Virus record (IMG/VR): IMGVR_UViG_2565956721_000004
Span: 1-31,930 of that record
DNA: 31,930 bases
Origin: a virus
Taxonomy: Duplodnaviria > Heunggongvirae > Uroviricota > Caudoviricetes
Reading direction: 5' to 3' (one strand)
In this document: piece after piece, positions 1 to 31,930 of the stretch
How the letters are laid out: each line of letters begins with the position of its first letter
Numbering within the stretch: the stretch's first letter is position 1
The notes under the pieces: model-generated
The model's database searches: none
What the model was told of the DNA's origin: nothing
The model's input: the letters and a program-made list of their open reading frames with translations, nothing else
Program-made: the position numbers and the translations under genes

Positions 1-169
1 TATCGCGTCCTCAACAATGAATTTTGTGATGCGGTGCCTGGTGCCTCCAGGTGACGTTAACCAGTTAACAATTAACGCCGGATACAGAGAATCCACCCAT
101 AACACTGTTTTTGGTTTTAACTGTTCCGCGTGCGCTGAGCCGCATTCACCGCATCACAAAATTCACTTT

Positions 170-228
170 AAAAAGGGCGGCAGAGCAGTCACGGAGTAGA
201 ACTGATACCGCCAAAAGTCACCAGAAAA
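170..228 (-). ncRNA. dicF: DicF-like small RNA (cell-division inhibitor sRNA of Qin-type prophages)
   Basis: Reverse complement of 175-227 reads TTTCTGGTGACTTTTGGCGGTATCAGTTCTACTCCGTGACTGCTCTGCCGCCC followed by a U-run (170-174). This is near-identical to the E. coli DicF sRNA as I recall it, and it lies directly downstream of the ydfC-like gene as in Qin. Confidence 0.75.
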
Positions 229-567
229 TTGATAACAGAGGGCGTTGCAGCGGAGTTGTCACTTAAGCGTATGGTCAACCTGACAACCCGGTGTCCTCAA
301 CGGGGAAGGAATAACCCCGCCATACTTACCGCCGCGCCATTTCGCGGAGTGCCACAACCGGAAGCGCACGGTCGACGAAAATTTAACGACAGGCTATCTG
401 TGAACCAGCTACCTCGCCGTGCGCTTTCGCGTTATGGTCTGACTTTTCAGGGAAATATCCTTTCAGTAAACTGTCAGTGCCGGATGCTCACCCGTGTCCG
501 GCGCACGCACTCCACCTCACCCGTGGAGAACTCCTTAATTACCAACCTTAGCTTCGTTGGTTAGCTA

Positions 568-786
568 TTAACGCGGGTATGTAATCATTCTGGCAATGCT
601 TAATGCCGCTGCTTTTTCCAGATTGGTGATATCCTGCTCCAGAGCGGACAGATTTTCAGCCTGCTTAGCCCTGGCTTCATTGGCCCATTTCAAATCCTGC
701 GCTGCATTAATTTTCTGGCGCATCCACTCATAAAGTTCATCATTGGTATAGTCTGGCGCGATGATGACGGGTTCTCGTTTCTGCAT
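568..786 (-). CDS. ydfC: YdfC-like small protein of the dicB-type operon
   Basis: 72-aa ORF with GAGGAA Shine-Dalgarno upstream; sequence and position (between ydfB-like gene and dicF) match Qin YdfC from memory. Confidence 0.7.
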   Translation of the reverse strand: MQKREPVIIAPDYTNDELYEWMRQKINAAQDLKWANEARAKQAENLSALEQDITNLEKAAALSIARMITYPR

Positions 787-815
787 ACTGATTCCTCGCG
801 GTGCTGCTTCGCTTA

Positions 816-944
816 TCAGCCGTTAGATTTTGCCGAGCTGGAAAGCGCCTGTTTAAACTCACTGAAGCTGAGAGCTTCTTCGCCTTCGGCAAGGCCTTCG
901 AAGTATTCTTCGTAAGCCTTTTCCATGATTGTGTCGAAATCCAT
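816..944 (-). CDS. ydfB: YdfB-like small protein (42 aa, below the ORF-track cutoff)
   Basis: Own translation of minus strand: MDFDTIMEKAYEEYFEGLAEGEEALSFSEFKQALSSSAKSNG, with AGGTGAG upstream; tandem with ydfA/ydfC-like genes. The overlapping track ORFs 740-949(-) and 801-998(+) are in other frames and look spurious. Confidence 0.6.
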   Translation of the reverse strand: MDFDTIMEKAYEEYFEGLAEGEEALSFSEFKQALSSSAKSNG

Positions 945-945
945 A

Positions 946-1101
946 TCACTCACCTGAGTTTCTTTCCAGCCAGCGACGGGCACCATTTTCGGTTTTAAAC
1001 GTTTTGCTTTTGGTATACGTCATCGCGGTGAACGTACCGTCCTGGTTGGGGAACACGCCACATACCAGAGATTCGCTGTTGCCAAGATCGATAGTATCCA
1101 T
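946..1101 (-). CDS. ydfA: YdfA-like protein (DUF1391-type), 51 aa
   Basis: Internal Met of track ORF 946-1182 gives MDTIDLGNSESLVCGVFPNQDGTFTAMTYTKSKTFKTENGARRWLERNSGE with GAGGT Shine-Dalgarno; matches Qin YdfA from memory. The longer upstream extension lacks an RBS. Confidence 0.7.
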   Translation of the reverse strand: MDTIDLGNSESLVCGVFPNQDGTFTAMTYTKSKTFKTENGARRWLERNSGE

Positions 1102-1288
1102 GCTGACCTCATTTCCCCTTAACGCCGGGGTAGCGGAACAAAAACCTGCTGCATAGTTATTAAAGTTGAACCCTGCCGTCATGTTCTTACGCCTCGGGCT
1201 GGCTACTTAACCCCTGACCACTGCCTGGTAACTCGAAGTATTGCCCTGCATTCTGTGGGACGGGGTGGGTTGGTATGAAAGGAAGGAT

Positions 1289-1331
1289 ACCTATGGGTAT
1301 TCAAAAAGTAAATACCCATAGGTAATTTTTT
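1289..1331. promoter_or_regulatory. Perfect 14-bp inverted repeat (TACCTATGGGTATT / AATACCCATAGGTA, 8-nt spacer) followed by T7: operator or + strand terminator between repressor gene end and ydfA promoter region
   Basis: Seen directly in sequence (1289-1302 and 1311-1324, T-run 1325-1331). Function is inferred from position only. Confidence 0.35.
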
Positions 1332-1367
1332 TGGTGTGTCTTAACTGGTGACTGGTTGTTTGGTGAG

Positions 1368-1787
1368 TTATGATGCGTTTTGTGCTTTCTTTTTACGGAT
1401 TTCTTCGTAGATCATATTGTAATACTGTTTTTTCTCTTCAAGAGTTTTTAATAAGTTATCCGCTTCACTTTCTGGCAGTTCGTCTAAGAGATCTAAAAAA
1501 ATACGTTGTCGTGGCGTTAGAACCCTTGTTTCATAATTGGAGGCTGTGTTCGTTGATGATGAAACGATACCATCCATCCATCCCCGGGGTAACCCAAAGG
1601 ACTCTTCTATAATCTCCACCATATCATCAGCGATCCGTTTTTTTCCTTTTTTCCCCTCTGGGTACAACATTCTTGATACATAAGAAGGCTCGCGACCGAT
1701 CTTTCTGGCCACGTTAACCGCTTTACCATCGCATTGCTCATCACGAATTTTGATGAGTTGTTGTCGTCTAAATTCATATTTGTCCAT
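1368..1787 (-). CDS. CI/DicA-like phage repressor (HTH)
   Basis: 139 aa from internal Met MDKYEF...; basic N-terminal region and C-terminal LTPRQRIFLDLLDELPESEADNLL resembling the DicA C-terminus (recalled). It is divergent from the Cro-like gene and co-oriented with the ydfABC-dicF operon. Start choice is uncertain (track ORF extends to 1829). Confidence 0.65.
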   Translation of the reverse strand: MDKYEFRRQQLIKIRDEQCDGKAVNVARKIGREPSYVSRMLYPEGKKGKKRIADDMVEIIEESFGLPRGWMDGIVSSSTNTASNYETRVLTPRQRIFLDLLDELPESEADNLLKTLEEKKQYYNMIYEEIRKKKAQNAS

Positions 1788-1813
1788 AGGTAAATAATAG
1801 ATGCGATTACCGC

Positions 1814-1862
1814 AAGGTAAACAACCCAAGGGTATTGACTTTTGTTTACCTGTAGGTATTCT
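1814..1862 (+). promoter_or_regulatory. Divergent immunity promoter/operator region: -35 TTGACT (1835-1840), 16-bp spacer, -10 TATTCT (1857-1862); 10-bp inverted repeat AGGTAAACAA / TTGTTTACCT (1815-1824 / 1842-1851)
   Basis: Sigma70-like hexamers and inverted repeat read directly; they lie between the divergent repressor and cro-like genes. Confidence 0.4.
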
Positions 1863-1887
1863 TTGCTGTGTTTACTAAGGAGTAGCT

Positions 1888-2169
1888 ATGGAAGAATTAA
1901 GAATATTTCTCAATTCTCTTTCGTCAGATGAACAGCGTATGTTTGCATGTGAGTGTGGTACTAGCATCGGTTATCTAAGAAAGGCATTGAGTAAAGGTCA
2001 AATGTTAGGGGCATCGTTATGTGTCCTTATTGAGCGAGCCAGTAATGGTGAAGTTACACGTCAGCAACTAAGGCCTTTTGATTGGATGAATATTTGGCCC
2101 GAGCTGGAAGATACCAAAACGTTAACACAACCACTTACTAGGAGCTTGATTCATGAAAATCAAGCATGA
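1888..2169 (+). CDS. Cro-like DNA-binding protein, YdaS family (DUF1019-like)
   Basis: AAGGAG RBS 6 nt upstream. Motif CGTSIGYLRKALSKG...ASLCVLIERASNGEVTRQQLRPFDW parallels Rac YdaS (GGQSAMARLLGVS...ERCPAIERATRGEVLCEELRPDIDW) as recalled. Confidence 0.7.
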   Translation: MEELRIFLNSLSSDEQRMFACECGTSIGYLRKALSKGQMLGASLCVLIERASNGEVTRQQLRPFDWMNIWPELEDTKTLTQPLTRSLIHENQA

Positions 2170-2578
2170 ACACATCCGCATGGCGATGAATGCCTGGGCG
2201 CGTCCTGATGGCGAAAAAGTTCCAGCAGCTGGAATAACCCAGGCTTATTTTGAGTTGGGTATGACGTTTCCTGAACTGTATGACGACAGCCATCCGGAAG
2301 CCCTGGCTCGCAATACCCAGAAAATTTTCCGCTGGATAGAGAAAGACACCCCTGATGCAGTTGAAAAAATTCAGGCGTTGTTACCAGCGATCGAAAAGGC
2401 AATGCCACCTTTGCTGGTGGCCAGAATGCGCAGCCACAGTTCAGCTTATTTTCGGGAGCTGGTGGAGACGCGGGAGCGACTGGTGAGAGACGCTGATGAT
2501 TTTGTCGCAGTGGCAATCGCCGGTTTCAATCAGATGAACCGTGGTGGCCCGGCAGGAAATGCTGTGGCAGTACATTGA
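2153..2578 (+). CDS. YdaT-like protein (Rac-type toxic partner of YdaS)
   Basis: Begins MKIKHEHI, the same N-terminus I recall for Rac YdaT; start overlaps the end of the cro-like gene (translational coupling). Confidence 0.6.
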   Translation: MKIKHEHIRMAMNAWARPDGEKVPAAGITQAYFELGMTFPELYDDSHPEALARNTQKIFRWIEKDTPDAVEKIQALLPAIEKAMPPLLVARMRSHSSAYFRELVETRERLVRDADDFVAVAIAGFNQMNRGGPAGNAVAVH

Positions 2579-2649
2579 CTGACAATAGCCATATCGAATC
2601 GCTTCCGGCAACTCGTGAGTAAAAAGATTCGGTATCAGAAGAGGTGAGT

Positions 2650-3720
2650 ATGGCTAACGCCTGGCTCAGATTATGGCATGACATGCCAAATGACCCTAAG
2701 TGGCGAACAATTGCCAGGGTGTCAGGGCAGCCAATTGCAACAGTGATGGCAGTGTATATCCACCTCCTGGTGAGCGCGTCACGAAATGTCACGCGAGGTC
2801 ACATTGATGTCACGACAGAAGATTTGGCAAGTGCGCTCGACGTGACAGAAGAGGTAATTGATTCAATTTTGCAGACGATGCAGGGGCGGGTACTTGATGG
2901 TGATTTAATCACTGGATGGGAAAAACGCCAGGTGCTGAAAGAGGACAACGGCAATATTTCGCAAACCGCAAAATCTCCTGCAGAGCGCAAGAGGGCGCAG
3001 CGAGAGAGGGAAAAAATGCGGGAACAAAATGGCGATTGTCACGGCGCGTCACGAAATGTCACGCACATGTCACGACAAGTCACGACAGATAAAGATACAG
3101 ATAGAGATACAGATAAAGAAGATCAAAACACTATGGTCCATGGCGTAAAAAACGCCACGAACCATGTAGGGGATGTTCAGACCGTCACTCCTGGCCAGCC
3201 CGCAGGCACGACACCGGAAGCCGATTCAGCGTATGCGCTGAAAGCCGATTCGGGCGCTGTGCAGCAGGCGATGACCGCAGGGCCGGAGCAATCACACCAA
3301 CTGCAGCAGCCTGAAGCCGATTCCGCCATTCAGCGGGAAGCCGATCGGGTAGTCCCGGAAAACACCGGGCAGCCTGTGGGACGAGTGGATTATCCGGATG
3401 TGTTCGAACAGGTCTGGCGGGAATACCCGTTACGAGCCGGGGCAAACCCGAAGAAATCCGCTTTCAGTGCCTGGAAGGCCAGATTACGCGAGGGGGTGCC
3501 ACCAGAGGCCATGCTGGATGGTGTGAGGCGTTACACAAGATACCTAGCTGCTACCGGGAAAACGGGAACGGAATTTGTTCAGCGAGCGACGACGTTTTTT
3601 GGACCGGACCGGAATTTTGAAAACCCCTGGTTGCTCCCGGTAAGCGGCACGAACAACCAGCGTTGTGTTAATCATATTTCTGAACCGGACACCGAAATTC
3701 CGCCGGGATTCAGAGGGTAA
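2650..3720 (+). CDS. Phage replication initiator / replisome organizer (YdaU/DUF1376-like N-terminus) carrying internal origin iterons
   Basis: ATG at 2650 with AGAAGAGG RBS (track starts at GTG 2644). N-terminus AWLRLWHDMPNDPKWRTIA resembles replisome-organizer N-domains. Position after cro/ydaT is typical. Contains the iteron clusters listed below. Confidence 0.6.
   Translation: MANAWLRLWHDMPNDPKWRTIARVSGQPIATVMAVYIHLLVSASRNVTRGHIDVTTEDLASALDVTEEVIDSILQTMQGRVLDGDLITGWEKRQVLKEDNGNISQTAKSPAERKRAQREREKMREQNGDCHGASRNVTHMSRQVTTDKDTDRDTDKEDQNTMVHGVKNATNHVGDVQTVTPGQPAGTTPEADSAYALKADSGAVQQAMTAGPEQSHQLQQPEADSAIQREADRVVPENTGQPVGRVDYPDVFEQVWREYPLRAGANPKKSAFSAWKARLREGVPPEAMLDGVRRYTRYLAATGKTGTEFVQRATTFFGPDRNFENPWLLPVSGTNNQRCVNHISEPDTEIPPGFRG
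2774..2816. repeat. Iteron cluster 1: four GTCAC(G/A) repeats phased ~10-11 bp (2778, 2788, 2798, 2809)
   Basis: Read directly. The 21-mer GCGCGTCACGAAATGTCACGC (2774-2794) recurs identically at 3044-3064. Confidence 0.6.
3038..3125. repeat. Iteron cluster 2: five GTCACG repeats phased 10-11 bp (3038, 3048, 3058, 3069, 3079) followed by GATA-rich A/T stretch (3088-3125); candidate phage origin of replication
   Basis: Read directly. The architecture (helically phased iterons plus adjacent A/T-rich DNA inside the initiator gene) mirrors lambda ori inside gene O. Confidence 0.6.
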
Positions 3721-3757
3721 CAGATTTCAGGTCATGGGGTAATTTTCAGGAGGGCTT

Positions 3758-4174
3758 GTGGCAAAAGTTTTTACTCCCGAACTGCGGGAAGAAGTGAAGG
3801 CGCGCATTGTGGAACTGGTACGCAGAGATGGGCGAAAAACGCGTAAACAACTGGAAAATGAAACCGGGGCGACGAGACACCTGATAGAAGTTCTGGTGAA
3901 AGAGCTGGTAGTTAGTGGCGCAGTATATGGTTCAGGACATGGAATATTTCCTTCGGAGCAGGCTCGTAAGGACTGGGGAAAAGCCCGCAAAAAAATGTCG
4001 AGAGCGGCAGTGAAAAAGAAGAGCGACCCTGACCTGATTTATTCATTGCTAGATGGCGAAATACGCCGTTACAACAGACGACAGAATATAATTTGTCGCG
4101 AGTGTCGTCAGAGCGAAGTTATGCAGCGCATACTGGAATTTTATCAGGGAAATGTTCGGTATTTATTGAAGTGA
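3758..4174 (+). CDS. Hypothetical basic protein (possible replication/regulatory accessory)
   Basis: GTG start with strong AGGAGG RBS (3748-3753); 138 aa, Lys/Arg-rich; no recognisable catalytic motif. Confidence 0.5.
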   Translation: MAKVFTPELREEVKARIVELVRRDGRKTRKQLENETGATRHLIEVLVKELVVSGAVYGSGHGIFPSEQARKDWGKARKKMSRAAVKKKSDPDLIYSLLDGEIRRYNRRQNIICRECRQSEVMQRILEFYQGNVRYLLK

Positions 4175-4310
4175 CGAAATTAAAGAGCATTAGTTCAGAT
4201 ATTAATTGACACTTCGATGGCACAGGCCCAGACCTAGTCTGGTTGTCAGCTTTGAGCCAGGTGAACGTTGGTATCGTTAGTTTGTATTAATCAACGGAGA
4301 ATAGGCCAAA

Positions 4311-4340
4311 TGACTTTTCTTTGCTTCTTTTAATTATAAT
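4311..4340 (+). promoter_or_regulatory. Candidate promoter for the STAND gene: -35 TGACTT (4311-4316), 18-bp spacer, -10 TATAAT (4335-4340)
   Basis: Consensus -10 hexamer in an AT-rich 230-bp intergenic region upstream of 4409. Confidence 0.3.
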
Positions 4341-4408
4341 TCAAGTTCAATTGATTACATTGAAGTACTAATGTGAGTCCGTCAAACAAATAGCTCAAGG
4401 AATAGGCC

Positions 4409-7207
4409 ATGTGGGGAAGTGAAAACAAACAAAATCTGGACGTACTGGATCCTGTGCAGTTGGTGCGTATCGAAGCGGTACACCGGGGGTTCCTTTACCA
4501 GCATCTTTACGCTGTAGGCTGCTTACTTTTGGCGCAGAGGGCTGCTATGGACTCAGTAACTGTCGAGCTTGATGAGGATATTGAGCTGAAATCCAAACAG
4601 GAACGTCTCTACATTCAGGTTAAAACCCGTTCAAAACCTATTATGCCCAACGATGTGTCGGGGGCTCTGGAGCGATTTGTAAAGCTCAGAAATGAGCATA
4701 CTTCGGCAAACCGCGAAGGGGTGGCTTCTTTTGTGATTATTGTAAACCAGGCGCCTGGACCGCTGCTTCAGAAGATGATTGACGATAAAAAGCTTCCTTC
4801 TGATGTTCTTATTGTCTGGCCCCAGTCGATAGCTGGACGTCACCCGGCACTTCCGCCCGCATGGAGTACTCTGGCTGATGCGGCCACATGGTGTATCGCA
4901 GAAGCAGAAAAGCTGAAATTTTCACTATTGTCCCCAGAATCCTTGATTTGGAAGTTAGCAGGATTGGTTCAGCTTGCCGCCACCGGAGGCGATACCAATG
5001 GACAACATACGTTTTTCACGGAAGAACTTACTGAACTATTTGAACAGTTGATCGTTCAGCTACAGGACTTTCCTGCACCACCAGCACTGTACCGCCCACA
5101 AAACGAAGAACCTTCTCTCACATCTGGTGAGCGGATCCGTATCCTTTGTGGACTCTCAGGTGCAGGCAAGACAGCTTGGGCCGCACAGGCCGCATTACAC
5201 TCCACTGCACTTTGTGCTTATTACGACACCGGTGATCTTCCCGGTCCAGCTCTGGCCAGTACGCTGGTGCGCGAGATGGCTGCTAGATTTACAGCCCGTG
5301 ACCAAGACGGTTTGCGCAGGATTTTGCTCCCCGGTGCCAGTGGTTTTGAGGCTCTTAGGAGTTTTGATACCTACCTGAAAGAGCAGGGTACCACCTTGGT
5401 GCTGGTTCTGGATAACGCCCATCGTGTACCTGCGGAAAATCTACGGGATGTTCTGAATGCAACTACACATATTCGTTTTGTGCTGTTGTGCCAGCCTCAC
5501 GAAAACGTTCGCGAACTGGAGGTCATGACGGGGCTACAGCGCGAGGGCCTGCAGGGATGGAATCTCGATACGGTAGCTGTCGTTGTAAACGATATCGGAG
5601 GATTTGCCACCGCTATGGGATACGAGCAGCTACGGGCTTACACTGGTGGTCTTCCCCTGTATGTAGAGAGCGCCGCAAAAATCGCCGTTTCTGATTATGA
5701 GCGTAATGTCGATGCTCTGTGTGCTGAACTCCAGCAACAAACCCATACTGCGGAAACCGCCCAAGAAATTATTCTGTCACGTGTATTTCAGGGATTTGAA
5801 TCACTACTTCAGAGCGCGCTGGCATTGTTCAGTCTCTCTGACGTAGGGCTGAGTCGCGAAGAGATTTCTACGCTCCTAATCAATTCGCTGAACATTTCAC
5901 CAAGCAGTGCGGCTTCTTTAATTAGGAAAATGCGCGCTACTGGCACTATTGAAATTTATGGAAACCAGACCCTGAAGGTACATGATGCTGTCAGGGGGCT
6001 AGGACTGCAACATCTGGAACTGATGGATCAGGGTATATCGAACAAAGCGCTACTAGCGCTGAAAGACCTTTTAGTTGAAAGTCTTCATAATACCCGCAAT
6101 ACAAAACGGTTATCGTTGTTGACTCAACTTTATATTAAGCTCAATGATGTCACGACGTTGATCGAACTCTCAGGCCAAGAAATGTTTTATGAGATGGGCG
6201 TGACGGTCGACATTCTTGCAAGCTTGGAGCGTGCTGCAACATCGGACTTATTGGGACCTGTTCATAAATTCTGGGCATTGGATGGCCTTGTTTTCGTTGA
6301 GCTTAAAGACGGAATATCCGACCACATTGCTCAGAGGTTAAACATCATGGGAGCTTTACTTGCGGAGCACAAGTTCGGCTATCAAGAAGAGATGGCCTAT
6401 GCAATGAAACGAATGTTATTTTCGGCAGAAAGCAATGATGCACGAGAAGTTCAAAAGCTGGCACAGGAAGTCCGCCCCCAACTCCCAGATGAAGAACATA
6501 AACGCATCTTTGACTACAACCATGCCATTGCACTCTGGAGATTAAAAAAACTCAAGGATGCTGAAACATTAAGCTGTAATGTTATACAAGGGTACTATTC
6601 TTTATTTGGTATCACACCTGCTGATGTCATAGGAAAAAACGCCGACGCATTATGGAAAACTATTAATCATTCCGAAAATATGCAGGAACACTTTAAACAT
6701 ATGGCTGATGCTCTGGAGTTGCTGGCCAGAATTCGTGATGCGCAGGGAAAACTGTCACCATTACTGCGTATTCATTCGATGAAGTTCTACAATCTGGCCA
6801 TGGCCCCGGAATCCATGGTCAGGGTGGGCCAAGATCTGGCGGATGAGTTTGTTGCCATAAAGGATTACGACGGTGCCAAGGAAGTCATGGAGCAACATGT
6901 CCTGCCGGTTGTCAATGAGGCAGGTCTAGTACATCGACTGATTCAGGTTCGAAGCCAATACGCAGTCATATTGGCACTATCGGGTCAGCATAAAGCAGCT
7001 GATGTCGAAATGCAGCGCCTTGCTCCCTATATCGAAGGCCTCACAGGTGTACAGCGTCAAGAAATCCAAAATCAATCAAATTACATCGTACAGCTTGCCC
7101 ATAAAGCAGCAAAGACTAAATTAACTGAAGTTTTTGGTGCGGTCGGCCGGAATGAACAATGCCCCTGTGGCTCGGGAATAAAGTACAAAAAATGTCACGG
7201 TGCCTGA
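4409..7207 (+). CDS. STAND-type P-loop NTPase with N-terminal Mrr-like nuclease-type domain, TPR-like helical C-terminal region and terminal SEC-C zinc motif (candidate antiphage sensor)
   Basis: 932-aa ORF with AAGGA RBS. Motifs read from the translation: D55...Q70-V-K72 (hhhQxK, Mrr/PD-(D/E)xK-like); Walker A G248-LSGAGKT255 (nt 5150-5173); Walker B L330-VLVLDN336; GLPL motif 414-417 (NB-ARC/STAND hallmark); long helical repeat region; C918-P-C920-GSGIKYKK-C929-H930 (SEC-C type). Fold and function are inferred. Confidence 0.85.
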   Translation: MWGSENKQNLDVLDPVQLVRIEAVHRGFLYQHLYAVGCLLLAQRAAMDSVTVELDEDIELKSKQERLYIQVKTRSKPIMPNDVSGALERFVKLRNEHTSANREGVASFVIIVNQAPGPLLQKMIDDKKLPSDVLIVWPQSIAGRHPALPPAWSTLADAATWCIAEAEKLKFSLLSPESLIWKLAGLVQLAATGGDTNGQHTFFTEELTELFEQLIVQLQDFPAPPALYRPQNEEPSLTSGERIRILCGLSGAGKTAWAAQAALHSTALCAYYDTGDLPGPALASTLVREMAARFTARDQDGLRRILLPGASGFEALRSFDTYLKEQGTTLVLVLDNAHRVPAENLRDVLNATTHIRFVLLCQPHENVRELEVMTGLQREGLQGWNLDTVAVVVNDIGGFATAMGYEQLRAYTGGLPLYVESAAKIAVSDYERNVDALCAELQQQTHTAETAQEIILSRVFQGFESLLQSALALFSLSDVGLSREEISTLLINSLNISPSSAASLIRKMRATGTIEIYGNQTLKVHDAVRGLGLQHLELMDQGISNKALLALKDLLVESLHNTRNTKRLSLLTQLYIKLNDVTTLIELSGQEMFYEMGVTVDILASLERAATSDLLGPVHKFWALDGLVFVELKDGISDHIAQRLNIMGALLAEHKFGYQEEMAYAMKRMLFSAESNDAREVQKLAQEVRPQLPDEEHKRIFDYNHAIALWRLKKLKDAETLSCNVIQGYYSLFGITPADVIGKNADALWKTINHSENMQEHFKHMADALELLARIRDAQGKLSPLLRIHSMKFYNLAMAPESMVRVGQDLADEFVAIKDYDGAKEVMEQHVLPVVNEAGLVHRLIQVRSQYAVILALSGQHKAADVEMQRLAPYIEGLTGVQRQEIQNQSNYIVQLAHKAAKTKLTEVFGAVGRNEQCPCGSGIKYKKCHGA

Positions 7208-7484
7208 GTCTTTGTACGACCATGCGGGCCTTATTGTCTTGCTATTGCTCTTATGGTTCGCCTTTCTGATTGATTTCATATTGGCGAGGTGACGGGAGTT
7301 AAGTAGAATGGCTGCGGGTGCTTGAGGCTATCTGTCTCAGGCATGAACACCAAAGGCAGATAGAGAAAAGCCCCAGTTAACATTACGCGTCCTGCAAGAC
7401 GCTTAACATTAATCTGAGGCTCAATCTATGAACGGCAAATCTAGGTTAGCCTCTTACGTGCCGAAAGGCAAGGAGAAGCAGGCT

Positions 7485-7640
7485 ATGAAGCAGCAAAAGG
7501 CGATGTTAATCGCCCTGATCGTCATCTGTTTAACCGTCATTGTGACGGCACTGGTAACGAGGAAAGACCTCTGCGAGGTACGAATCCGAACCGGCCAGAC
7601 GGAGGTCGCTGTCTTCACAGCTTACGAACCTGAGGAGTAA
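7485..7640 (+). CDS. hokD: Hok/Gef-family type I toxin (HokD/RelF-like), with overlapping upstream mok-like frame starting 7428
   Basis: 51 aa MKQQKAMLIALIVICLTVIVTALVTRKDLCEVRIRTGQTEVAVFTAYEPEE: single transmembrane helix plus conserved Hok C-terminal motif; matches HokD as I recall it. Confidence 0.8.
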   Translation: MKQQKAMLIALIVICLTVIVTALVTRKDLCEVRIRTGQTEVAVFTAYEPEE

Positions 7641-7708
7641 GAGACCTGGCGGGGGAGAAATCCCTCGCCACCTCTGATGTGTCAGGCATCCTCAACGCAC
7701 CCGCACTT

Positions 7709-7728
7709 AACCCGCTTCGGCGTTTTTT
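7709..7728 (+). terminator. Short GC hairpin (CCGCTTCGGCG) + T6 after hok
   Basis: Read directly; stem is short, so strength is uncertain. Confidence 0.35.
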
Positions 7729-7783
7729 CCGTTGATTAACTCTAGTTATTAGAGAACCGAACTTTTATTGATGGGGCAGGGAG

Positions 7784-8176
7784 ATGAAGAAACTTGTTTT
7801 AGTCGCAGGTGTAATGATTGCAACAGTAATGTTGGGAGGGTGTGCAGCAAAGGTCGATCCAGCGTTGAAAGCAGAAGCAATGAAGCCACTAACATGTAAT
7901 GATGAAAAGCAATGTGACTTTTATTGGAAACGAGCGCAATTCTGGTTGGCTAATAATTCCTCATGGAAAATTCAAACGGCGACAGACACGCTAATTTCCA
8001 CTTATAATCCCTCTCCAAATAGTCCATTCCTCGCTTATCAAGTGAGTAAAATGCCAAATGAAGATGGATCCTCAAGAATTTTCATCAAGCCTTTTTGCGA
8101 TAATATGTTTGGCTGTCAACCAAACCCCTATCAGGCAGTTGTTTCCTTTAAAAACTTCGTTAAAACAGGGCAGTAG
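7784..8176 (+). CDS. Secreted lipoprotein of unknown function (cargo; possible superinfection-exclusion factor)
   Basis: GGGCAGGGAG RBS; signal peptide with lipobox MLGG-C (MKKLVLVAGVMIATVMLGGC); four further Cys in the mature part. Not part of the Qin backbone as I recall it. Confidence 0.6.
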   Translation: MKKLVLVAGVMIATVMLGGCAAKVDPALKAEAMKPLTCNDEKQCDFYWKRAQFWLANNSSWKIQTATDTLISTYNPSPNSPFLAYQVSKMPNEDGSSRIFIKPFCDNMFGCQPNPYQAVVSFKNFVKTGQ

Positions 8177-8375
8177 TGTATAGCTTGGACGATAAATTAT
8201 TAGTGAAAACGCCGTAAACCCTCACCCAATGTGGACTAAGTCTATCAAACATGACTGTGATGATTAGTCCGTAGTTGTTGCCTATGAAATCTGGATTGAG
8301 TCAGGGTTTAATCCAATAATTATTCTATCGTTCCTTTACAAGTCCGGTATATTACTTTCAGTTTGTTTTAGCATA

Positions 8376-8400
8376 CCCGCTTCGGCGGGTTTTGTTTTTT
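8376..8400 (+). terminator. Intrinsic terminator CCCGCTTCGGCGGG + TTTTGTTTTTT
   Basis: Strong GC hairpin with tetraloop and U-tract; it overlaps the track start of ORF 8392, arguing that ORF starts later. Confidence 0.6.
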
Positions 8401-8472
8401 CCTGGCATTCTGGTTTACAATTCGCACGCCAGCCTGAACAACTGGCACCTGCTGCGCCAGCAGAGACAACCG

Positions 8473-8751
8473 ATGGCGCACGATACCAAATTACACAATT
8501 CTGATGATTTTGCCGTCTTTGCCAGCAGGCACGGGCGGCGTTCCCGCACTTTCAAATCTGACTGGTTCCAGCATGACCCATGCACTGAAGAACAGGCCGA
8601 GTGGCTAATTCAGTGCTACCGCAGACACGGATACGAGATTAAGAAAGCCCTCAGCCTCGATTATCGTCACTGGATAATCTCCGTCAGGCTTCCTTACTCC
8701 GAACGCCCACCGCGTCCGTCCCGCACATTCCAGCAACGCATCTGGAGGTAA
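8473..8751 (+). CDS. Hypothetical small protein (positionally Rem-like)
   Basis: Internal ATG at 8473 downstream of the terminator, in frame with track ORF 8392-8751; sits between hok and the DUF968 gene as rem does in Qin (recalled). Weak RBS. Confidence 0.4.
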   Translation: MAHDTKLHNSDDFAVFASRHGRRSRTFKSDWFQHDPCTEEQAEWLIQCYRRHGYEIKKALSLDYRHWIISVRLPYSERPPRPSRTFQQRIWR

Positions 8752-8752
8752 C

Positions 8753-9811
8753 GTGCGAGTATTACTTCGACCTGTTCTGGTACCGGAACTCGGGCTGGTG
8801 ATCGTTAAGCCGGGCCGTGAATCCATGCCGGTATTCCACAATACCCGGGTACTGGTGGAGCCGGAACCGAAAAGCATGCGTAATCTGCCGTCCGGGGTTG
8901 TTCCTGCCGTTCGCCAGCCGCTAGTGGAAGACAAAACATTGCTGCCGTTTTTCAGTAACGCACGGGTGATTCGTGCTGCTGGTGGTGCTGGTGCATTGTC
9001 TGACTGGCTGTTGCGCCATATTAAATCCTGCCAGTGGCCACACGGCGATTATCATCACAGCGAAACCGTCATTCACCGTTATGGTACCGGCGCAATGGTG
9101 TTGTGCTGGCACTGCGACAACCAGCTGCGTGACCAGACATCCGAATCACTCGAGCAACTTGCTCATCAAAACCTGTCAGCATGGATGATTGACGTCATAC
9201 TCCATGCAATGAATGGCTCGCAGGAACGGGAATTATCGCTGGCTGAATTATCCTGGTGGGCGGTCCGCAATCAGGTGGCGGACGCGCTACCGGAAGCGGT
9301 ATTACGTCGTTCGCTGGGGTTGCGTGCGGAAAAAATCCGCTCAATGTACCGTGAAAGCGACATCGTACCGGGAGAGCAGACCGCCACTAGCATACTGAAG
9401 CAGCGCACAAAAAATCTTGCGCCGCTGCCTCACGCCCACCAGCAACAAATCCCGCCACAGGAAAAGACTGTGGTCAGCATTGCCGTTGATCCGGAGTCAC
9501 CGGCTCAGTATCTCCAGCGCCAGAAACCACAACGGGAAGAGATGCCTGTATACACGCGCTGGGTAAAAACGCAGAAATGCATGACGTGCGGTAATCAGGC
9601 AGATGATCCGCATCACATCATTGGTCATGGACTGGGAGGGATGGGAACAAAGGCTGATGATTTGTTTGTTATTCCGCTGTGCCGTAAATGTCATAACGAA
9701 CTGCACGCCGGGGTAAAAGATTTTGAAGAAAAACACGGCAGCCAGCTGTTGTTGCTGATTCGTTTTTTAATGCACGCGAGAAATTCGGGTGTTCTGAAGT
9801 GGAAAGCATGA
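8753..9811 (+). CDS. DUF968/YdfU-like protein with C-terminal HNH-like Cys/His motif
   Basis: GTG start with GGAGGT RBS; C-terminal CMTCGN...HHIIGH...CRKCHNELH; position immediately upstream of rusA as for ydfU-type genes. Confidence 0.7.
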   Translation: MRVLLRPVLVPELGLVIVKPGRESMPVFHNTRVLVEPEPKSMRNLPSGVVPAVRQPLVEDKTLLPFFSNARVIRAAGGAGALSDWLLRHIKSCQWPHGDYHHSETVIHRYGTGAMVLCWHCDNQLRDQTSESLEQLAHQNLSAWMIDVILHAMNGSQERELSLAELSWWAVRNQVADALPEAVLRRSLGLRAEKIRSMYRESDIVPGEQTATSILKQRTKNLAPLPHAHQQQIPPQEKTVVSIAVDPESPAQYLQRQKPQREEMPVYTRWVKTQKCMTCGNQADDPHHIIGHGLGGMGTKADDLFVIPLCRKCHNELHAGVKDFEEKHGSQLLLLIRFLMHARNSGVLKWKA

Positions 9812-10177
9812 ATGACTGAACGCATAGAATTTGTTTTGCCTTACCCGCCGACGGTGAATACCTACTGGCGACGTCATGGCAATACGTATTTCATCTCGGA
9901 AGCCGGAAAGCGTTATCGCCGTGATGTGGCGCTAATTGTTCGCCAGCAGCGGCTGAAATTAAGCCTGTCCGGAAGGCTGGCGATAAAGATTATTGCAGAG
10001 CCACCGGATAAGCGCCGCCGCGACCTGGACAATATCCTGAAGGCACCACTGGATGCGCTTACGCATGCCGGACTACTTATAGACGACGAGCAGTTTGATG
10101 AAATCAATATTGTGCGCGGTCAGCTCGTTCCTGGTGGGCGGCTGGGGATAAAAATCACAGAACTGGAGTGCGCATGA
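9812..10177 (+). CDS. rusA: Holliday-junction resolvase RusA
   Basis: 121 aa; the conserved RRRDLDN...KA..DALT.AG...DD motif block matches RusA. Confidence 0.85.
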   Translation: MTERIEFVLPYPPTVNTYWRRHGNTYFISEAGKRYRRDVALIVRQQRLKLSLSGRLAIKIIAEPPDKRRRDLDNILKAPLDALTHAGLLIDDEQFDEINIVRGQLVPGGRLGIKITELECA

Positions 10178-10863
10178 ATAACCAGTATTTACAGTTTGTG
10201 CGTGAGCAGCTCATTATCGCCACCGCTGATTTGAGTGGGGCAACAAAAGGTCAGCTTGAAGCCTGGCAAGAGAATGCCATGTTCGATACAGGGCGTTACA
10301 GGCGAAAAAAAATCCGGTACCGCGATGAAGTGACTGGAAAAATGATAACGCGGGATAATCCACCAATCCCGGGAAAGCAATCGCTGGCGAAGGGGACGTC
10401 AATTCCTCTGGTCAGTCCGGTTGAGTTTTCGACATCATCGTGGCGGCGGGCTGTTCTGTCTCTTGAAGAACATCATAAAGCCTGGTTGTTGTGGTGTTAC
10501 AGCGGGAGTATTTGTTGGGAATATCAGATCGCGATAACACAGTGGGCGTGGAATGAATTTAATACTCAATCCGGTACCAGAAAAATTGCAGGGAAAACGC
10601 AGGAACGCCTGAAAAAATTAATCTGGCTGGCGGCGCAGGCAGTAAAAGCAGAACTTTTTGGTGGGGAAGGTTATGAATACCAGGAGCTGGCATTACTGGC
10701 GGGAGTGACAACTAAAAACTGGTCCAAAACATTTACTCGTCACTGGGTTGCAATGAAACACATTTTTCACCGACTGGATAGTGAGGCTTTATTGTTTGTA
10801 ATGAGAACACGTTCAAAACAAAAGGCGGCATTTTCAAAGCAAAGTGTTGCAAAAGTAGATTGA
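10174..10863 (+). CDS. Putative late-gene antiterminator (Q-like), assigned mainly by position
   Basis: ATG 10174 overlaps rusA stop (ATGA) with GGAG RBS; it is the last gene before the PR'/tR'-like promoter-terminator pair, tRNAs and lysis genes. No motif-level confirmation. Confidence 0.45.
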   Translation: MNNQYLQFVREQLIIATADLSGATKGQLEAWQENAMFDTGRYRRKKIRYRDEVTGKMITRDNPPIPGKQSLAKGTSIPLVSPVEFSTSSWRRAVLSLEEHHKAWLLWCYSGSICWEYQIAITQWAWNEFNTQSGTRKIAGKTQERLKKLIWLAAQAVKAELFGGEGYEYQELALLAGVTTKNWSKTFTRHWVAMKHIFHRLDSEALLFVMRTRSKQKAAFSKQSVAKVD

Positions 10864-10875
10864 AAGGCATATATT
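10847..10875 (+). promoter_or_regulatory. PR'-like late promoter: -35 TTGCAA, 17-bp spacer, -10 TATATT
   Basis: Near-consensus sigma70 promoter overlapping the 3' end of the Q-like gene, about 55 nt upstream of an intrinsic terminator. Confidence 0.45.
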
Positions 10876-10930
10876 TCATGCAAATCTGATATTTTGCCGA
10901 TTTTGTACGTGATGGCAAAAGCAAACAAAA

Positions 10931-10953
10931 CCCGCCCACAAGCGGGTTTTTTT
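10931..10953 (+). terminator. tR'-like intrinsic terminator (CCCGC-CCACAA-GCGGG + T7)
   Basis: Read directly; A-run upstream and U-run downstream could make it bidirectional. Confidence 0.6.
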
Positions 10954-11035
10954 ATGCCACTTATCTCGGATAGACATGGTGAATGCGCTGGTGGAGGAAG
11001 TAAGGGTGATTTTTAACCAGGTGATTTTTGAATGC

Positions 11036-11064
11036 TTGCAACATTGATTTCGTAACGTTATTAT
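11036..11064 (+). promoter_or_regulatory. tRNA-cluster promoter: -35 TTGCAA, 17-bp spacer, -10 TATTAT
   Basis: Read directly; ends about 10 nt before the first tRNA. Confidence 0.5.
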
Positions 11065-11073
11065 CCTGCGCCC

Positions 11074-11149
11074 GGCCCTTTAGCTCAGTGGTGAGAGCGA
11101 GCGACTCATAATCGCCAGGTCGCTGGTTCAAATCCAGCAAGGGCCACCA
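11074..11149 (+). tRNA. tRNA-Ile2 (anticodon CAU, ileX-like; formally could decode Met)
   Basis: Cloverleaf folded by hand: acceptor GGCCCTT/AAGGGCC, anticodon loop CTCATAA, T-loop TTCAAAT, 3' CCA; close to E. coli ileX as recalled. Confidence 0.8.
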
Positions 11150-11150
11150 A

Positions 11151-11227
11151 CCGCCACTAGCTCATCAGGAAAGAGCGTCAACCCTTTAAGTTGAGTGTGC
11201 GAGGTTCGAGTCCCCGGTGGCGGTCCA
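11151..11227 (+). tRNA. Atypical tRNA-like gene, anticodon UUU (Lys) with C at position 33 and 5'-CC start
   Basis: Hand fold: acceptor CCGCCAC/GTGGCGG, U8, D-loop with GG, anticodon stem TCAAC/GTTGA with loop CCTTTAA, T-loop TTCGAGT (one A-C mismatch in T-stem), CCA end. It is only 1-2 nt from its neighbours. Confidence 0.5.
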
Positions 11228-11229
11228 GT

Positions 11230-11305
<76 letters not shown>

Positions 11306-11308
11306 TAT

Positions 11309-11383
<75 letters not shown>

Positions 11384-11676
11384 GTTAGAGTCTTTCAGTC
11401 TGCGATGATGGGAAATCCCGGAGTGACTGAAAGACGTTTAAGTTATGAATGATCGCTTTTTTTTTGCAAAATTGCTGTGCAGAAATACTAACCTTCGGGC
11501 AGGCGATCATTCATAAGCACTCTGCTTTTATTCCGATTAACTGTGAGTGGTTTGTTGGATAGAGTGCTTTCCTTACTGTATATATCGTTTCGCCCGCTTT
11601 TGCGGTTTTTTCTTTTCAAATCCCTTTCATTTCTCAGTGTAAAACTACGCCATCCGTTATTTGCGGAGGTGAGGCT

Positions 11677-11892
11677 ATGAAATCCATGGACAAAATTTCA
11701 ACGGGCATTGCCTACGGCACCTCCGCAGGCAGTGCTGGCTACTGGTTTTTACAGTGGCTTGATCAGGTCAGTCCGTCACAGTGGGCTGCGATTGGTGTAC
11801 TGGGGAGTCTGGTTCTGGGCTTCCTGACATATCTGACTAACCTGTATTTCAAAATCAGAGAGGACCGTCGTAAGGCTGCACGGGGAGAGTAA
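11677..11892 (+). CDS. Class II holin / pinholin (phage 21 S21-type, dual-start motif MKSMDK)
   Basis: 71 aa, two transmembrane segments, charged C-terminus; sequence matches S21 pinholin as recalled. Confidence 0.85.
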
Positions 11893-11896
11893 TTCA

Positions 11897-12247
11897 ATGA
11901 CTCAAAACTATGAACTGATTGTGAAAGGGATCCGCAATTTTGAGAATAAAGTTACGGTAACTTTAGCGTTACGGGACAAAAAACGCTTTGACGGTGAAAT
12001 TTTTGACCTGGACATCTCGCTGGACCGTGTTGAAGGTGCCGCGCTGGGGTTTTATGAGGCAGCAGCCAGAAGGAGCATCAGACAGGTCTTCCTGGATGTT
12101 GCTGCCGGGTTATGTGAAGGGGATGAGCAGTCGCCGGAAAAGCGCCCCGTAATTTTAGAGGCGCAGAATGTGTGGATAACCTACAAAGGAAAGCTACCAG
12201 GAAGAATTACTGGTTCTCTGAAGACTCCTCCGGAATCACAACCTTAA
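11897..12247 (+). CDS. YdfR-like protein (DUF1327-type) inserted between holin and endolysin
   Basis: 116-aa ORF between holin and lysozyme, the same position as ydfR in Qin (recalled). Confidence 0.5.
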   Translation: MTQNYELIVKGIRNFENKVTVTLALRDKKRFDGEIFDLDISLDRVEGAALGFYEAAARRSIRQVFLDVAAGLCEGDEQSPEKRPVILEAQNVWITYKGKLPGRITGSLKTPPESQP

Positions 12248-12310
12248 GTCACTGACCGGAACAGATAAACCTGTCCGTGGGCAGAAACCGATAAATCCTG
12301 ATAAATATCC

Positions 12311-12844
12311 ATGAACGCAAAAATCAGATACGGCCTGTCGGCTGCCGTTCTGGCACTGATTGCCGTCGGTGCGCCCGCGCCTGATATTCTCGACCAGTTT
12401 CTGGATGAAAAAGAAGGTAACCACACAACGGCATACCGCGATGGTTCCGGCATCTGGACCATCTGTCGGGGTGCCACGATGGTGGATGGAAAACCCGTTT
12501 TTCCCGGTATGAAACTGTCGAAGGAAAAATGCGACCAGGTCAACGCCATTGAGCGTGATAAGGCGCTGGCATGGGTGGAGCGCAATATTAAAGTACCACT
12601 GACCGAACCACAAAAAGCGGGTATCGCGTCATTTTGTCCCTATAACATTGGCCCCGGTAAGTGTTTTCCATCGACGTTTTATAAGCGGCTGAATGCTGGT
12701 GATCGTAAGGGCGCATGCGAGGCGATTCGCTGGTGGATAAAAGATGGTGGGCGCGATTGCCGCATACGTTCAAATAACTGCTATGGACAGGTTATTCGTC
12801 GTGACCAAGAAAGCGCATTAGCCTGTTGGGGAATAGATCAGTGA
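12311..12844 (+). CDS. SAR endolysin (T4-lysozyme-like muramidase with N-terminal signal-anchor-release helix)
   Basis: N-terminal hydrophobic SAR segment [16 protein letters not shown]; catalytic E...D...T pattern in [20 protein letters not shown]; pairs with the pinholin. Confidence 0.85.
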
Positions 12845-13308
12845 GCAGAGTCGCCGCGATTATTTATGCTCTGGTTATCTGCATCATCGTCTGCCTGTCG
12901 TGGGCGGTCAATCATTACCGTGATAACGCCATCACCTACAAAGAACAGCGTGATAAAAAAGTCAGTGAGCTGAAGCAGCTGACCGCCACCATCGCTGACA
13001 TGCAGCAGCGTCAGCGTGATGTTGCTGCGCTCGATGCAAAGTACTCGAGAGAATTAGCCAATGCGAAAGCTGAAAATGAAACTCTGCGCGCTGATGTTGC
13101 CGCTGGTCGTAAGCGCCTGCGGGTCAATGCCAGTTGCTCCGCAGCCGTGCGTGAAGCCACCGGACCCACCAGCGTGGATAATGCAACCAGCCCCAGACTG
13201 GCAGACACCGCTGAACGGGATTATTTCACCCTCAGAGAACGGTTGATGACGATGCAGAAGCAACTGGAAGGGGCACAGCTATACATTCGTGAGCAATGTC
13301 TCAGATAA
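12841..13308 (+). CDS. Rz-type i-spanin
   Basis: GTG start overlapping the endolysin stop (GTGA); N-terminal transmembrane helix then coiled-coil periplasmic domain; contains the embedded Rz1 gene. Confidence 0.8.
13061..13246 (+). CDS. Rz1-type o-spanin (Pro-rich outer-membrane lipoprotein embedded in Rz in the +1 frame)
   Basis: [20 protein letters not shown] lipobox and proline-rich mature part; fully embedded within Rz. Confidence 0.75.
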
Positions 13309-13463
13309 AAACCGGCCAAGGATAATCCGCTAAAGATTCGCCGGTGGCGAAAGAGAGCCAAGGTGTCAACCTACGCTATTACTTATGATAATGCAACAGA
13401 CGAAGCGGGACATATTGGCGCATAACAAATCAGTGCAGGCTAACTGCAGGAAGAACTTAGGGC

Positions 13464-13730
13464 GTGAACGTAGAAAACCTAAGTAACGCACATTACATCT
13501 ATAACGAGATGAAAGAGCTACAGCGACAGAAAGGTATACTGGAAAGTGGTGCAGGGCTTGGTGTGACAATCCAGTCTGCCTATCAATATAGTGCTTTTCT
13601 TGAGGCCATACGCCCGCATGCAGTTGCTGAACTTAACAGCCGTATTGAGGAAAAGAAATCCGCGCTGGTTAATTTGGGTGCTTCCTTCTCTATATACGAG
13701 CATAATAAGGCGGGTTGGAAACCCGCCTAA
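13464..13730 (+). CDS. Hypothetical small protein
   Basis: GTG start with AGGAAG RBS 10 nt upstream; no recognisable motifs; its 3' end encodes a GC hairpin (13700-13730). Confidence 0.35.
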   Translation: MNVENLSNAHYIYNEMKELQRQKGILESGAGLGVTIQSAYQYSAFLEAIRPHAVAELNSRIEEKKSALVNLGASFSIYEHNKAGWKPA

Positions 13731-13735
13731 AGCAC

Positions 13736-14275
13736 TTAGAAACTGCGTGGAGCTGTGGAAAGAATGGATGCCAGTTCTTCCTTCGATAAATCCCAGCTTC
13801 GATTTACAGCGTCAATTTTCTTAAACTCATCAAGCATTGCGTTATAGAGATGTTCTGTACGTGAATGAGTATTGGCAATGGGCTGTTTCTGTTCGGGGAA
13901 GCGATCAATTTTCTGATATGCCTCAATGATACTGAAGTAATCGCATTCATTATTACCGTCGAAACCTGGGAGCTGAATTGCCCCATCATGTATTTTTAGA
14001 TGATGGTCACGGACTAATTCTTTTTGCTCGTCATCACTAAGTTTCCTGAAAGCATTGGAAAGTCCGCGATACATATTCAAGACAGCAGTAACAAAATCAC
14101 GATCTTCTTTACTTGGTTCGTCAACATCCAAATGTGAATATTCGGCCTTGATAACCCAATCATTACCAGATGACACAGCATATTTAACAAGCTGTGGATC
14201 AATATCAGTTTCGATACCTAGGTGGATGGCAATGTCACATAACAAAATGGTATTGATTTTATCTTTAATATCCAT
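13736..14275 (-). CDS. YfbU-family (UPF0304-like) protein, antisense moron between lysis and packaging modules
   Basis: 179 aa, GAGGGT RBS; resembles E. coli YfbU in LPGFDGNNECDYF...THSRTEHLYNAMLDEF versus YfbU FLGFDAATEARY...THGFNAQTPMWEKY (recalled); opposite orientation to all neighbours. Confidence 0.55.
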   Translation of the reverse strand: MDIKDKINTILLCDIAIHLGIETDIDPQLVKYAVSSGNDWVIKAEYSHLDVDEPSKEDRDFVTAVLNMYRGLSNAFRKLSDDEQKELVRDHHLKIHDGAIQLPGFDGNNECDYFSIIEAYQKIDRFPEQKQPIANTHSRTEHLYNAMLDEFKKIDAVNRSWDLSKEELASILSTAPRSF

Positions 14276-14413
14276 GAGTTAACCCTCTGAAGTAAAAAGT
14301 AATATCTACACCCGTTGGCTCATGAAGTCTATTGATCTGTCTCATATCAGCAGCAAATCTATTCCATGGAGATACTCAATGCAGGTCACCTTTGATTTAT
14401 ATAAGGGCGAAAC

Positions 14414-14764
14414 ATGCCAGCACTAATCCCACGCGCCTGCCGTAAGCGTGGATGTGCAGGTACAACCACAGACAGTTCTGGTTACTGCGATAAACATCGT
14501 GGCGAAGGATGGGTACAGCATCAACGCGGACTGAGCCGCCACCAGCGTGGCTATGGCTCGAAATGGGATGCCATACGTGCGCGCATACTGAAGCGTGATA
14601 ATCATCTGTGTCAGAACTGCCTGCGCAATGGGAGAGCCGTTGAAGCCAGAACTGTGGACCACATCATTCCGAAAGCTCATGGTGGCACGGATGCAGACAG
14701 TAACCTGCAGAGTCTGTGCTGGCCCTGTCATAAAGCAAAAACAGCGCGCGAACGCATCAATTGA
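14414..14764 (+). CDS. HNH endonuclease (terminase-associated)
   Basis: Cys-rich N-terminus plus HNH core VDHIIPKAHGGTDADSNLQSLCWPCHKAK; located immediately upstream of terminase genes. Confidence 0.8.
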   Translation: MPALIPRACRKRGCAGTTTDSSGYCDKHRGEGWVQHQRGLSRHQRGYGSKWDAIRARILKRDNHLCQNCLRNGRAVEARTVDHIIPKAHGGTDADSNLQSLCWPCHKAKTARERIN

Positions 14765-14911
14765 TAACAGCTCCCATCTGCAGGGGAGGGGCGGGTCAAA
14801 TCTCTGCAACCCTGGCTGTTCAGTACCGCCGCCTGACCTTTCCTCGCATCGCCGCAGGTTCGAAAACTTTTTTTTGGAATGTGATTAAATGATTGATAGG
14901 TAAAACCGATT

Positions 14912-15394
14912 ATGTCTGGACCCCCGAAAATCCCGCCACGCCTGCATTTGATACGAGGCAACCCCTCAAAGCGGCCAGTTAAAGACCTCAAAAAAACCGC
15001 TAAAAAGGATGAAAAAGGTCTCCCTAAAATTCCGCAACATTTAGGGGCGCAGGGGAAGTACTGGTTCAGGCGAATGGCGGAAGAGCTGAATGCGGAAGGG
15101 ATCATTTCTCAGCTTGATGCGCGTGCGCTTGAGCTACTGGTGGAAGCCTATACCGAATACCGGCATCACTGCGAAACACTCGATGTTGAGGGGTACACCT
15201 ACCGCTCGGAAACGCAGAACGGTGATGTGCTGATTAAGGCACACCCGGCTGCTGCGATGAAAGCGGATGCCTGGAAGCGGATCCGGGCGATGCTTGCAGA
15301 ATTTGGTATGTCACCGGCAAGCCGGGCAAAAGTAAATACCGCCGGACCGGATAATGTTGATCCGCTGGCAGAGCTTTTAAAAGCGAGAGACTGA
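14912..15394 (+). CDS. Terminase small subunit (P27 family)
   Basis: 160 aa with typical P27-type sequence; stop overlaps the start of the large terminase. Confidence 0.75.
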   Translation: MSGPPKIPPRLHLIRGNPSKRPVKDLKKTAKKDEKGLPKIPQHLGAQGKYWFRRMAEELNAEGIISQLDARALELLVEAYTEYRHHCETLDVEGYTYRSETQNGDVLIKAHPAAAMKADAWKRIRAMLAEFGMSPASRAKVNTAGPDNVDPLAELLKARD

Positions 15395-17151
15395 TGGCAA
15401 AAGTGGCTGACGGGATCCGCTACGCCGAACGTGTTGTTGCAGGAGAAATTGTTGCTGGCGAATTTGTCCGCCTGGCCTGCCAGCGTTTTCTTGATGATCT
15501 GAAGTACGGCGAAAAGCGGGGGATTTATTTCAGTGAACCCCGTGCGCAGCACATCCTGAATTTCTACAAATTTGTGCCTCATGTAAAAGGGGCACTGGCA
15601 GGCCAGCCCATTGAGTTGATGGACTGGCATGTATTTATCCTCATTAATATTTTTGGTTTTGTCATTCCGCTGGTCAATGAAGAAACCGGGGAAGTTGTCA
15701 TGCGCAGCGATGGCAGCGGACGTCCGGTGATGGTGCGCCGGTTCCGGACGGCGTACAACGAAGTCGCCCGTAAAAACGCAAAATCAACACTGTCATCGGG
15801 TATCGGCCTGTATATGACGGGGGCAGATAGTGAAGGCGGAGCTGAGGTGTATTCAGCCGCAACCACGCGTGACCAGGCCAGAATCGTGTTTGAAGACGCC
15901 AAAAATATGGTCAGAAAAGCCCGGTCGACACTCGGGCGGTTGTTTGATTTCAACAAGCTGGCGATTTACCAGGAGCAGAGCGCATCAAAATTTGAACCGC
16001 TTTCCTCGGATGCAAACAACCTGGACGGTCTGAACATCCACTGCGCCATTATTGATGAGCTGCATGCACATAAAACCCGCGACGTGTGGGACGTTCTGGA
16101 AACGGCAACCGGTGCCCGTCTGCAGTCCCTGTTATTTGGTATCACCACGGCTGGCTTTAACAAGGAAGGGATTTGTTACGAGCAGCGTGATTACGCCATC
16201 AAGGTATTGCGAGGCTATAACAGCGACGTGGAGGGCGCTGTAAAAGACGACTCTTACTTTGCGATCATTTACACGCTTGATGAGGGAGATGATCCGTTTG
16301 ATGAAACGGTCTGGCAGAAAGCGAATCCTGGCCTGGGCATCTGTAAACGCTGGGATGATCTGCGTCGTCTGGCGAAAAAAGCGAAGGAGCAGGTCTCTGC
16401 GCGGGTGAATTTTTTTACCAAACACATGAATGTGTGGGTCACTGCCGAATCTGCCTGGATGGATATGATTAAGTGGGAGAAGTGCGAATACATTGCTCCA
16501 CAACATGAGCTGAAAACATATCCCATGTGGGTCGGCGTCGACCTTGCTCATAAGATTGATATCTGTGCGGCGGCAAAACTCTGGCGAACCGATAACGGAC
16601 ATGTTCATGCTGATTTTAAATTCTGGCTTCCGGAAGGACGGCTGGAACGATGCTCGCGGCAGCAGGCAGAACTTTACCGGAAGTGGGCGGAGATGGATAA
16701 GCTCATCCTGACGGATGGTGATGTTATCGATCATGCTCAGATAAAAAGTGACTTACTGGAATGGATTGGCGGTGAAAACCTCAGGGAACTGGGATTTGAC
16801 CCGTGGAGCGCAATGCAGTTCAGCCTGGCACTGGCTGAAGAAGGGATACCGCTGGTGGAGGTTCCGCAGACGGTCCGCAATCTGTCAGAGGCCATGAAGG
16901 AAACGGAATCACTGGTTTATGCCGGGCGTTTCCATCACAGCAATCATCCGGTCATGAACTGGATGATGTCTAACGTTACTGTAAAACCGGACAAAAACGA
17001 CAACATCTTCCCGAATAAATCCACGCCGGAAGCCAAAATCGACGGCCCTGTTGCGCTTTTTACAGCCATGAGCCGCTTTCTGGTAAATGGAGGGGGCGTG
17101 AATGACTTTCTGTCCACGCTTGATCCTGATGAGGACCTGTTAATTCTGTGA
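15394..17151 (+). CDS. Terminase large subunit (ATPase + nuclease)
   Basis: 585 aa; ATGA overlap with the small subunit; nuclease-region acidic motifs (e.g. AIIDELHAH); immediately precedes the portal. Confidence 0.9.
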   Translation: MAKVADGIRYAERVVAGEIVAGEFVRLACQRFLDDLKYGEKRGIYFSEPRAQHILNFYKFVPHVKGALAGQPIELMDWHVFILINIFGFVIPLVNEETGEVVMRSDGSGRPVMVRRFRTAYNEVARKNAKSTLSSGIGLYMTGADSEGGAEVYSAATTRDQARIVFEDAKNMVRKARSTLGRLFDFNKLAIYQEQSASKFEPLSSDANNLDGLNIHCAIIDELHAHKTRDVWDVLETATGARLQSLLFGITTAGFNKEGICYEQRDYAIKVLRGYNSDVEGAVKDDSYFAIIYTLDEGDDPFDETVWQKANPGLGICKRWDDLRRLAKKAKEQVSARVNFFTKHMNVWVTAESAWMDMIKWEKCEYIAPQHELKTYPMWVGVDLAHKIDICAAAKLWRTDNGHVHADFKFWLPEGRLERCSRQQAELYRKWAEMDKLILTDGDVIDHAQIKSDLLEWIGGENLRELGFDPWSAMQFSLALAEEGIPLVEVPQTVRNLSEAMKETESLVYAGRFHHSNHPVMNWMMSNVTVKPDKNDNIFPNKSTPEAKIDGPVALFTAMSRFLVNGGGVNDFLSTLDPDEDLLIL

Positions 17152-17309
17152 AACAGCTTATTACTGATATGACCGGGCTGATCGGTTTCGGTTTGCTCAC
17201 TGCTGGCGTTTATCTGTATGCAGGTCTGCCAGCGTCTCTGATGCTGTCGGGCTGTTTGTTGCTGCTTTATGCACTGGTGGTGTCCATGAGGAGAAAACAT
17301 GCTTCTTGA
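17148..17309 (+). CDS. Possible small membrane protein (53 aa) between terminase and portal
   Basis: GTG overlapping terminase stop; translation VKQLITDMTGLIGFGLLTAGVYLYAGLPASLMLSGCLLLLYALVVSMRRKHAS has two hydrophobic segments; below the track cutoff; no RBS evidence. Confidence 0.3.
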   Translation: MKQLITDMTGLIGFGLLTAGVYLYAGLPASLMLSGCLLLLYALVVSMRRKHAS

Positions 17310-18525
17310 TGCTCTGTTTCGCAGTGAGCCTCTGGAAAATCCCTCGGTTCCGGTAACCGGAGAGGCCGCTGAGACGGATAATATTTTTGCCCGGGATGTG
17401 TATGTCAGTCCGGAAACATCCATGAAGCTGGCTGCTGTCTATGCCTGTATTTATGTTATTTCATCCAGTGTGGCTCAGATGCCCCTGCATGTGATGCGAA
17501 AAACGAATGAGCATGTTCAGCCGGCACGCGATCATCCGTTGTTCTGGCTCGTTCATGATGAACCTAATGCCTGGCAGACCAGCTATAAGTGGCGGGAACT
17601 GAAGCAGCGTCATGTGCTGGGGTGGGGCAATGGTTATACGTGGGTAAAACGTAATCGTCGTGGAGAGGTTACCAGCCTTGAATGCTGTATGCCATGGGAA
17701 ACCACGTTACTTAACACCGGTGGGCGTCATACTTACGGGGTGTATAACGAAGAGGGTGCATTTGCGGTAAGTCCGGACGACATGATCCATATCAGGGCGC
17801 TGGGAAACAATCAGAAAATGGGACTGAGCCCGATCATGCAGCATGCTGAAACCATTGGTATGGGAATGAGTGGCCAGCAGTATACCAGCGCCTTTTTTAA
17901 CGGTAATGCCCGTCCTGCCGGTATTATTTCTGTGAAAAATGAACTGAACGAACAAAGCTGGGGCAGGCTTAAAAATATGTGGCAGCGGGCGGTGACAGCG
18001 CTTCGCAGCCAGGAAAATAAAACCATGTTGCTGCCTGCGCAACTGGATTACCGCGCTCTGACAGTTTCTCCGGTGGATGCTCAGATCATTGATATGACCA
18101 AGCTGAACCGGTCGATGATTGCCGGGATTTTTAATGTCCCGGCGCACATGATTAATGACCTGGAAAAAGCCACATTTTCGAATATTACGCAGCAGGCGAT
18201 TCAGTTTGTTCGCTACACGATGATGCCCTGGGTTGCGAACTGGGAGCAGGAGCTTAACCGTCGCCTGTTTACCCGTACAGAACGGGCTGCCGGGTATTAC
18301 GTTCGTTTCAACCTCACGGGGTTGCTCCGTGGGACCCCACAGGAGCGTGCGCAGTTCTATCACTTTGCCATTACAGATGGCTGGATGAGTCGGAATGAAG
18401 CCAGGGCATTTGAGGATATGAACCCGGTTGACGGTCTGGATGAAATGCTGGTCAGCGTAAATGCAGCAAATCCGTTGAATAACTTTAAAGATACGAAAGG
18501 CAAAGAGGAAAAGAACGATGAATGA
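17299..18525 (+). CDS. Portal protein (HK97 family)
   Basis: 408 aa, GAGGAG RBS; standard position between terminase and prohead protease. Confidence 0.85.
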   Translation: MLLDALFRSEPLENPSVPVTGEAAETDNIFARDVYVSPETSMKLAAVYACIYVISSSVAQMPLHVMRKTNEHVQPARDHPLFWLVHDEPNAWQTSYKWRELKQRHVLGWGNGYTWVKRNRRGEVTSLECCMPWETTLLNTGGRHTYGVYNEEGAFAVSPDDMIHIRALGNNQKMGLSPIMQHAETIGMGMSGQQYTSAFFNGNARPAGIISVKNELNEQSWGRLKNMWQRAVTALRSQENKTMLLPAQLDYRALTVSPVDAQIIDMTKLNRSMIAGIFNVPAHMINDLEKATFSNITQQAIQFVRYTMMPWVANWEQELNRRLFTRTERAAGYYVRFNLTGLLRGTPQERAQFYHFAITDGWMSRNEARAFEDMNPVDGLDEMLVSVNAANPLNNFKDTKGKEEKNDE

Positions 18526-19117
18526 CCGTGAAACGCGCTGTTACAGCGGGGAGGTGCGGGCGGAACAATATGATAATGCCCCGACCCACATTCTGGGGTA
18601 TGGCTCGGTATTTAACAGTCGTTCAGAACCTCTGTGGGGATTTCGTGAAATCATCAAGCCGGGGGCTTTTGATGATGTACTGAATGATGATGTACGTGGC
18701 TTGTTTAATCATGATCCTAATTTCATTCTCGGACGAAGTTCTGCCGGCACGTTGTCATTGTCGGTGGATGAACGCGGTTTACGTTATGACATTGTTGCAC
18801 CGGATACTCCGACTATTTGTGACCTGGTGCTGTCTCCAATGTTGCGTGGTGACATTAATCAGTCCTCGTTCGCGTTTCGTGTCGCCCGTGACGGAGAGAG
18901 CTGGTATGAAGACGACGAGGGGATTGTTATCCGGGAAATCACGCGCATTTCTCGTCTGTATGACGTCAGCCCGGTGACATATCCGGCCTATCAGGACGCA
19001 GACTCTGGTGTCCGCTCAATGAAAGCCTGGCAGGAAGCGCGGGCGAGTGGTGCGCTGAAGAAAGCTGTTAACGAACGAATGGCGCGTGAGCGTCTTTTGA
19101 CTCTTCTTAATGCATAA
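18518..19117 (+). CDS. Prohead protease (HK97 family)
   Basis: 199 aa, overlaps the portal stop; precedes the major capsid gene. Confidence 0.85.
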   Translation: MNDRETRCYSGEVRAEQYDNAPTHILGYGSVFNSRSEPLWGFREIIKPGAFDDVLNDDVRGLFNHDPNFILGRSSAGTLSLSVDERGLRYDIVAPDTPTICDLVLSPMLRGDINQSSFAFRVARDGESWYEDDEGIVIREITRISRLYDVSPVTYPAYQDADSGVRSMKAWQEARASGALKKAVNERMARERLLTLLNA

Positions 19118-19131
19118 GGATACTACTGACG

Positions 19132-20349
19132 ATGAAACTTCATGAGATGAAGCAAAAACGAAACACCATTGCAAAGGATATGCGTGCACTGCATGAAAAA
19201 ATTGGTGATAACGCATGGACTGATGAGCAACGGGCAGAGTGGAACAGGGCGAAAGCTGAGCTGGATGCGCTGGATGAGCAAATCGCCCGTGAAGAAGAGT
19301 TGCGCCGTCAGGATCAGGCATATGTGGATGAGTCCGGGCCGGAAGAGCGCCAGAATAATGAGGCGGAGAACGGGAAAAAGGCGGTGGAAGAGAAGCGCGC
19401 TGCGGCATTTAACCGTTTTCTGCGTGCCGGATTTGCAGAACTGAATGCTGAAGAGCGTAATCTGATGCGTGAACTGCGGGCTCAGAGTGTAACAACGGAT
19501 TCTCAGGGCGGATATACGGTGCCCACGCAGATGCGTAACAAAATCATTGACACCATGAAGGCTTATGGCGGGATTGCCAGTGTGGCGCAACTTCTGACCA
19601 CATCAACCGGGCAGGATATCACCTGGTCAACGTCTGATGGCACGACTGAAGAGGGCGAACTGCTGGCGGAAAATACAGCCGCAACGGAACAGGATGTGAC
19701 GTTCGGGACCGCTATTCTGGGGGCTAAAAAGCTGTCATCAAAAATAATTCGTGTGTCCAATGAGCTGCTCCAGGACAGTGGGGTGGATATTGAATCTTAT
19801 CTGGCAAACCGTATTGCCCAGCGTATTGGTCGTGGAGAGGCAAAATATCTGGTTCAGGGGACCGGAACGGGATCACCGTTACAGCCAAAAGGGCTGGCAG
19901 CGTCGGTGACGGGAACCATCCAGACTGCAGCCTCTGCCGCTTTCACCTGGAAAGAAATGAATGCCCTGAAACATGCCATTGATCCGGCATATCGTGGTGG
20001 GCCGAAATACCGCTGGGCATTCAATGATGCCACATTGCAGACTATTGAAGAGATGGAGGATGGGCAGAAACGCCCGTTATGGCTGCCGGATATTGCAGGC
20101 GGTACGCCGGCTACTGTGCTGGGGATCCCTTATGTTATTGATCAGGCTATTGACGGGATTGGTACCGGAAAAAAATTCATTTTCCTGGGGGATTTCAACC
20201 GCTTTATCATTCGCCGCGTTACTTATATGGAACTGAAACGTCTGGTTGAGCGTTATGCTGAGTTTGATCAGGTGGCATTTCTGGCTTTCCATCGTTTTGA
20301 CTGTGTGCTGGAAGATGTGGCAGCCATCAAGGCGCTCACTGGCAAATAA
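19132..20349 (+). CDS. Major capsid protein (HK97 fold, with N-terminal coiled-coil delta domain)
   Basis: 405 aa; N-terminal charged coiled coil followed by a capsid-like body; followed by a strong terminator. Confidence 0.85.
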   Translation: MKLHEMKQKRNTIAKDMRALHEKIGDNAWTDEQRAEWNRAKAELDALDEQIAREEELRRQDQAYVDESGPEERQNNEAENGKKAVEEKRAAAFNRFLRAGFAELNAEERNLMRELRAQSVTTDSQGGYTVPTQMRNKIIDTMKAYGGIASVAQLLTTSTGQDITWSTSDGTTEEGELLAENTAATEQDVTFGTAILGAKKLSSKIIRVSNELLQDSGVDIESYLANRIAQRIGRGEAKYLVQGTGTGSPLQPKGLAASVTGTIQTAASAAFTWKEMNALKHAIDPAYRGGPKYRWAFNDATLQTIEEMEDGQKRPLWLPDIAGGTPATVLGIPYVIDQAIDGIGTGKKFIFLGDFNRFIIRRVTYMELKRLVERYAEFDQVAFLAFHRFDCVLEDVAAIKALTGK

Positions 20350-20370
20350 CCACTCGTTGTTCAGTTACAG

Positions 20371-20392
20371 ACCGCGCCGACGCGGTTTTTTT
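20371..20392 (+). terminator. Intrinsic terminator ACCGCG-CCGA-CGCGGT + T7 after capsid gene
   Basis: Read directly. Confidence 0.6.
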
Positions 20393-20425
20393 ATGCCCGC
20401 ACAGTGTTGCGGGCAGGAGTTTCTG

Positions 20426-20743
20426 ATGGCAGCAATAGTGGAAAAACTCAGGGCGCAGTGCCGTATTGATACAGATGATGCAACTGATGATGAGTTACTG
20501 ATGCTGTATTTCCGGGCTGCCTGCCGCAAGGCAGAAAATTTTATCAACCGTAAGCTTTATGAGGAGACGGTGCCGGAAGGTGATCCTGAAGGGGTGCTTA
20601 TAGCTGATGATGTTTTGCTGGCGCTCATGTTGCTGGTCGGGCACTGGTACGAAAACCGGGAAAATTCCTCAGATGTCAGCAAGGCACCAGTCCCGTTTGG
20701 TTTTTCTTCTCTGCTGGAGCCTTATCGTTTTATTCCTTTGTAG
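20426..20743 (+). CDS. Head-tail connector / DNA-packaging protein (gp6-like)
   Basis: ATG 20426 with CAGGAG RBS downstream of the terminator; the track ORF 20246-20743 extends upstream across the terminator and is trimmed. Confidence 0.7.
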   Translation: MAAIVEKLRAQCRIDTDDATDDELLMLYFRAACRKAENFINRKLYEETVPEGDPEGVLIADDVLLALMLLVGHWYENRENSSDVSKAPVPFGFSSLLEPYRFIPL

Positions 20744-20751
20744 GAGGAGAC

Positions 20752-21090
20752 ATGCAGGCGGGCAGATTACGTGATCGCGTAATTATTCTGAATGTCACCA
20801 CCGCCCGCTCTCCGTCAGGGCATCCGGTGGAGACGGTGACGGAGGGAGCTACCGTATGGGCAGAAGTTAAGGGTATCAGCGGGAGGGAGATAATCTCAGG
20901 CGGAGCAGAAACCGCTCAGGCTACGGTCAGAGTCTGGATGAGATTCCGGCGCGATGTGACAGCGACTTCACGTCTGAAAGTGCTGACCGGTGCATTTAAA
21001 GGGGCCATTCTGGGTATAGAAGGTCCACCAATACCGGATGCACGCGCTACCCGGCTTGAAATACTCTGCAGCCTGAAGGGGAATGTGTGA
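20752..21090 (+). CDS. Head closure / head-tail adaptor protein
   Basis: 112 aa, AGGAGGA RBS; position in the head-completion block. Confidence 0.65.
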   Translation: MQAGRLRDRVIILNVTTARSPSGHPVETVTEGATVWAEVKGISGREIISGGAETAQATVRVWMRFRRDVTATSRLKVLTGAFKGAILGIEGPPIPDARATRLEILCSLKGNV

Positions 21091-21536
21091 TGGATTTCAG
21101 TCTTGATTTTTCCGGCCTGGCGGATATTGCACGGGATCTGGAGACGCTCAGCAGGGCAGAAAACAATAAGGTTCTGCGCGATGCCACCCGTGCCGGTGCT
21201 GAAGTTATGCGGGATGCAGTTGTTGAACGTGCGCCGGAGCGAACCGGGAAACTGAAGAAAAATGTGGTTGTTCTCACTCAGCGTTCAAAGCGTCGGGGGG
21301 AAATTATCTCGGGTGTCCACATTCGCGGACGGAACCTGCGAACCGGAAACAGTGATAACAGCATGAAAGCCAGCGATCCCCGAAATGCATTTTACTGGCG
21401 CTTTGTGGAGCTGGGAACGATAAACATGCCCGCGCATCCATTCATTCGCCCGGCTTTCGATACGACAGAGGAACTGGCAGCACGGATTGCCATACAGCGA
21501 ATGAATCAGGCTATTGATGAGGTCTTAAGTAAATGA
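21087..21536 (+). CDS. HK97 gp10-family tail-attachment protein
   Basis: 149 aa, start overlapping the previous stop. Confidence 0.6.
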   Translation: MMDFSLDFSGLADIARDLETLSRAENNKVLRDATRAGAEVMRDAVVERAPERTGKLKKNVVVLTQRSKRRGEIISGVHIRGRNLRTGNSDNSMKASDPRNAFYWRFVELGTINMPAHPFIRPAFDTTEELAARIAIQRMNQAIDEVLSK

Positions 21537-21877
21537 GAGAGGCCACACTGTATTCCCTGTTGTCTCAGCTGGCCGGAGGACAGGTTTATCCTTATGTGGT
21601 CCCACTGACGGAGGGAAAGCCTGCGGTATCTCCGCCGTGGCTGGTGTTTTCTGTGGTGTCTGACACGGCATCTGATGTGCTTGATGGGCAGGCTGAATCC
21701 AGAATTACCGTGCAGATCGATGTCTGGGCGACAGTACCTGATGACGCAGATAATATTCGTGAGCAGGCGCTTGATGCGGTAAGAAAACTGGCACCCTCCG
21801 TTATTTCTAAAACGCAGGGTTATGATCCTGACTCCCGTCTGAGCAGAGCCACGCTTGAATTTCAGGTAATAGCCTGA
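21533..21877 (+). CDS. Tail completion protein (DUF3168-like)
   Basis: 114 aa, overlapping start; last gene before the major tail protein. Confidence 0.6.
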   Translation: MREATLYSLLSQLAGGQVYPYVVPLTEGKPAVSPPWLVFSVVSDTASDVLDGQAESRITVQIDVWATVPDDADNIREQALDAVRKLAPSVISKTQGYDPDSRLSRATLEFQVIA

Positions 21878-21898
21878 GGTCATTAATGATTTTACCCA

Positions 21899-21920
21899 CC
21901 CGCCGCTGGCGGGTTTTTTT
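21899..21920 (+). terminator. Intrinsic terminator CCCGCC-GCT-GGCGGG + T7
   Basis: Read directly. Confidence 0.55.
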
Positions 21921-21937
21921 ATTTTCAGGAGACGAGT

Positions 21938-22642
21938 ATGTCCTCTAATTTTGAGCGTTCGCAACTGACGAAAATTATGATTTCGTCTGCACCGGTAACA
22001 GCAGAAACCCTGGATTCTGCCAGCTATCTTGGCCTGAGCTGTACAATCAAAGAGGTGCAGTTTACCGCAGGACAAAAGCAGGATATTGATGTCACCACGC
22101 TGTGTTCTGTTGAGCAGGAAAATATTAACGGTCTTGGTGCCGCGTCAGAGATTTCCATGTCAGGCAACTTTTATCTGAATGCTGCCCAGAACGCGTTGCG
22201 CAGTGCCTATGACAATGACACCACGTATGGCTTTAAAGTTATTTTTCCGTCAGGCAACGGATTTACCTTTATGGCAGAGGTGCGTCAGCATACCTGGTCT
22301 GCAGGAACCAATGGTGTTGTGGCTGCAACGTTTTCCTTGCGCCTGAAAGGTAAACCTGTGCTGACGACAGAGCCGCTGAAAGTGAAGGCCGATTTAAAAA
22401 GCACGCTGCGGGTTGCTTCCGGAGCGAAACTTGAAATGGCGGTTGAGGCTGCGGGTGGTGTGCCGCCTTATTCTTATGTCTGGAAGAAAGGTGGTTCTCC
22501 TGTTTCCGGACAGACGGCGGCAACGTTCAGTAAGGCATCGGCAGTATCCGGTGATGCGGGTGCATATACCTGCGAGATTTCTGATTCAGCAAGCCCGGTT
22601 AACAAAGTGACCTCCACTTCCTGCACTGTAACCGTCAGTTAA
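21938..22642 (+). CDS. Major tail protein (lambda V-like) with C-terminal Ig-like domain
   Basis: 234 aa; C-terminal region with the G/T/S-rich beta pattern of Big_2-type domains; followed by the G/GT chaperone pair. Confidence 0.8.
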   Translation: MSSNFERSQLTKIMISSAPVTAETLDSASYLGLSCTIKEVQFTAGQKQDIDVTTLCSVEQENINGLGAASEISMSGNFYLNAAQNALRSAYDNDTTYGFKVIFPSGNGFTFMAEVRQHTWSAGTNGVVAATFSLRLKGKPVLTTEPLKVKADLKSTLRVASGAKLEMAVEAAGGVPPYSYVWKKGGSPVSGQTAATFSKASAVSGDAGAYTCEISDSASPVNKVTSTSCTVTVS

Positions 22643-22656
22643 TGAGGATGGATGTG

Positions 22657-23028
22657 ATGACTAAAAATATCCGTAATCTGGCACTGGCAACGATGTCGGG
22701 GTTTCGCCATAAAACCGTTGATGTGCCTGAATGGGAGGGAGCAACGGTTGTGTTACGGGAACCTTCTGCAGAAGCCTGGTTGCGCTGGCAGGAGATCGTT
22801 AAAGCAAAAGATGATGAGACACCGTTATCCGTTGCGGAGCGCGCCCGCCGAAATCTGGAGGCAGATGTTGAACTGTTCATTGATGTTCTGTGTGATACCG
22901 GACTGCAACCCGTATTTTCAGAGGATGATCGTGAACAGGTGATTGCCGTGTATGGCCCGGTGCATGCGCGGCTTCTTCGGCAGTCTCTGGAACTGATCAG
23001 TGATGCCGGCGAGGTTAAAAAAAAGTAG
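22657..23028 (+). CDS. Tail assembly chaperone (lambda G-like)
   Basis: ATG 22657 with GAGGA RBS; ends ...GEVKKK* at the slippery run. Confidence 0.75.
   Translation: MTKNIRNLALATMSGFRHKTVDVPEWEGATVVLREPSAEAWLRWQEIVKAKDDETPLSVAERARRNLEADVELFIDVLCDTGLQPVFSEDDREQVIAVYGPVHARLLRQSLELISDAGEVKKK
23019..23025 (+). promoter_or_regulatory. Programmed -1 ribosomal frameshift heptamer A AAA AAG
   Basis: Heptamer read directly in the G frame, 1 codon before the G stop; the same slippery sequence as E. coli dnaX. Confidence 0.65.
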
Positions 23029-23330
23029 CGCTTCCGGGGATGCGTTTTCTGATGATGCTGGCGCTCAGGATGGGGCGCACATTGTCAGAGTTACGCCGGG
23101 AAATGTCCGCATCAGAAATCATGATGTGGGCAGAATTTGACAGGTTCAGCCCGCTGGGGGACGAACGGGCTGATATCCGGGCTGCCCAGATTGTTTCAGC
23201 TGTTTACGGTGCGCAGGGGGTCAAAGTGCCACTGAATGATGCGCTTCTTCAGTGGGAGAAGGAGCAGACAGAAGGCGTATCAGATCCATTTGCCGGACTG
23301 GAAAACGCGCTTTTAATAGTGTCTCAGTGA
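23019..23330 (+). CDS. T-part of G-T frameshift fusion (lambda GT-like tail assembly protein)
   Basis: The -1 frame is open from 23019 (preceded by TAA at 23016-23018) through the 96-aa ORF 23040-23330. Expression by a -1 shift at A-AAA-AAG is inferred. Confidence 0.7.
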   Translation, partial: KKVALPGMRFLMMLALRMGRTLSELRREMSASEIMMWAEFDRFSPLGDERADIRAAQIVSAVYGAQGVKVPLNDALLQWEKEQTEGVSDPFAGLENALLIVSQ

Positions 23331-23338
23331 GTCAACAT

Positions 23339-23360
23339 AACCGCTTCGGCGGTTTTTTTT
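23339..23360 (+). terminator. Hairpin CCGC-TTCG-GCGG + T8 between chaperone and tape-measure genes
   Basis: Read directly. Confidence 0.5.
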
Positions 23361-23370
23361 CGTCCGGAGA

Positions 23371-26300
23371 ATGAGTGTGGCGACATTACGTGAACTGATT
23401 ATTAAAATCTCGGCAAATTCCCGGTCATTCCAGTCAGAGATCTCCCGGGCTTCGCGTATGGGGCAGGATTACTACCGTACCATGCAGAACGGAGGCCGGC
23501 AGTCCGCTGCTGCATCCCGTGAAATGCGGCGTGCACTGGCAGAAGTGACGGATCAGATAAATACAGCTAAATCTTCGGCACTGAATATGGCGGGGGCATT
23601 TGCCGGGGCTTTTGCTACCGGTCATCTTATTTCTTTCGCCGATGAGTGGAATTCAGTAAATGCCCGTCTGAAGCAGGCCTCACAGTCCAGTGATGATTTT
23701 CAGGCATCACAGCGTGAATTAATGGCGATCAGCCAGAGAACGGGGACGGCGTTTTCTGATAACGCCAGCCTTTTTGCCCGTTCTGCAGCTTCCATGCGGG
23801 AGTATGGTTACAGTTCTGAGGAGGTACTGAAAGTCACCGAGGCGATCTCCACGGGCCTGGAATTATCCGGTGCCAGTACAGCAGAAGCCAGTTCGGTGAT
23901 CACGCAGTTCAGTCAGGCACTGGCGCAGGGAGTGCTGCGCGGTGAAGAGTTTAACTCGGTGAATAAGAACGGCGATCGTGTTATTCGTGCGCTGGCTGCG
24001 GGAATGGGGGTTGCCCGTAAGGATCTGAAGGCCATGGCGGATAACGGAAAGTTGACCGCCGATAAGGTTGTTCCTGCACTGATTAGTCAGCTTGGGGCAT
24101 TACGTGATGAATATGCGGCAATGCCTGATACGGTTTCATCCTCTGCAACCAAAGTTGAAAACGCCTTTATGGCCTGGGTTGGTGGTGCGAACGAGGCAAG
24201 CGGAGTGACGAAGACGCTCTCCGGTGTGCTGAATGGTATTGCAGGCAATATTGACACTGTGGCAACCGCTGCCGGTGCTCTGGTTGCCGTCGGGGTAGCC
24301 CGATATTTTGGCAATATGGCGTCTTCTGCTGGATCTGCAACTGCCGGATTAATTACTGCAGCCAGAAACGAAGTGGCTCTTGCGGAAGCGCAGCTCCGGG
24401 GGACACAGATAGCAACAGCCAGGGCGCGTGCGGCGGTTTATCGTGCGCAACAGGCGGTTGTTGCTGCTCGCGGTACCGAAAGGCAGGCAGCCGCAGAAGC
24501 GAAACTGGCTGCTGCCCAGGCATCACTTACCCGTAATATTGCGGCCAGAACAGCAGCACAGACAACGCTGAATACTGTCACGTCAGTGGGAAGTCGTCTG
24601 TTAAGTGGAGCACTGGGACTGGTTGGTGGGGTGCCGGGGCTTGTCATGCTGGGGGCCGCGGCCTGGTACACGATGTATCAGAATCAGGAGCAGGCCAGAG
24701 AATCTGCACGCCAGTATGCCGCAAAAATCGACGAAATTCGCCAGAAAACGTCGGCAATGTCGCTTCCTGAAGCGTCAGATAATGAGGAAAAGACGCGGCA
24801 GGCACTTGATGAGCAAAACAGGTTAATTGACGAGCAGAAAAGTAAGATTAAATCCTTACAGGAAAAAATTGCTGGCTATCAGTATGTGCTGGCAAACCCG
24901 GGCTGGACAACCGATAACGGTTTTATGATTAACCACATGACGTCGGTAAAAACAGTCACAGAAGGGCTTGCAGAAGCAACAAATCAACTGGCAGTTGAAC
25001 AGTCCCGTCTCACACAAATGCAGGGCAAAGCGCAATCCATTCAGGATGTGCTTGCCGGGCTGGAGGAGCGGCGGGTTGCGTTGATCCGTCAACAGGCGGC
25101 GGAACAAAACAAAGCGTATCAGTCCCTGTTGATCATGAATGGGCAGCATACCGAGTTTAATCGCCTTCTTGGGCTTGGTAATGAATTACTTCAGCAGCGA
25201 CAGGGGCTGGTGAATGTACCGTTACGGCTACCACAGGCAACCCTGGATGATAAACAGCAGACCGCACTGAATAACAGCAAGCGCGAACTGGCTCTGTCCC
25301 GCCTTAAGGGGGAAGCGCGTGAGCGTGCCCGACTGGGCTATGCTGCGGATGATCTCGGCTTTGTGGGAGAGGCGTATCAGACAGCCAGACAGAATTATAT
25401 CAATAACTTACTGGATGCCTGGCGAAATAACCAGGCAAATAAACCCAAAGCGCATAAAAAGACCGAAGCGGAAAAAACAGAAGATATTTATAAACGGCTG
25501 ATTAAACAGCAAAAAGAACAGATAGCACTGGCAGGGCAGAATACTGAACTGGCTAAGATGAAATATCAGGTCAGTCAGGGCGAATTATCAACCCTGTCAG
25601 AAGCGCAGAAAAAAACGCTTTTGCAGAATGCAGCACTCATCGACCAGAAAAAGATTCGTGAGCAGCTTGCTGCGTATGAAAGCAGCCTGGCGGACAGTAA
25701 TGCCAGTACCCGGGCGTCTAACGACGCGCAGTTACTGGGATATGGTGAAGGCTCACGGATGCGTGAACGACTCCAGGAAATGTGGAGTATCCGGCATGAG
25801 TTTGAGCAGAAAAATAACGAGCTGCTGAGACAGTATCAGGCCGGAGAAATTGAAGAAGCCCTGTGGAAACAGGAGAAAGAACTGAATAAAAAATATCTGG
25901 AAGAGCGTCTCAGCGATCAGCAGGATTATTATGCAAAGGCCGATGCTTTACGTAATAACTGGAATGCAGGACTCCAGGAGGGGCTGACCAACTGGGCAGA
26001 CAGTGCCACCGATTATGCTTCGCAGGCGGCAGATGCTGTCGTTTCCACTATGGACGGGCTGGTATCAAATATTTCCGATGCGCTGGCCGGAAATGTTGTG
26101 GACTGGAGAAACTGGGGGAGTTCAATTCTCCAGGAAGTTTCAAAAATTCTGATGAATGCGGCCATTGTTAACGGACTGAAGTCACTCTCCGGTGCCGGAG
26201 GGTGGCTTGGTACGGTCGGCGGATGGATTTCGGGGGCGGTGGCAAACGCAAAAGGTGGTGTTTACACATCGGCAAATCTGAGTGCTTACAGTAACACTAT

Positions 26301-26604
26301 TGTGGATACACCGACGTATTTTGCTTTTGCGAAAGGTGCCGGGCTGATGGGCGAGGCCGGGCCTGAAGCTATCATGCCACTGACACGGGCAGCGGACGGC
26401 TCTCTTGGGGTCAGAGCCATTGGCAATGTGAATAGTGGCGGGGGGGTTGTTTATTCTCCCGTGTATCACATCAGCATTCAGAATCAAGGGAGCAATGGCG
26501 AGATAGATGCGCGCTCAGCCAGGGGACTGGTGGATCTGATCGACAGCAGGGTTGTGTCAATTATGCAGTCATCGCGTCGGGATGGAGGATTGTACAGTGC
26601 CTGA
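23371..26604 (+). CDS. Tail tape measure protein (lambda H-like)
   Basis: 1077 aa, Ala/Gln-rich coiled-coil; standard position. Confidence 0.9.
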   Translation: MSVATLRELIIKISANSRSFQSEISRASRMGQDYYRTMQNGGRQSAAASREMRRALAEVTDQINTAKSSALNMAGAFAGAFATGHLISFADEWNSVNARLKQASQSSDDFQASQRELMAISQRTGTAFSDNASLFARSAASMREYGYSSEEVLKVTEAISTGLELSGASTAEASSVITQFSQALAQGVLRGEEFNSVNKNGDRVIRALAAGMGVARKDLKAMADNGKLTADKVVPALISQLGALRDEYAAMPDTVSSSATKVENAFMAWVGGANEASGVTKTLSGVLNGIAGNIDTVATAAGALVAVGVARYFGNMASSAGSATAGLITAARNEVALAEAQLRGTQIATARARAAVYRAQQAVVAARGTERQAAAEAKLAAAQASLTRNIAARTAAQTTLNTVTSVGSRLLSGALGLVGGVPGLVMLGAAAWYTMYQNQEQARESARQYAAKIDEIRQKTSAMSLPEASDNEEKTRQALDEQNRLIDEQKSKIKSLQEKIAGYQYVLANPGWTTDNGFMINHMTSVKTVTEGLAEATNQLAVEQSRLTQMQGKAQSIQDVLAGLEERRVALIRQQAAEQNKAYQSLLIMNGQHTEFNRLLGLGNELLQQRQGLVNVPLRLPQATLDDKQQTALNNSKRELALSRLKGEARERARLGYAADDLGFVGEAYQTARQNYINNLLDAWRNNQANKPKAHKKTEAEKTEDIYKRLIKQQKEQIALAGQNTELAKMKYQVSQGELSTLSEAQKKTLLQNAALIDQKKIREQLAAYESSLADSNASTRASNDAQLLGYGEGSRMRERLQEMWSIRHEFEQKNNELLRQYQAGEIEEALWKQEKELNKKYLEERLSDQQDYYAKADALRNNWNAGLQEGLTNWADSATDYASQAADAVVSTMDGLVSNISDALAGNVVDWRNWGSSILQEVSKILMNAAIVNGLKSLSGAGGWLGTVGGWISGAVANAKGGVYTSANLSAYSNTIVDTPTYFAFAKGAGLMGEAGPEAIMPLTRAADGSLGVRAIGNVNSGGGVVYSPVYHISIQNQGSNGEIDARSARGLVDLIDSRVVSIMQSSRRDGGLYSA

Positions 26605-26938
26605 GCCTGAAGTTTTTAACTGGATCCCCCGTGAGGGGATGGAGACGACACGAAAGCCATCAGTTATTACGGTAAAGTTTGGTGACGGATATGAACAGAG
26701 ACGGGCTGGTGGTCTGAATGCGGATCTGAAAACGTTTAAACCGGTATTTCGTGTCACAGATGAATATTCCCGTGCCGCGCTGGACAGTTTTTTATCCCGT
26801 CATGCCGGGATTCGTGCTTTTTTGTGGCGTCCGCCAAAACACAACAGGACTGTCCGGGTTGTCTGCAGGGAGTGGAGCATTTCGGATAATGCCATGTATA
26901 CCGATTTTAACTGTACCTTTGAAGAGGTCACTCACTGA
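26597..26938 (+). CDS. Minor tail protein M
   Basis: GTG overlapping the tape-measure stop; FGDGYEQRRAGGLNADLKT parallels lambda M FGDGYSQRAPAGLNANLKT (recalled). Confidence 0.8.
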   Translation: MPEPEVFNWIPREGMETTRKPSVITVKFGDGYEQRRAGGLNADLKTFKPVFRVTDEYSRAALDSFLSRHAGIRAFLWRPPKHNRTVRVVCREWSISDNAMYTDFNCTFEEVTH

Positions 26939-27636
26939 TGCAGGATATACAGCAGGAAACACTCAATGAGTGCACTAAAACGGAGCAATCCGCGCTGATC
27001 GTGCTCTGGGAAATTGATCTGACAGAGGTCGGCGGAGATCGTTATTTCTTCTGTAATGAGCAGAACGAAAAAGGTGAACCAGTCACCTGGCAGCGGCGGC
27101 AGTATCAGGCCTATCCCATTCAGGGAAGTGGATTTGAGATGAACGGCAAAGGAGCCAGTGCAAGGCCAACGCTTAAAGTCTCTAATCTGTACGGCATGGT
27201 CACCGGGATGGCGGAAGACCTGCAGAGTCTGGTCGGCGGAACGGTGGTCAGGCGTAAGGTTTACGCCCGTTTTCTGGATGCGGTGAACTTCGTCAACGGA
27301 AACAGTGACGCCGACCCGGAGCAGGAGGTGATCAGCCGCTGGCGCATCGAGCAGTGCAGCGAACTGAGTGCGGTCAGTGCTTCTTTTGTACTGTCCACGC
27401 CGACGGAAACGGATGGTGCGGTTTTTCCGGGGCGCATCATGCTGGCCAACACCTGTACCTGGACCTATCGCGGTGATGAGTGCGGTTATAGCGGTCCGGC
27501 TGTCGCGGATGAATATGACCAACCGACGTCCGATATCACGAAAGATAAATGCAGCAAATGCCTGAGTGGCTGTAAGTTTCGCAATAACGTCGGCAACTTT
27601 GGCGGCTACCTTTCCATCAACAAACTTTCGCAGTAA
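26938..27636 (+). CDS. Minor tail protein L
   Basis: 232 aa; C-terminal Cys cluster (CSKCLSGCKF) as in lambda L. Confidence 0.85.
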   Translation: MQDIQQETLNECTKTEQSALIVLWEIDLTEVGGDRYFFCNEQNEKGEPVTWQRRQYQAYPIQGSGFEMNGKGASARPTLKVSNLYGMVTGMAEDLQSLVGGTVVRRKVYARFLDAVNFVNGNSDADPEQEVISRWRIEQCSELSAVSASFVLSTPTETDGAVFPGRIMLANTCTWTYRGDECGYSGPAVADEYDQPTSDITKDKCSKCLSGCKFRNNVGNFGGYLSINKLSQ

Positions 27637-27641
27637 ATCCC

Positions 27642-28385
27642 ATGACAGAGACAGAATCAGCGATTCTGGCGCACGCCCGGCGATGTGCGCCAGCGGAGTC
27701 GTGCGGCTTCGTGGTGAGAACGCCGGAGGGGGAAAGATATTTCCCCTGCGTGAATATCTCCGGTGAGCCGGAAGATTATTTCCGGATGTCGCCGGAGGAC
27801 TGGCTGCAGGCCAAAATGCAGGGTGAGATTGTGGCGCTGGTCCACAGTCACCCCGGTGGTCTGCCCTGGCTGAGTGAGGCTGACAGGCGGCTGCAGGTGC
27901 AGAGTGATTTGCCGTGGTGGCTGGTCTGCCGGGGGGCGATTCATAAGTTCCGCTGTGTGCCGCATCTTACCGGGCGGCGCTTTGAGCACGGGGTGACGGA
28001 CTGTTACACGCTGTTCCGGGATGCTTATCATCTGGCGGGGATTGAGATGCCGGATTTTCATCGTGAGGATGACTGGTGGCGTCACGGTCAGAATCTCTAT
28101 CTGGATAATCTGGAGGCCACAGGGCTGTATCAGGTGCCGTTGTCATCAGCACAACCGGGCGATGTGCTGCTGTGCTGCTTTGGTTCATCGGTGCCGAATC
28201 ATGCCGCCATTTACTGCGGCGACGGCGAGCTGCTGCACCATATTCCTGAACAACTGAGCAAACGAGAGAGGTATACCGACAAATGGCAGCGACGCACACA
28301 CTCCCTCTGGCGTCACCGGGCATGGCACGCATCTGCCTTTACGGGGATTTACAACGATTTGGCCGCCGCATCGACCTTCGTGTGA
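27642..28385 (+). CDS. Tail assembly protein K (MPN/JAB + NlpC/P60-like)
   Basis: HSHPGG metalloprotease-type motif and C-terminal Cys/His papain-like region as in lambda K. Confidence 0.85.
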   Translation: MTETESAILAHARRCAPAESCGFVVRTPEGERYFPCVNISGEPEDYFRMSPEDWLQAKMQGEIVALVHSHPGGLPWLSEADRRLQVQSDLPWWLVCRGAIHKFRCVPHLTGRRFEHGVTDCYTLFRDAYHLAGIEMPDFHREDDWWRHGQNLYLDNLEATGLYQVPLSSAQPGDVLLCCFGSSVPNHAAIYCGDGELLHHIPEQLSKRERYTDKWQRRTHSLWRHRAWHASAFTGIYNDLAAASTFV

Positions 28386-28954
28386 AAACGGGGGCTGAAG
28401 CCATCCGCGCACTGGCCACACAGCTCCCGGTGTTTCGTCAGAAACTGAGCGACGGCTGGTATCAGGTACGGATTGCCGGGCGGGACGTCAGCACGTCCGG
28501 GTTAACGGCGCAGTTACATGAGACTCTGCCTGATGGCGCTGTGATTCATATTGTTCCCAGAGTCGCCGGGGCCAAGTCAGGTGGCGTATTCCAGATTGTC
28601 CTGGGGGCTGCCGCCATTGCCGGATCATTCTTTACCGCCGGAGCCACCCTTGCAGCATGGGGGGCAGCCATTGGGGCCGGTGGTATGACCGGCATCCTGT
28701 TTTCTCTCGGTGCCAGTATGGTGCTCGGTGGTGTGGCGCAGATGCTGGCACCGAAAGCCAGAACTCCCCGTACACAGACAACGGATAACGGCAAACAGAA
28801 CACCTATTTCTCCTCACTGGATAACATGGTTGCCCAGGGCAATGTTCTGCCGGTTCTGTACGGTGAAATGCGCGTGGGGTCACGCGTGGTTTCTCAGGAG
28901 ATCAGCACGGCAGACGAAGGGGATGGTGGTCAGGTTGTGATGATTGGTCGATGA
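28283..28954 (+). CDS. Tail assembly protein I
   Basis: 223 aa beginning MAATHTLPLASPGMARICLYGDLQRFGRRIDLRVKTGAEAIRALATQ, essentially the lambda I sequence as recalled; overlaps the end of K. Confidence 0.8.
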   Translation: MAATHTLPLASPGMARICLYGDLQRFGRRIDLRVKTGAEAIRALATQLPVFRQKLSDGWYQVRIAGRDVSTSGLTAQLHETLPDGAVIHIVPRVAGAKSGGVFQIVLGAAAIAGSFFTAGATLAAWGAAIGAGGMTGILFSLGASMVLGGVAQMLAPKARTPRTQTTDNGKQNTYFSSLDNMVAQGNVLPVLYGEMRVGSRVVSQEISTADEGDGGQVVMIGR

Positions 28955-28972
28955 TGCAAAATATTTTATGTG

Positions 28973-29000
28973 AAACCGCCTCCGGGCGGTTTTGTCGTTT
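28973..29000 (+). terminator. Hairpin CCGCC-TCCG-GGCGG + U-rich tail upstream of J
   Basis: Read directly; U-tract is interrupted. Confidence 0.4.
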
Positions 29001-29014
29001 ATGGAGCATGACGA

Positions 29015-31930
29015 ATGGGTAAAGGCAGCAGTAAGGGGCATACCCCGCGCGAAGCGAAGGACAATCTGAAGTCCACGCAGTTGCTGAGTGTGATCGATGC
29101 CATCAGTGAAGGGCCGGTTGAAGGTCCGGTGGATGGCTTAAAAAGCGTGCTGCTGAACAGTACACCGGTGCTGGACAGTGAGGGGAATACCAACATCTCC
29201 GGCGTAACGGTGGTGTTCCGGGCAGGTGAGCAGGAGCAGACTCCGCCGGAGGGATTTGAATCCTCCGGCTCCGAGACGGTGCTGGGTACGGAAGTGAAAT
29301 ATGACACGCCGATCACCCGGACCATCACGTCGGCAAACATTGACCGTCTGCGCTTTACCTTCGGTGTGCAGGCACTGGTGGAAACCACCTCAAAGGGGGA
29401 CCGGAATCCGTCGGAAGTCCGCCTGCTGGTTCAGATACAGCGTAACGGTGGCTGGGTGACGGAAAAAGACATCACCATTAAGGGCAAAACCACCTCGCAG
29501 TATCTGGCCTCGGTGGTGGTGGGTAACCTGCCGCCGCGCCCGTTCAACATCCGGATGCGCAGGATGACGCCGGACAGCACCACAGACCAGCTGCAGAACA
29601 AAACGCTCTGGTCGTCATACACTGAAATCATCGATGTGAAACAGTGCTACCCGAACACGGCACTGGTCGGCGTACAGGTGGACTCGGAACAGTTCGGTAG
29701 CCAGCAGGTGAGCCGTAATTATCATCTTCGCGGGCGTATTCTGCAGGTGCCGTCGAATTATAACCCGCAGACGCGGCAATACAGCGGTATCTGGGACGGA
29801 ACGTTTAAGCCAGCATACAGCAACAACATGGCCTGGTGTCTGTGGGATATGCTGACCCATCCGCGCTACGGCATGGGGAAACGTCTTGGTGCGGCGGATG
29901 TGGATAAATGGGCGCTGTATGTCATCGGCCAGTATTGCGACCAGTCGGTGCCGGATGGCTTTGGTGGCACGGAGCCGCGCATCACCTGTAATGCCTGGCT
30001 GACCACACAGCGTAAGGCGTGGGATGTTCTCAGTGATTTCTGCTCGGCGATGCGCTGTATGCCGGTATGGAACGGGCAGACGCTGACGTTCGTGCAGGAC
30101 CGACCGTCGGATAAGGTGTGGACCTATAACCGCAGTAATGTGGTGATGCCGGATGATGGCGCGCCGTTCCGCTACAGCTTCAGCGCCCTGAAGGACCGCC
30201 ATAATGCCGTTGAGGTGAACTGGATTGACCCGGATAACGGCTGGGAGACGGCGACAGAGCTTGTTGAAGATACGCAGGCCATTGCCCGTTACGGTCGTAA
30301 CGTCACGAAGATGGATGCCTTTGGCTGTACCAGCCGGGGGCAGGCGCACCGCGCCGGGCTGTGGCTGATTAAAACGGAACTGCTGGAAACGCAGACCGTG
30401 GACTTCAGCGTGGGTGCCGAAGGGCTTCGCCATGTACCGGGCGATGTCATTGAAATCTGCGATGATGACTATGCCGGTATCAGCACCGGCGGGCGCGTGC
30501 TGGCGGTAAACAGCCAGACCCGGACGCTGACGCTCGACCGTGAAATCACGCTGCCATCCTCCGGCACCACTCTGATAAGCCTGGTTGACGGGCAGGGTAA
30601 TCCGGTGAGCGTGGAGGTCCAGTCCGTCACCGACGGTGTGAAGGTGAAAGTGAGCCGTGTTCCTGACGGCGTTGCCGGATACAGCGTGTGGGGGCTGAAG
30701 CTGCCGACGCTGCGCCAGCGCCTGTTCCGCTGTGTGAGTATCCGTGAGAATGACGACGGTACGTATGCCATCACCGCCGTACAGCATGTACCGGCAAAAG
30801 AGGCCATCGTGGATAACGGGGCGCACTTTGACGGCGACCAGAGCGGCACGGTGAATGGTGTCACGCCGCCAGCGGTGCAGCACCTGACCGCCGAAGTTAC
30901 CGCAGACAGCGGGGAATATCAGGTGCTGGCGCGCTGGGACACGCCGAAGGTGGTGAAGGGCGTGAGCTTTATGCTTCGCCTGACCGTGGCAGCGGATGAC
31001 GGCAGTGAGCGGCTGGTCAGCACGGCCCGGACGACGGAAACCACATACCGCTTCACGCAACTGGCGCTGGGGCGGTACACGCTGACAGTCCGGGCAGTAA
31101 ATGCGTGGGGGCAGCAGGGCGATCCGGCATCGGTATCGTTCCGGATTGCCGCACCGGCAGCGCCGTCTCGGATTGAGCTGACGCCGGGGTATTTTCAGAT
31201 AACGGCGGTCCCGCGTCTTGCGGTGTATGACCCGACGGTACAGTTTGAATTCTGGTTCTCAGAAAAACGCATCACGAACACGGCACAGGTGGAAAAATCT
31301 GCCCGTTATCTGGGGACCGGCAGTCAGTGGACTGTCCAGGGGAGCCGGATTAAGCCGGGGACGGATTTCTGGTTTTACGTGCGAAGCGTCAACCTGGTGG
31401 GAAAATCTGCTTTTGTGGAAGCCAGCGGGCAGCCCAGCAATGATGGTGAAGGGTATCTGGAAATTTTCCGGGGGCTGATAGATGAGACGCTTCTGGGCCA
31501 GGCACTGAAAGAGCGCATTGATGCTTCAGCGCTGCGTACGGAGGTCACGCAACTGGAAGAAGACATCCGTCAGCGGATGGACACGGATATCGCAGAAGTG
31601 ACCCGGAAAATCGGGAAGGCGGAAAACAGCCTCACGCAGCTGGTTGCGAAAAAGAATGAGGACCAGACACTGGCCATCGCGCAGGTGAGCCAGAAAGTGG
31701 ACCGGGTGAGCAGTGAAATCTCACAGACTGTCAGCCAGGGGCAGTCAGAAAACGCCCGACAGATAGCACAGGTCCGCCAGTACGTGGATAAAAAAGGGAG
31801 TGAAATTACCTCGACCACGGATAAAAAGCTGGGTGACCAGGCCGTGACCATACAGCAAATCCAGCGGGTTCAGTCAGACACGCGCAATGAGCTGAATGCC
31901 ATGTATATGCTGAAGGTGCAGAAAACAAAA
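29015..31930 (+). CDS. Host-specificity / central tail fiber protein J (5' 972 codons; truncated by window end)
   Basis: ATG 29015 with GGAG RBS; uninterrupted frame to the last base of the window; translation begins [44 protein letters not shown] like lambda J. Absent from the ORF track because it has no stop in the window. Confidence 0.9.

Follow-up and report, generated by a model that had tools for sequence, protein, structure and literature searches.

Does the left end of this viral genome, where a Qin-like leftward operon and a divergent set of regulatory genes flank a single repressor, record the joining of two unlike prophages, or is it an immunity region of a familiar kind? The preliminary description of the window (the whole stretch of 31,930 nt analysed, to which all coordinates refer) took the former view, proposing a Qin-type dicF/ydfABC operon joined to a Rac-type YdaS/YdaT pair, with two independent division-inhibiting modules under one DicA-like repressor. 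We consider it very probable that positions 1–2578 are instead an immunity region regulating early functions in a lambdoid prophage of the Tritos/Rac/Qin group, and that they are organized much like the lambda switch. Its mosaicism, as judged by alignment, is of the ordinary lambdoid kind, with an mEp043-type cassette (∼1271–2140) set into a Tritos-like backbone.

The leftward operon, all on the minus strand, comprises the following features.

175–226, minus strand: DicF small RNA gene (Rfam RF00039, 71.5 bits against a gathering score of 48, covering model positions 1–52 of 52)
568–786, minus strand: ydfC (98.6% amino acid identity to K-12 Qin YdfC; phrog_1744)
816–944, minus strand: ydfB (100% amino acid identity to K-12 Qin YdfB)
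946–1101, minus strand: ydfA (DUF1391), which heads the leftward operon transcribed from PL (PF07151, 94.5 bits)
1114–1277, minus strand: PL transcript leader, part of the shared backbone (86.6% identity to the racR–ydaG intergenic region of Rac)

The genes were named correctly at the outset: DicF exceeds the Rfam gathering score, and YdfA, YdfB, and YdfC are 96–100% identical to their Qin counterparts (YdfA is 96% identical to K-12 YdfA and 86% to Rac YdaF). DicF inhibits translation of ftsZ; the window dicF differs from that of K-12 by 2 substitutions. Positions 1–1139 are 97.4% identical to Qin DNA, a span whose left end is the base that precedes the dicB ATG and whose right end, where Qin identity stops, is 38 nt upstream of ydfA. 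The PL leader falls in a 98.3% match to phage Tritos (positions 1–1270). The suspicion that the window edge might hide dicB is also borne out, since in the 99.6%-identical E. coli AR_0089 an intact dicB adjoins window position 1, ending at the base before it, and is succeeded leftwards by ydfD, an exonuclease gene, and an integrase gene; placed from AR_0089 and K-12, dicB begins a single base outside position 1. Judging from these relatives, dicB is probably present in the window's own genome. With ydfA, ydfB, and ydfC upstream of dicF on the same strand, the arrangement is that of the ydfABC–dicF–dicB operon, from whose transcript DicF would be processed. Within the window, tblastn searches with Rem (the DicA antirepressor), KilR, SieB, and DicB matched only hokD and yielded no antirepressor candidate.

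Upstream of this operon lie the repressor gene and its two flanking control regions.

1284–1324, minus strand: OL/PL, with two operators, TACCTATGGGTA at 1288–1299 and TACCCATAGGTA at 1313–1324 (exact motif matches)
1312–1307 and 1289–1284, minus strand: candidate PL promoter, −35 TTTACT and −10 TATCCT separated by a 17-nt spacer and overlapped by the OL operators (read by eye)
1368–1787, minus strand: CI-type repressor, 139 aa (phrog_5736 over its full length, 1.2e-69)
1794–1862: OR, with operators at 1808–1819, 1823–1834 (1 mismatch), and 1847–1858 (motif matches)
1821–1816 and 1799–1794, minus strand: −35 and −10 of a PRM-like promoter at OR (consensus match in promoter scan)
1835–1840 and 1857–1862, plus strand: TTGACT and TATTCT of a PR-like promoter at OR (consensus match in promoter scan)

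The layout is of lambda type: the repressor gene and cro point away from each other, an operator is repeated in the interval that separates them, and it recurs at the leftward promoter. Exact TACCNNNNGGTA sites number four in the 31.9-kb window against 0.14 expected, a count that none of 100 shuffled sequences reached, and all four lie within the promoter regions on either side of the repressor gene; a fifth site, with one mismatch, is at 1823. The same motif occurs in phage mEp043 (NC_019706), with three copies at OR and two at the annotated PL, where an operator likewise overlaps the −10 element, and residues 1–86 of our repressor, its N-terminal helix-turn-helix (HTH) domain, are 65% identical to mEp043 cI. 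Since mEp043 is otherwise different yet shares both motif and DNA-binding domain, the two travel together, and from this co-occurrence the repressor is predicted to bind the TACCNNNNGGTA operators and to repress PL and PR. The preliminary description had placed one repressor between a leftward dicF/dicB-type and a rightward Cro/YdaT operon, and because one operator motif occurs at both promoters, it is sound to infer their joint control by this repressor. The promoter scan returned no more hits than did shuffled sequence (3 versus 3.3), so the promoters are assigned by their position and their overlap with operators. PL itself was missed by the scan, as it fits 8 of 12 consensus positions and falls under the threshold; its layout is that of PR here and of the annotated mEp043 PL, and it is put forward as a candidate on the basis of operator position and of analogy with those two promoters.

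Comparison with relatives delimits the cassette, which is made up of OL, the sequence for the repressor DNA-binding domain, OR, and cro. Tritos (OV696610) matches the window at 98.3% DNA identity in the left backbone mentioned above and at 90.7% over positions 2141–4259, leaving only positions 1271–2140 different, and it has the same gene order: exonuclease, ydfD, dicB, DicF, ydfC/B/A, a short CI, Cro, a YdaT-type gene, and replication genes. Its CI shares with our repressor a tail of the DicA type, but has another N-terminal HTH domain, and its Cro is unrelated to ours; the operators should therefore differ, and Tritos and this prophage should be heteroimmune. The flanks of mEp043, in contrast, are lambda/P22-like, with an N antiterminator gene to the left and a Phage_CII-type cII to the right, and that phage has neither the dicBF operon nor YdaT. 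The Qin dicA–dicC/dicBF region of K-12, in which DicA, DicC, and the PL-type dicBF operon have been characterized (PMC10448788), likewise has a short repressor devoid of S24 in control of a PL-type operon, but the DNA-binding domain of that repressor, its operators, and its Cro (DicC) are unrelated to those of the window. The exact cassette was not found in deposited phages, a megablast of the phage collection retrieving the backbone leader (1140–1277) alone, and has been seen in prophages only. Among 5426 complete E. coli genomes, the immunity core is present at ≥95% identity in 822; it is accompanied by the window ydaT in 813 and by the window left flank in 533. We read the locus as an ordinary lambdoid immunity region, shared by hundreds of E. 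coli genomes, rather than as a special Qin–Rac hybrid.

This frequency also bears on whether the locus is a decayed remnant with an inert “repressor” ORF, its dicBF genes kept silent in some other way, such as by H-NS/Fis as in cryptic prophages. In favor of decay, the repressor lacks any Pfam domain and carries a hypothetical annotation, the integrase gene is frameshifted in the nearest genome, AR_0089, and silencing of dicBF by nucleoid proteins has been mentioned (PMC10448788). Yet every ORF here is intact, the core is conserved in those 822 genomes, operators of perfect palindrome type stand at both promoters, the same architecture recurs in the sequenced phages Tritos and mEp043, and replication, Q, lysis, terminase, and tail genes follow in the rest of the window. 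We therefore regard decay as quite improbable.

The origin of the rightward genes, on which the proposed Qin–Rac joining depended, can be read from the following features.

1888–2169, plus strand: Cro-like HTH regulator, 93 aa (phrog_35)
2146–2163: YdaT-box TTGATTCATGAAAATCAA, spanning the ydaT start codon at the cro/ydaT junction (exact TTGATTN6AATCAA match)
2153–2578, plus strand: YdaT, a 141-aa transcription factor equivalent to CII, from a family of POU-like HTH tetramers (PF06254, 39.9 bits with the cutoff at 21; phrog_163 “CII-like activator”)
2644–3720, plus strand: replication initiation protein (O-like), shared backbone (phrog_3729, 7.6e-251; 96% identical to its Tritos homolog)

These had been called YdaS-like and YdaT-like. 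The second name holds at the family level, while the first does not: the Cro-like protein scores below the Pfam YdaS threshold (PF15943, 25.9 bits against a cutoff of 30), and its identity to Rac YdaS, 39% over 44 residues (50% over 30 in another BLASTP), is below the 72.6% over 73 aa that it shares with mEp043 Cro. It also matches the PDB “Cro” entries 8c7k/8co2 at 1.5e-10. YdaT is 97% identical to its Tritos homolog, and two solved structures match it over the full length, PDB 3c4r at ∼95% (1e-88) and 8bt1, the CP-933P protein, at ∼84% (2.9e-79); it is only 33% identical to Rac YdaT, and 37% to YdfX, a truncated YdaT homolog of Qin itself. Because Qin too encodes such a homolog, a YdaT-type gene is no marker of Rac ancestry. 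The pair is thus no closer to the Rac alleles, YdaT and Cro both being nearer to other lineages. The single exact match to TTGATTN6AATCAA in the window, at 2146–2163, has the sequence of the footprinted OM site of CP-933P YdaT (PMC9986795), and the Rac YdaT-box (PMC11879457) differs from it by one base.

The repressor is equally unlike its counterparts in both of those prophages where DNA binding is concerned. BLASTP found no similarity between DicA and its N-terminal DNA-binding domain, which is not a DicA-homologous XRE-type HTH, and no alignment with RacR, either at E ≤ 10 or at E ≤ 0.01. The DicA alignment is confined to residues 89–134, with 33% identity over those 46 residues, so that of the “DicA-like repressor” first proposed only the C-terminal tail survives. 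Alignment against DicA/DicC and RacR/YdaS had been suggested as the means of deciding the matter, and what it reveals is a coherent module of repressor DNA-binding domain, operators, and cro of single, mEp043-type origin. Such a module, and an intact dicB just past the window edge (as seen in relatives) combined with rightward genes of no specific Rac descent, are the two outcomes that the preliminary description had named as refuting it.

A recombinant of a Qin-type leftward operon with a Rac-type YdaS/YdaT pair, carrying two division inhibitors under one DicA-like repressor, would account for the Qin identity of ydfABC–dicF, the Pfam family of YdaT, the DicA resemblance of the repressor tail, and short Rac-like stretches at 1114–1277 and 2147–2176; moreover, expression of Rac YdaT does cause filamentation (PMC11879457). 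These stretches, for which direct Rac ancestry was considered and rejected, are however backbone linkers, 98% identical in Tritos, the second being the conserved YdaT-box. Tritos and hundreds of E. coli prophages have both flanks together, the YdaT is of the CP-933P/CFT073 type (84–95% identity), and the genes to the right show no specific Rac ancestry. The postulated second division-inhibiting module fares no better, as the CP-933P-type YdaT is reported to act as a CII equivalent with undetectable toxicity (PMC8630535) and to be unable to switch on the host rcsA promoter, the route by which Rac YdaT causes filamentation (PMC11879457); filamentation by that route was not observed with the CP-933P type. 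By these alignments the recombinant is largely refuted, and we judge it very improbable. What the window does have in common with CP-933P PaaR2–YdaS–YdaT and Rac RacR–YdaS–YdaT is a CI/Cro/CII-equivalent logic, in roles that experiments have demonstrated for the homologs from CP-933P and Rac (PMC8630535, PMC11879457), but our repressor is unrelated to PaaR2 as well as to RacR, and the paaA2–parE2 toxin–antitoxin pair is absent.

The composition of the repressor supplies the one mildly new point of this analysis. Sequence searches of Pfam and PDB returned no significant match to it, and its identity was established through PHROGs, a search of a large protein collection, and tblastn against phages. 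The existing annotation of the gene reads “hypothetical protein” and nothing more. The N-domain is 70–85% identical to the N-domains of S24/LexA-type repressors of 221–242 aa, and those relatives carry Peptidase_S24 (PF00717), which is absent from the 139-aa protein; beyond residue ∼88 the latter aligns with the helical tail of DicA and Tritos CI and not with an S24 fold, and residues 21–139 as a whole are 39.5% identical to Tritos CI. The protein is accordingly short, helical-tailed, and S24-free, like the ∼135–140-aa repressors of the DicA family. In an AF2 model (pLDDT 81), a disordered linker joins the HTH domain to a predicted helical hairpin at 92–138. A fold search with this model gave as its top match the antirepressor-controlled SPC32H Rep, a weak hit (E = 1e-3, TM 0.47), and further matches were generic XRE HTH proteins, used solely as support for the HTH fold. 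We therefore describe the repressor as a putative domain-swapped short type, in which the DNA-binding domain is of mEp043 type and the tail of DicA type.

That it could nonetheless be SOS-inducible, through RecA-stimulated self-cleavage as in lambda CI and the 228-aa mEp043 cI with its S24 self-cleavage domain, is suggested by the 65–85% identity of its N-domain to repressors of that class, but is rejected as extremely improbable because there is no S24 domain, the region past residue ∼88 being instead of the tail type just described, and short DicA-type repressors are reported to be uncleaved and antirepressor-responsive (PMC10448788). With a DicA/Tritos-type tail in place of the S24 domain, induction of the domain-swapped repressor would probably proceed via an antirepressor or a bistable switch. 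A natural exchange, in which the operator specificity of an SOS-cleavable mEp043-type cI (TACCNNNNGGTA operators) was kept and a non-cleavable DicA-type tail added, is a possibility that we advance tentatively, thinking it somewhat more apt to be wrong than right. If true, it would give SOS-resistant immunity against mEp043-type phages to a prophage found in ∼15% of complete E. coli genomes, and would place dicF and dicB under a repressor that has one specificity and a different induction signal, for example an antirepressor or a stochastic switch. The protein is in any case a clean example of the shuffling of DNA-binding domains and tails among lambdoid repressors.

Taken as a lambda-like immunity region, the locus may work as follows. 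The short CI-type repressor would bind three operators at OR (1808–1858) and two at OL (1288–1324), shutting off PR, and with it cro, ydaT, and the replication genes, as well as PL, with ydfA–ydfB–ydfC–dicF–dicB–ydfD–exonuclease. The Cro-like protein would oppose the repressor at OR, and YdaT, as CII equivalent, may act on the YdaT-box to turn on a PRE-like reverse promoter, and so raise repressor levels. Loss of the repressor would release the PL transcript, from which DicF would be cut; DicF, together with DicB encoded just past the window, could then block FtsZ-dependent division.

Beyond correct annotation, the importance of the locus is small. Many non-K-12 strains, including UMNF18 and APEC O78 relatives, have dicBF under a repressor whose DNA specificity is not that of DicA, so what is known in K-12 of regulation through DicA operators and Rem does not necessarily apply to them. 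The gene labeled “hypothetical protein” in over 800 complete E. coli genomes now has a name, prophage CI-type repressor, and a set of predicted operators. The label “Toxin YdaT family protein” is likewise better read here as a CII-equivalent regulator.

The region is a lambdoid immunity region, ordinary and very common, of a new and uncharacterised immunity type. The features listed in the preliminary description (DicF, ydfA/B/C and divergent regulators) are present in the sequence, as judged by Rfam, protein identities and Pfam:

175–226, minus strand: DicF (full Rfam model, 71.5 bits against a gathering score of 48)
568–786, minus strand: ydfC, product 98.6% identical to the K-12 Qin protein
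816–944, minus strand: ydfB, product 100% identical to the K-12 Qin protein
946–1101, minus strand: ydfA, product 96% identical to the K-12 Qin protein
1312–1284, minus strand: candidate leftward promoter PL at OL (TTTACT, 17-nt spacer, TATCCT), overlapped by the promoter-proximal operator
1288 and 1313: OL operators, exact TACCNNNNGGTA, between repressor and ydfA
1368–1787, minus strand: repressor ORF, 139 aa
1821–1794, minus strand: leftward promoter match at OR, overlapped by operators
1808 and 1847: OR operators, exact TACCNNNNGGTA, between repressor and cro
1823: fifth site of the TACCNNNNGGTA type, one mismatch
1835–1862, plus strand: rightward promoter match at OR (TTGACT, 16-nt spacer, TATTCT), overlapped by operators
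1888–2169, plus strand, divergent from the repressor: Cro-like HTH protein, 93 aa
2153–2578, plus strand: YdaT-family protein, 141 aa (PF06254, 39.9 bits against a cutoff of 21)

The repressor start is that of RefSeq and all homologs (MDKYEF); the mechanical ORF begins further upstream. The candidate PL was read by eye, being weaker and under the promoter-scan threshold.

The earlier proposal of a Qin-type operon joined to a Rac-type YdaS/YdaT pair does not fit the joint positions relative to phage Tritos or the protein identities. Tritos matches the window at 1–1270 (98.3%) and 2141–4259 (90.7%), and between these only at 1368–1484 (76%), which encodes the repressor tail. Its gene order is also the same (exonuclease VIII, ydfD, dicB, DicF, ydfC/B/A, short CI, Cro, a 141-aa YdaT-type protein, replication protein); thus, one common backbone holds the dicBF operon, running leftward, together with YdaT and the replication genes, running rightward. 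Judged by these alignments, the exchanged part is the central cassette, at about 1271–2140. On the left it is joined close to where PL transcription is predicted to start, and on the right at the YdaT-box; a third joint falls within the repressor gene, between DNA-binding domain and tail. A Rac donor, suggested by short Rac-like stretches (1114–1277, 86.6%; 965–1092, 87.5%; 16–180, 80.6%; 2147–2176, 96.7% DNA identity), was rejected, these being backbone or linker sequence of the phage group. The Rac leftward operon also opens with a DUF1391 gene, ydaF, 86% identical to the window YdfA.

The cassette itself resembles that of the lambdoid phage mEp043. The palindrome-type motif TACCNNNNGGTA occurs in four exact copies in the 31.9-kb window compared to 0.14 expected (0 of 100 shuffles reached four), all adjoining the repressor gene, and the 139-aa repressor probably binds these sites at both OR and OL. 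mEp043 supports this independently: it has three copies of the same motif between its cI and cro genes and two at its annotated PL, again overlapping the −10 element, although its flanks are quite different (N to the left, a lambda-type cII to the right). It follows that motif, DNA-binding domain and Cro travel jointly as one immunity cassette. The claim that one repressor jointly controls both operons is supported by the operators common to OL and OR. A possible fourth, degenerate operator (TGTCCATAGGTA, two mismatches, read by eye) lies over the repressor start codon at 1781–1792.

Residues 1 to ∼75 of the repressor are 70–85% identical, in a large protein collection, to the N-terminal domain of 221–242-aa LexA/S24-type phage repressors from Salmonella, Yersinia, Edwardsiella, Pantoea and Klebsiella, and residues 1–86 are 65% identical to mEp043 cI. 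The repressor's final ∼50 residues can be aligned with the C-terminal tail of DicA and that of the Tritos short CI. Thus, the description “DicA-like” holds for the tail (residues 89–134, 33% identity) but not for the rest of the protein. By sequence the repressor is a hybrid of mEp043-type DNA-binding domain and DicA-type tail, the one point here that is mildly new. Phrog_5736 (“transcriptional regulator”) matches it full length, a Pfam search gave no match, and protein comparison found no similarity to RacR. In the AlphaFold model (mean pLDDT 81), a helical N-domain of HTH type is joined by a disordered linker (76–87) to a C-terminal helical hairpin. The fold matches in the PDB are weak and comprise XRE-type HTH proteins and the Salmonella phage SPC32H protein Rep, itself controlled by an antirepressor.

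The Cro-like protein is 72.6% identical to mEp043 Cro over 73 residues, as compared to 39% over 44 residues for Rac YdaS, and its score of 25.9 does not reach the Pfam YdaS threshold of 30. Its ORF is 17 codons longer than that of mEp043 Cro (93 versus 76 aa); the extra tail (2100–2169) crosses the YdaT-box and enters ydaT, which would be expected of a reading frame extended by the right-hand recombination joint. The YdaT-like protein is 97% identical to its Tritos homolog, about 95% to PDB 3c4r and about 84% to PDB 8bt1, the YdaT of O157:H7 prophage CP-933P, but only 33% to Rac YdaT; Qin encodes a truncated YdaT homolog of its own beside dicC, YdfX, to which identity is 37%. The footprinted CP-933P operator, TTGATTN6AATCAA (PMC9986795), occurs exactly once in the window, at 2146–2163, where it spans the start codon of ydaT; a single base distinguishes it from the Rac YdaT-box (PMC11879457).

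Nor is the proposed second division-inhibiting module supported, which was based on Rac YdaS/YdaT. Filamentation by Rac YdaT runs through the host rcsA promoter, which CP-933P-type YdaT, the type found here, is unable to activate (PMC11879457); CP-933P YdaT shows no toxicity (PMC8630535), and whether Rac YdaS/YdaT are toxins at all is disputed (PMC5917428).

Of the readings considered, a standard lambdoid switch has the best support. Repressor at OR would silence PR (cro, ydaT, replication genes) and at OL would silence PL (ydfABC–dicF–dicB–ydfD–exonuclease), while Cro would counter repressor at OR. YdaT may take the part of CII, working by way of the YdaT-box and a reverse promoter, as its homologs in CP-933P and Rac have been shown to do (PMC8630535, PMC9986795, PMC11879457). 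Upon derepression, DicF with DicB would block division. The hybrid repressor predicts DNA specificity as in an SOS-cleavable cI but another induction route: because it has a DicA-type tail and no S24 domain, induction by an antirepressor or by bistable switching, of the kind described for DicA (PMC10448788), is more likely than RecA-stimulated cleavage. A search of the window for a Rem homolog found none.

The leftward operon is close to that of Qin (97.4% DNA identity over 1–1139), with dicF differing from K-12 dicF at two positions and ydfC, ydfB and ydfA upstream on the same strand. The suspicion that the window edge hides dicB was correct: in the Qin alignment position 1 is the base directly 5′ of the dicB start codon, and in the closest complete E. 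coli genome, AR_0089 (99.6% over 1–4300), dicB ends exactly at the base preceding position 1, followed by ydfD, an exonuclease gene, a DUF4224 gene and an integrase gene adjoining a tRNA-Ser gene. Between dicF and dicB, 16–180 is 80.6% identical to the Rac stretch (L003, 3250–3416) between kilS, a small RNA gene, and kilR, a division inhibitor gene; the sRNA-plus-division-inhibitor arrangement thus has an intergenic segment in common across two prophage lineages.

Among 5426 complete E. coli genomes, 822 carry the cassette (1278–2146, at least 80% coverage, nearly all at least 95% identity), 813 the cassette plus the window's YdaT, 533 the stretch 1–2146 and 271 the stretch 1–4300. Carriers include O157:H7, O111:H-, APEC O78 and UMNF18, all of which label the repressor “hypothetical protein”. 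The dicBF operon and dicF are known from several different prophage contexts, in work that included the strains UMNF18 and APEC O78 (PMC5069750), and kil or dicB division-inhibitor genes downstream of the cI equivalent are a general lambdoid feature (PMC8630535). The same cassette accompanies variant leftward operons at O157:H7 Z1769 (L005, 3894–4268), with an additional 124-aa ORF between ydfC and dicB, and in O111:H- 11128 (L006, 3812–4660), where other ORFs replace ydfB/ydfC.

Elsewhere in the window, a 932-aa ORF (4409–7207, plus strand) is flanked by the replication/Ren-like genes and by hokD. It matches a Cap4-type nuclease at its N-terminus (27 bits), has an AAA ATPase domain and, at its C-terminus, a SEC-C motif, and gives a weak LmuA hit in PADLOC; it resembles an anti-phage defence gene carried by the prophage, although AR_0089 annotates it only as “SEC-C metal-binding domain-containing protein”. 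A hok/sok type I toxin–antitoxin follows (7316–7640, plus strand; sok RNA 110 bits), and its HokD matches that of K-12 Qin at 100% identity. Four tandem tRNA genes (11074–11380, plus strand), annotated Ile, Lys, Thr and Gly in AR_0089, follow the Q antiterminator gene and precede the lysis genes.

Follow-up and report, generated by a model that had tools for sequence, protein, structure and literature searches.

The inverted repeat between dicF and dicB is the closing helix of a conserved pseudoknotted prophage RNA, related to STnc100, and a probable RNase III stalk

The DNA analysed here, a stretch of 31,930 nt hereafter called the window, opens in a Qin-type lambdoid prophage, within its early-left operon. 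The small RNA DicF lies at 175-226 on the minus strand (Rfam RF00039, 71.5 bits), and upstream of it on the same strand are a YdfC-like ORF, a DUF1391 (YdfA-like) ORF and a repressor-like ORF. Positions 1-240 are 97.9% identical to Qin of E. coli K-12, and in MG1655, where dicF occupies 1649382-1649434 and dicB 1649609-1649797, the window position w of a genome position g is given by w = 1649609 - g. The RNA element that is the subject of this study begins directly after the U-run of DicF (170-174) and lies within the 174-nt spacer between dicF and dicB, inside which the window itself starts. A preliminary description of this DNA had located the element at the place where dicB is expected, which proved to be wrong: in MG1655 and in the K-12 derivative DH1, the counterpart of window position 1 is the base directly before the dicB ATG, and dicB is therefore to be found just beyond the left edge of the window rather than being replaced by the element. 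Full-length homologues read ...GTTGAGGACGCGATAATG at the dicB leader. The fallback offered there, namely that the segment is the diverged 5' end of dicB, has to be given up as well, since dicB starts immediately left of the window and the same module also precedes the unrelated gene kilR.

Further features of the window may be recorded here. The gap that separates the first early-left ORF from the repressor-like gene (minus strand, 1368-1829) holds, at 1288-1324, a perfect hairpin or palindrome of 16 bp (TACCTATGGGTATTTACTTTTTGAATACCCATAGGTA), picked up by a terminator scan only, which might act as a terminator or as a pair of operators. The presence of a hok/sok-type module is implied by a sok antitoxin RNA (110 bits), and four tRNA genes form a cluster; these features, at 7316-7490 and 11074-11380, are both typical of the lambdoid-prophage region downstream of Q.

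The features of the element and its immediate surroundings are as follows.

1-15, minus strand: dicB leader, with the Shine-Dalgarno sequence GAGGA at 8-12; the dicB ATG is off the window, immediately past position 1.
16-36, minus strand: 3' strand of helix P1, CACCGCAUCACAAAAUUCAUU, with the left repeat arm (18-36) inside it; 21 contiguous pairs, with covariation.
37-51, minus strand: P5 hairpin, CCUGG-AGGCA-CCAGG; no other motif of the family is as strongly conserved.
53-79, minus strand: P4 hairpin, in which 71-79 pair with 53-61 around a loop at 62-70; helix 4 in the covariation test.
80-127, minus strand: P3, in which 125-127 pair with 80-82, enclosing the 5' strand of the pseudoknot and a hypervariable insert.
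128-143, minus strand: P2 hairpin in a variant form, GCGGC-UCAGC-GCACGC (RNAalifold columns 45-49 / 55-60).
147-167, minus strand: 5' strand of helix P1, AGUGAAUUUUGUGAUGCGGUG, with the right repeat arm (147-165) inside it; 21 contiguous pairs, with covariation (P1 forms helices 1 and 2 in the covariation test).
175-227, minus strand: DicF sRNA, 53 nt, with its intrinsic terminator hairpin (RF00039; MG1655 dicF 1649382-1649434 corresponds to window 227-175).

The 19-nt inverted repeat is exact, with TGAATTTTGTGATGCGGTG at 18-36, its reverse complement at 147-165 and 110 nt between the arms. When the 31.9-kb window was searched for the 19-mer with up to three mismatches, only the two arm sites were recovered, and shuffled sequences lead one to expect 0.00 matches. 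The repeat is thus real and not due to chance, and as a long helix it closes an RNA domain that is conserved and contains a pseudoknot. In the minus-strand RNA, which has the sense of dicB, one G.U and one A-U pair lengthen the helix to 21 bp (16-36 / 147-167); on the plus strand the first of these extra pairs is an A x C mismatch. The smaller motifs noticed earlier within the repeat were recovered at their places and find their explanation in the fold: the small hairpin CCTGG-TGCCT-CCAGG at 37-51 is P5, and the 'tandem palindrome' GTTAACCAGTTAAC at 56-69 is made up of the P4 loop and the P4 3' strand.

The minus-strand RNA folds with -65.8 kcal/mol (z = -6.5), with the long helix closing several hairpins, and this helix persists when the DicF or coding flanks are included, in the window as well as in Qin and Rac of K-12. 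Refolding of the minus-strand transcript, proposed at the outset as a check, likewise kept the long helix, with z about -6. The element is an RNA of ~150 nt with five helices (P1-P5) and a pseudoknot, P1 closing a core of ~110 nt. The conserved junction AAU (144-146) precedes P2, a stem that hardly varies and hence receives weak support from covariation. P3 contains the pseudoknot 5' strand CAGUUAA at 117-123, which pairs with UUAACUG (62-68) of the P4 loop, and an insert (83-116) whose length and sequence differ in every lineage.

To assess conservation of this fold, 21 embedded homologues were aligned and a model consisting of P1, P4, P5 and the pseudoknot was scored. In this alignment 95.9% of the cells are paired, as compared with 30-45% when the partners are slid against each other, and 14 pairs have changed on both sides, as compared with 3.0 +/- 1.3 in shuffles, none of 500 of which reached the observed value. 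Six of the nine pairs of P4 show such both-side changes, helix 3 of the same test being the pseudoknot. Independently, RNAalifold returned P1, the P2 hairpin, a 3-bp P3 around the hypervariable insert, P4 and P5. The changes themselves are compensatory. In the lower part of P1, pairing is kept through U-A to C-G and A-U to G-C replacements in the Pseudescherichia copy and in copy L088, and P1 of K-12 contains two adjacent G.U pairs. In P3, an A-U to C-G change is found in five sequences (column pair 63/125, AU:12, CG:5; column pair 62/126, GC:17, AU:2), P4 changes from GCGUUAA/UUAACGU to GACUGUAA/UUGCAGUC in Rac, and P5 from CCUGG/CCAGG to CCGGG/CCCGG among homologues. Given that the alignment holds 78 G.U cells and that pairing falls to 88.1% when the opposite strand is considered, the RNA acts in the sense of dicB. 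Of the readings first put forward for this repeat, that of a structured RNA element on the 3' side of the dicF transcript was therefore the right one, as the z-score of -6.5 and the helices kept by compensatory changes attest, and the two observations named in advance as speaking against it, a repeat unique to this locus and a structure lacking conservation, did not materialise: the repeat occurs elsewhere and the structure is conserved in its homologues.

Comparison by BLAST with phages and complete E. coli genomes delimits window 16-180 as a discrete block. At 80-91% identity and among unrelated flanks, the module recurs in Stx phages and in prophages of the Rac type, where 20 nt separate it from kilR downstream. 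In Rac of MG1655 it fills the gap between kilR and the annotated sRNA KilS (1418405-1418502; Bar et al. 2021, PMC8175672), which ends at the U-run where the module starts. Further copies precede a gene for a Rha-family regulator, ORFs of 93 and 94 aa and, in the tRNA region of a phage-plasmid, a gene for a hydrophobic peptide of 42 aa. Window 1-240 has matches in 4,642 of 5,426 complete E. coli genomes, and at least 80% of this block of dicF plus spacer is matched in at least 4,029 of them, with a median of two places per genome. Among the matches listed, almost all have no annotated feature under the module, and the spacer is blank in RefSeq. A scan of contigs with a pattern of the 3' block returned mostly Escherichia, Shigella and Pseudescherichia, together with chance matches in unrelated phyla.

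Several observations on individual copies accompany these results. The 3' half of KilS matches the Rfam DicF model with 39.1 bits (E 2.7e-5; L040 405-502, equal to MG1655 1418405-1418502), below the gathering score of 48, and sequences at the KilS-equivalent place of Rac-type phages reach 36-41 bits against the same model, so that KilS looks like a diverged DicF homologue in the same position before the stalk. In the phage-plasmid pEP91B-2 (L010 1328-1459) tRNA genes flank an embedded copy whose P1 is short, and the gene for the 42-aa peptide follows it directly; the peptide is hydrophobic, C-terminally basic and reminiscent of a small membrane toxin, a likeness that would be in keeping with toxic small genes as a recurrent theme downstream of the module. 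Copies of 90-98% identity are also found in records of phages with hosts outside the Enterobacteriaceae, namely MT713136.1 (Aeromonas phage AP1, 249906-250142) and PP818812.1 (an Actinobacillus phage), and the location of the former at the very end of its record suggests contamination or a chimeric assembly. The annotations deposited with the phage records LR597641.1 (L001 2312-2596, 2611-2766), ON470583.1 and others include a DicB of 94 aa that extends across the 3' half of the element, as well as hypothetical proteins across the element and DicF; these calls are probably ORF-calling artefacts over a structured RNA.

Judged by sequence and layout, the core is a relative of the prophage RNA family STnc100/PasD, embedded between the DicF terminator and the ribosome-binding site of dicB. 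A permissive search with Rfam RF02076 (STnc100) matched window 23-163 on the minus strand with 37.4 bits, below the gathering score of 47 (E = 7e-7 over 300 nt and 7.5e-5 over the whole window). The match spans model positions 21-154 of 206 with the same helix layout, and ten other embedded copies score 31-44 bits against this model; embedded copies, falling below the gathering score, are thus missed by annotation pipelines. With STnc100, PasD1/PasD2 and EcOnc27 the element shares a P1 ending in GGUG/CACC, the AAU junction and the position of the P2 hairpin, as well as the P4 hairpin, the near-invariant UCACCNGGAGGCACCNGGCACC with the P5 hairpin and the setting in lambdoid prophages. Accordingly, the family motif GGUGAAU ... 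UCACCNGGAGGCACCNGGCACC is present together with P1, P2, P4 and P5, the P2 stretch being aligned by Rfam to that of STnc100 with two non-standard pairs. A scan of viral contigs with the shared core TCACCNGGAGGCACCNGGCACC yielded 89 unique elements. The variable middle pair of P5, both bases of which were left free (N) in the search pattern, is complementary in all 89 (G-C 69, U-A 20), positions 4-7 of P1 covary among them (UA/CG/UG/AU etc.), and the pseudoknot covaries too, occurring as CCAGUC/GACUGG, AUCAGCA/UGCUGAU, CUGGUGU/ACACCGG, GCUAG/CUAGC and ACUGGAUA/UAUCCAGU, among others. For the STnc100 family, a pseudoknot is not described in the literature found and is absent from the aligned Rfam consensus structure line.

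The element nevertheless differs from the free-standing members of the family. A typical free-standing STnc100 follows directly on a TTGACA-17-TAAATT promoter; its P1 measures 6-9 bp, and on its 3' side a linker of 30-45 nt leads to an intrinsic terminator. Such copies lie between the antiterminator gene Q and the holin and lysozyme genes (Pfam), which makes them the leader of the late transcript. The embedded element, in contrast, has no promoter of its own and lacks the 3' linker and terminator (model 155-206), the match stopping at model 154 to be followed by the Shine-Dalgarno sequence of dicB, with an sRNA terminator upstream instead; its P2 has a different sequence and its P1 is longer (21-25 versus 6-9 bp). 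In embedded copies P1 consists of 21 bp (dicB type) or of 10 bp, a bulged A and about 12 bp (kilR type), and the median energy of the arm duplex is -32 kcal/mol, versus -15 kcal/mol in free-standing ones, although contiguous pairing in P1 is limited to about 9 pairs in two embedded copies, L053b and that of the phage-plasmid. The settings differ as well, as the element, in an early-left operon, is preceded by an sRNA terminator and followed by the gene of a division inhibitor, whereas the family is found downstream of stx2 or with Q on one side and the lysis genes on the other (PMC12370729). A second STnc100-like copy was found nowhere in the 31.9-kb window. Other viral contigs carry two or three clustered STnc100-like elements in the late region (L048, with three within about 1 kb; L054, L073, L094 and L114, with two copies 484 nt apart; L103 and L120), and the variable insert and the pseudoknot sequence differ between clustered copies. 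Salmonella and pathogenic E. coli carry STnc100, PasD and EcOnc27 on prophages as sRNAs associated with Hfq. For PasD and STnc100 relatives, expression, dependence on Hfq and a large number of RIL-seq partners are documented (PMC8550237; preprint 10.64898/2026.05.13.724894), and Hfq association and pairing in trans are known for PasD, EcOnc27 and some STnc100 copies only (PMC8550237, PMC12711010). The sources reached on STnc100, PasD and EcOnc27 do not mention leaders of dicB or kilR.

For the K-12 locus, which is 98% identical, PMC5069750 and PMC9438474, both citing Faubladier et al. [quoted passage not shown] The 53-nt end corresponds to window position 175, and 19 nt further lies about position 156, that is, nucleotide 12 of the 21-nt P1 5' strand and hence mid-helix, a position derived from the cited lengths alone (72 versus 53 nt) that could be off by a few nt. 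About 22 bp of dsRNA fit into RNase III, which cleaves the two strands at staggered positions (PMC6212723), so that the perfect 21-bp P1 would be a natural substrate; the expected helix length of about two turns (~22 bp) is matched by the 21 contiguous pairs of the element and, in copies of the kilR type, by 10 + 12 pairs with one bulge. From these positions we infer that P1 is probably the RNase III site reported for dicBF in 1990.

P1 would be cut near 156/155 on its 5' strand and, by the rule of 2-nt 3' overhangs (PMC6212723), near 26/25 on the partner strand. Between these putative cuts lie the pairs G157-C26 and U156-A27, one of them G-C, as is preferred by the in vivo rule of the same study. 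Such a double cut would leave read-through DicF with a defined 3' end and a 19-nt tail, and would detach the dicB mRNA with an unstructured leader of ~25 nt and a 5' monophosphate. It would also release a core RNA of ~130 nt (155-26) whose remaining P1, at 9 bp, would have the length seen in free-standing STnc100. The ends that free-standing copies obtain from a promoter and a terminator might thus be provided, in embedded copies, by a stalk of RNase III length. Taken together, we consider it probable that P1 is an RNase III processing stalk that separates DicF from the dicB mRNA and would release an STnc100-like core.

The rnc-dependent coverage site 1649470 of Gordon et al. 2017 (PMC5371410, Table S1), which corresponds to window position 139, inside the element, lends weak additional support, with 26 reads versus 0. 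The method behind it has a low resolution, merging sites less than 400 bp apart, and the site is one of many with comparably low counts; for Rac, the entry 1418510 maps outside the element, 5' of kilS. Ragunathan et al. 2023 describe the upstream RNase III site only, at the 5' end of a 190-nt DicF species, and do not mention a downstream one. Upstream of DicF, the minus-strand RNA contains a 13-nt inverted repeat (92% complementary; 359-371 / 417-429), and as the 5' end of the 190-nt species would fall at about window position 364, in the 3' arm of this repeat, DicF appears to be bracketed by two RNase III helices.

The long helix could alternatively serve, uncut, as a folding clamp or a stabiliser of the mRNA. 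More generally, the element might be a purely cis-acting leader which, as a clamp, a 5' stabiliser or a standby platform for ribosomes, adjusts how the mRNA of dicB or kilR is translated or decays, with cleavage beside the point. Such a role would suit the toxic genes downstream, which need tight control, and the following gene always has its Shine-Dalgarno sequence 4-25 nt from the 3' end of P1; the Shine-Dalgarno sequence and the AUG are, however, unpaired in centroid folds. P5 contains a conserved GGAGG, and in copies of the dicB type the U-tail of the terminator can weakly pair with GAGG of the Shine-Dalgarno sequence over a few pairs, yet the same core is found in free-standing, terminator-ended genes with no start codon adjacent. 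In addition, a P1 of 21-25 bp exceeds what folding needs, while it fits both the substrate size of RNase III and the 72-nt DicF end as cited from the 1990 work. We regard a leader acting in cis alone as unlikely.

Another explanation, compatible with the processing stalk, holds that the excised core is the precursor of a trans-acting regulator like STnc100, PasD or EcOnc27 and that its place next to dicB is incidental. The homology of the core to STnc100, the expression and Hfq dependence of the PasD and STnc100 relatives mentioned above and the 9-bp P1 of the putative product, which resembles that of free-standing copies, all agree with it. Embedded copies, however, are without the 3' linker and terminator, the very region that, as an A-rich linker with a U-tail, would be expected to serve Hfq binding and seed pairing in free-standing copies, and a stable RNA of ~130 nt from the spacer is not reported in the literature reached, so that this explanation seems to us rather doubtful.

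It is considerably less probable still that the core is a sensor RNA, riboswitch-like or protein-binding, which binds a ligand or factor and thereby gates read-through or translation. The layout does resemble that of an aptamer, with P1 closing a multi-way junction, a covarying pseudoknot and a terminator or ribosome-binding site directly after it, and the junction and loop bases AAU, UCA and AGGCA are invariant. On the other hand, no consistent alternative pairing of the P1 3' strand with the downstream terminators was found, these terminators differing by subtype; the gene context, with Q and lysis genes or division inhibitors as neighbours, gives no hint of a ligand, and Rfam classes STnc100 as an sRNA.

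More specific candidates were also tried and rejected. Sequestration of the Shine-Dalgarno sequence by P1 is at odds with its unpaired state in centroid folds, and a riboswitch-style exchange between P2 and the terminator is seen in the Stx-phage subtype only, where the terminator resembles P2, and not in the other subtypes. An antisense RNA or type I toxin-antitoxin arrangement would have to rely on one weak promoter-like site on the plus strand, at chance level, and a search for a promoter of the element's own found no promoter-like site above chance.

A function at the level of DNA, as a miniature inverted-repeat transposon, a recombination site or a palindromic protein-binding site, is highly improbable. 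Options of this kind had been raised in the preliminary description on account of the perfect 19-bp terminal repeat, and the block 16-180 is indeed a discrete mosaic module among otherwise unrelated flanks. The repeats, however, are not accompanied by a flanking direct repeat (CAACAA versus CTTTAA) that would mark a target-site duplication, and the module is present once in the window and once per prophage, at a constant syntenic position across genomes. What has been conserved is the pairing and not the palindromic sequence: the arms diverge between lineages yet stay complementary, with G.U pairs and a bulge, which at the level of DNA would count as mismatches, and the conserved bases are the unpaired ones.

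A protein-coding origin, be it as an N-terminal extension of DicB as annotated in phage mEp460_ev081 or as the 60-codon plus-strand ORF 17-199, can for practical purposes be dismissed, for although a GTG at 98-96 starts an open frame that runs up to dicB and a 94-aa DicB in one phage record and hypothetical proteins in others have been called across the region, DicB has 62 aa in RefSeq and K-12, indels among homologues are not multiples of three, the module precedes kilR at a different spacing, the plus-strand ORF is stopped after 12 codons in copies of the Rac type, and there is no Pfam match and a pattern of substitutions that reflects compensatory pairing rather than codons. The plus-strand ORF 17-199 and a minus-strand ORF at 65-145 were accordingly discarded, neither being conserved nor matching Pfam, and the initial impression that the element holds no convincing ORF is borne out by the lack of any ORF conserved across homologues.

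Some of what is brought together here was known, as RNase III processing downstream of DicF has been on record since 1990, and STnc100 is an Rfam family. What appears to be undescribed in the sources reached is that the processing helix is P1 of a fold of the STnc100/PasD class, that this class of fold contains a covarying pseudoknot, and that an embedded, terminator-less subclass with a long stalk precedes dicB, kilR and other small genes, in K-12 as well as elsewhere. The loci concerned, dicF-dicB in Qin and kilS-kilR in Rac, are classic and much-studied loci of E. coli K-12. A processing stalk would provide a structural explanation for the 72-nt DicF species, would suggest a way in which an sRNA and a toxic division inhibitor encoded on the same transcript become uncoupled, and would link two classes of prophage RNA that were formerly treated apart. 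In addition, the family gains a pseudoknot and an embedded subclass that the Rfam model misses, and spurious ORF calls such as the 94-aa DicB and several hypothetical proteins find an explanation in a structured RNA. As a bolder and, in our estimate, not very likely extension, we speculate that the STnc100/PasD core is functional in itself, as a sensor, a protein-binding or a trans-acting RNA, which heads late transcripts in one setting and sits in an RNase III stalk of the early-left operon in the other, such that derepression would release an sRNA (DicF or KilS), a core RNA and the mRNA of a division inhibitor together. If true, this would make the core a widespread and unrecognised RNA player in the control between prophage and host, even in E. 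coli K-12.

Among known systems, the dicBF processing of Faubladier, Cam and Bouche (1990) concerns the same locus, with the reported end falling at position 12 of the 21-nt P1 5' strand; the portions of that literature reached give species lengths only, and in them the helix, its dicB-side arm, the enclosed fold and the module upstream of kilR are not described. A second point of reference is the put RNA of phage HK022, which has about 70 nt and two stem-loops arranged in a V shape with a short triplex, and is located upstream of the terminators it suppresses (PMC9378689). Like put, which acts from the nascent transcript, the element is a structured RNA in the early operon of N-less lambdoid phages; unlike the element, which comprises ~150 nt with a five-helix junction and a pseudoknot and is located downstream of the DicF terminator, put has neither a closing helix nor a pseudoknot. 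A put-like antiterminator was hence rejected on grounds of architecture.

A further parallel is with the stalks by which RNase III excises stable RNAs or separates cistrons, such as the stems of 16S and 23S rRNA, the sites in the early mRNA of phage T7 and the N-leader of lambda. As in these stalks, segments that are complementary but far apart pair into a helix of about two turns, on which a structured RNA sits within a longer transcript, and a double cut would free the enclosed RNA and separate the flanking parts. In contrast to the rRNA, T7 and lambda stalks, cleavage at the element is documented only indirectly, and the RNA enclosed here is a 110-nt prophage RNA.

Follow-up and report, generated by a model that had tools for sequence, protein, structure and literature searches.

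A probable two-sided accessory-gene hotspot around the hok/sok locus of a lambda-like E. coli prophage

What occupies the junction between the replication genes and the nin-like block of this lambda-like E. coli prophage, and is it a place where accessory genes are exchanged? We addressed this question in a stretch of viral DNA of 31,930 nt (IMGVR_UViG_2565956721_000004:1-31930), hereafter the window, in which positions 4175-8176 carry the genes of a STAND NTPase, a Hok-family toxin and a lipoprotein (Table 1). A preliminary description had named these three genes, assigned to each its own upstream non-coding region, and placed them between replication genes on the left and a DUF968-RusA-Q block on the right. 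All three were found where it had put them, preceded by 234 nt (4175-4408), 277 nt (7208-7484, which takes in the hok leader) and 143 nt (7641-7783) of non-coding DNA, and domain and PHROG matches bore out the flanks. On the left, the product of the DUF977 gene matches PHROG 142, a "Ren-like exclusion protein" (9.8e-40); on the right, the 92-aa gene, DUF968, RusA and Q extend across 8473-10863. We take the interval to be a hotspot for accessory genes, with a slot on either side of hok/sok, in lambdoid prophages of the Qin/Rac type and, taken jointly with the cargo movement and gene action proposed below, give this reading a probability of about 0.72. The site around hok/sok is real, but it is a known kind of site.

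Table 1 Features of the junction and its surroundings (window coordinates)
Feature	Position	Strand	Basis or remark
Replication initiator (O-like)	2644-3720		left of slot
DUF977/"Ren-like" gene	3758-4174	+	last replication-module gene, left slot anchor; Pfam DUF977 3.2e-28
Conserved left flank	4175-4259	.	homology of relatives ends here
STAND cargo cassette, 2971 bp	4260-7230	+	alignment against near-empty A20 site
Candidate sigma-70 promoter of STAND gene	4310-4340	+	ATGACT-19-TATAAT; own pattern scan
STAND NTPase, 932 aa, Avs-like	4409-7207	+	domain, profile and fold matches
Cap4-type PD-(D/E)xK nuclease domain	4451-5053 (aa ~15-215)	+	in STAND protein
NTPase domain	5126-5608 (aa ~240-400)	+	Walker A GxxGxGKT 248-255; Walker B D335
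Helical and winged-helix region	aa ~400-540		in STAND protein
TPR-like sensor	6029-7135 (aa 541-909)	+	in STAND protein
SEC-C zinc motif	7148-7201 (aa 914-931)	+	C-terminus of STAND protein
Right-flank remnant	7231-7296	+	conserved flank of other loci
hok promoter-like site	7281-7309	+	TTGGCG-17-TAGAAT; just upstream of Rfam match start 7316
Complete hok mRNA unit	7316-7728	+	leader/sok target, mok, hokD, fbi-like 3' complement, truncated terminator
Candidate Sok antisense RNA and promoter	7410-7509	-	TTAACA-18-TAGCCT, -10 ends 7480; own scan
mok, in frame with hokD	7428-7640	+	ORF reading
hokD	7485-7640	+	HOK_GEF (PF01848) 3e-23
fbi-like 3' complement of hok 5' end	~7689-7702	+	read by eye
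Left copy of 13-bp direct repeat	7710-7722	+	hok terminator hairpin, reduced to 3-bp stem
Lipoprotein cassette, 665 bp, 39% GC	7723-8387	+	inserted in hok terminator; right repeat copy at its end
Lipoprotein, 130 aa, predicted outer-membrane	7784-8176	+	lipobox LGG|C20, Ala at +2
Right copy of 13-bp repeat	8375-8387	+	cassette end
Intact intrinsic terminator	8375-8400	+	ACCCGC-TTCG-GCGGGT, then T-run
92-aa gene and DUF968	8473-9811	+	right anchor, start of nin-like block

Variability of the junction

The idea, already put forward in the preliminary description, that this inter-module junction is a hotspot for the exchange of toxin-antitoxin and defence cargo was strongly supported by comparison with related prophages, from conserved flanks and a near-empty comparator to the defence systems among the contents. 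The loci form a non-random sample, chosen through similarity to DUF977 (whose homologues anchor 80 IMG/VR loci) or through the exact HokD sequence. Between DUF977 and hokD, 42 gene architectures were found among 70 related prophage loci, with 49 distinct lengths among 69 loci, and the distance from hokD to the 92-aa gene took 15 distinct lengths in 43 loci. The control spacings were constant, at 68 nt from YdaT to O (19/19) and 4 nt from the 92-aa gene to DUF968 (43/43). The variability of the junction exceeds that of chance or general mosaicism. When aligned and tabulated, the loci showed conserved flanks around variable content at a fixed position, as a hotspot should, and no uniform set of three genes.

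The breakpoints of homology fall at 4157-4259 on the left and at 7231-7316 and 7722-7734|8375 on the right. Homology to seven of the loci ends at 4259 (4269 in one of them); the left flank in other loci finishes with a hairpin, GTCCGCTTT-GTGCCA-AAAGCGGAC, which is degenerate in the window. The near-empty comparator, a prophage of E. coli A20, has 483 bp where the window has the 2971-bp STAND cassette: positions 2147-4259 of the window align to 1573-3692 of the A20 locus (89.5%), and positions 7231-10794 to 4176-7735 (98.8%). Just right of the cassette, 7231-7273 preserves the 3' half of a hydrophobic ORF of 29 aa, which other loci have in full.

Elsewhere, the same flanks (4259|7231) enclose Lit and RES, PDC-S33 (RelA/SpoT), PDC-S39, or a set made up of SIR2 (ThsA-like), adenosine deaminase and HAM1. 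The same position in other backbones holds BstA-like genes, RmrT/RmrA (Rosmerta), cll with a PD-Lambda-2_C-like gene (PD-Lambda-2/gop-beta-cll-like), KwaB, a C5-methyltransferase with an ABC-type ATPase, retron Ec67, and DUF262 and DUF5677 genes. Many known or candidate anti-phage systems are present in the slot within this non-random sample of loci. Such cargo would be swapped by recombination between prophages at short conserved flanks, which may be the 3' end of DUF977 with its hairpin, the hok promoter/leader and the hairpin of the terminator, with occasional illegitimate events and insertions of IS elements as probable contributors.

The hok/sok locus and the slot behind it

The toxin gene belongs to a complete hok/sok locus. 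Besides a Hok/Gef toxin peptide that is 100% identical to K-12 HokD, the locus has a regulatory leader with a sok target, an overlapping mok frame, a promoter-like site and a 3' fold-back, and Rfam sok (RF01794) matches at 7316-7490 with 110 bits (gathering cut-off, 59). The Sok promoter is a candidate, because it matches the consensus weakly. The edges of the module recur among the loci at 7296/7297/7304/7316 and 7722/7728/7734, and the DNA between them is the most conserved of the neighbourhood, with a median of 95% nucleotide identity to the window (DUF977, 77%; 92-aa gene, DUF968 and RusA, 88-92%). Killing by the locus would set in when the supply of Sok antisense RNA ceases, as upon shut-off of host transcription or loss of the locus.

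Beyond hok, within the hok terminator, lies a second variable slot, where the 13-bp direct repeat ACCCGCTTCGGCG marks the edges of the lipoprotein cassette. In other loci this right slot contains Rem, a Doc-motif gene or Rosmerta, or stays vacant, with at least five "empty" loci passing straight from 7728 to 8375. Of 5426 E. coli genomes, 255 have the lipoprotein cassette. Its product falls into PHROG 16082, a family without assigned function, and has conserved Cys38, 44, 105 and 111 besides the lipobox Cys20; searches gave no Pfam, NCBIfam or PADLOC family and no significant PDB fold match (best E 0.058, BamC). Our pattern scan detected no promoter-like site upstream of the gene (7641-7790). 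Since the upstream copy of the hok terminator is weakened, read-through from hok offers an alternative source of transcription. The lipoprotein would most likely alter the cell surface (superinfection exclusion), which is the weakest part of our proposal. A protein of the Cor/Llp/Bor type was considered and rejected, as the PHROG Cor match (E 0.0071) covers the signal peptide only and no family or fold match was found, which leaves the lipobox as the one feature in common.

This second slot, the completeness of hok/sok and the top conservation of the hok module had been overlooked in the preliminary description.

It is conceivable, though rather doubtful, that hok/sok is a mere passenger moron that neither anchors recombination nor stabilises the slot. 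Three loci have the left flank and cargo without any hok, and IS elements often interrupt hok, or the locus is split as it is in K-12; against this, the hok module is the best conserved DNA of the region (median 95%), with homology breakpoints clustering at both of its edges.

The STAND protein

The product of the STAND gene is predicted to be an uncharacterised NLR-like nuclease resembling Avs proteins. As in antiviral STAND (Avs) proteins, a P-loop NTPase core with Walker A and B motifs is joined to a TPR-like C-terminal sensor, here with an N-terminal nuclease bearing catalytic-type residues. Across 53 homologues (down to 49% identity), the nuclease residues E53, D55, D57, E59, Q70 and K72 and the NTPase residues G248, G251, G253, K254, T255 and D335 are invariant. 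The fold matches are STAND-TPR proteins, NLRs, Cdc6, SeAvs3 and Cap4/LmuA/HamA nucleases; by sequence, a search of the PDB, run also with a profile of 53 sequences, found relatives for the SEC-C motif alone. PADLOC v2 (E<=0.01) returned no Avs/AVAST or PD-Lambda-4 match and no named system, in a comparison that excludes Avs10-24 and the 198 defence STAND clades of PMC13581612; its weak matches were LmuA at the N-terminus and E1-E2/E2 and PDC-S12 in the C-terminal SEC-C region.

The family keeps its length of 932 aa and occurs as a lone gene in Enterobacterales, Vibrio, Shewanella and Pseudomonas. The V. cholerae homologue lies in a defence island, next to a GajA-like OLD/TOPRIM ATPase with a UvrD-type helicase (a Gabija-like pair), AbiH and PIN genes, and the Pseudomonas homologue also adjoins AbiH. 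Few E. coli genomes have the cassette (16/5426), and in two cases an IS element disrupts it. INPHARED contains no isolated phage genome with a gene for the protein, the only matches being two unannotated "Bacteriophage sp." contigs from human faecal samples.

From what is known of the family, the protein is probably expressed in the lysogen from its own promoter; the candidate found in our scan matches the consensus at 10 of 12 positions with a 19-nt spacer, and a promoter-scan tool at default stringency found none for this gene. An incoming phage would be sensed when one of its proteins binds the TPR domain; the STAND protein would then oligomerise in an NTP-dependent manner, gathering its N-terminal nuclease domains, and these, by analogy, would cut DNA and abort the infection. 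An abortive response of this nuclease-by-oligomerisation type has reportedly been shown for Avs3 and Avs7.

The protein could also defend without directly recognising a phage structural protein in the Avs manner: its SEC-C tail may dock it to nucleic acid or, as in SecA, to a host factor (SecB or the ribosome), and the protein would sense when that factor is perturbed. Such a role would suit a motif that is at least 90% conserved at C918, C920, C929 and H930 in the homologue alignment and that aligns to the zinc motifs of SecA and YchJ, and a precedent exists in the SeAvs7 complex, which includes EF-Tu as a host-factor co-requirement (PMC13581612). However, nine homologues lack SEC-C, so the motif is dispensable in some lineages, and proteins of this architecture canonically sense through their large TPR domain; we therefore consider docking of this kind unlikely. 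A similarly low probability attaches to a joint reading in which hok/sok would be the functional core of the hotspot, a portable homology of ~430 bp (~95% conserved) by which lambdoid prophages that have otherwise diverged swap defence cargo on both sides, with hok/sok killing penalising deletions that remove cargo, and in which the STAND gene would found an undescribed Avs clade with SEC-C recruiting SecB or the ribosome into sensing.

Discussion

Against the two-sided hotspot, one may hold that the junction displays ordinary lambdoid mosaicism of nin/ea-type accessory genes with no link to defence, the STAND gene being an incidental passenger. About half of the left slots surveyed (70 loci) indeed contain only small nin-type genes (DUF551, DUF4406, DUF7167, Ead/Ea22-like), phage genes without known function, and no defence genes, and Hok homologues, surveyed as a whole, are not enriched near DefenseFinder systems (12% vs 9.4% expected; 10.1101/2025.08.07.668861). 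But the variation is concentrated at two junctions whose neighbours are invariant, at least ten recognised defence or candidate systems are among the cargo beside hok, and five different defence-type cargos lie within identical flanks, which makes plain mosaicism very unlikely. That the 932-aa protein serves the phage as an ATPase of replication or regulation and not as an immune sensor (a Cdc6/ORC-like protein, a TniB/MuB-like AAA+ loader or a MalT-like regulator) located for joint work with the replication genes is hardly credible: AAA_22 scores rather than NACHT or NB-ARC, the fold matches include Cdc6, ORC, RFC, MuB and MalT domain III, and the gene lies directly 3' of the O-like and DUF977 genes, but it is missing from almost every prophage that is otherwise similar, the A20 backbone (98.8% identical) among them, encodes a Cap4-type nuclease with invariant catalytic-type residues, is also found outside prophages near Gabija-like, AbiH and PIN genes, and has no counterpart in any isolated phage of INPHARED.

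The two-sided hotspot can be set beside several known systems, one of them being relB-relE-hokD (relBEF) of K-12 Qin. The preliminary description correctly gave hokD as the third gene of relB-relE-hokD in K-12 Qin, where the full order is relB-relE-hokD-rem-ydfU-ydfT; its placing of the STAND gene in the relBE slot proved inaccurate at base level, since this gene lies upstream of an intact hok promoter whereas K-12 relBE is inside hok/sok. In K-12-type Qin prophages, an inserted 3.27-kb block (rve-type transposase/intK - flxA - ydfV - relB - relE) separates the sok/mok region from the hok ribosome-binding site, with a 15-nt duplication, GGAGAAGCAGGCTAT, on its two sides; two of the loci still have the severed 5' half of hok 3.3 kb upstream, and relE of K-12 ends 71 nt before hokD. 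The insertion of the relBE-carrying block at this ribosome-binding site has deprived K-12 hokD of promoter, sok and mok, whereas hok/sok is complete in the window. There, relB and relE are not immediately upstream of hokD as in a relBE-hokD operon, nor is relBE found beside this hok copy, as tblastn with K-12 RelB and RelE gave no match better than E=1 in the window. The two sites share an identical HokD and the same map position, from the replication/immunity side to rem-ydfU-Q, and differ in that the cargo of the window lies upstream of the hok promoter.

The lipoprotein cassette recalls the lambdoid "morons" of HK97 and HK022, such as bor, lom and HK97 gp15, which Juhala and colleagues reportedly described in 2000. 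Both are small, low-GC, single-gene inserts that separate two genes of a neighbouring transcription unit and have a terminator of their own; for the cassette, however, the scan found no promoter-like site upstream, it sits within a terminator hairpin, and its protein stands outside the known moron families Cor, Bor and Llp.

Compared with Avs proteins that have a Cap4-type nuclease (SeAvs3, PDB 8dgc; SeAvs7, PMC13581612), the STAND protein is 932 aa long against the 2028 residues of the SeAvs3 chain, shows no sequence similarity to the solved Avs proteins, and bears a C-terminal SEC-C zinc motif, a feature that goes unmentioned in the main text of the Avs paper (PMC13581612).

Finally, the slot shares with the defence hotspots of P2-like prophages and P4-like satellites (Rousset et al. 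2022, PMC9122126; Vassallo et al. 2022, PMC9519451; PMC13586616) a fixed backbone position, conserved flanking genes and highly variable content with many anti-phage systems, such that candidates can be found by position alone. It differs from them in its phage family (Qin/Rac-type lambdoid), in its place behind the replication genes within the early-right operon, and in its two-sided layout around a type I toxin-antitoxin locus, and its cassettes are edged by hairpin/terminator sequences, whereas those of P2 and P4 are edged by two protein-coding genes only.

Variable gene content on both sides of hokD

The preliminary description had placed three cargo genes with their non-coding leaders at 4175-8176, which is correct (see the table below), and the same interval is present with 100% identity in the prophage of E. 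coli AR_0089, whose integration site adjoins tRNA-Ser/mtfA.

Genes of the early-right region (window positions)
Gene	Position
YdaS-like regulator	1888-2169
YdaT	2153-2578
Replication initiator	2644-3720
DUF977 (PHROG 'Ren-like')	3758-4174
932-aa gene (STAND)	4409-7207
hokD	7485-7640
Lipoprotein	7784-8176
92-aa gene	8473-8751
DUF968	8753-9811
RusA	9812-10177
Q	10168-10863

We gathered 70 loci in which the DUF977 gene is followed by hokD: ten through an exact-HokD look-up, three through E. coli matches, and the rest from IMG/VR, where 80 contigs encoding a DUF977 relative served as the source. A cross-genus survey had been suggested at the outset; because a DUF977 protein scan of genome contigs gave 107 pattern matches, none confirmed as a relative, the survey covers IMG/VR contigs and E. 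coli genomes. The results showed that the DUF977-to-hokD distance (left slot) varied between 1008 and 5254 bp, the 69 measurable loci giving 49 different values, and gene clustering gave 42 architectures among the 70 loci. On the other side, the distance from hokD to the 92-aa gene (right slot) lay between 78 and 2387 bp, and the 43 loci showed 9 architectures. In contrast, the control junctions were nearly fixed, measuring 68 nt for YdaT-to-O (19 of 19 loci), 4 nt for the 92-aa gene to DUF968 (43 of 43), and 3, 21 or 24 nt for DUF968-to-RusA. Variability is therefore concentrated on both sides of hok, and these varied contents between conserved flanks support the interpretation of 4175-8176 as a cargo hotspot.

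Cargo of the left slot

Cargo of the left slot (L-numbers denote related prophage loci)
Cargo	Position	Loci	Remark
STAND gene	directly upstream of hok	8 loci
Lit + RES-domain protein	directly upstream of hok	L003
341-aa RelA/SpoT protein	upstream of hok	L009	PADLOC PDC-S33, E 1e-118
595-aa DUF7380/EMARD protein	directly upstream of hok	L008	PDC-S39
TetR + adenosine deaminase + HAM1 + ThsA-like SIR2	left slot	L064, L087, L093
BstA-like	directly upstream of hok	4 loci
cll + PD-Lambda-2_C-like	directly upstream of hok	4 loci
Rosmerta RmrT/RmrA	directly upstream of hok	2 loci
KwaB	directly upstream of hok	L079
C5-methyltransferase + HEC-04/ABC-type ATPase	directly upstream of hok	L089
QueH-like gene	directly upstream of hok	5 loci	putative, motifs by eye only
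Peptidase C13/caspase-like protein	directly upstream of hok	2 loci
Membrane protein + NA37 (YejK-like nucleoid-associated protein)	left slot, minus strand	L051, L076
Membrane protein + DUF6731	left slot, minus strand	L046
184-aa membrane protein + 310-aa protein	left slot, minus strand	L006, L038, L040, L080

A second, independent sample, taken from complete E. coli genomes by way of the right flank, added retron Ec67, DUF262, DUF5677 and DUF6650 cargos. About half of the left slots hold only small nin-type genes, so that the site is a general slot for accessory genes, in which defence is strongly represented, rather than a pure defence island. The PADLOC models gave no match for the STAND-SEC-C protein, the C13/caspase-like protein, or the NA37, DUF6731 and 184-aa + 310-aa pairs, while the SIR2 and deaminase of the SIR2+deaminase+HAM1 set matched the ThsA and CARF_ADA models. 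The STAND-SEC-C, C13/caspase-like and SIR2+deaminase+HAM1 cargos are ready defence candidates, and the three two-gene sets are candidate new defence pairs. Among the latter, the 184-aa + 310-aa pair, for which no family match was found, is widespread and forms the commonest context of the exact HokD sequence (52 similar places). In L064, L087 and L093 (~10650-13725), the TetR-like, adenosine deaminase, HAM1/ITPase-like and ThsA-like SIR2 genes lie between the flanks of the STAND cassette, with no hok downstream; together they appear to form an unnamed system that depletes or modifies nucleotides.

Junctions of the STAND cassette

Seven related prophages have both flanks in common with the window, up to 4259 on the left and from 7231 on the right (L003, L008, L009, L064, L087, L093 and L100). 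The last of these, from E. coli A20, serves as a near-empty comparator of the left slot, being 98.8% identical to 7231-10794 of the window, a stretch that spans the lipoprotein, DUF968, RusA and Q genes. The window carries 2971 bp (4260-7230) versus 483 bp at the A20 site. An origin of the STAND cassette by transposition with target-site duplication was rejected, as there are no repeats at 4259/7231 and 483 bp have been removed relative to A20. Cargo in other loci is bounded by hairpins with a common 3' arm, AAAGCGGAC, and their right flank reaches ~250 bp further upstream, where it holds a 29-aa hydrophobic ORF of which the window keeps the 3' half only (7231-7273). This ORF, MLVLKCALAIAAVMAIYCLAVVL(M/T)DRLSD, has AGGAGG as its ribosome-binding site; many prophages carry it immediately before the hok promoter, and it is intact in L003, L008, L009, L064 and L100 (e.g. 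L100 4128-4217). It may encode a small membrane peptide or a toxin. A 534-nt query joining the DUF977 3' end to the 29-aa-ORF flank found matches in 2182 of 5426 E. coli genomes, most sampled rows matching the part with the 29-aa-ORF block. Like the hok module, the flank beside the slot is widespread in E. coli. The edges of the hok module recur as well, at 7296/7297/7304/7316 on the left and 7722/7728/7734 on the right.

The right slot and the lipoprotein cassette

The right slot contained nothing in 13 loci, Rem in 16, a 58-aa ORF in 4, the lipoprotein in 3 and Rosmerta in 3; a further 3 carried a small ORF, a Fic/Doc-motif gene (motif read by eye, no family model matched) and Rem. The Rosmerta pair (RmrT/RmrA) occupies the right slot in L013, L023 and L015 and the left slot in L074 and L075, so cargo passes from one side of hok to the other.

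The lipoprotein cassette (7723-8387; 39% GC vs 51% for the window) is flanked by a 13-bp repeat, ACCCGCTTCGGCG, corresponding to the hok terminator hairpin, and in the loci with an empty right slot 7728 is joined straight to 8375. The stem of the upstream repeat copy is down to 3 bp and a relaxed scan found no promoter-like site upstream of the lipoprotein gene, and read-through from hok is therefore possible. Of 5426 E. coli genomes, 255 carry the cassette. The protein family is narrow, comprising 16 clusters from Escherichia, Enterobacter, Pantoea and Phytobacter. The protein has a lipobox with Cys20, Ala at +2 and four conserved cysteines, and its structural model (pLDDT 82.8) had no significant fold match when compared with the PDB only. 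Homology to Cor was rejected on PHROG comparison; a role in surface modification or superinfection exclusion is our guess.

relBE as an insertion into hok/sok

The Hok peptide of the window is that of K-12 HokD, but the hok/sok locus is complete, unlike in K-12: positions 7316-7490 match Rfam sok (RF01794) with 110 bits, a promoter-like site for hok lies at 7281-7309, an in-frame mok ORF starts at 7428, and a complement of the hok 5' end can be seen on the 3' side, near 7689-7702. The order relB-relE-hokD in K-12 Qin, given in the preliminary description, was confirmed (in full, relB-relE-hokD-rem-ydfU-ydfT); the proposal that the STAND gene occupies the relBE slot was not. In two K-12-type prophages (L004 and L012), the 5' half of hok (window 7297-7486) is found 3.3 kb upstream of the coding part (equivalent to 7471-7728), with an rve-type transposase (intK), flxA, ydfV, relB and relE in between. 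This block sits at the hok ribosome-binding site between the copies of a 15-nt duplication, GGAGAAGCAGGCTAT. K-12 itself has kept the hok locus only from 7471 onwards. relBE is therefore an insertion into hok/sok rather than an occupant of the STAND position, and the equivalence of the two was rejected. relF/hokD is co-transcribed with relBE and has lost sok and mok, as Gerdes and colleagues reportedly described, which fits such an insertion. The splitting of the locus by a relBE-carrying insertion thus provides a base-resolution explanation for a K-12 hokD without regulation of its own.

Most complete E. coli genomes contain DNA that matches the hok module. Compared with the window, this module has a median nucleotide identity of 95%, whereas DUF977 reaches 77%, the 92-aa gene 88%, DUF968 89% and RusA 92%; the hok value is slightly inflated by the ten loci chosen by exact HokD sequence, while the choice of IMG/VR loci by DUF977 similarity biases the comparison the opposite way. 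This pattern is compatible with hok/sok acting as shared homology for cargo exchange.

Further accessory genes downstream of Q

Directly after Q lies an array of four tRNAs (11074-11383: CAT, Lys-UUU, Thr-UGU and Gly-UCC), whose CAT tRNA is assigned to Met by ARAGORN and to Ile by PGAP; the related prophage L002 has an Ile-Arg-Arg array instead. The array in the window may serve to supplement codon usage or to counteract defences that cleave tRNAs. In the RefSeq annotation of AR_0089, whose prophage is identical, a GNAT acetyltransferase gene, likely another moron, occupies ~13488-13973 (-), with the lysis genes on one side and the HNH/terminase genes on the other. In AR_0089, both YdfR (window ~11897-12248) and the integrase beside tRNA-Ser (outside the window) are annotated as frameshifted, and this prophage may therefore be unable to excise. 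One related prophage (L010, 10696-12087) encodes a different AAA_16/ATPase_2 protein of 463 aa between Q and holin, so the Q-lysis junction may be another place where STAND-like genes are carried.

The 932-aa STAND protein and its relation to known systems

Pfam assigned a Cap4-type nuclease to the N-terminus of the 932-aa protein, AAA_22/AAA_16 to the middle and a SEC-C zinc motif to the extreme C-terminus. A search of 5.8 billion proteins defined a tight family (50-80% identity, length nearly always 932 aa) in Enterobacterales, Vibrio, Shewanella, Aeromonas and Pseudomonas. Across 53 members, E53, D55, D57, E59, Q70 and K72 are invariant, as are the Walker A motif (G248-x2-G-x-GKT) and D335, and the SEC-C cysteines are at least 90% conserved. 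The best Foldseek match of the AlphaFold2 model (pLDDT 80.8) was the STAND-TPR protein 6mfv (E 2.4e-12), followed by plant NLR resistosomes, Cdc6 and Cap4; no sequence relative was found among solved proteins, the SEC-C motif excepted. PADLOC v2 returned no named system, only weak matches to LmuA (nuclease) and in the C-terminal SEC-C region.

The gene is carried by 16 of 5426 complete E. coli genomes. Outside E. coli it is a lone gene, with PIN, AbiH and a Gabija-like pair (GajA-like OLD/TOPRIM ATPase and UvrD-type helicase) as neighbours in V. cholerae and AbiH in Pseudomonas. It was not found in isolated phage genomes, the only matches in the phage collection being two contigs of human faecal origin that lack annotation and bear the label 'Bacteriophage sp.'. 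Insertion sequences disrupt it in NZ_OZ546984.1 (H11, one of the 16 carriers; ISEc52) and in the separate IMG/VR contig L015, which is compatible with a fitness cost or decay. A default scan found no promoters upstream of the STAND or lipoprotein genes, and a relaxed scan gave one candidate, for the STAND gene only. A full-text literature search found neither mention of the protein accessions nor a paper on an anti-phage protein combining SEC-C, STAND, Cap4 and TPR.

Defence hotspots are established in P2 and P4 (PMC9122126, PMC9519451, PMC13586616). A recent survey reported that hok is enriched in prophages and not near DefenseFinder systems (10.1101/2025.08.07.668861). Our data suggest that the hokD subset found in prophages forms an exception, in part since DefenseFinder-type catalogues still lack much of its cargo, and the reported lack of association is thereby qualified. 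If confirmed, the site would allow defence genes to be located by position in the prophage class most common in E. coli. For STAND sensors, PMC13581612 numbers the Avs families up to Avs24 and counts 198 defence-associated clades, some of them prophage-encoded, citing Brenes & Laub 2025 for the latter. The STAND gene and its site each belong to already known kinds, namely Avs-like STANDs and prophage hotspots. Overall, the Pfam domains, invariant residues and fold matches indicate that the 932-aa protein follows the Avs plan, with which it shares the order of nuclease, STAND NTPase and TPR sensor, and carries a SEC-C tail in addition.

Follow-up and report, generated by a model that had tools for sequence, protein, structure and literature searches.

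A candidate single-gene Avs-type STAND receptor with a SecA-like zinc tail in the cargo slot of a lambdoid prophage

The STAND gene and its prophage slot

The window analyzed here is the whole 31,930-nucleotide stretch of the virus record IMGVR_UViG_2565956721_000004 (Caudoviricetes). Within it, a gene for a STAND-type protein stands alone in a variable cargo slot, between DUF977 and hokD, of a Qin/Rac-like lambdoid prophage of E. coli. The locus comprises the following features.

4175 to 4408, plus strand: AT-rich spacer between the DUF977 gene and the STAND gene (234 bp, 37.6% GC)
4409 to 7207, plus strand: STAND gene, a complete ATG-initiated ORF of 932 aa for a probable single-gene Avs-type STAND protein; product identical to WP_023352600.1
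4475 to 5053, plus strand: N-terminal Cap4/DUF4297-type PD-(D/E)xK nuclease domain, ~aa 23–215, with invariant H25, Y30-Q31-H32, E53, D55, D57, E59 and Q70-x-K72
5129 to 5608, plus strand: nucleotide-binding domain, ~aa 241–400, with Walker A GLSGAGKT (248–255), Walker B LVLVLDN (330–336, D335-N336 invariant) and invariant R378
5609 to 6028, plus strand: helical domain and winged-helix domain, ~aa 401–540, with invariant G414, P416, K523, H525 and D526
6029 to 7135, plus strand: all-helical TPR-like repeat region, the presumed ligand sensor, ~aa 541–909, with 18 consecutive helices and pLDDT mostly 85–96
7136 to 7204, plus strand: flexible linker and SecA-type SEC-C zinc-binding tail (VGRNEQCPCGSGIKYKKCHGA), assigned by Pfam SEC-C, with low pLDDT
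7316 to 7640, plus strand: hokD/sok type I toxin-antitoxin module (Rfam sok, 110 bits; hokD by annotation), outside the STAND system

The hokD/sok module constitutes the right edge of the variable slot, and the same flank is found in prophages with other cargo. In sister prophages, QueH, ead/Ea22 genes or other genes occupy the DUF977–hokD interval, in agreement with the proposal of the initial annotation that the STAND gene is prophage cargo. Its distribution is patchy: 16 of 5,426 complete E. coli genomes carry it. In Qin/Rac-type prophages, this slot after the replication genes deserves to be mined for cargo.

The upstream region had been described as AT-rich with a candidate promoter of its own. 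The base composition bears out the first part of this description, while a strict scan of positions 3700–7800 for sigma-70 promoters and terminators returned nothing in the upstream spacer. By eye, a perfect TATAAT is visible at 4335–4340, preceded at a 19-nt spacing by a weak −35 element (ATGACT), and an own promoter for the STAND gene is plausible on this sequence evidence. The spacer also contains a 7-codon mini-ORF (4310–4333) with a Shine-Dalgarno and start context that repeats the one at the main ORF. No alignment was obtained between the upstream regions of four genera, which share no conserved 5′ leader or mini-ORF; therefore, the duplicated Shine-Dalgarno sequence and the mini-ORF are local to E. 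coli.

Four modules on one polypeptide

Profile matches, structural comparison and conservation agree on four modules in the 932-aa protein: a Cap4/DUF4297 head, a STAND NTPase, a TPR-like sensor and a SEC-C tail. A script located VELDEDIELK at residues 52–61, LYIQVKTR at 67–74 (giving D55, Q70 and K72), the Walker A and B motifs at the positions listed above, GLPL at 414–417 and CPCGSGIKYKKCHG at 918–931, and together with the ORF list it reproduced the single 932-aa ORF and every motif position of the initial annotation. In an alignment of 36 sequences, with identity reaching down to 49%, the residues E53, D55, D57, E59, Q70, K72, G248, G253, K254, T255, D335, N336, G414 and P416 are invariant. 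The full 932-aa length is retained from Enterobacterales to Betaproteobacteria.

The head matches Pfam Cap4_nuclease (PF14130) with 27.1 bits, or 29.1 bits as an isolated domain, against a cut-off of 26.2. This family is the sole Pfam assignment for the head in all 19 diverse members examined, and structural comparison retrieved the Cap4 heads of SeAvs3, LmuA, Cap4 and HamA. At E ≤ 1, the PADLOC models matching the head are those of LmuA, DUF4297 and HamA, while a head-only profile weakly matched HamA and LmuA among PDB sequences. An Mrr-like head had been proposed previously; this assignment was rejected, as Mrr_cat gave no Pfam match at E ≤ 1 in the window protein and none in the same 19 heads, all of which match Cap4_nuclease. 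The D55...Q70-x-K72 pattern on which it was based is present and its residues are invariant, but HMM alignments to HamA and LmuA, in which the catalytic signature aligns and the QVK motif is common to both, identify D57 rather than D55 as the aspartate common across the families. Two observations on the head were counted against the assignment as an Avs-type nuclease. The Cap4 score of the window protein itself lies just over the cut-off (27.1 versus 26.2 bits), and the acidic position of the (D/E)xK motif is occupied by Q70. Glutamine variants of this motif are active in Mrr-type enzymes. The nuclease motif is retained in 209 of 218 full-length homologs. Some Avs families swap effectors; in contrast, no alternative effector was seen in the family of the window protein within the range searched, where nearly all of the best 150 representatives align from residue ~10 and retain the nuclease motif.

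Cap4 (CBASS), LmuA (Lamassu), HamA (Hachiman) and DUF4297 (HerA-DUF4297) share this nuclease fold and the signature GF-YQ ... E-x-x-x-D-I-E-I ... QVK. Their control lies with a SAVED domain or a separate partner protein (the SMC-like LmuB, the helicase HamB or HerA), whereas in the window protein this task falls to the fused STAND NTPase and there is no partner gene. Membership of Lamassu (through LmuA) or Hachiman (through HamA) was considered and set aside, since the neighbors are DUF977 and hokD and no conserved partner occurs in other genera.

The NTPase region matches Pfam AAA_22 with 34.7 bits (cut-off 27), and Walker A is retained in 208 of 218 full-length homologs. The Walker A, Walker B and GLPL motifs named in the initial annotation thus hold at their positions, with G248, G253, K254, T255, D335, N336, G414 and P416 all invariant, and R378 is possibly the sensor-1 arginine. 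The GxP motif (YTGGLPLYV, aa 411–419) resides in the helical domain, whose helices span residues 402–474 in the structure model. It is followed by a winged helix with a helix-helix-hairpin arrangement (483–524), in which the modeled strands cover 514–517 and 521–524, ending in K523-V-H525-D526. This last element, missed previously, resembles the STAND MHD motif and may contact the nucleotide. The Walker A/B P-loop, the GxP helical domain, the MHD-type winged helix and the fold similarity to solved STANDs place the protein in the STAND superfamily. The invariant Walker B D-N, in place of D-D/E, points to a switch that is driven by binding and turns over little ATP. The archaeal STAND-TPR protein PH0952 (PDB 6MFV) and MalT have neither a nuclease effector nor a zinc tail, unlike the window protein.

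The region C-terminal to the switch had been described as about 450 aa of TPR-like helical repeats. In the present analysis the TPR-like region spans ~370 aa. It is the most divergent module, with 44–46% identity in distant members versus 51–67% for the nucleotide-binding domain. Structural comparison retrieved generic TPR folds only (PlcR, APC5, KLC and Rap) and found no specific match to the Avs3 sensor or to other characterized Avs sensors. Accordingly, the earlier suggestion that the trigger is a phage terminase or portal is a guess.

The terminal SEC-C motif reported previously is well supported: Pfam SEC-C (PF02810) scores 38.8 bits against a cut-off of 20.4, and the CxC-x(8)-C-[HC] ligands at the extreme C-terminus (C918, C920, C929 and H930) are at least 90% conserved in the 36-sequence alignment. 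Searches of PDB sequences with the protein and with the 36-sequence profile matched only SecA, YchJ and other SEC-C zinc motifs. The C-terminal metal-binding domain of SecA, YecA and YchJ carry a near-identical CxC-x8-C-H knuckle, likewise placed at the extreme C-terminus on a flexible linker. In those proteins it is attached to a translocation ATPase or chaperone, whereas in the window protein it is joined to an immune-type STAND. SEC-C tails also occur on other defense proteins, namely those of the PADLOC E2, E1-E2 and PDC-S12 models and Rugutis, and the tail of the window protein itself matches the E2 and PDC-S12 models in the PADLOC scan at E ≤ 1. In the literature searched, the only defense protein described with SEC-C is the lactococcal Rugutis, which is unrelated.

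Distribution and relation to known systems

Same-architecture homologs span several phyla, and proteins from Desulfobacterota MAGs are 65–69% identical to the window protein. No conserved neighbor was found across E. coli, Vibrio, Pseudomonas, Yersinia, Enterobacter and Providencia, which supports the earlier view of a single-gene system. In all five neighborhoods inspected outside E. coli, defense genes identified by Pfam domain names (Gabija, AbiH, AbiGi or TIR) lie within 5 kb. Gabija adjoins the gene in Vibrio, Yersinia and Enterobacter, AbiH in Pseudomonas and AbiGi in Providencia, with TIR/SEFIR and PIN genes nearby. IMG/VR contains 10 loci, eight of which are the same prophage gene or close variants. 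Since the gene is this rare on viral contigs, its carriage as prophage cargo is a local habit and not a property of the family, most members of which lie outside prophages in islands adjoining Gabija, AbiH or AbiGi.

The protein had been put forward as undescribed, which does not hold. The NTPase domain of WP_021564393.1 from Escherichia (residues 227–435) differs from that of the window protein by one residue over 209 aa, and this accession serves as seed #193 (Table S1) in the STAND census of Lee et al. (Nature 2026), which collected it among STANDs that bear Cap4 or Mrr. Neither WP_023352600 nor WP_021564393 appears in any searchable paper. The literature searched contained no experimental evidence for the family, which was counted against the Avs-type reading. 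As to the suggestion that the architecture may be new, the family itself is in the 2026 census, and the SEC-C tail is the one feature for which the literature searches returned no account in a STAND defense protein. The terms "zinc" and "SecC" are absent from the main text of Lee et al. (Nature 2026).

The tripartite Avs layout is present on a single polypeptide, with an N-terminal effector, a STAND NTPase and a C-terminal repeat region. With the domain boundary used by Lee et al. (227–435), 497 aa lie C-terminal to the NTPase domain, compared with the at least 400 aa required in that study (Nature 2026). The general logic of a STAND joined to an effector, as well as the habitat in defense islands, is common to the window protein and Avs1–5 (AVAST types I–V). 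The PADLOC Avs1–5 HMMs (PADLOC-DB v2) gave no match at E ≤ 1, and NCBIfam and PHROGs gave no family-level match. Judged by these profiles, the protein is not a member of Avs1–5 (PADLOC AVAST I–V), and as the PADLOC Avs models and NCBIfam are both without a match, they offer no support for membership of a named Avs family. Its sequence relation to Avs7 (SeAvs7, Salmonella enterica) and Avs3 (SeAvs3, PDB 8DGC) is limited to generic motifs, and the 36-sequence profile matched no Avs protein among PDB sequences. The window protein is also much shorter, with 932 aa compared with 2,028 residues in the SeAvs3 chain and ~1,400 aa in SeAvs7, the latter length being inferred from the mass that Lee et al. 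(Nature 2026) give for the complex. The Avs3 sensor binds terminase, and that of Avs7 is bilobed and binds the MCP; in the family of the window protein, no specific sensor likeness to either was seen, and the SecA-type zinc tail is an addition.

Proposed mechanism and alternative explanations

The 932-aa protein is very probably a single-gene Avs-type sensor. The gene as a whole likely specifies an antiviral pattern-recognition receptor of the STAND class (Avs-type, NLR-like) that consists of a single protein and travels as accessory cargo on a lambdoid prophage. Its mode of action can be drawn by analogy with the solved Avs3, Avs4 and Avs7 systems, on which the trigger, oligomeric state, nuclease activity and abortive outcome proposed here are modeled; Cap4-STAND-TPR proteins such as SeAvs7 are shown to work by this mechanism in Lee et al. 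(Nature 2026). At rest, the protein would be an ADP-bound, autoinhibited monomer, in which H525 of the winged helix holds the nucleotide and the Cap4-type head is inactive. During infection by another phage, the TPR-like sensor (aa ~541–909) may bind a conserved phage protein, and this binding would open the NTPase and permit the exchange of ADP for ATP (K254 and D335), leading to an oligomer, probably a tetramer. The oligomer would gather the Cap4/DUF4297 PD-(D/E)xK heads (E53/D57/Q70/K72), which could then cut double-stranded DNA without sequence specificity, so that phage replication stops and the infected cell is lost. The SecA-like zinc tail on its flexible linker would act as an optional modulator outside this core machine. 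If active, the protein represents one more family of bacterial NLR-like receptors, each of which reports on a different conserved phage protein, and finding its trigger would extend the map of the phage proteome under immune surveillance.

The tail, a small and portable appendage that is often lost, is the one feature that could teach something new. No other short segment of the alignment is as well conserved (0.78 mean column identity), and the tail is identical at 16 of 20 positions to the E. coli SecA zinc domain (1sx0) and at 17 of 21 to the SecA peptide crystallized with SecB (1ozb). The SecA metal-binding domain is reported to bind SecB and ribosomes (10.1101/613315). On these grounds, the tail might be a host-factor adaptor, with either SecB or the exit region of the ribosome as the anchor of the receptor, which we regard as unlikely; a tethered sensor would then sample phage proteins during their synthesis, or a host factor would join the active complex. 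A further reading, somewhat less likely still, is that the protein acts as a guard, in which the tail docks the STAND on the ribosome or SecB and a phage-induced change in that factor activates it, or in which the host factor serves as a co-receptor, as EF-Tu does for Avs7. The low-confidence and presumably flexible linker in the structure model would suit such docking, and precedents for the use of host factors by Avs7 (EF-Tu) and bNACHT25 (DnaJ) are reported or cited in Lee et al. (Nature 2026). However, the tail is present in 170 of 219 full-length homologs (~78%) and missing in ~22%, often beside a tail-bearing relative at 88–92% identity; therefore, the core function survives without it. 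Given this incomplete presence and repeated loss, the sequence comparisons indicate that the SEC-C tail is an accessory part. Members from Pseudomonas, Pseudoalteromonas and many Alphaproteobacteria lack the tail, whereas it is present in Sporomusa and in Obscuribacterales/Cyanobacteriota MAGs. When tail loss was compared with SecB-lacking taxa in a genome scan at the taxon level, SecB-bearing Proteobacteria were among the taxa with tail-less members, and the pattern gave no support for a strictly SecB-dependent role. To our knowledge, the presence of the tail does not follow the distribution of SecB. The size and conservation of the TPR sensor also point to a separate ligand for that module. 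If the adaptor proposal is nevertheless correct, the protein would be the third NLR-like receptor to co-opt translation or chaperone machinery, after Avs7/EF-Tu and bNACHT25/DnaJ, and the SEC-C tail could serve bacterial immunity more generally as an accessory module.

Two readings that dispense with an immune role altogether appear far less probable than those involving the tail. The position after the replication genes, as well as the parallel with the STAND transcription factor MalT, would fit a regulator or DNA-processing factor that serves the prophage, for instance by controlling its replication or recombination. This is very improbable, because the protein has no DNA-binding HTH output domain and its output is a Cap4-type nuclease, and because the phage can do without the gene, which is missing from sister prophages or replaced there by unrelated genes; moreover, the homologs are mostly found outside prophages, in the defense islands described above. 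It is just as improbable that the gene is a decaying or inactive remnant, a hitch-hiker with a dead nuclease in which Q70 replaces E/D and N336 lies in Walker B. Q70 and N336 are indeed unusual motif variants, an IS3-family insertion interrupts the gene in one E. coli genome (H8), and truncated copies exist in its 90% cluster. Nevertheless, both residues are invariant in the 36 sequences down to 49% identity and the 932-aa length is kept, a pattern typical of a working protein under purifying selection, and HamA and LmuA carry the same QVK motif.

Domain architecture of the STAND protein

The ORF listing of the window places a single ATG-initiated ORF of 932 aa at 4409..7207 (+). A script check on its translation agreed with the initial annotation on the coordinates of every motif:

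aa 52–61, VELDEDIELK, containing D55
aa 67–74, LYIQVKTR, containing Q70 and K72
aa 248–255, GLSGAGKT, Walker A
aa 330–336, LVLVLDN, Walker B
aa 414–417, GLPL
aa 918–931, CPCGSGIKYKKCHG, SEC-C motif

Their conservation in an alignment of 36 homologs (down to 49% identity) argues against chance strings. The invariant residues comprise E53, D55, D57, E59, Q70, and K72 in the nuclease head and G248, G253, K254, T255, D335, N336, G414, and P416 in the NTPase; the four zinc ligands reach 90% conservation or more. Among 218 full-length homologs, the nuclease signature is kept in 209 and Walker A in 208.

Three Pfam domains score above their curated cut-offs, namely Cap4_nuclease (aa 25–77), AAA_22 (239–364), and SEC-C (914–931); AAA_16 falls below its own. 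Since the Cap4 score of the window protein is marginal, a separate head profile was built from the N-terminal 220 residues of 19 diverse members. This profile aligns GF-YQ ... E-x-x-x-D-I-E-I ... QVK with the solved nucleases Hachiman HamA and Lamassu LmuA. In these alignments, the aspartate common across families is D57; D55, singled out initially, is present and invariant but family-specific. The Mrr-type head proposed at the outset was rejected, as Pfam found no Mrr_cat match in the window protein and the heads of all 19 members match Cap4_nuclease and nothing else; the remainder of the proposed architecture stands.

An AlphaFold2 model based on the 36-sequence alignment (mean pLDDT 79) comprises, in order, an alpha/beta head, a Rossmann-like NTPase, a five-helix GxP domain, a winged helix, eighteen consecutive helices, and a low-confidence tail. 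According to the model and the alignment, the winged-helix hairpin (514–524) leads directly into an invariant K523-V-H525-D526, a sequence that resembles the MHD motif of NLRs and had been overlooked. Structure comparison matched the head to SeAvs3 (score 12.4), LmuA (12.2), A. baumannii Cap4 (11.7), HamA (11.3), and E. cloacae Cap4 (10.8). Matches to the C-terminal half were limited to generic TPR proteins, and the sensor showed no specific likeness to that of Avs3. The best Foldseek match, PH0952 (E 5e-13, 730 columns), agrees with the other structure comparison. Taken together, the Pfam domains, head profile, model, and structure matches therefore identify the protein as a fusion of a Cap4 nuclease, a STAND NTPase, and a TPR-like sensor with a SEC-C tail.

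Family, proposed mechanism, and relation to known systems

A large word-indexed search retrieved 935 relatives. Nearly all of the top 120 have a length of 927–944 aa; their sources are Enterobacterales, Vibrio, Shewanella, Aeromonas, Pseudomonas, and Betaproteobacteria, and their annotation goes no further than "SEC-C metal-binding domain-containing", "dsDNA nuclease domain-containing", or "ATP-binding" protein. An exhaustive search of 50%-identity representatives yielded 732 clusters at E<=1e-3, 285 of them at E<=1e-30, with full-length alignments reaching down to approximately 29% identity. Scanning one genome per species gave 235 loci in Gamma-, Beta-, and Alphaproteobacteria, Desulfobacterota MAGs, Sporomusa, and Obscuribacterales/Cyanobacteriota MAGs. 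Two MAG proteins, from Desulfobacula (L032) and Desulfobacterium (L034), are 65–69% identical to the E. coli protein, more than many gammaproteobacterial homologs, which indicates recent inter-phylum transfer or MAG contamination. Two family copies occur in Pseudomonas sp. MPB23 and in Sphingopyxis sp. H053, in the latter on one contig about 74 kb apart; such pairs are possibly duplicated elements or paralogous receptors. Divergence between modules is greatest for the sensor, with 44–46% identity in the remotest members of the alignment, versus 51–67% for the NBD.

The protein displays every structural hallmark of the STAND superfamily, together with the architecture and context of the Avs class. 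By analogy, it is very probably an Avs-type single-gene receptor, the kind of system initially proposed. Its mechanism can be outlined with steps carried over from Avs3 and Avs4 and from Avs7, the parts and their conservation being the observed portion. The Avs3 and Avs4 steps reportedly derive from Gao et al. 2022. Those of Avs7 were described by Lee et al. (Nature 2026). At rest, the receptor would be an ADP-bound, autoinhibited monomer. Binding of a monomeric, conserved phage protein by the TPR sensor would lead to nucleotide exchange and ATP-bound oligomerisation, whereupon the Cap4 heads would assemble into an active dsDNA nuclease and the infection would be aborted. We infer the trigger, stoichiometry, nuclease activity, and abortive outcome of the window protein from these relatives. 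The Walker B of most STANDs contains a second acidic residue; the invariant N336 at this position, following D335, suggests that nucleotide is bound but hydrolysed little. R378, likewise invariant, may be the sensor-1 arginine, since it lies 43 residues from Walker B, versus 37 for SeAvs7 (Lee et al.).

No match to the Avs1–5 HMMs was found with PADLOC. The family had been called undescribed and its architecture possibly new; neither description can be retained. Table S1 of Lee et al. (Nature 2026), a STAND census, lists as seed #193 WP_021564393.1, whose NTPase residues 227–435 differ from those of the window protein at one position. As its seeds are known defence STANDs plus BLAST finds from known STANDs and from Cap4, Mrr, Trypco2, and MBL effectors, the family has been catalogued bioinformatically. 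From about 30 additional sensor clusters, the same study cloned representatives, with a preference for Enterobacteriaceae, and named Avs8 and Avs10–24, including EcAvs19, 22, 23, and 24; this family has possibly been tested experimentally already. The Cap4–STAND–TPR kind being known, the window protein is not a new architecture class. Another such receptor in a prophage would not surprise a specialist; the interest resides in its SecA-like tail and its trigger.

The SEC-C tail

The final 21 residues share 16 of 20 positions with the NMR structure of the E. coli SecA zinc domain and 17 of 21 with the SecA peptide of H. influenzae that was crystallised with SecB. Reported binding partners of the SecA zinc domain are SecB and ribosomes (10.1101/613315). 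Of 219 full-length family members, 170 carry the tail, and those without it end just past the last sensor helix. For most tail-less members, the nearest neighbour bears a tail, in some cases at 88–92% identity over the first 880 residues; the one-genome-per-species scan also shows tail-less members that form a coherent group, found mostly in Alphaproteobacteria. By this sequence distribution, the tail is ancestral, optional, and repeatedly lost, a modulator rather than a core part. The taxonomic distribution of the tail gave no support for a strictly SecB-dependent role. SEC-C recurs in defence proteins: the PADLOC models E2, E1-E2, and PDC-S12 carry it C-terminally, the lactococcal antiphage protein Rugutis N-terminally. 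Literature searches found no discussion of SEC-C on a STAND protein.

Prophage cargo slot and genomic neighbourhoods

Of 5,426 complete E. coli genomes, 16 have the gene, in every case on the chromosome. Strain AR_0089 carries it inside a Qin/Rac-like lambdoid prophage integrated beside tRNA-Ser and mtfA, where it is flanked by a DUF977 gene of the replication region and by hokD/sok, with DUF968, rusA, and Q further downstream. The conserved right flank in the window is:

7316–7640, complete hokD/sok type I toxin–antitoxin module, immediately 3' of the STAND gene (Rfam sok, 110 bits)

Between the same flanks, sister prophages hold QueH, a string of small ead/Ea22-type genes, or uncharacterised genes with integrase remnants; a fourth relative breaks off after DUF977 into chromosomal genes. 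The DUF977–hokD interval is therefore a variable cargo position, which bears out the initial view of the gene as prophage cargo. In IMG/VR, just 10 viral contigs have a relative, which in eight is the same prophage gene or a close variant, and tblastn against 50,697 GenBank phage records gave two distant matches. An ISEc52 (IS3-family) insertion splits the gene in one E. coli genome (NZ_OZ546984.1 361511-365562), and its 90% cluster includes several truncated copies (194–530 aa); the gene is thus occasionally inactivated.

The 234-bp spacer 5' of the gene is AT-rich (37.6% GC), as first noted. The candidate promoter fared less well: a strict scan of the spacer found no sigma-70 promoter, but a perfect TATAAT at 4335–4340 with a weak -35 at 19-nt spacing is visible by eye, making a promoter of its own plausible rather than demonstrated. 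The SD/start context (AAGGAATAGGCCATG, 4398–4411) has a duplicate about 100 bp upstream (GGAGAATAGGCCAAATG), which opens a 7-codon mini-ORF (MTFLCFF*) ending just before the TATAAT, the two together spanning 4296–4333; this may be a leader peptide or a scar left by recombination at the edge of the cargo. Elsewhere in the window are:

175–226 (-), DicF antisense RNA in the dicB/ydf region (Rfam, 71.5 bits)
11074–11383 (+), four clustered phage-borne tRNA genes 3' of Q: Lys-UUU, Thr-UGU, Gly-UCC, and one with a CAT anticodon (Ile per PGAP, Met per ARAGORN)
13736–14275 (-), 179-aa ORF with a YfbU domain (Pfam 6.5e-12), between the lysis genes and terminase

Since YfbU is also a domain of the lactococcal antiphage protein Kamadhenu, the last may be a second defence-type cargo gene of this prophage.

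Outside E. coli, homologs reside in islands (Vibrio, Yersinia, Enterobacter, Pseudomonas, and Providencia loci). Gabija (a GajA-like OLD-TOPRIM ATPase and a UvrD helicase) adjoins the gene in V. cholerae, Yersinia enterocolitica, and Enterobacter hormaechei, suggesting a co-transferred two-system block:

L002 3754–7778, Vibrio cholerae, same strand as the STAND gene
L006 4511–7655 and L011/L013/L014 4512–7656, Yersinia and Enterobacter, divergent, intergenic distance about 345 bp in both

An AbiH-domain gene follows 60 bp after the STAND gene on the same strand in a Pseudomonas metal-resistance island (L003 10860–11762; L004 8882–9784; L005 7307–8014) and lies two genes away in Vibrio (L002 2465–3424), which could reflect a functional partnership or simply packing within islands. 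The Providencia island holds AbiGi and further conflict-system domains, that of Enterobacter a TIR/SEFIR protein. Since no neighbour is conserved across the E. coli, Vibrio, Pseudomonas, Yersinia, Enterobacter, and Providencia loci inspected, the gene appears to act alone, consistent with the single-gene system originally suggested. In Providencia rettgeri (L015/L016 7767–7973), a 68-aa XRE-type HTH gene, absent at the E. coli locus, ends 28 bp 5' of the STAND gene on the same strand and may be a local transcriptional regulator.

Follow-up and report, generated by a model that had tools for sequence, protein, structure and literature searches.

A probably intact hok/mok/sok type I toxin-antitoxin cassette of the hokD/hokW subtype in a Qin-like prophage of Escherichia coli

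Introduction

In a viral DNA sequence of 31,930 nucleotides (IMG/VR record IMGVR_UViG_2565956721_000004, called the window below), positions 7231-7728 very probably constitute a type I toxin-antitoxin cassette, hok/mok/sok of the hokD/hokW subtype, that is intact; we give this reading a probability of about 90%. The host element is a lambdoid prophage of E. coli resembling Qin, and the cassette lies in its early region. The cassette is an ordinary complete copy of a known system and there is nothing new about it, the system being already represented by the hokW/mokW/sokW annotation in phage 933W, by hokD in RefSeq and by experiments in prophage Sp5. The main value of the present analysis is a correct annotation. 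In RefSeq only the hokD CDS is marked at this place, and base-resolution annotation is now possible for the mok frame, the Sok RNA gene and the RNA elements of regulation (Table 1). The copy is also useful as an intact counterpart of the truncated hokD of K-12.

The window is E. coli DNA, and its region 7200-7760 is 100% identical to the AR_0089 chromosome and to four chicken isolates. The genes around the cassette are those of a Qin-like lambdoid prophage. They include dicB/DicF and ydfABC, repressor/Cro-like genes and a YdaT-family protein, a replisome organiser and a DUF977 protein, a 932-aa SEC-C protein followed by hokD and then by two small ORFs, DUF968, RusA and the Q antiterminator, and four tRNAs, lysis genes and terminase. 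The cassette is flanked by the replication genes on one side and by the DUF968/Q genes on the other, which is where the Qin prophage of K-12 also has hokD.

Table 1. Positions of the cassette, its elements and the neighbouring gene in the window, with two Sok promoters from other loci
Feature	Position	Strand	Basis and remarks
Whole hok/mok/sok cassette as transferable block	about 7231..7728	+	homology blocks in IMG/VR and E. coli genomes
932-aa SEC-C / AAA ATPase / Cap4-like nuclease gene	4409..7207	+	profile matches
hok promoter-like site	7281..7309	+	TTGGCG (7281-7286), 17 nt, TAGAAT (7304-7309); promoter scan, 9/12 matches
Full-length hok mRNA, about 413 nt, probable ends	7316..7728	+	Rfam model start, GGGUGCUUGAGG, U-run of terminator
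tac (translational activator element)	7316..7327	+	predicted to pair with fbi (full-length fold) and ucb (truncated fold)
Conserved 5' stem-loop	7328..7363	+	predicted in both folds
ucb, anti-SD, AAGCCCCA	7368..7375	+	predicted to pair with mok SD (full-length) and tac (truncated)
mok Shine-Dalgarno (SD), GAGG	7416..7419	+	8 nt 5' of mok ATG
Sok-target hairpin with mok AUG	7423..7447	+	predicted fold of truncated form; loop ACGGCAAA complementary to Sok 5' end
mok ORF, 70 aa	7428..7640	+	ORF list; in frame with hok
dcb (AGCCUC)	7448..7453	+	predicted to pair with mok SD (7416-7421) in truncated fold
hok Shine-Dalgarno, AAGGAG	7470..7475	+	9 nt 5' of hok ATG
hok toxin ORF, 51 aa	7485..7640	+	ORF list; in-frame ATG at 7485; product MKQQKAMLIALIVICLTVIVTALVTRKDLCEVRIRTGQTEVAVFTAYEPEE
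TACG motif, Tyr47 codon	7623..7626	+	identical to K-12 hokD here; known TadA A-to-I site (Tyr to Cys)
3' stem-loop blocking 3' trimming, putative end of processed active mRNA	7647..7670	+	-19.6 kcal/mol; R1 alignment
fbi (fold-back inhibition element), CCUCAACGCACCC	7690..7702	+	predicted to pair with 7316-7327 in full-length fold
hok terminator, clipped, CCCGCUUCGGCG + U6	7711..7728	+	hokD-type comparison, folding
Putative Sok antisense RNA gene, 71 nt	7366..7436	-	homology to sokW; 5'-GCCGUUCAUAGAUU tail, long hairpin, GGGGCUUUU 3' end
Putative Sok promoter	7443..7471	-	-35 TTGCCT (7471-7466), 17-nt spacer, -10 TAACCT (7448-7443); positional homology
K-12 sokB promoter			TTGCCG, 17 nt, TAAGAT; positionally homologous to the Sok promoter of the window
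R1-like Sok promoter			TTGCGC, 17 nt, TATCCT; positionally homologous to the Sok promoter of the window

Toxin and mok reading frames

The first-pass annotation had recognized a 51-aa Hok-family ORF nested in frame in a longer, mok-like ORF, and the ORF list together with the profile searches bears this out. The toxin matches Pfam HOK_GEF (PF01848) with an E-value of 1.2e-23 and 82.9 bits (cutoff 22), covering the profile from end to end, and PHROG 251 'MokW-like host killing' with an E-value of 2.8e-33. With the NCBIfam Hok subfamily model it scored 48.5, below the curated cutoff of 73, and no PADLOC model matched Hok; both of these results are uninformative. The identical DNA in E. coli AR_0089 carries the RefSeq name hokD (WP_000813254.1, 'HokD'). 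One synonymous difference separates the CDS from that of K-12 hokD and the proteins are the same; by this toxin sequence and by its prophage position, the toxin belongs to the hokD (relF) orthologue group.

The arrangement of mok and hok is that annotated for K-12 mokC/hokC and for 933W mokW/hokW, and the mok frame of the window is homologous to mokW and mokC. An in-frame ATG located 57 nt upstream of hok was found in 76 of 90 hokD-type loci, and the Shine-Dalgarno sequence of hok shows no variation in an alignment of 44 sequences. For hokC, hokD and hokE, A-to-I editing has been described at the Tyr of the TACG motif (PMC5630033). The predicted local fold at the corresponding site of the window is not a tRNA-like 7-nt loop; the editing site is assigned from the published data on editing rather than from structure.

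Ends of the hok transcript

The -10 hexamer of the hok promoter-like site lies 7 nt before the conserved 5' end of the mRNA (G7316) and is kept in 933W. The sequence starting at G7316, GGGUGCUUGAGG, is the leader start in 144 of the 161 hok loci examined. On the plus strand, 7316-7490 is matched by the full length of the Rfam model RF01794 'sok' (110 bits, gathering score 59, E=2e-24), and as controls K-12 hokC, K-12 hokB and an R1-like locus scored 118, 110 and 87 bits, respectively. Because the model matches the strand of hokC/hokB in K-12, while sokC/sokB are annotated on the opposite strand, it is oriented like the hok mRNA. A Sok gene on the plus strand, which this match by its name would indicate, was rejected, since the model matches the hok-sense strand in K-12 hokC, in hokB and in the R1-like locus. 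The 417 nt of 7316-7732 have a minimum free energy (MFE) of -164.3 kcal/mol (z=-6.1 against shuffled sequences), far beyond chance. A structured leader had initially been placed at 7208-7427. The leader itself holds, but its start is shifted to 7316 on the basis of the promoter-like site, the Rfam model and GGGUGCUUGAGG, and 7208-7315 belongs to the junction and the promoter rather than to the leader.

A short hairpin after the stop codon had likewise been noted and taken for the terminator. The hairpin at 7647-7670 is real, with compensatory changes in 8 of 10 pairs, but we rejected it as a terminator because it lacks a U-run and its counterpart in the R1 alignment is the processing roadblock, the stem-loop that marks the end of the processed mRNA. 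The 'hok R' primer for mature mRNA ends at this stem-loop of R1 (PMC1635323). The terminator is found at 7711-7728, and in the window it is clipped. For the hokD-type consensus, CCCGCUUCGGCGGG with a U-run, the folding energy is -11.4 kcal/mol, against -3.1 kcal/mol for CCCGCUUCGGCG with U6 in the window. Where the consensus stem CCCGC-UUCG-GCGGG has GCGGG the window has GCG, so that five G-C pairs plus flanking pairs are reduced to three pairs, and the U6 is kept. This type of clipped terminator occurs in 3 of 90 hokD-type loci. In many phages, the base after 7722 continues directly with position 8375 of the window, which means that about 650 bp (7723-8374) have been inserted in the window precisely at the terminator; this insertion includes a 130-aa lipoprotein-like ORF with a match to PHROG 16082. 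Owing to the clipped terminator, some transcripts may read through into the ORF at 7784-8176. A generic promoter and terminator scan found no terminators, and the hok promoter was the only promoter that it found.

Predicted regulatory folding of the hok mRNA

In the full-length RNA of the R1 type, tac pairs with fbi and ucb sequesters the Shine-Dalgarno sequence of mok (SDmok), and once the 3' end has been processed, the partner of tac is ucb and that of SDmok is dcb (PMC9841398). The predicted fold of the full-length form in the window (7316-7732) pairs 7316-7327 with 7690-7702 by twelve pairs and 7369-7375 with 7415-7421. The predicted MFE fold of the truncated form (7316-7672) pairs 7316-7323 with 7368-7374, and SDmok (7416-7421) with 7448-7453, which enclose the hairpin of the mok AUG (7423-7447). 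In these predictions, the sequence alone reproduces the published switch from the closed, full-length form to the open, truncated form.

Covariation was analysed in 44 diverse hok mRNAs, which comprise hokD, hokC, hokB and R1-like types from many Enterobacteriaceae. In the helices of the closed form, 81.9% of the cells are paired and 102 double-sided changes are found, compared with 44-52% and 8-43, respectively, in slid controls. For example, position 4 of tac and its fbi partner are UA in 23 and CG in 20 sequences. The proportion paired is 74.6% for the ucb/SDmok helix, 93.8% for tac/ucb and 76.5% for SDmok/dcb in the same set, and the 5' stem-loop has compensatory changes in 6 of 10 pairs with 91.8% of cells paired. 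For the hypervariable target hairpin, which is poorly aligned in the MAFFT alignment, the pair count of 42% understates the conservation and was replaced by per-allele folding (see below). By a per-sequence duplex search, every hok subfamily was found to have an fbi complementary to tac, located 45-57 nt past the stop codon, and the changes in the two elements compensate each other, as in GGGUGC/GCACCC, GGCGC/GCGCC and, in hokB, GCCUGAGA/UCUCAUGGC. In the window, the tac-fbi duplex has -21.5 kcal/mol, lies 48 nt past the stop codon and is of the form that the majority of 60 unique hokD-type mRNAs show. Covariation across the 44 diverse hok mRNAs thus supports the predicted pairings. The first-pass annotation had suggested folding the mRNA for ucb/dcb and fold-back inhibition elements and had regarded a lack of conserved folding elements as a sign of a silent copy; the tac/fbi, ucb/SDmok and SDmok/dcb pairings are all present in the predicted folds, and R1-type tac, ucb, mok SD, dcb and fbi are in place.

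Sok antisense RNA gene

An antisense Sok RNA overlapping the mok start had been expected for this hokD-type toxin but had not been mapped. In the 933W record, sokW is a misc_RNA of 71 nt (L165 1571-1641, minus strand) starting at the ninth base of mokW, the ATG of which is at 1633 in L165. Since no indel separates 933W and the window anywhere between the mRNA start and the end of hok, the sokW annotation places the Sok gene of the window at 7366-7436 on the minus strand, and this is the decisive evidence for its position. The same position is obtained from the annotated sokB and sokC of K-12 and from the 5' end of R1 Sok (PMC1635323). In the predicted fold, the minus strand from 7423 to 7372 forms a long hairpin, followed by CUUUUCUCU. 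The earlier proposal to look on the minus strand of 7380-7500 for a promoter and an approximately 65-nt Sok-like RNA has in this way led to a candidate gene of 71 nt with hairpin and U-rich tail, preceded by the putative promoter TTGCCT-17-TAACCT.

The predicted start of Sok, G7436, is 7 nt downstream of the -10 hexamer. The promoter hexamers of the window are found in 69 of 90 hokD-type loci, and the -10 and -35 regions are identical in 933W and the window; mutations of the sokW -10 abolish antitoxin activity (PMC8621323). The putative Sok promoter has 7 of 12 matches to the sigma-70 consensus and was not flagged by the generic scan, and the functional R1-like promoter also has 7 of 12. Because sites with 7 of 12 matches are missed by it, the scan is uninformative for Sok, and homology mapping was used instead.

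Hypervariable Sok tail and target loop

Among 68 unique cassettes encoding the identical toxin, the entropy has a peak of 0.94 bits per site in 7426-7435 and is at most 0.07 in the hok CDS. The hypervariable patch of about 15 nt (7426-7445) corresponds to the 5' tail of Sok, the target loop and mok codons 1-6. The patch has at least 15-19 alleles, and all 15 alleles folded keep the SDmok/dcb stem and the inner target hairpin at -10 to -14 kcal/mol. Cassettes residing together in one genome have different alleles. The allele of the window, AGAUUUGCCGUUCAU, is a minority one (7 of 90 loci) and differs from the patch of sokW at 8 of 12 positions. A tentative reading, to which we give somewhat less than an even chance, is that diversifying selection acts on the patch and that it determines specificity ('immunity'), so that the Sok of each prophage would silence only its own hok mRNA. 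Patchy recombination could also be the source of the variability.

Distribution and boundaries of the cassette

Hok is found in about 80% of Enterobacteriaceae genomes and is enriched in prophages (bioRxiv 10.1101/2025.08.07.668861). At least 80% of the region 7200-7760 is covered in 2,688 of 5,426 complete E. coli genomes, i.e., about half, at up to 10 places per genome, and cassette matches were also found in 102 phage and 1,464 plasmid records. In 80 IMG/VR loci with an identical Hok, the homologous block has its start at 7231, 7251 or 7293-7304; its end is at 7722 in most loci, or else at 7728. Matches in E. coli genomes start at 7231 and end near 7728. A leader of the K-12 type, abutted by relE, was found in two of these 80 loci and a different truncation in one more.

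Alternative interpretations

The cassette is directly preceded by the 932-aa gene, and a functional link to this neighbour, then called a STAND gene, had been put forward as a speculation. The N-terminus of the protein has a weak nuclease match (Cap4_nuclease 5.9e-6, LmuA 4.8e-7, DUF4297-like); the protein also has matches to AAA_22/AAA_16 and a C-terminal SEC-C motif. One could imagine that hok/sok and this gene form one two-part defence module, because they are adjacent on the same strand at a distance of 277 nt, because the protein weakly resembles nuclease domains of defence proteins, and because every inspected occurrence of the gene is followed by hokD in the same slot. Such a module is largely refuted by the distribution: the 932-aa gene is present in only 16 of the 5,426 genomes, against 2,688 for the cassette, and it is absent from all 80 viral loci with the cassette. 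The conserved cassette block moreover begins at 7231 or later, past the stop of the gene at 7207, hok has its own promoter, and the published survey found that hok is not enriched near defence systems (bioRxiv 10.1101/2025.08.07.668861). The adjacency is accounted for if the 932-aa gene entered a prophage cargo hotspot that already held hokD. We consider a common module extremely improbable, and the gene looks like rare cargo beside a common cassette, not a partner of hok/sok.

A decayed, silent copy that is no longer regulated or expressed, like the leaderless K-12 hokD (relF) or the IS-disrupted hokA, hokC and hokE, would be compatible with the clipped terminator stem (-3.1 against -11.4 kcal/mol, a variant of 3 in 90 loci) and with a Sok -10 hexamer having 3 of 6 consensus matches; several chromosomal hok loci are also reported to be inactive in killing assays. 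Set against this, the promoter -10, tac, ucb, mok SD and ATG, dcb, hok SD, the ORF of the HokD protein, the 3' hairpin and fbi are all undamaged, and each has its majority form. Unlike K-12 hokD, the window has the entire leader and the Sok gene, its Sok promoter hexamers do not differ from those of sokW, which is active in experiments (PMC8621323), and the U6 run still stands 3' of the shortened terminator stem. Decay is therefore unlikely, and an intact hok/mok/sok cassette remains our preferred reading.

Proposed mechanism and role

The mechanism proposed here follows the R1 paradigm and was reproduced in silico. The weak promoter at 7281-7309 would produce an hok mRNA of about 413 nt from 7316. 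In the full-length RNA, pairing of tac with fbi and of ucb with the mok ribosome-binding site would allow neither translation nor binding of Sok. Slow 3' trimming to the hairpin at 7647-7670 would remove fbi, and the subsequent pairing of tac with ucb and of the mok SD with dcb would expose the target hairpin with the mok AUG. Synthesis of Hok would require translation of mok. The unstable Sok of 71 nt (7436 to 7366, minus strand) would bind the target hairpin through its 5' tail, block translation of both mok and hok, and target the duplex to RNase III. Once Sok is no longer synthesized, the stable pool of mRNA would be translated and Hok would depolarise the inner membrane.

The likely role would be to help lysis and release upon prophage induction, as shown for hokW-sokW, or else prophage maintenance or phage exclusion. 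In work cited by the survey (bioRxiv 10.1101/2025.08.07.668861), chromosomal hokA, hokB and hokC are reported not to mediate post-segregational killing, and a maintenance role is therefore not assured. The copy could be a natural test case for two small questions, namely whether the clipped terminator alters the end-pairing of the hok mRNA and whether different Sok-tail alleles cross-repress.

Comparison with known systems

The hokD (relF) gene in the cryptic prophage Qin of K-12 occupies the same Qin-type place, upstream of the DUF968/Q genes. Its DNA is near-identical to the window from 7471 to the terminator and the Hok protein is the same. Since relBE (relE) abuts the hok SD in K-12, everything upstream of 7471 has been lost there; K-12 hokD is thus without promoter, tac, ucb, mok start and the whole Sok gene, whereas the window has the complete form. 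The terminator stem, in contrast, is full in K-12 hokD (GCGGG) and GCG in the window. In hokC (gef)/mokC/sokC of K-12, the toxin is 82% identical to that of the window, the leader is closely similar, and mokC is in frame with hokC and shares its stop codon. This locus belongs to the chromosomal backbone and not to a prophage, and its fbi and 3' end have been lost to IS186.

The hok/sok (parB) locus of plasmid R1 has the same gene set, and the tac/fbi, ucb/SDmok and SDmok/dcb pairings and the 3' roadblock hairpin are in common with the window (PMC9841398, PMC1635323). In both loci the Sok start is placed 8-9 nt into mok, and the Sok promoter is positioned alike. The toxins are 41% identical, and the Sok stem-loop of the window has an extra insert of about 16 nt, giving a Sok of about 71 nt against 64 nt in R1. 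The R1 locus is on a plasmid and that of the window in a prophage.

The hokW-mokW-sokW locus of Stx2 phage 933W/Sp5 (VT2-Sakai) has cassette DNA 93% identical to the window over 417 nt, with the same in-frame mok, tac, ucb, dcb, fbi and Sok promoter hexamers. Four residues differ at the C-terminus of the toxin (TA..P.E in the window, VD..S.K in HokW), and the similarity stops before the terminator. The locus is in the late or right-end region in 933W, whereas in the window it is early, between the replication genes and Q. In the Sakai prophage Sp5, sokW is a 71-nt sequence complementary to the hokW 5' UTR, both sokW RNA and hokW mRNA were detected on northern blots, mutations of the sokW promoter unleash the toxicity of HokW, and HokW is found at the inner membrane (PMC8621323). 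Deletion of the hokW-sokW locus halved phage release after mitomycin C, and hokW-sokW is an experimentally shown type I toxin-antitoxin pair (PMC8621323).

Prophage type and gene content

The features mapped in the window are collected in the table below. Because the DicF antisense sRNA adjoins ydfABC, and the matching genome record places dicB just ahead of the first base of the window, the element is assigned to prophages of the Qin/DicF type. In the early region, a gene annotated as a toxin has been found immediately after that of a Cro-like regulator. The four tRNA genes have the anticodons CAT, TTT (Lys), TGT (Thr), and TCC (Gly), and the CAT-anticodon tRNA is registered as tRNA-Ile by RefSeq but is assigned to Met by ARAGORN.

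Features mapped in the window
Feature	Position (nt)	Strand	Remarks
DicF antisense sRNA	175-226	-	Rfam RF00039, 71.5 bits
Toxin YdaT family protein	~2153-2578	+	RefSeq annotation; coordinates transferred from L001, the matching genome record
932-aa protein	4409-7207	+	Weak nuclease-like match (N-terminal), AAA_22/AAA_16 matches (ATPase), C-terminal SEC-C motif
Hypervariable patch	7426-7445		Sok 5' tail, target loop, and mok codons 1-6
TACG motif	7623-7626		hok Tyr47 codon
Insertion	7723-8374		~650 bp
130-aa ORF	7784-8176		Inside the insertion; matches PHROG 16082 (unknown function)
Four tRNA genes	11074-11383	+	Between Q antiterminator (upstream) and holin gene (downstream)

The gene for the 932-aa protein is present in only 16 of the 5,426 complete E. 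coli genomes, and occupied the same prophage slot in every occurrence inspected. The match at its N-terminus is a weak one to nucleases (Cap4/LmuA/DUF4297-like), and this is possibly an uncharacterised defence gene.

Relative to most related phages, the window also carries an insertion whose junction lies exactly at the hok terminator, with the stem clipped, and whose ORF encodes a product with a lipoprotein-type signal (LGGC).

Variation and distribution of the hok cassette

The patch covering the Sok tail and its target was compared among cassettes with identical Hok, using the equivalent patch in the retrieved loci L006-L100. Per-site entropy in these cassettes was 0.94 bits in the patch vs. 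at most 0.07 in the CDS, and the hairpin has been kept in all of the 15-19 patch alleles. Co-resident cassette copies within one genome differ in their patch alleles.

Hok loci identical or near-identical to enterobacterial ones were also obtained from genome contigs (L095, L104, L110, L115-L117, L131, and L149) of assemblies labelled Veillonella, Acinetobacter, Xanthomonas, Ferruginibacter, Streptomyces, Oscillibacter, Dysgonomonas, and Vagococcus. Since most of them lie on short contigs, contamination or mis-binning appears likely.

Editing motif in hok

In the predicted local fold around the hok TACG motif, a tRNA-like loop was not found. At the corresponding site of K-12 hokD, A-to-I editing by TadA has been described, which recodes Tyr to Cys (PMC5630033).

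What the first reader, a model, noticed from the sequence alone, without database searches (positions are those of the whole stretch)
7784..8176. Orphan Cys-containing lipoprotein between hok and the nin-like block
Seen: 130-aa ORF with a canonical lipoprotein signal peptide and lipobox (MLGGC) and four additional cysteines, flanked by non-coding DNA and a strong terminator downstream (8376-8400). Established: lambdoid prophages often express envelope lipoproteins that block superinfection (receptor-masking or DNA-entry exclusion) or alter serum resistance (Bor-type). Inference: a lysogenic-conversion or superinfection-exclusion candidate.
Basis: partly seen in the sequence, partly recalled or inferred. 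Interest (0 to 1): 0.5.

Follow-up and report, generated by a model that had tools for sequence, protein, structure and literature searches.

The report
Mobile prophage outer-membrane lipoprotein cassette
A real 130-residue lipoprotein gene sits on a 665-base cassette inserted into the terminator of the prophage hokD gene; it belongs to a large, unnamed protein family carried as single-gene cargo by prophages, small plasmids and an integron, most likely to protect the cell envelope, but its function is untested.

Summary
ORF 7784-8176 encodes a 130-aa lipoprotein precursor: lipobox LGGC with Cys20, Ala at +2, and four further cysteines that are invariant or nearly so across the family. The intact terminator is at 8375-8400.

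It is not an orphan. About 976 clusters (at 50% identity) match it, and none has a Pfam, NCBIfam, PADLOC or PDB assignment. The AlphaFold model is confident (pLDDT 94.6), a small beta-alpha-beta4-alpha sandwich that only loosely resembles Flpp3, KA1 and BamC domains.

The gene lies on a 665-bp cassette inserted into the hokD terminator. An uninterrupted empty site exists, a junction of that type (>=80% of the joined flanks) is in 2879 E. coli genomes, and the gene itself is in 255 of 5426. The upstream terminator copy is destroyed, so read-through from hok probably drives expression.

Homologs recur in other mobile settings:
- directly downstream of CI-type repressors
- upstream of tail protein J
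- as the only sizeable cargo of 2.5-4 kb ColE1 plasmids
- as an integron cassette
- fused to LysM or PDZ domains

The lipoprotein is far more conserved than the neighbouring J receptor-binding domains, which argues against Cor/Llp-style masking of the phage's own receptor.

Best reading: a self-sufficient, envelope-tethered protective factor, most likely phage exclusion through a conserved envelope partner. The function itself is inferred, not shown.

The parts
7316..7490 (+). hok/sok regulatory RNA region, upstream context and the probable source of transcription entering the cassette
   Evidence: Rfam RF01794 (sok), 110 bits, E = 8e-26
7485..7640 (+). hokD toxin CDS (context)
   Evidence: RefSeq annotation of the 99.9%-identical locus in strain AR_0089; ORF list
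7710..7728 (+). Left junction: first copy of the 13-nt direct repeat ACCCGCTTCGGCG (7710-7722) followed by a T-run. This is the hokD terminator with the 3' half of its stem lost
   Evidence: Direct repeat D1. Alignment with the empty site in L010. No hairpin forms: MFE -4.7 kcal/mol, z = +0.67
7723..8374 (+). Cassette-specific DNA of 652 nt, absent from the empty hokD-nin sites; G+C about 38-42% against 50-57% in the flanks
7784..7840 (+). Lipoprotein signal peptide, residues 1-19, ending in lipobox L-G-G before Cys20
   Evidence: Sequence; PS51257-type pattern and family conservation
7784..8176 (+). Lipoprotein precursor CDS, 130 aa plus stop
7841..8173 (+). Mature domain from the lipid-modified Cys20 to Gln130: beta-alpha-beta4-alpha sandwich with two CX5C pairs (C38/C44 and C105/C111)
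8177..8374 (+). 3' untranslated part of the cassette. It is no more structured than shuffled sequence and occurs only together with the gene
   Evidence: Fold z = 0.16. Found in the same number of genomes (255) as the gene. No Rfam family matches and no protein remnant was found
8375..8400 (+). Right junction: second copy of the 13-nt repeat (8375-8387) inside the intact intrinsic terminator, which is the original hokD terminator

Best explanation
What it is (well supported). The feature is a 665-bp single-gene accessory cassette inserted into the intrinsic terminator of the hokD locus of E. coli lambdoid prophages. It encodes a lipoprotein precursor. By the standard Lgt/LspA/Lnt and Lol rules the protein should be lipidated at Cys20 and, having Ala rather than Asp at +2, sorted to the outer membrane. 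There a compact, disulfide-stabilised domain of about 110 residues would face the periplasm. The insertion destroyed the upstream copy of the hok terminator and kept the downstream one. The gene is therefore most likely transcribed in lysogens by read-through from the hok promoter, independently of the phage repressor.

What it does (inferred). The domain works on its own. In different elements it is tethered near the outer membrane or cell wall by a lipid anchor, or carries a LysM or PDZ domain. It is cargo of prophages, ColE1-type plasmids and an integron. I propose that it protects the carrier cell at the envelope, most likely by blocking entry of other phages after adsorption or during genome transfer. 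It would do so by binding a conserved envelope or periplasmic partner, not by masking the receptor used by its own phage.
For: Shown here:
- The ORF, lipobox and cysteines are present. The +2 residue is Ala in 190 of 216 family members and never Asp.
- Purifying selection acts on the gene and the fold prediction is confident.
- The cassette boundaries are exact. An empty site matches the joined flanks at 99.2% in one piece, and a junction of that type (>=80% of the joined flanks) occurs in 2879 genomes. A 13-nt direct repeat marks both junctions. The left terminator copy does not fold and the right one does.
- All 55 E. coli-type IMG/VR prophage loci carry the cassette at the same hok site, while the genes around it vary.
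- The identical protein is present in two unrelated prophage backbones.
- Homologs lie directly downstream of, and co-oriented with, repressor genes. These are HTH+S24 CI-type in L075-77, L078 and L080, and HTH_3 in L009 and L015. In L012 and L083 it is a gene in the repressor position facing cro/cII, and in L082 an Arc-like gene.
- Homologs lie in tail modules upstream of J.
- A homolog is the only sizeable cargo of 2.5-4 kb ColRNAI plasmids.
- A homolog is the first cassette of an integron, with GTTAGGC and attC cores.
- One homolog lies beside an integrase in a stretch that also holds an AIPR abortive-infection gene.
- Fusions to LysM and to PDZ place the domain in the periplasm, near the wall or membrane.

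From the literature:
- hokD of a related prophage is transcribed 3792-fold above the prophage background in lysogens (PMC9928086).
- Unrelated lipoproteins encoded in tail clusters do exclude phages that use OmpA or LamB (PMC11893012).
Against: - No experiment or paper addresses this protein, and PADLOC gives no hit.
- Conservation is unusually high for an exclusion factor: 35-45% identity between Enterobacteria and Acidobacteriota or Thiobacillus. Some members lie in chromosomal stretches with no sign of a mobile element. This may point to a function unrelated to phages.
- No convincing sigma-70 promoter lies in the 61 nt between the junction and the start codon, so expression in E. coli rests on the read-through inference.
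- In strain 503025 an IS1203 separates hok from the gene.
Confidence: 0.4

Rival explanations
1. It is a periplasmic inhibitor or orphan immunity protein against cell-wall-degrading enzymes that act in the periplasm. Candidates are host lysozymes, type VI secretion peptidoglycan-hydrolase effectors, pesticin- or colicin-M-like bacteriocins, or phage lysins acting from outside. The lipid or LysM anchor would hold the inhibitor next to the peptidoglycan.
For: - LysM (peptidoglycan-binding) fusions occur on 126 Acinetobacter plasmid records.
- The family has both lipid-anchored and non-lipid (Sec-signal plus LysM) forms. From memory, the MliC/PliC lysozyme inhibitors show a comparable split.
- Two conserved CX5C motifs, one of them the nearly invariant C-x-N-x-F-G-C, could form rigid loops.
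- Conservation across phyla fits a conserved enzymatic target.
- Being the sole cargo of ColE1-type plasmids resembles an orphan bacteriocin-immunity gene.
Against: - No toxin or hydrolase gene was seen next to it in any locus examined.
- Placement inside a late tail operon would put an inhibitor of wall hydrolases at odds with the phage's own endolysin, unless it is highly specific.
Confidence: 0.22
2. This is the first reader's main idea: a Cor/Llp-type superinfection-exclusion lipoprotein that masks or inactivates the specific outer-membrane receptor used by its own phage.
For: - It is predicted to be an outer-membrane lipoprotein.
- In Pantoea-type phages the gene lies immediately upstream of J. 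From memory, cor and llp likewise lie near receptor-binding genes.
- Lipoproteins encoded in tail clusters exclude phages that share the same receptor (PMC11893012).
Against: - The lipoprotein does not track J. It is 100% identical where the J C-terminus is 57-82% identical, 94% where J is 59%, and 77-84% between E. coli and Pantoea where J is 17-22%.
- In E. coli it is linked to hok, about 20 kb from J, in different prophage backbones.
- It also occurs on plasmids and an integron that encode no phage tail.
- The PHROG Cor match (E = 0.007) covers only the signal peptide.
Confidence: 0.1
3. It is a lysogenic-conversion factor aimed at the animal host, giving Bor/Iss/TraT-like serum or complement resistance or a similar virulence trait.
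For: It is a prophage-borne lipoprotein present in pathogenic lineages (APEC IMT5155, EAEC 042, STEC isolates) as well as commensals.
Against: - Pfam gives no match to the Bor or TraT families.
- The family is abundant in environmental and soil metagenomes, in Thiobacillus and Acidobacteriota, and in phages of Pantoea, a genus that includes plant-associated species. Complement resistance is irrelevant in those settings.
Confidence: 0.06
4. It is a general envelope-maintenance lipoprotein, for example an accessory to outer-membrane protein or lipid handling. Mobile elements would have picked it up repeatedly without any role in conflict with phages or competitors.
For: - Some family members are stand-alone chromosomal genes with no mobile-element signature.
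- PDZ fusions suggest binding of protein C-termini in the periplasm.
Against: - In E. coli it is found in only 4.7% of genomes and only in prophages.
- No conserved neighbours were seen.
- Repeated capture as a single gene by five kinds of mobile context argues for a portable, selectable benefit.
- The fold similarity is weak: Foldseek E >= 0.01, TM about 0.4.
Confidence: 0.1

Closest known systems
Cor (phi80/N15/HK022/T1) and Llp (T5) superinfection-exclusion lipoproteins
   Same: They are small phage-encoded lipoproteins with a lipobox. Some homologs of the present gene sit beside the receptor-binding tail gene. The expected site of action is the periplasmic face of the outer membrane.
   Different: - No sequence relation: the PHROG Cor hit covers only the signal peptide.
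- No match to any exclusion lipoprotein among the PDB matches listed.
- The mature domain of about 110 aa is larger than Cor or Llp (about 60-80 aa, from memory).
- It is far more conserved and does not co-vary with J.
- It is also carried by plasmids and an integron.
Genes co-transcribed with the prophage repressor, such as lambda rexAB, BTP1 bstA and the Ltp lipoprotein of Streptococcus phage TP-J34 (from memory)
   Same: Homologs occupy the slot immediately downstream of the CI-type repressor on the same strand. That slot is a known place for lysogen-expressed defence or exclusion genes. Ltp is likewise a lipoprotein encoded in the lysogeny module.
   Different: There is no sequence or fold relation. 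In this window the gene is not in the immunity region but behind hokD. Co-transcription with the repressor is inferred from spacing and orientation only.
Classical lambdoid morons (lambda bor and lom; the HK97 morons)
   Same: It is a discrete insertion relative to an empty site, has lower G+C than its flanks, holds a single gene that is dispensable for the phage cycle, and ends at a terminator.
   Different: No promoter of its own could be recognised in the E. coli cassette. It appears to borrow the hok transcript, because its insertion split the hok terminator.
Flpp3/DUF3568 lipoprotein of Francisella, the BamC N-terminal helix-grip domain and eukaryotic KA1 domains (closest folds)
   Different: Sequence identity is 5-17% and Foldseek TM-scores are only 0.40-0.46. 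No Pfam model matches. The four conserved cysteines are specific to this family. None of these similarities implies a function.

Membership tests
Bacterial lipoproteins (Lgt/LspA/Lnt substrates; PROSITE PS51257) | N-terminal basic residues, an uncharged hydrophobic stretch, a lipobox [LVI][ASTVIG][GAS]C, and the Cys within residues 15-35 | tested here: met
   K2 and K3, residues 4-16 hydrophobic, L17-G18-G19-C20. The same pattern is found in 216 of 257 family proteins; commonest lipoboxes are LAGC, LSGC and LAAC.
Bacterial lipoproteins (Lgt/LspA/Lnt substrates; PROSITE PS51257) | Actual lipid modification and cleavage by signal peptidase II | not testable with these tools
   This needs globomycin sensitivity, palmitate labelling or mass spectrometry.
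Outer-membrane-sorted lipoproteins (Lol pathway rule in Enterobacteriaceae) | No Asp at position +2, which is the inner-membrane retention signal | tested here: met
   The +2 residue is Ala here. Across the family it is Ala in 190 of 216 and never Asp. Localisation itself was not tested.
Cor superinfection-exclusion proteins (PHROG 1119) | Profile match over the mature protein | tested here: not met
   E = 0.0071 and the matched stretch is residues 1-44, essentially the signal peptide region.
Lambda Bor/Iss and TraT lipoproteins | Match to the corresponding Pfam families | tested here: not met
   Pfam returned no such hit for the protein at E<=1, nor for 73 family members at E<=0.01.
Receptor-specific exclusion factor (works like Cor/Llp) | Co-inheritance or co-variation with the phage's receptor-binding domain | tested here: not met
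   The lipoprotein is 77-100% identical where the J C-terminal 250 aa are 17-82% identical. Two E. coli prophages with the identical lipoprotein have J C-termini only 53% identical over 299 aa. The sample is small, seven loci.
Moron (autonomous accessory unit in a prophage) | A discrete insertion relative to related phages, with deviant base composition | tested here: met
   An empty site matches the joined flanks at 99.2% in one piece. G+C is 38-42% against 50-57% in the flanks.
Moron (autonomous accessory unit in a prophage) | Its own promoter and terminator | tested here: inconclusive
   The terminator is present, but it is the displaced hok terminator. No sigma-70-like site was found between 7723 and 7783. 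Pantoea homologs have a conserved TGATAGGAT extended -10-like motif that the E. coli cassette lacks.
PHROG 16082 | Full-length profile match | tested here: met
   E = 2.6e-84 over residues 1-130 of 130. The family is annotated 'unknown function'.
DUF3568/Flpp3 | Pfam sequence match, with fold similarity as a secondary criterion | tested here: not met
Known anti-phage defence systems (PADLOC-DB 2.0) | Profile match | tested here: not met
   No family matched at E<=0.01.
Integron gene cassette (the Shewanella homolog only) | GTTRRRY core at the 5' boundary, an attC with RYYYAAC...GTTRRRY at the 3' end, and an adjacent intI | tested here: met
   In L096, GTTAGGC lies at 5969-5975 and GCCTAAC...GTTAGGT at 6421-6477. 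intI is divergent at 4713-5672.

The most novel reading that the evidence does not exclude
The family is a previously unrecognised, phylum-spanning, single-gene envelope defence. A small disulfide-locked periplasmic domain is tethered by lipid or LysM and binds a conserved envelope or incoming-phage component. It thereby blocks phage genome entry generically. Mobile elements trade it as cargo, in prophage repressor operons and tail modules, on ColE1 plasmids and in integron cassettes. In E. coli it has additionally hijacked the highly transcribed hok locus for expression by splitting the hok terminator.
Probability: 0.3. Interest if true: 0.75.

Novelty: new variant of a known kind. Interest (0 to 1): 0.55.

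Why it matters
Envelope-level exclusion is the least catalogued layer of phage resistance, because its genes are small, diverse and invisible to defence-system finders. PADLOC, Pfam and NCBIfam all miss this one.

A roughly 110-residue domain with about a thousand 50%-identity clusters, a confident fold and repeated capture by prophages, minimal plasmids and an integron is a tractable candidate. It is a single gene, easy to clone, and present in well-studied strains such as EAEC 042 and APEC IMT5155.

If it blocks phage entry through a conserved partner, it would matter for predicting phage-therapy host range, and it would expose a conserved step of genome delivery. If it instead inhibits wall-degrading enzymes, it would be a new inhibitor or immunity family.

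The terminator-splitting insertion is also a neat example of an accessory gene acquiring lysogen expression without a promoter of its own.

Tried and rejected
Searches that found nothing useful:
- Pfam, NCBIfam and PADLOC scans of the protein, and Pfam on 73 relatives, gave no meaningful family. There were only signal-peptide-level or sub-threshold hits: C4, Ala_zip_lipo, LPAM_1 and DUF6491.
- PDB sequence searches with the single protein and with the profile gave nothing below E = 0.3.
- Foldseek against BFVD viral structures gave no hit at E<=0.001. The afdb50 library was unavailable.
- Alignments A2 and A3 were too diverse for the locus-finding tool. The genome-contig scan with A1 found no relative. 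The viral scan with P0221 found none.
- Rfam gave nothing credible between hok and the terminator (rsmX E = 0.93).
- The sigma-70 scan found no promoter upstream of the start codon.
- Literature searches by accession (WP_235638006, WP_000737636, WP_032201349) and by topic found no paper on this protein.

Ideas tested and dropped:
- The 198-nt 3' untranslated region is not a decayed copy of the downstream gene seen in Pantoea or Phytobacter (tblastn, no significant hit). It is also no more structured than shuffled sequence (z = 0.16).
- The upstream 932-aa gene is not functionally linked to the lipoprotein: it is absent from all 55 E. coli-type cassette-bearing prophage loci in IMG/VR.
- The phage-lysis (spanin-like) reading was considered. 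The PHROG Rz-like hit has E = 0.21, the gene is not in the lysis cassette, and it occurs on plasmids and an integron.

Full report
**1. Observation**

The ORF at 7784-8176 (+) is real. It encodes 130 residues, beginning MKKLVLVAGVMIATVMLGGC|AAKVDP.... RefSeq annotates the same coordinates as a hypothetical protein in a 99.9%-identical E. coli chromosome.

The N-terminus satisfies the PROSITE-type lipoprotein rule: two lysines, an uncharged hydrophobic stretch, L-G-G-C with Cys20. The +2 residue is Ala in 190 of 216 and never Asp. Under the established Lol sorting rule for Enterobacteriaceae this predicts outer-membrane localisation (inference from the rule, not tested).

Four further cysteines are present: C38, C44, C105 and C111, arranged as two CX5C pairs. 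C38, C44 and C105 are invariant and C111 is present in 72 of 73 diverse relatives.

**2. A real gene in a large unnamed family, not an orphan**

- A word-indexed search found close relatives (66-85% identity) in Pantoea, Enterobacter and Phytobacter.
- An exhaustive phmmer search of 1.84 billion cluster representatives found 976 clusters at E<=1e-3 and 454 at E<=1e-10. Most are 120-140 residues long.
- Where a source names a member, it is 'hypothetical protein' or, for one UniRef entry, 'Prophage protein'.
- Pfam, NCBIfam, PADLOC and PDB sequence searches give nothing. Only PHROG 16082, of unknown function, matches full length.
- The more diverged of the 14 E. coli alleles give dN/dS of 0.10-0.25.
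- Members also occur in Thiobacillus and Acidobacteriota genomes.

**3. Fold**

With a 73-sequence alignment, AlphaFold2 gives pLDDT 94.6 and pTM 0.83. After the signal helix the model has a short helix, then beta-alpha-beta-beta-beta-beta-alpha.

Foldseek scores are weak (E >= 0.013, TM about 0.4), and the viral structure library gives nothing significant. The fold is therefore a generic small alpha/beta sandwich that several bacterial lipoproteins share. It assigns no function. No known exclusion lipoprotein or lysozyme inhibitor appears among the matches listed.

**4. Anatomy of the locus**

The window is a lambdoid prophage. In strain AR_0089 the same prophage lies at tRNA-Ser next to mtfA.

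Joining the window's flanks in silico (7430-7722 plus 8388-8700) recovers a contiguous 606-bp match at 99.2% in strain DETEC-S589. A place covering at least 80% of the joined flanks exists in 2879 of 5426 complete E. coli genomes. This count also includes the cassette-bearing genomes, where the two flanks are reported as two joined pieces. The gene itself is present in 255 genomes, always on the chromosome.

Alignment of the occupied and empty sites shows a clean 665-bp insertion bracketed by a 13-nt direct repeat, ACCCGCTTCGGCG, at 7710-7722 and 8375-8387. That repeat is the 5' arm and loop of the hokD terminator.
- The left copy has lost its 3' arm and does not fold (-4.7 kcal/mol, z = +0.67).
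- The right copy is intact.

A Pantoea homolog is preceded by the same terminator sequence, AACCCGCTTCGGCGGGTTTTT, in intact form. The cassette therefore probably entered by recombination between near-identical terminators rather than by transposition (inference).

The cassette has 38-42% G+C against 50-57% in the flanks. All 55 E. coli-type prophage loci retrieved from IMG/VR carry it at the same position. Its identity (mostly 99-100%) is higher than that of the flanking nin-region genes (84-96%). A second allele with a different 3' untranslated end also exists.

**5. Expression (inferred)**

No sigma-70-like promoter was found in the 61 nt between the junction and the start codon. The extended -10-like motif TGATAGGAT, conserved upstream of the Pantoea genes, is absent in E. 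coli.

The hok terminator upstream is disabled and the next terminator follows the lipoprotein gene. The simplest reading is that hok transcripts run through the gene. In a transcriptome of E. coli LF82, hokD of a lambdoid prophage was the most strongly transcribed prophage locus in lysogens, 3792-fold above the local background (PMC9928086). Rfam confirms an intact hok/sok leader here.

This step is not shown for this locus. In strain 503025 an IS1203 lies between hokD and the gene, which would interrupt such read-through.

**6. Where relatives live**

Prophages, position a: immediately downstream of the lysogeny repressor, on the same strand, with a gap of 0-90 nt.
- three mosaic Citrobacter prophages, with an HTH_3+Peptidase_S24 repressor
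- IMG/VR contigs L078/79 and L080/81, also HTH_3+S24
- metagenomic phages L009 and L015, with an HTH_3 repressor
- L012 and L083, behind a gene in the repressor position facing cro/cII-like genes
- L082, behind an Arc-like gene

Prophages, position b: inside the tail module upstream of J.
- Pantoea-type phages L002/L071, L003/L004/L072/L073 and L070

Prophages, position c: behind hokD in E. coli, as in this window.

Small plasmids:
- WP_032201349.1 (41.7% identity) is the only sizeable cargo of 2.5-4 kb ColRNAI plasmids in Citrobacter, Salmonella and Enterobacter. One such plasmid is only 2519 bp.

Integron:
- On Shewanella plasmid pNi1-3 the homolog is the first cassette next to intI, bounded by GTTAGGC and an attC with GCCTAAC...GTTAGGT.

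Other settings:
- a genomic stretch next to an integrase that also holds an AIPR abortive-infection gene
- a prophage remnant in Phytobacter
- a Mycetohabitans megaplasmid
- several chromosomal stretches with no mobile-element signature

Domain fusions:
- On 126 Acinetobacter plasmid records the domain follows a Sec signal and a LysM peptidoglycan-binding domain.
- Other members carry a C-terminal PDZ domain or a tandem duplication.

The domain is therefore self-sufficient and periplasmic. It is held near the outer membrane or cell wall by interchangeable anchors, and mobile elements pick it up repeatedly as a one-gene trait.

**7. Test of the receptor-masking idea**

If the protein blocked the receptor of its own phage, as Cor and Llp do, it should track the receptor-binding C-terminus of J. 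It does not.
- L003 versus L072: lipoprotein 100% identical, J C-terminal 250 aa 82%.
- L002 versus L070: 94% versus 59%.
- E. coli versus Pantoea: 77-84% versus 17-22%.

Two E. coli prophages encode the identical lipoprotein but have different head modules and attachment sites. Their J proteins are 96% identical over the first 838 residues and only 53% over the last 299.

Together with its presence on plasmids and an integron, this argues against own-receptor masking and for a conserved target. The sample is small.

**8. Interpretation**

Secure: this is a real, selected, mobile accessory lipoprotein gene of an uncurated family, inserted into the hokD terminator.

Probable: outer-membrane anchoring, periplasmic disulfide-bonded folding, and expression in lysogens.

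Inferred: a protective role at the envelope.
- Best reading (0.4): exclusion of other phages at or after adsorption, through a conserved envelope or periplasmic partner. The repressor-adjacent and tail-module slots are where lysogen-expressed exclusion and defence genes are typically found. Unrelated tail-cluster lipoproteins have been shown to exclude phages (PMC11893012).
- Main rival (0.22): an inhibitor or immunity protein against wall-degrading enzymes. The LysM fusions, the cross-phylum conservation and the ColE1-plasmid context favour it.
- Lesser rivals: own-receptor masking (0.10), a general envelope-maintenance lipoprotein (0.10) and a Bor-like virulence factor (0.06).

**9. Novelty and verdict**

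The kind, a prophage accessory envelope lipoprotein, is known. This family is not described in any library or paper searched. It is unrelated in sequence and fold to Cor, Llp, Bor and TraT. It is unusually conserved and unusually promiscuous among mobile elements, and it gains expression in an uncommon way.

I rate it a new variant of a known kind, interest 0.55.

Noticed in passing
window 4409-7207 (+): A 932-aa protein with an N-terminal Cap4-like dsDNA nuclease domain, a central AAA_22/AAA_16 NTPase and a C-terminal SEC-C motif. PADLOC gives weak LmuA/DUF4297 hits. It looks like a separate STAND-type anti-phage candidate. It is absent from the 55 E. coli-type cassette-bearing prophage loci in IMG/VR.
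   Followed up: partly
window 11074-11383 (+): A cluster of four tRNA genes downstream of the Q antiterminator gene: Met(cat) (annotated tRNA-Ile in RefSeq), Lys(ttt), Thr(tgt) and Gly(tcc).
   Followed up: no
L086 7183-8396 (E. coli strain 503025, NZ_CP025892.1): An IS1203 (IS3 family) lies between hokD and an otherwise 100%-identical lipoprotein gene. It would cut the proposed read-through from hok.
   Followed up: no
L096 5969-6477 (Shewanella decolorationis plasmid pNi1-3): A 43%-identical homolog is the first gene cassette of an integron. It has a GTTAGGC core upstream, an attC (GCCTAAC...GTTAGGT) downstream and a divergent intI.
   Followed up: yes
L002 8374-8721 and L071 5332-5679 (Pantoea-type prophage): A second predicted lipoprotein gene (115 aa, MKKILIALCMIGMVGC...) overlaps the 3' end of the homolog, suggesting a two-lipoprotein unit in that phage. 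It has no remnant in the E. coli cassette.
   Followed up: partly
L094 5776-6345 (Acinetobacter baumannii plasmids of about 110 kb, 126 records): A 189-aa protein has a Sec signal peptide, a LysM domain and then this cysteine-containing domain, with no lipobox. The domain is thus paired with a peptidoglycan-binding module instead of a lipid anchor.
   Followed up: partly
L031, L051, L059-L061, L064-L068 (IMG/VR E. coli prophages): A second allele of the cassette is 95-99% identical over the first 500 nt but has a shorter, unrelated 3' untranslated end of about 97 nt before the terminator.
   Followed up: no
Protein-collection cluster containing the window protein: The 90%-identity cluster of 1137 members mixes 70-aa Hok-family toxins with this lipoprotein, and its representative is an 87-aa partial sequence. 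This is probably caused by partial or chimeric ORF calls, so cluster-size figures for this protein are unreliable.
   Followed up: no

Follow-up and report, generated by a model that had tools for sequence, protein, structure and literature searches.

A conserved structured RNA module between the tRNA array and the lysis genes of a Qin-like prophage, a candidate tRNA-trailer small RNA

The window, i.e., the whole stretch of 31,930 nt analysed here, carries a Qin-like lambdoid prophage, and the tract under study (11384-11676) lies inside its Q-to-holin late leader. Upstream, a DUF968 gene and RusA are followed by the antiterminator gene Q (10168-10863) and then by a pR'-like promoter; downstream of the tract, the class II holin gene (from 11677) is succeeded by the YdfR, lysozyme, and spanin genes. 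The pR'-like promoter (TTGCAA-17-TATATT, 10847-10875) sits directly after Q and is followed by a strong terminator (AAAACCCGC..GCGGGTTTTTTT, 10927-10953). By analogy, the segment 10847-10958 would yield a short leader RNA like lambda 6S, StxS or IsrK; the Rfam families isrK and isrJ gave weak, sub-threshold scores in the upstream region (22.7 and 24.5 bits, respectively). A Chi sequence, GCTGGTGG, is located at 10986-10993 between tR' and the tRNA promoter, and copies of this octamer occupy a similar position in several loci whose surroundings have otherwise diverged.

The tRNA array is preceded by a putative promoter of its own (Table 1), in which a GC-rich discriminator follows the -10 hexamer and which ends 9 nt before the first tRNA. 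The motif TTGCAx-17-TATTAT/TATCAT was found at an equal distance to the first tRNA in most arrays starting with tRNA-Met(CAU), and it recurs there although the flanking sequence is otherwise unrelated. We regard it as the predicted, conserved stable-RNA-type promoter of the tRNA operon. The four tRNAs scored 44-74 bits with the Rfam models; the one with the CAU anticodon is tRNA-Met or, according to the RefSeq annotation of an identical locus, tRNA-Ile2. The second tRNA (11151-11227) keeps the scaffold CCGCCACTAGCTCATC...GGTTCGAG...GGTGGCGG between prophages, with an anticodon loop that differs among them (e.g., loci L029, L050 and L062). The variants comprise Lys-UUU, Arg-UCU, Phe-AAA, Leu-UAA, and a "stop" UUA anticodon, as well as several loops of non-standard size that ARAGORN could not assign. 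This appears to be a hypervariable or decaying position of the array.

In the tract behind the array, the sequence-only reading had noticed two perfect inverted repeats, a T9 run, a small palindrome, and a weak hairpin, all of which were recovered in the same places. The arms of the 11-bp repeat, GTCTTTCAGTC (11390-11400) and GACTGAAAGAC (11425-11435), are 24 nt apart. Those of the 14-bp repeat, TTATGAATGATCGC (11443-11456) and GCGATCATTCATAA (11503-11516), are 46 nt apart and enclose the T9 run (11457-11465) and GCAAAATTGC (11466-11475). An additional inverted repeat, AAGCACTCT (11515-11523) / AGAGTGCTT (11561-11569), forms the base of a further hairpin, H3. The initial list of features was thus correct in what it contained, but it missed H3 and did not recognize all the hairpins as a single unit. 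When the tract was shuffled 1000 times with dinucleotide composition preserved, a perfect inverted repeat of at least 11 bp appeared in four shuffles, whereas one of at least 14 bp, or both repeats together, appeared in none. RNA folding, the check that had been proposed with the first list, gave -76 kcal/mol for the + strand RNA of 11384-11618 (z = -5.0), and none of 200 shuffles was as stable. Taken at the sequence level, H1, H2, H3, and T1 (Table 1) are best described as parts of one conserved + strand structured non-coding RNA module of ~230 nt.

The ORFs inside the tract are only 31-45 aa long, and the earlier statement that it holds no ORF is right in substance. Differences in T-run length and indels among relatives were taken to disrupt any reading frame; a small protein-coding ORF was therefore rejected. 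A cmscan of 10700-12000 against Rfam 15 (E up to 10) returned no match overlapping the tract, the only matches being the four tRNAs and weak ones upstream of 11030. The tract carries no annotation in any listed record, including the identical locus of AR_0089.

Table 1. Features of the tRNA operon, the RNA module and its flanks in the window
Feature	Positions	Strand	Description and basis
Putative tRNA-operon promoter	11036..11064	+	Consensus scan: -35 TTGCAA, 17-nt spacer, -10 TATTAT
Four-tRNA array (CAU, Lys-UUU, Thr-UGU, Gly-UCC)	11074..11383	+	ARAGORN, Rfam, RefSeq
Junction GUUAGA	11384..11389	+	Between the tRNA-Gly CCA end and H1
H1	11390..11435	+	11-bp stem, asymmetric internal loop, apical GGG/CCC stem
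H2	11443..11516	+	Three-way-junction domain; RNAalifold and pair counts
H3	11516..11568	+	Long interrupted hairpin; inverted-repeat search, RNAalifold, folding
Core H2+H3, covariance-model extent	11438..11575	+	Model R1, 134.3 bits, E = 9e-29
T1	11594..11611	+	Terminator-like CCGC-UUUU-GCGG, then U6
Holin leader	11612..11676	+	Short, outside the conserved module; holin gene starts at 11677

The module begins 6 nt after the CCA end of tRNA-Gly, on the same strand as the tRNAs. The motif CCAGUUARAG is kept in most copies that bear H1, and the junction is a candidate RNase E-type cleavage point at which the trailer would be freed. H1 has a conserved asymmetric internal loop, UGCGAUGAU opposite GGAGU, and is optional in the family, being missing in five loci where H2 directly follows tRNA-Gly. 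The possibility that H1 is a degenerate 3' half of tRNA-Gly, raised because MAFFT had aligned the two regions, was not supported; 118 and 257 of 2000 shuffles attained the alignment score, and tRNA-Lys did as well as tRNA-Gly against H1.

Conservation within the family is highest in H2. Inside its 14-bp outer stem, the helix P2, UUUUUGCA (11461-11468) / UGCAGAAA (11478-11485), is formed by a U-run paired with a downstream A-run, so that the T9 run pairs with AAA inside H2; a small hairpin, P3 (CC-UUCG-GG), occupies 11492-11499. The apical loop of P2 is a 9-nt sequence, AAAUUGCUG (11469-11477), unpaired in the predicted fold and near-invariant, although part of this constancy, as with the H1 internal loop, comes from the collection scans, for which both motifs were obligatory. 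In H3, the basal stem pairs (A)GCACUCUG with CAGAGUGC(U), and the upper stem pairs UCCGAUUAAC with the strand GGUUUGUUGGA (11549-11559). On the 5' strand A is seen replaced by G, with the 3' strand fixed; the near-invariance of the latter is likewise partly built in, since it was required by the alignment filter. Matches recovered without a given motif showed just occasional single changes in that motif. One variant class in the collection retained H2 with a different third hairpin. The covariance model R1 of the core, built from 34 diverged homologues, found a single copy in the window.

The 3' end of the module is marked by T1, whose arms CCGC (11594-11597) and GCGG (11602-11605) form 4 bp (-6.6 kcal/mol) in front of a T6 run (11606-11611). 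The weak third hairpin of the sequence-only reading is this element, and it is terminator-like, if weakly so. According to the alignment, 11612-11676 is shared only by window-type copies, i.e., the carriers of this class II holin family.

Comparison of homologues strongly supported the predicted structure. The core alignment comprised 34 representatives with pairwise identity below 97%. In these copies, 97.6% of 1391 pair positions were paired, compared with 36-51% in slid controls in which the 3' partners were displaced by 1-3 columns. At nine pairs of the core both sides change in a compensatory manner. These include UA/AU, GC/UA, UA/CG, and GC/UA changes in H2, and the base of H3 has four covarying pairs (CG/UG/UA, UA/CG, UA/CG, and CG/UA). 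The observed covariation score was reached by none of 500 column shuffles, a control that ignores phylogeny. For H1 (25 sequences), 96.6% of pair positions were paired versus 36-59% after sliding, and four pairs were changed on both sides.

The same alignment discriminated between the strands. The core had 167 G-U positions and 14 A-C positions; the pairing of 97.6% on the + strand would be 86.6% on the - strand. This excess of G-U and the strand difference in pairing point to an RNA, with the sense of the tRNAs and the late operon, as the functional molecule.

The tract was present in 536 of 5426 complete E. coli genomes, always on the chromosome and mostly with 95-99% identity, in up to five copies per genome by megablast and up to three by the more sensitive blastn. 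ExPEC ST131 and APEC lineages are among the carriers, and the E. coli AR_0089 chromosome has an identical tract. Copies of ~98% identity occur in the isolated phages phi467 and PhiR47_1 and in two vB_Eco phages, while HK639 has a copy of 76% identity in the leader between Q and the lysis genes and Salmonella phage Fels-1 a broken one. Pattern scans of IMG/VR yielded more than 130 loci past the homology filter, with 74 unique sequences. When a single genome of each species was scanned, the module turned up in Shigella flexneri, Citrobacter sedlakii, Enterobacter hormaechei, Yokenella regensburgei, and Phytobacter ursingii.

Linkage to tRNAs was the prevailing arrangement. In 116 loci, the H2 loop is found ~20 nt or ~70-80 nt behind the end of tRNA-Gly(UCC); most of these loci have H1 in the space separating tRNA-Gly from H2, and in five H2 starts ~3 nt past CCA. 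A strict terminator was detected within ~60 nt of H3 in 47 of 71 unique downstream sequences, the remainder being mostly the window-type allele. T1 has a stem of 4 bp (-6.6 kcal/mol) in the window; relatives whose stems read GCCCGC/GCGGGC or CCUCGC/GCGAGG reach -13 to -13.7 kcal/mol. The window-type stem would be the decayed form of a 6-bp stem (-13.7 kcal/mol), and a discrete 3' end of the transcript is uncertain for this allele with its T1 of just 4 bp. Near-identical copies were seen to differ in the length of the H2 T-run (11457-11465) and in the terminator stem, GCGGGC/GCGGG/GCGG (11602-11611). The commonest E. coli allele is that of the window, with the weakest terminator. Altogether, the promoter motif, the tRNAs, the structured trailer, and the terminator look like a moron-like stable-RNA operon placed inside the late leader.

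The interval between Q/pR' and the lysis genes is a known insertion zone for morons (cargo), and the sequence-only reading had rightly placed the tract in it. At all inspected loci that retain phage context, a Q-type gene precedes the module and a lysis cassette comes after it. It is followed by at least six unrelated holin families, at H3-to-holin distances of ~100-2400 nt, and is accompanied by unrelated Q families and variable downstream cargo; this association with changing partners suggests that the module behaves as a self-contained unit. The alignment of related prophages that had been put forward as a way to find cargo genes inserted between the repeats gave another picture, in which insert variability lay mostly downstream of the module and never between the arms of a repeat. 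The alternative offered at that time, i.e., the scar of an excised cassette, did not hold, because cargo varies mostly downstream and conservation of the module extends over phages of at least six genera and to the neighbourhood of at least six holin families. The module is most likely a small regulatory RNA and not the scar of a cargo gene.

Some copies depart from the common arrangement. In Fels-1 and locus L153, a small secreted-protein-like cargo ORF precedes H2 in place of the tRNA; in Fels-1 this ORF is found between H1 and H2, beside an apparent partial duplicate of the H2 5' arm. At loci L126, L134, L136, and L145, H2 is preceded by non-tRNA sequence. In HK639 the module stands behind degenerate tRNA fragments with no obvious promoter seen there, and the annotation of this phage gives four terminators in the leader, one of them directly after the module. 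Three STnc100 copies were observed in the Fels-1 leader (L176; 1902-2115, 2316-2438, and 3439-3657, with 138, 59, and 83 bits, respectively), interleaved with the broken module and the small cargo ORF STM0906.1n. An STnc100-like motif, CACCGGGAGGCACCCGGCAC, was noted by eye downstream of the HK639 copy (L001, ~3370-3400). The leaders of both phages give the impression of arrays of structured RNAs.

In lambdoid prophages, the interval between Q and the holin gene is well known to encode sRNAs, Hfq-bound ones among them. The prophage sRNAs of this niche include PasA, PasC, and PasD in EPEC, as well as STnc100; PasD is Hfq-associated, and PasB was reported inside a structural-gene operon. The EHEC moron site carries convergent anti-sRNAs of the AgvB class, and StxS, lambda 6S RNA, and LPR2 are further non-coding RNAs of the late leader. 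We compared the module with these RNAs and with candidates from outside the niche.

STnc100 (RF02076) and PasD1/PasD2 share with the module the location downstream of Q, the strand, and the general build, all being structured RNAs of ~170-220 nt ending in a terminator; the module differs in being linked to tRNAs. At E up to 10, Rfam gave no STnc100 match in the window. A blastn comparison (word size 7) of 10864-11680 with the PasD2/PasA, PasD1, and PasC loci of E2348/69 gave tract matches not above chance, and model R1 had no match at these loci. Identity with a Pas sRNA (PasA, PasC, PasD1/2) was therefore rejected for lack of sequence similarity and of an R1 match. PasA/PasC and the AgvB-class anti-sRNAs, like the module, lie between Q and holin, but their genes run against the late operon (for PasA, as read from the terminator orientation at L004, ~3920-3975), whereas the module is on the sense strand and shows no similarity to PasA/PasC. 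StxS, IsrK, and lambda 6S, for which trans roles have been demonstrated or proposed, are also non-coding RNAs of the late leader. Unlike the module, they are pR'-proximal and end at tR'; the module is located ~430 nt further downstream and is unrelated in sequence, and the window's own candidate for an RNA of that type lies upstream (~10847-10955).

Two other identities were tried and rejected. The put RNA of HK022 and HK639, two adjacent cis-acting stem-loops just past the early promoter of phages without N, does not agree in position, the tract lying past Q, tR', and the tRNAs in the late leader. Mimicry of GcvB, suggested by a common 10-mer, GGTCTGCGAT, and UUUGCAA..UUG, gave an alignment score that was reached by 173-241 of 1000 shuffles.

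The 3'ETS-leuZ RNA is the 3' external transcribed spacer of the E. coli glyW-cysT-leuZ tRNA operon. It lies directly 3' of the last tRNA, is made from a stable-RNA promoter, ends at an intrinsic terminator, and is a by-product of tRNA maturation. The module likewise stands immediately 3' of the last tRNA on the same strand, with a promoter and a terminator present as sequence motifs, and the start of H1 6 nt past the CCA of tRNA-Gly, an arrangement seen in 116 loci, is that expected of a 3'ETS-type RNA. The likeness is one of position, the 3'ETS-leuZ side of it being general background, and by this analogy 3'ETS-leuZ may be regarded as the nearest functional analogue. Unlike it, the module is much longer (~170-230 nt, three domains) and more structured, has no common sequence with it, and is phage-borne, inside a late leader read by Q-modified polymerase. 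Full-text searches found no paper containing strings of the tract sequence, and no description of the module was found in the literature on HK639 and on tRNA-spacer sRNAs. The module is a candidate for a non-coding RNA of the prophage late-leader and tRNA-trailer kind.

These observations raise the hypothesis that the module is a 3'ETS-type tRNA-trailer RNA, freed by tRNA processing and acting in trans, to which we assign a probability of about 0.5. In a lysogen, the stable-RNA-type sigma-70 promoter would drive synthesis of a single precursor containing the four tRNAs together with the trailer. The cut that matures the tRNA 3' end at CCA|GUUAGA would then release the trailer RNA, whose new 5' end would be shielded at once by H1, or by H2 in the copies without H1, and so could persist as a stable species. 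RNA polymerase without Q modification would stop at T1; during lytic growth, the Q-modified polymerase coming from pR' would pass it. The freed RNA may act as a trans regulatory sRNA or as a sponge via the P2 loop AAAUUGCUG and the strand GGUUUGUUGGA, and in this it would resemble 3'ETS-leuZ and the sRNAs of the niche, STnc100/PasD, StxS, lambda 6S, and LPR2. Among the features of sRNAs, the U6 tail is present and AAAUUGCUG is conserved and unpaired, but the candidate seed GGUUUGUUGGA is base-paired in the predicted H3, which counts against a trans role. The T1 of just 4 bp, the HK639 copy without an obvious promoter, and the broken copy in Fels-1 count against it as well. A search for complements of AAAUUGCUG and GGUUUGUUGGA, covering the window only, found nothing beyond the module itself.

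The main rival is a cis-acting processing or stability element of the late transcript, which we consider possible though rather doubtful. The hairpins after the last tRNA could set the RNase E/RNase P cut, guard the pre-tRNA 3' ends from exonucleases, and serve after excision as a cap that protects the 5'-monophosphate of the cargo/lysis mRNA from 5'-end-dependent decay; alternatively, they could be an RNase III site. The distance of H1 from CCA (or of H2, in the copies without H1) agrees with such a role, as does the constant location of the module upstream of the lysis cassette on the same strand. The weakness of the window T1, past which transcripts may well run into the holin gene, and the retention of the module in HK639 despite degenerate tRNAs point the same way. 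However, a simple cap or protector needs just a stable stem, and what precedes the module in Fels-1 and L153 is a cargo ORF, not a tRNA. A cis role would account for position and leaves unexplained the near-invariant loop, the one-sidedly invariant strand of H3, the three-way junction, and the usual presence of a terminator. Another function in cis, that of a terminator or insulator block which would stop transcripts from the tRNA promoter or leaking past tR' and keep the lysis genes silent in the lysogen, is unlikely. T1 stands after H3, a second terminator is present in many relatives, and the terminators annotated in the HK639 leader fit as well; in lambdoid late control, the Q-modified polymerase reads through terminators. 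Nevertheless, a scan for terminators in 10700-12000 gave no + strand match at H1, H2 or H3. None of their 3' arms is followed by a U-run (after those of H1 and H2 come GUUUAAGU and GCACUCUG, respectively), so that T1 alone qualifies, weakly, and a covarying structure of ~170 nt with conserved loops is unnecessary for termination. The view that the repeats are processing or terminator structures of the tRNA transcript was accordingly right on the RNA level and on the tie to the tRNAs (6 nt past CCA, the same strand, compensatory changes, strand-specific G-U pairs), but wrong for H1 and H2 as terminators.

It is equally improbable that the module represents, in place of a usual base-pairing sRNA, an unrecognised class of phage RNA made with the tRNAs and binding a specific protein or small molecule. 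Such an RNA might work together with the hypervariable tRNA of the array as a decoy or anti-defence RNA, or serve as a riboswitch-like sensor that adjusts how much transcription from the tRNA promoter leaks through the weak terminator to the lysis genes. Its recognition elements would be the three-way junction, the near-invariant apical loop, and the internal loop of H1 (GCGAUGA facing GUGA), which is strongly conserved and by eye resembles a box C/D K-turn; the variable anticodon loop of the neighbouring tRNA at array position 2 also speaks for this idea. Against it, no riboswitch or protein-binding family of Rfam matched at E up to 10, the perfect 14-bp outer stem of H2 seems too stable for switching, the linker to T1 is unconserved, and no alternative pairing of H3 or the linker with T1 was seen by inspection. 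The K-turn likeness of the H1 loop (11402-11428) is one noted by eye, and its geometry is non-canonical, with a 5-nt bulge and G-G in place of G-C. A feature acting as DNA, whether a scar left by cassette excision, a site of recombination or a palindrome bound by a protein, is very hard to reconcile with the data and is largely refuted by covariation. The known cargo insertion zone and the Fels-1 ORF between H1 and H2, beside the partial duplicate of the H2 5' arm, would be in accord with it. The covariation, however, preserves pairing, and the 167 G-U positions are C-A mismatches on the other strand, which implies selection on RNA rather than on a DNA palindrome. The diversity of adjoining holins and the mostly downstream insertion of cargo also oppose this explanation, and inspection of the alignments revealed no flanking direct repeats (the repeat search itself covered inverted repeats only).

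About one in ten complete E. coli genomes and at least five other enterobacterial genera thus carry an unannotated RNA whose fold has strong evolutionary support, in the interval where Shiga toxin and other cargo is inserted and where several virulence-linked sRNAs reside. An RNA of this class was already to be expected in this prophage region by specialists. If it is freed from a tRNA precursor, the 3'ETS route of sRNA biogenesis would be extended to phages, and a growth-rate-coupled prophage regulator made in the lysogen would be added. Even a module acting only in cis would illustrate how a constitutive tRNA operon and a lethal lysis cassette are combined in these phages.

Two minor observations concern the genes downstream. 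A 10-bp perfect inverted repeat, TGCGGAGGTG (11662-11671) / CACCTCCGCA (11718-11727), would pair the Shine-Dalgarno region of the holin gene with holin codons ~14-17 and might sequester its ribosome-binding site. The gene of the YdfR family after holin is frameshifted in AR_0089 according to RefSeq (L002, 4514-4865); the corresponding ORF of the window (11897-12247) is uninterrupted and encodes 116 aa.

Follow-up and report, generated by a model that had tools for sequence, protein, structure and literature searches.

A YfbU-fold gene carried antisense at the lysis-packaging junction of lambdoid prophages, a candidate anti-phage factor of the Kamadhenu type

Introduction

Lambda bor and other lambdoid morons sit downstream of Rz (the Juhala/Hendrix moron concept), and Bor itself is an outer-membrane lipoprotein that confers serum resistance. 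The site upstream of the packaging module is also known to house defence morons, namely the Tai (tail assembly interference) systems of E. coli phages such as phi80, whose known mechanism is the blocking of tail assembly (PMC11364771). Defence by a YfbU-domain protein has been described in a different setting. Kamadhenu is a single-gene anti-phage system from a lactococcal plasmid, in which one 180-aa YfbU-domain protein confers abortive-infection-like resistance (PMC11381338); the source plasmid is Lactococcus pUCCL624_130 (Grafakou et al. 2024, PMC11381338; Mosterd et al. 2025, PMC12184496), and the assays used a high-copy vector. All phages that escaped Kamadhenu were changed at G22 of a Sak-like single-strand annealing protein (SSAP) (PMC12184496). 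Phage DNA replication, transcription and translation are unaffected by the system (PMC13064643), which therefore points to a later step. The RefSeq name 'YfbU family protein', the classical moron concept and, since 2024, YfbU-domain defence are all already known. In the searchable literature, we found neither YfbU genes described from prophages nor any mention that they are strictly placed at the lysis-packaging junction. Here, we describe such a gene in a lambdoid E. coli prophage and compare it with these systems.

Results

Gene order around the lysis-packaging junction

The window analysed here, that is, the whole 31,930-nt stretch of an IMG/VR virus record, is a lambdoid E. coli prophage with an HK97-type head. 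Its positions 13300-14500 have 100% identity with numerous E. coli chromosomes, that of strain CE10 among them, and with the induced phage vB_EcoS-611R1. The original prediction placed at this junction a 179-aa minus-strand gene with a good ribosome-binding site, lying opposite to every flanking gene and beside an 88-aa plus-strand ORF. This gene arrangement was confirmed: the ATG at 14275 is preceded by a Shine-Dalgarno sequence GAGGG (14287-14283) with a 7-nt spacer, all neighbours are on the plus strand, and the 88-aa ORF is present, converging on the YfbU gene. From Q to the head genes, the 179-aa ORF is the sole gene on the minus strand. The features are as follows.

10168-10863, plus strand: Q
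11074-11383, plus strand: four tRNAs
from 11677, plus strand: P21-type holin
from 11897, plus strand: DUF1327/YdfR
from 12311, plus strand: lysozyme
12826-13308, plus strand: Rz i-spanin, last gene of the lysis cassette and left flank (Pfam Phage_lysis, E 1.6e-49; ORF list)
13061-13246, plus strand: Rz1, embedded in Rz
13464-13730, plus strand: 88-aa ORF with a GTG start (ORF list; PGAP)
13708-13729, minus strand: GC-rich hairpin, likely intrinsic terminator of the YfbU gene
13736-14275, minus strand: gene of the 179-aa solo YfbU-fold protein (20.6 kDa, pI 4.9), the moron
14276-14413, minus strand: upstream region of the YfbU gene, divergent from the HNH gene
14414-14764, plus strand: HNH endonuclease of the HK97-type packaging module, right flank (Pfam HNH, E 1.9e-16)
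from 14912, plus strand: P27-family TerS (Pfam Terminase_4, E 5e-25, in the packaging module; PGAP names)
from 15394, plus strand: TerL, followed by HK97-type portal, protease and capsid genes

At the same coordinates in CE10, PGAP annotates WP_000351660.1 ('YfbU family protein') and WP_001100260.1 (the 88-aa protein). An Rfam search of 10500-15500 returned the four tRNAs only, with none in 13464-14413. The CE10 annotation does not apply to the left half of the window, where the early region matches strain FDN-4 instead.

The 179-aa YfbU-fold protein

The assignment of the 179-aa protein to the YfbU family, made initially from the translation alone, was borne out by both profile search and fold. 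The Pfam YfbU model (PF03887/UPF0304) matched residues 46-172 with 46.3 bits against a GA of 25 (E 6.5e-12), and the family profile matched the YfbU structures 1WPB/4LR3 at E 4.1e-9, with a sequence-level alignment to 1WPB that covers residues 54-173 only. An AlphaFold2 model built with 35 homologues had a mean pLDDT of 90.3 and showed the two-domain, all-helical YfbU fold. In PHROGs the protein falls into phrog_6084, a family of unknown function; in the viral fold library BFVD, a single weak YfbU-like match was obtained. A weak Pfam match to the Cfr10I/Bse634I nuclease (18 bits against a GA of 27) was treated as noise.

On sequence grounds, this protein is a distant paralogue and not the housekeeping YfbU, as it reached only 34.8 bits against the cutoff of 90 of the housekeeping equivalog NCBIfam NF003936/PRK05445. 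The residues invariant in its subfamily are C13, A33, W40, G104, F105, D106, E110, H137 and Y144, and they fall in a GFDGNNE...NTH...Y pattern. The GFDGNNE...N-T-H...Y residues are common to the lactococcal protein described below and altered in the housekeeping YfbU; they are the likely functional site. The YfbU gene is clearly under purifying selection, with a dN/dS of 0.12-0.13 against alleles of 88-94% nucleotide identity, and these values rule out a decaying remnant.

The YfbU gene is optional cargo

The 179-aa gene is best read as a moron, i.e., optional and self-contained cargo at the lysis-packaging junction; this earlier proposal is now supported by empty junctions, foreign composition, a recurrent hairpin, conserved upstream blocks and the purifying selection noted above. 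The gene is inserted between genes that are adjacent in related phages. In pairwise alignments, the phages Evi and PhiR49_2 have 72 unrelated bp in place of the 1135 bp of the window at 13279-14413, with the homology stopping at 13278 (in the last Rz codons) and restarting exactly at the HNH ATG at 14414. Positions 13300-13362 are common to other lambdoid phages, whose partial matches give breakpoints at 13362 and 14414; the module-specific part is therefore about 13363-14413. Modules from Klebsiella and Salmonella share the sequence from 13394 or 13465 to about 14766 at approximately 84% nucleotide identity.

Both states of the junction are frequent in the host species: among 5426 complete E. 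coli genomes, 224 filled and 184 empty junctions were detected, and strain MS8345 has one of each. The base composition of the gene is also unlike that of the surrounding phage genes, with a GC content of 0.391 and a GC3 of 0.339 versus about 0.51-0.54 and 0.56 in its neighbours (the GC content of the window is 51%). The values of GC 0.39 and GC3 0.34 hold for the gene together with its upstream spacer.

A putative terminator and conserved upstream blocks

A GC hairpin had been noticed just past the stop codon of the YfbU gene; it was found at 13708-13729, starting 6 nt beyond the stop and falling within the last 8 codons of the 88-aa ORF. It consists of a 9-bp stem and a 3-nt loop, with a dG of -17.9 kcal/mol and a z-score of -2.8 against dinucleotide shuffles. 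On the minus strand it reads AGGCGGGUU-UCC-AACCCGCCU, followed by UUAUUAU, whereas the plus-strand tail after it is UAAAGCAC and not U-rich; it is therefore terminator-like for the minus-strand gene only. A strict terminator scan missed this hairpin because the U-tract is imperfect. A GC hairpin also follows the stop codon in most of 19 diverged homologue loci, with differing stems and often with a U-tract. Hence, the hairpin at 13708-13729 is likely an intrinsic terminator of the YfbU gene, and this predicted element would provide the moron with its own transcription terminator.

The region upstream of the gene was aligned across 11 loci whose proteins are 58-100% identical. Four conserved blocks emerged from diverged surrounding sequence, namely TGTGAG, AT[AG]GACT, G.GT....AT.A and the Shine-Dalgarno region. 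The corresponding features of the window are as follows.

14346-14341, minus strand: conserved T[AG]TGAG box (upstream alignment)
14331-14326, minus strand: candidate -35 element TAGACT (hand-scored)
14306-14301, minus strand: candidate -10 element GATATT (hand-scored)

This best hand-scored sigma-70 candidate matches the consensus at 8/12 positions, with a 19-nt spacer, and lies 25 nt before the ATG; a simple sigma-70 scan of the minus strand of 14276-14413 gave no promoter. Since the blocks are conserved and the match is weak, a promoter here is plausible but unproven, and its activity may depend on an activator. The TGTGA box could be read as a CRP half-site from its sequence, and no conserved LexA box was seen upstream of the YfbU gene on inspection by eye.

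Antisense YfbU genes recur at the junction

A scan of IMG/VR identified 177 viral stretches that encode YfbU relatives, and known lysis and packaging proteins were mapped onto 77 distinct loci among them. In 51 of the 77, the YfbU gene is flanked upstream by packaging genes and downstream by lysis genes, every one of them on the other strand; 23 further loci have a single recognisable side in the same orientation, and the remaining three have no recognisable flank. One locus with an ambiguous weak match is an exception. The arrangement spans YfbU proteins of 28-100% identity. The genes that flank it are diverse, including at least three types of endolysin (lysozyme, GH19 and GH108), with different holins and spanins, and at least two types of terminase (HK97/P27 with HNH, and lambda GpA/DUF1441). 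Individual homologues in Enterobacter, Klebsiella and Salmonella assemblies have an identical arrangement, and a Pantoea prophage homologue of 29% identity is also located between Rz and HNH. These data show that YfbU homologues recur in position and orientation across many unrelated lambdoid backbones.

Relation to Kamadhenu and to defence loci

The original prediction had called the gene possibly defence or fitness related. The defence part has gained a precedent in Kamadhenu, the 180-aa YfbU-domain anti-phage system (PMC11381338, PMC12184496). Like Kamadhenu, the gene encodes a single protein of about 180 aa made of one YfbU domain, with no obligate partner. For sequence comparison, a 180-codon YfbU-like gene on pUCCL629C, a plasmid of the same strain collection, served as a stand-in; this gene is frameshifted in its record, and its identity with Kamadhenu is assumed. 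In PLSDB, pUCCL629C is the sole lactococcal plasmid that carries a YfbU-like gene. The family profile aligned to this stand-in with an hhalign probability of 97.9% (E 4.8e-13) at 29% identity over 130 columns, and pairwise BLASTP of the 179-aa protein gave E 3e-8 over 70 residues. A tblastn search of plasmids with the 179-aa protein did not reach Lactococcus; the lactococcal gene was reached via a Christensenella homologue as a stepping stone. At the positions of GFDAATE and N-A-Q in chromosomal YfbU, both proteins read GFDGN(N/E)E and N-(S/T)-H. The N-terminal 35-50 residues showed no sequence-level alignment to the lactococcal protein or to canonical YfbU.

Neither the 179-aa nor the 88-aa protein was matched by PADLOC 2023, a null result that is uninformative because Kamadhenu post-dates this library. 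As PADLOC 2023 has no model, the defence call relies on a single precedent from lactococci, to which identity is about 29% across the C-terminal 130 columns. The wider context, together with the Tai morons known from this site, favours a defence role. The wider family was surveyed with HMMER against 1.84 billion representatives, yielding 2082 members at E<=1e-3 and 834 at E<=1e-10. On small plasmids (3.4-5.4 kb), YfbU homologues are among the few non-backbone genes, and on an 8-kb plasmid a distant homologue adjoins a gene annotated as 'Abi family protein'. At a handful of chromosomal loci, homologues adjoin type I R-M HsdR, JukA-like, TIR and FRG genes. In defence islands, a two-gene operon with a 166-173-aa membrane-helix partner was found in 29 of 80 species-level loci; this partner occurs in none of the 77 phage loci and is also not present in the window.

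Discussion

A lysogen-expressed anti-phage protein as the favoured reading

On balance, our analysis leans towards the 179-aa gene encoding a lysogen-expressed, solo abortive-infection (Abi) or superinfection-immunity protein of the Kamadhenu type. In this model, the gene would be transcribed in the lysogen from its own weak or regulated promoter, and the protein would act as a single-protein factor that lies dormant and is triggered by a superinfecting phage. Judging from the Kamadhenu escape mutants, this trigger may be tied to the phage single-strand annealing or recombination protein, and the triggered protein would then block a late step of infection. During lytic growth of the prophage itself, Q-antiterminated late transcription would run antisense through the YfbU gene and tend to silence it, which might serve as a built-in avoidance of self-targeting.

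We also put forward, more tentatively, a broader idea that seems to us possible rather than probable. It holds that the GFDGNNE/N-x-H proteins of the YfbU fold could form a widespread and so far mostly unrecognised anti-phage family that would comprise the junction morons, the solo genes of small plasmids (including Kamadhenu) and the two-gene operons of defence islands. Under this proposal, core yfbU would be a domesticated relative, and late transcription would silence the prophage's Abi gene.

A role in host survival or death

A rather unlikely alternative is that the prophage YfbU protein does not act against phages and instead tunes the survival or death of the host after DNA damage or at prophage induction. 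Chromosomal YfbU, whose fold it shares, has been reported to be a 'death gene' required for the mazEF-linked killing that follows DNA damage, and E. coli mutants deleted for yfbU survive when killing is induced by DNA damage (PMC2646832). Moreover, the expression of an Acinetobacter yfbU homologue drops after mitomycin C, and its basal expression is higher in a ddrR mutant (PMC10808703). However, the 179-aa protein fails the equivalog cutoff and has kept motif residues that chromosomal YfbU lacks, and yfbU is already present in every E. coli. The recurrence of its relatives on phages and small plasmids and beside R-M, TIR and JukA genes suits defence better. The two roles, as an Abi protein and as a 'death' protein, are mutually compatible.

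The 88-aa ORF and the possibility of a two-gene system

A second alternative to the Kamadhenu-type reading, which we consider improbable, is that the 88-aa ORF and the YfbU gene constitute a convergent two-gene system, e.g., an inhibitor and an effector. The 88-aa protein matches phrog_5415 (E 2e-38, residues 1-76), and no match to it was obtained in Pfam, NCBIfam or PADLOC. It belongs to a family with 276 homologue clusters, mostly of 76 aa, from Citrobacter, Salmonella, Klebsiella and E. coli; in the E. coli allele the stop has been lost, giving a lineage-specific read-through of 12 codons into the hairpin. Its AlphaFold2 model (pLDDT 77) contains two long helices in a generic helical hairpin, and a fold search of the PDB with this model gave no significant match; therefore, no function can be proposed for this protein.

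The pairing itself is regular within the closest YfbU clade: the small ORF accompanies all 35 viral loci with a YfbU protein at least 88% identical, and the pair also co-occurs in Klebsiella and Salmonella prophages. The hairpin region is common to both genes. Yet the small ORF was found in none of the 15 loci at 45-88% YfbU identity and in none of the 27 below 45%, so that it is missing from 42 of the 77 viral loci, and no neighbour is conserved across clades. The dN/dS of the ORF is 0.2-0.45, one of its alleles has an internal stop, and in one locus (L125) the small ORF lies 1.5 kb away from the YfbU gene. In Salmonella prophages, the ATG of the small ORF and the stop of the lysis-cassette ORF before it overlap as ATGA, indicating translational coupling to that gene, and the homology to the window starts exactly there. 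The small ORF is tied to the closest YfbU clade because the block comprising it, the YfbU gene and the HNH gene shares descent, with about 84% nucleotide identity across genera; this recent shared ancestry explains the linkage. Taken together, the 88-aa ORF is a separate small gene of the late operon, outside the moron unit and limited to the closest YfbU clade, and the co-occurrence data reject it as an obligate partner of YfbU.

A role in the lytic cycle or in counter-defence

Still less probable is that the YfbU protein is a lytic-cycle accessory for packaging, cos cleavage or the timing of lysis. That it constantly adjoins TerS/HNH and the lysis genes, as it does in 74 of the 77 viral loci, could be read in this way, as could the movement of the closest clade as one block with the small ORF and the HNH gene. 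But the gene runs against the late operon with a putative terminator of its own, and it is missing from isolated phages whose HNH proteins are 91-98% identical and whose terminase modules are similar. The variety of unrelated terminases and of endolysins beside it, and the plasmid and chromosomal homologues with no phage genes nearby, also argue against such a role. Least probable of all is a counter-defence inhibitor of a host immune system that benefits the phage: the protein is small and acidic, and the variable accessory regions of phages are generally known to carry anti-defence genes as well, but such genes are as a rule expressed early and share the orientation of the early or late operons rather than forming antisense units with terminators, the sole family member tested gives resistance instead of relieving it (PMC11381338), and chromosomal homologues lie in defence islands, where they are often paired with the gene of a membrane-helix protein in a two-gene operon.

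Significance

If the Kamadhenu-type reading is correct and the gene protects lysogens, YfbU-based immunity would extend from dairy lactococci to prophages of E. coli, Klebsiella and Salmonella. About 4% of complete E. coli genomes, those of ExPEC strains such as CE10 among them, contain YfbU-carrying prophages. In that case, the gene would add one more defence moron to the lambdoid lysis-packaging junction, offer a model of a Kamadhenu/YfbU-type defence protein that is tractable in E. coli, and provide a reason to look again at the core protein YfbU, which has long gone unexplained. If, on the other hand, the protein is inactive against phages, its strict conservation of position and orientation at the junction would still need explaining.

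Comparison with known systems

Lambda bor resembles the YfbU gene in being an extra gene after Rz that runs counter to the late operon and has a terminator of its own, an atypical composition and presumed expression in the lysogen. It differs in that the proteins are unrelated, and a signal peptide was not evident in the window protein on an informal look. The Tai morons share the site, and their proteins are likewise unrelated to the window YfbU. The two-gene operons of defence islands, of which we found no description in the searchable literature, encode a homologous YfbU-like protein with the GFDGNNE motif at 25-35% identity; they differ by a conserved upstream partner of 166-173 aa with an N-terminal hydrophobic helix, which the window lacks.

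Chromosomal YfbU of E. coli (UPF0304; 1WPB, 4LR3) has a structural identity of 15% to the window protein, and it is a core gene whereas the window YfbU is cargo. It reads GFDAATE and N-A-Q where the mobile forms read GFDGNNE and N-T-H. Canonical YfbU is matched more closely by the lactococcal protein (E 3e-17) than by the window protein (E 4e-9 with the profile).

The differences from Kamadhenu lie in the low identity, about 29% and confined to the C-terminal 130 columns when the pUCCL629C stand-in is used, with a diverged N-terminal domain in the window protein, and in the host context, a Gram-positive plasmid versus a Gram-negative prophage. Kamadhenu has a tested Abi-like phenotype with SSAP escape mutants, whereas for the window protein such a phenotype is predicted. 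What the two have in common is a single gene, located on a mobile element, for an acidic protein that consists of one YfbU domain and has nearly the same length (180 versus 179 aa), and, as seen via the pUCCL629C gene, the GFDGN.E, N.H and Y motifs.

Genetic variation at the lysis-packaging junction

In the E. coli genome MS8345 (NZ_CP025401.1; matches H21 and H104), the junction is filled in one prophage (Rz-p88-YfbU-HNH, p88 being the 88-aa ORF) and empty in another (Rz-HNH). In several prophages, HNH and the YfbU gene are separated by two inserted late-strand genes, at the following positions in the loci with YfbU homologues:

L009: 5516-7886, late strand, two-gene insert
L134: 3872-5901, late strand, two-gene insert
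L145: 3849-5911, late strand, two-gene insert
L172: 3851-5907, late strand, two-gene insert

One inserted ORF (485-492 aa) gave a weak, sub-threshold match to GT2 glycosyltransferases, and the other is roughly 200 aa long. The junction therefore accumulates further cargo. Furthermore, in one IMG/VR prophage (L125:6541-8110) the YfbU gene and the 76-aa-family gene (the family of p88) lie about 1.5 kb apart, showing that this pair can be split; a 112-aa ORF within this interval had no Pfam match. The 76-aa family itself also varies: its stop codon is lost in the E. coli allele, which adds 12 codons (window 13692-13730) that run into the predicted YfbU terminator hairpin, and one IMG/VR allele (L124:6549-6812) contains an internal stop codon.

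In Megasphaera sueciensis (L004:6666-8934), a YfbU-like gene with 36% identity and a truncated N-terminus was found, flanked, as read from the translations, by a putative IS256-like transposase ORF upstream and a putative HNH-like ORF downstream. Given this putative downstream flank, the YfbU-HNH adjacency would extend beyond Enterobacterales.

A conserved box upstream of the YfbU genes

An alignment of the regions upstream of the YfbU genes contained a conserved box:

14339-14346, minus strand, T[AG]TGAG box

This box lies 8-10 nt upstream of a conserved AT[AG]GACT block, and we read the TGTGA within it as a candidate CRP half-site. Assuming a transcription start near 14294, the spacing of the box would suit a class II activator-dependent promoter.

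Other genes of the prophage

Two further features of the window were recorded:

4409-7207, plus strand, 932-aa ORF between the replication genes and hokD
11074-11383, plus strand, four tRNA genes (Met-CAT, Lys-TTT, Thr-TGT and Gly-TCC)

At its N-terminus, the 932-aa ORF carries a Cap4-like dsDNA nuclease domain (27.1 bits versus a GA of 26.2), followed by an AAA_22 ATPase and a C-terminal SEC-C motif, and its LmuA N-terminal match in PADLOC was weak. In this prophage it is a second candidate for a defence cargo gene. The tRNA genes follow the Q antiterminator and precede the holin, and such sets vary among related phages (e.g., Met/Thr/Gly or Met/Arg/Arg).

YfbU-like gene pairs in bacterial genomes

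The YfbU-like genes of the 80 species-level bacterial loci are distant (25-35% identical) and of the type carrying the GFDGNNE motif. Directly upstream, on the same strand, 29 of these loci (L011, L014-L016, L018, L019, L022-L024, L027-L029, L031-L033, L036, L037, L040, L041, L043, L045, L049, L051, L052, L054, L055, L059, L064 and L080) carry a conserved 166-173-aa ORF, for example:

L036: 7469-7969, partner ORF
L036: 7971-8543, same strand, YfbU-like gene

This partner, which has a hydrophobic helix at its N-terminus, showed no match in Pfam or PADLOC and occurred in none of the phage loci; together with the YfbU-like gene it probably forms a two-gene operon. The neighbouring genes in the bacterial loci include a type I HsdR, a JukA-like gene and a TIR protein. 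The pair may represent an undescribed two-gene defence system.
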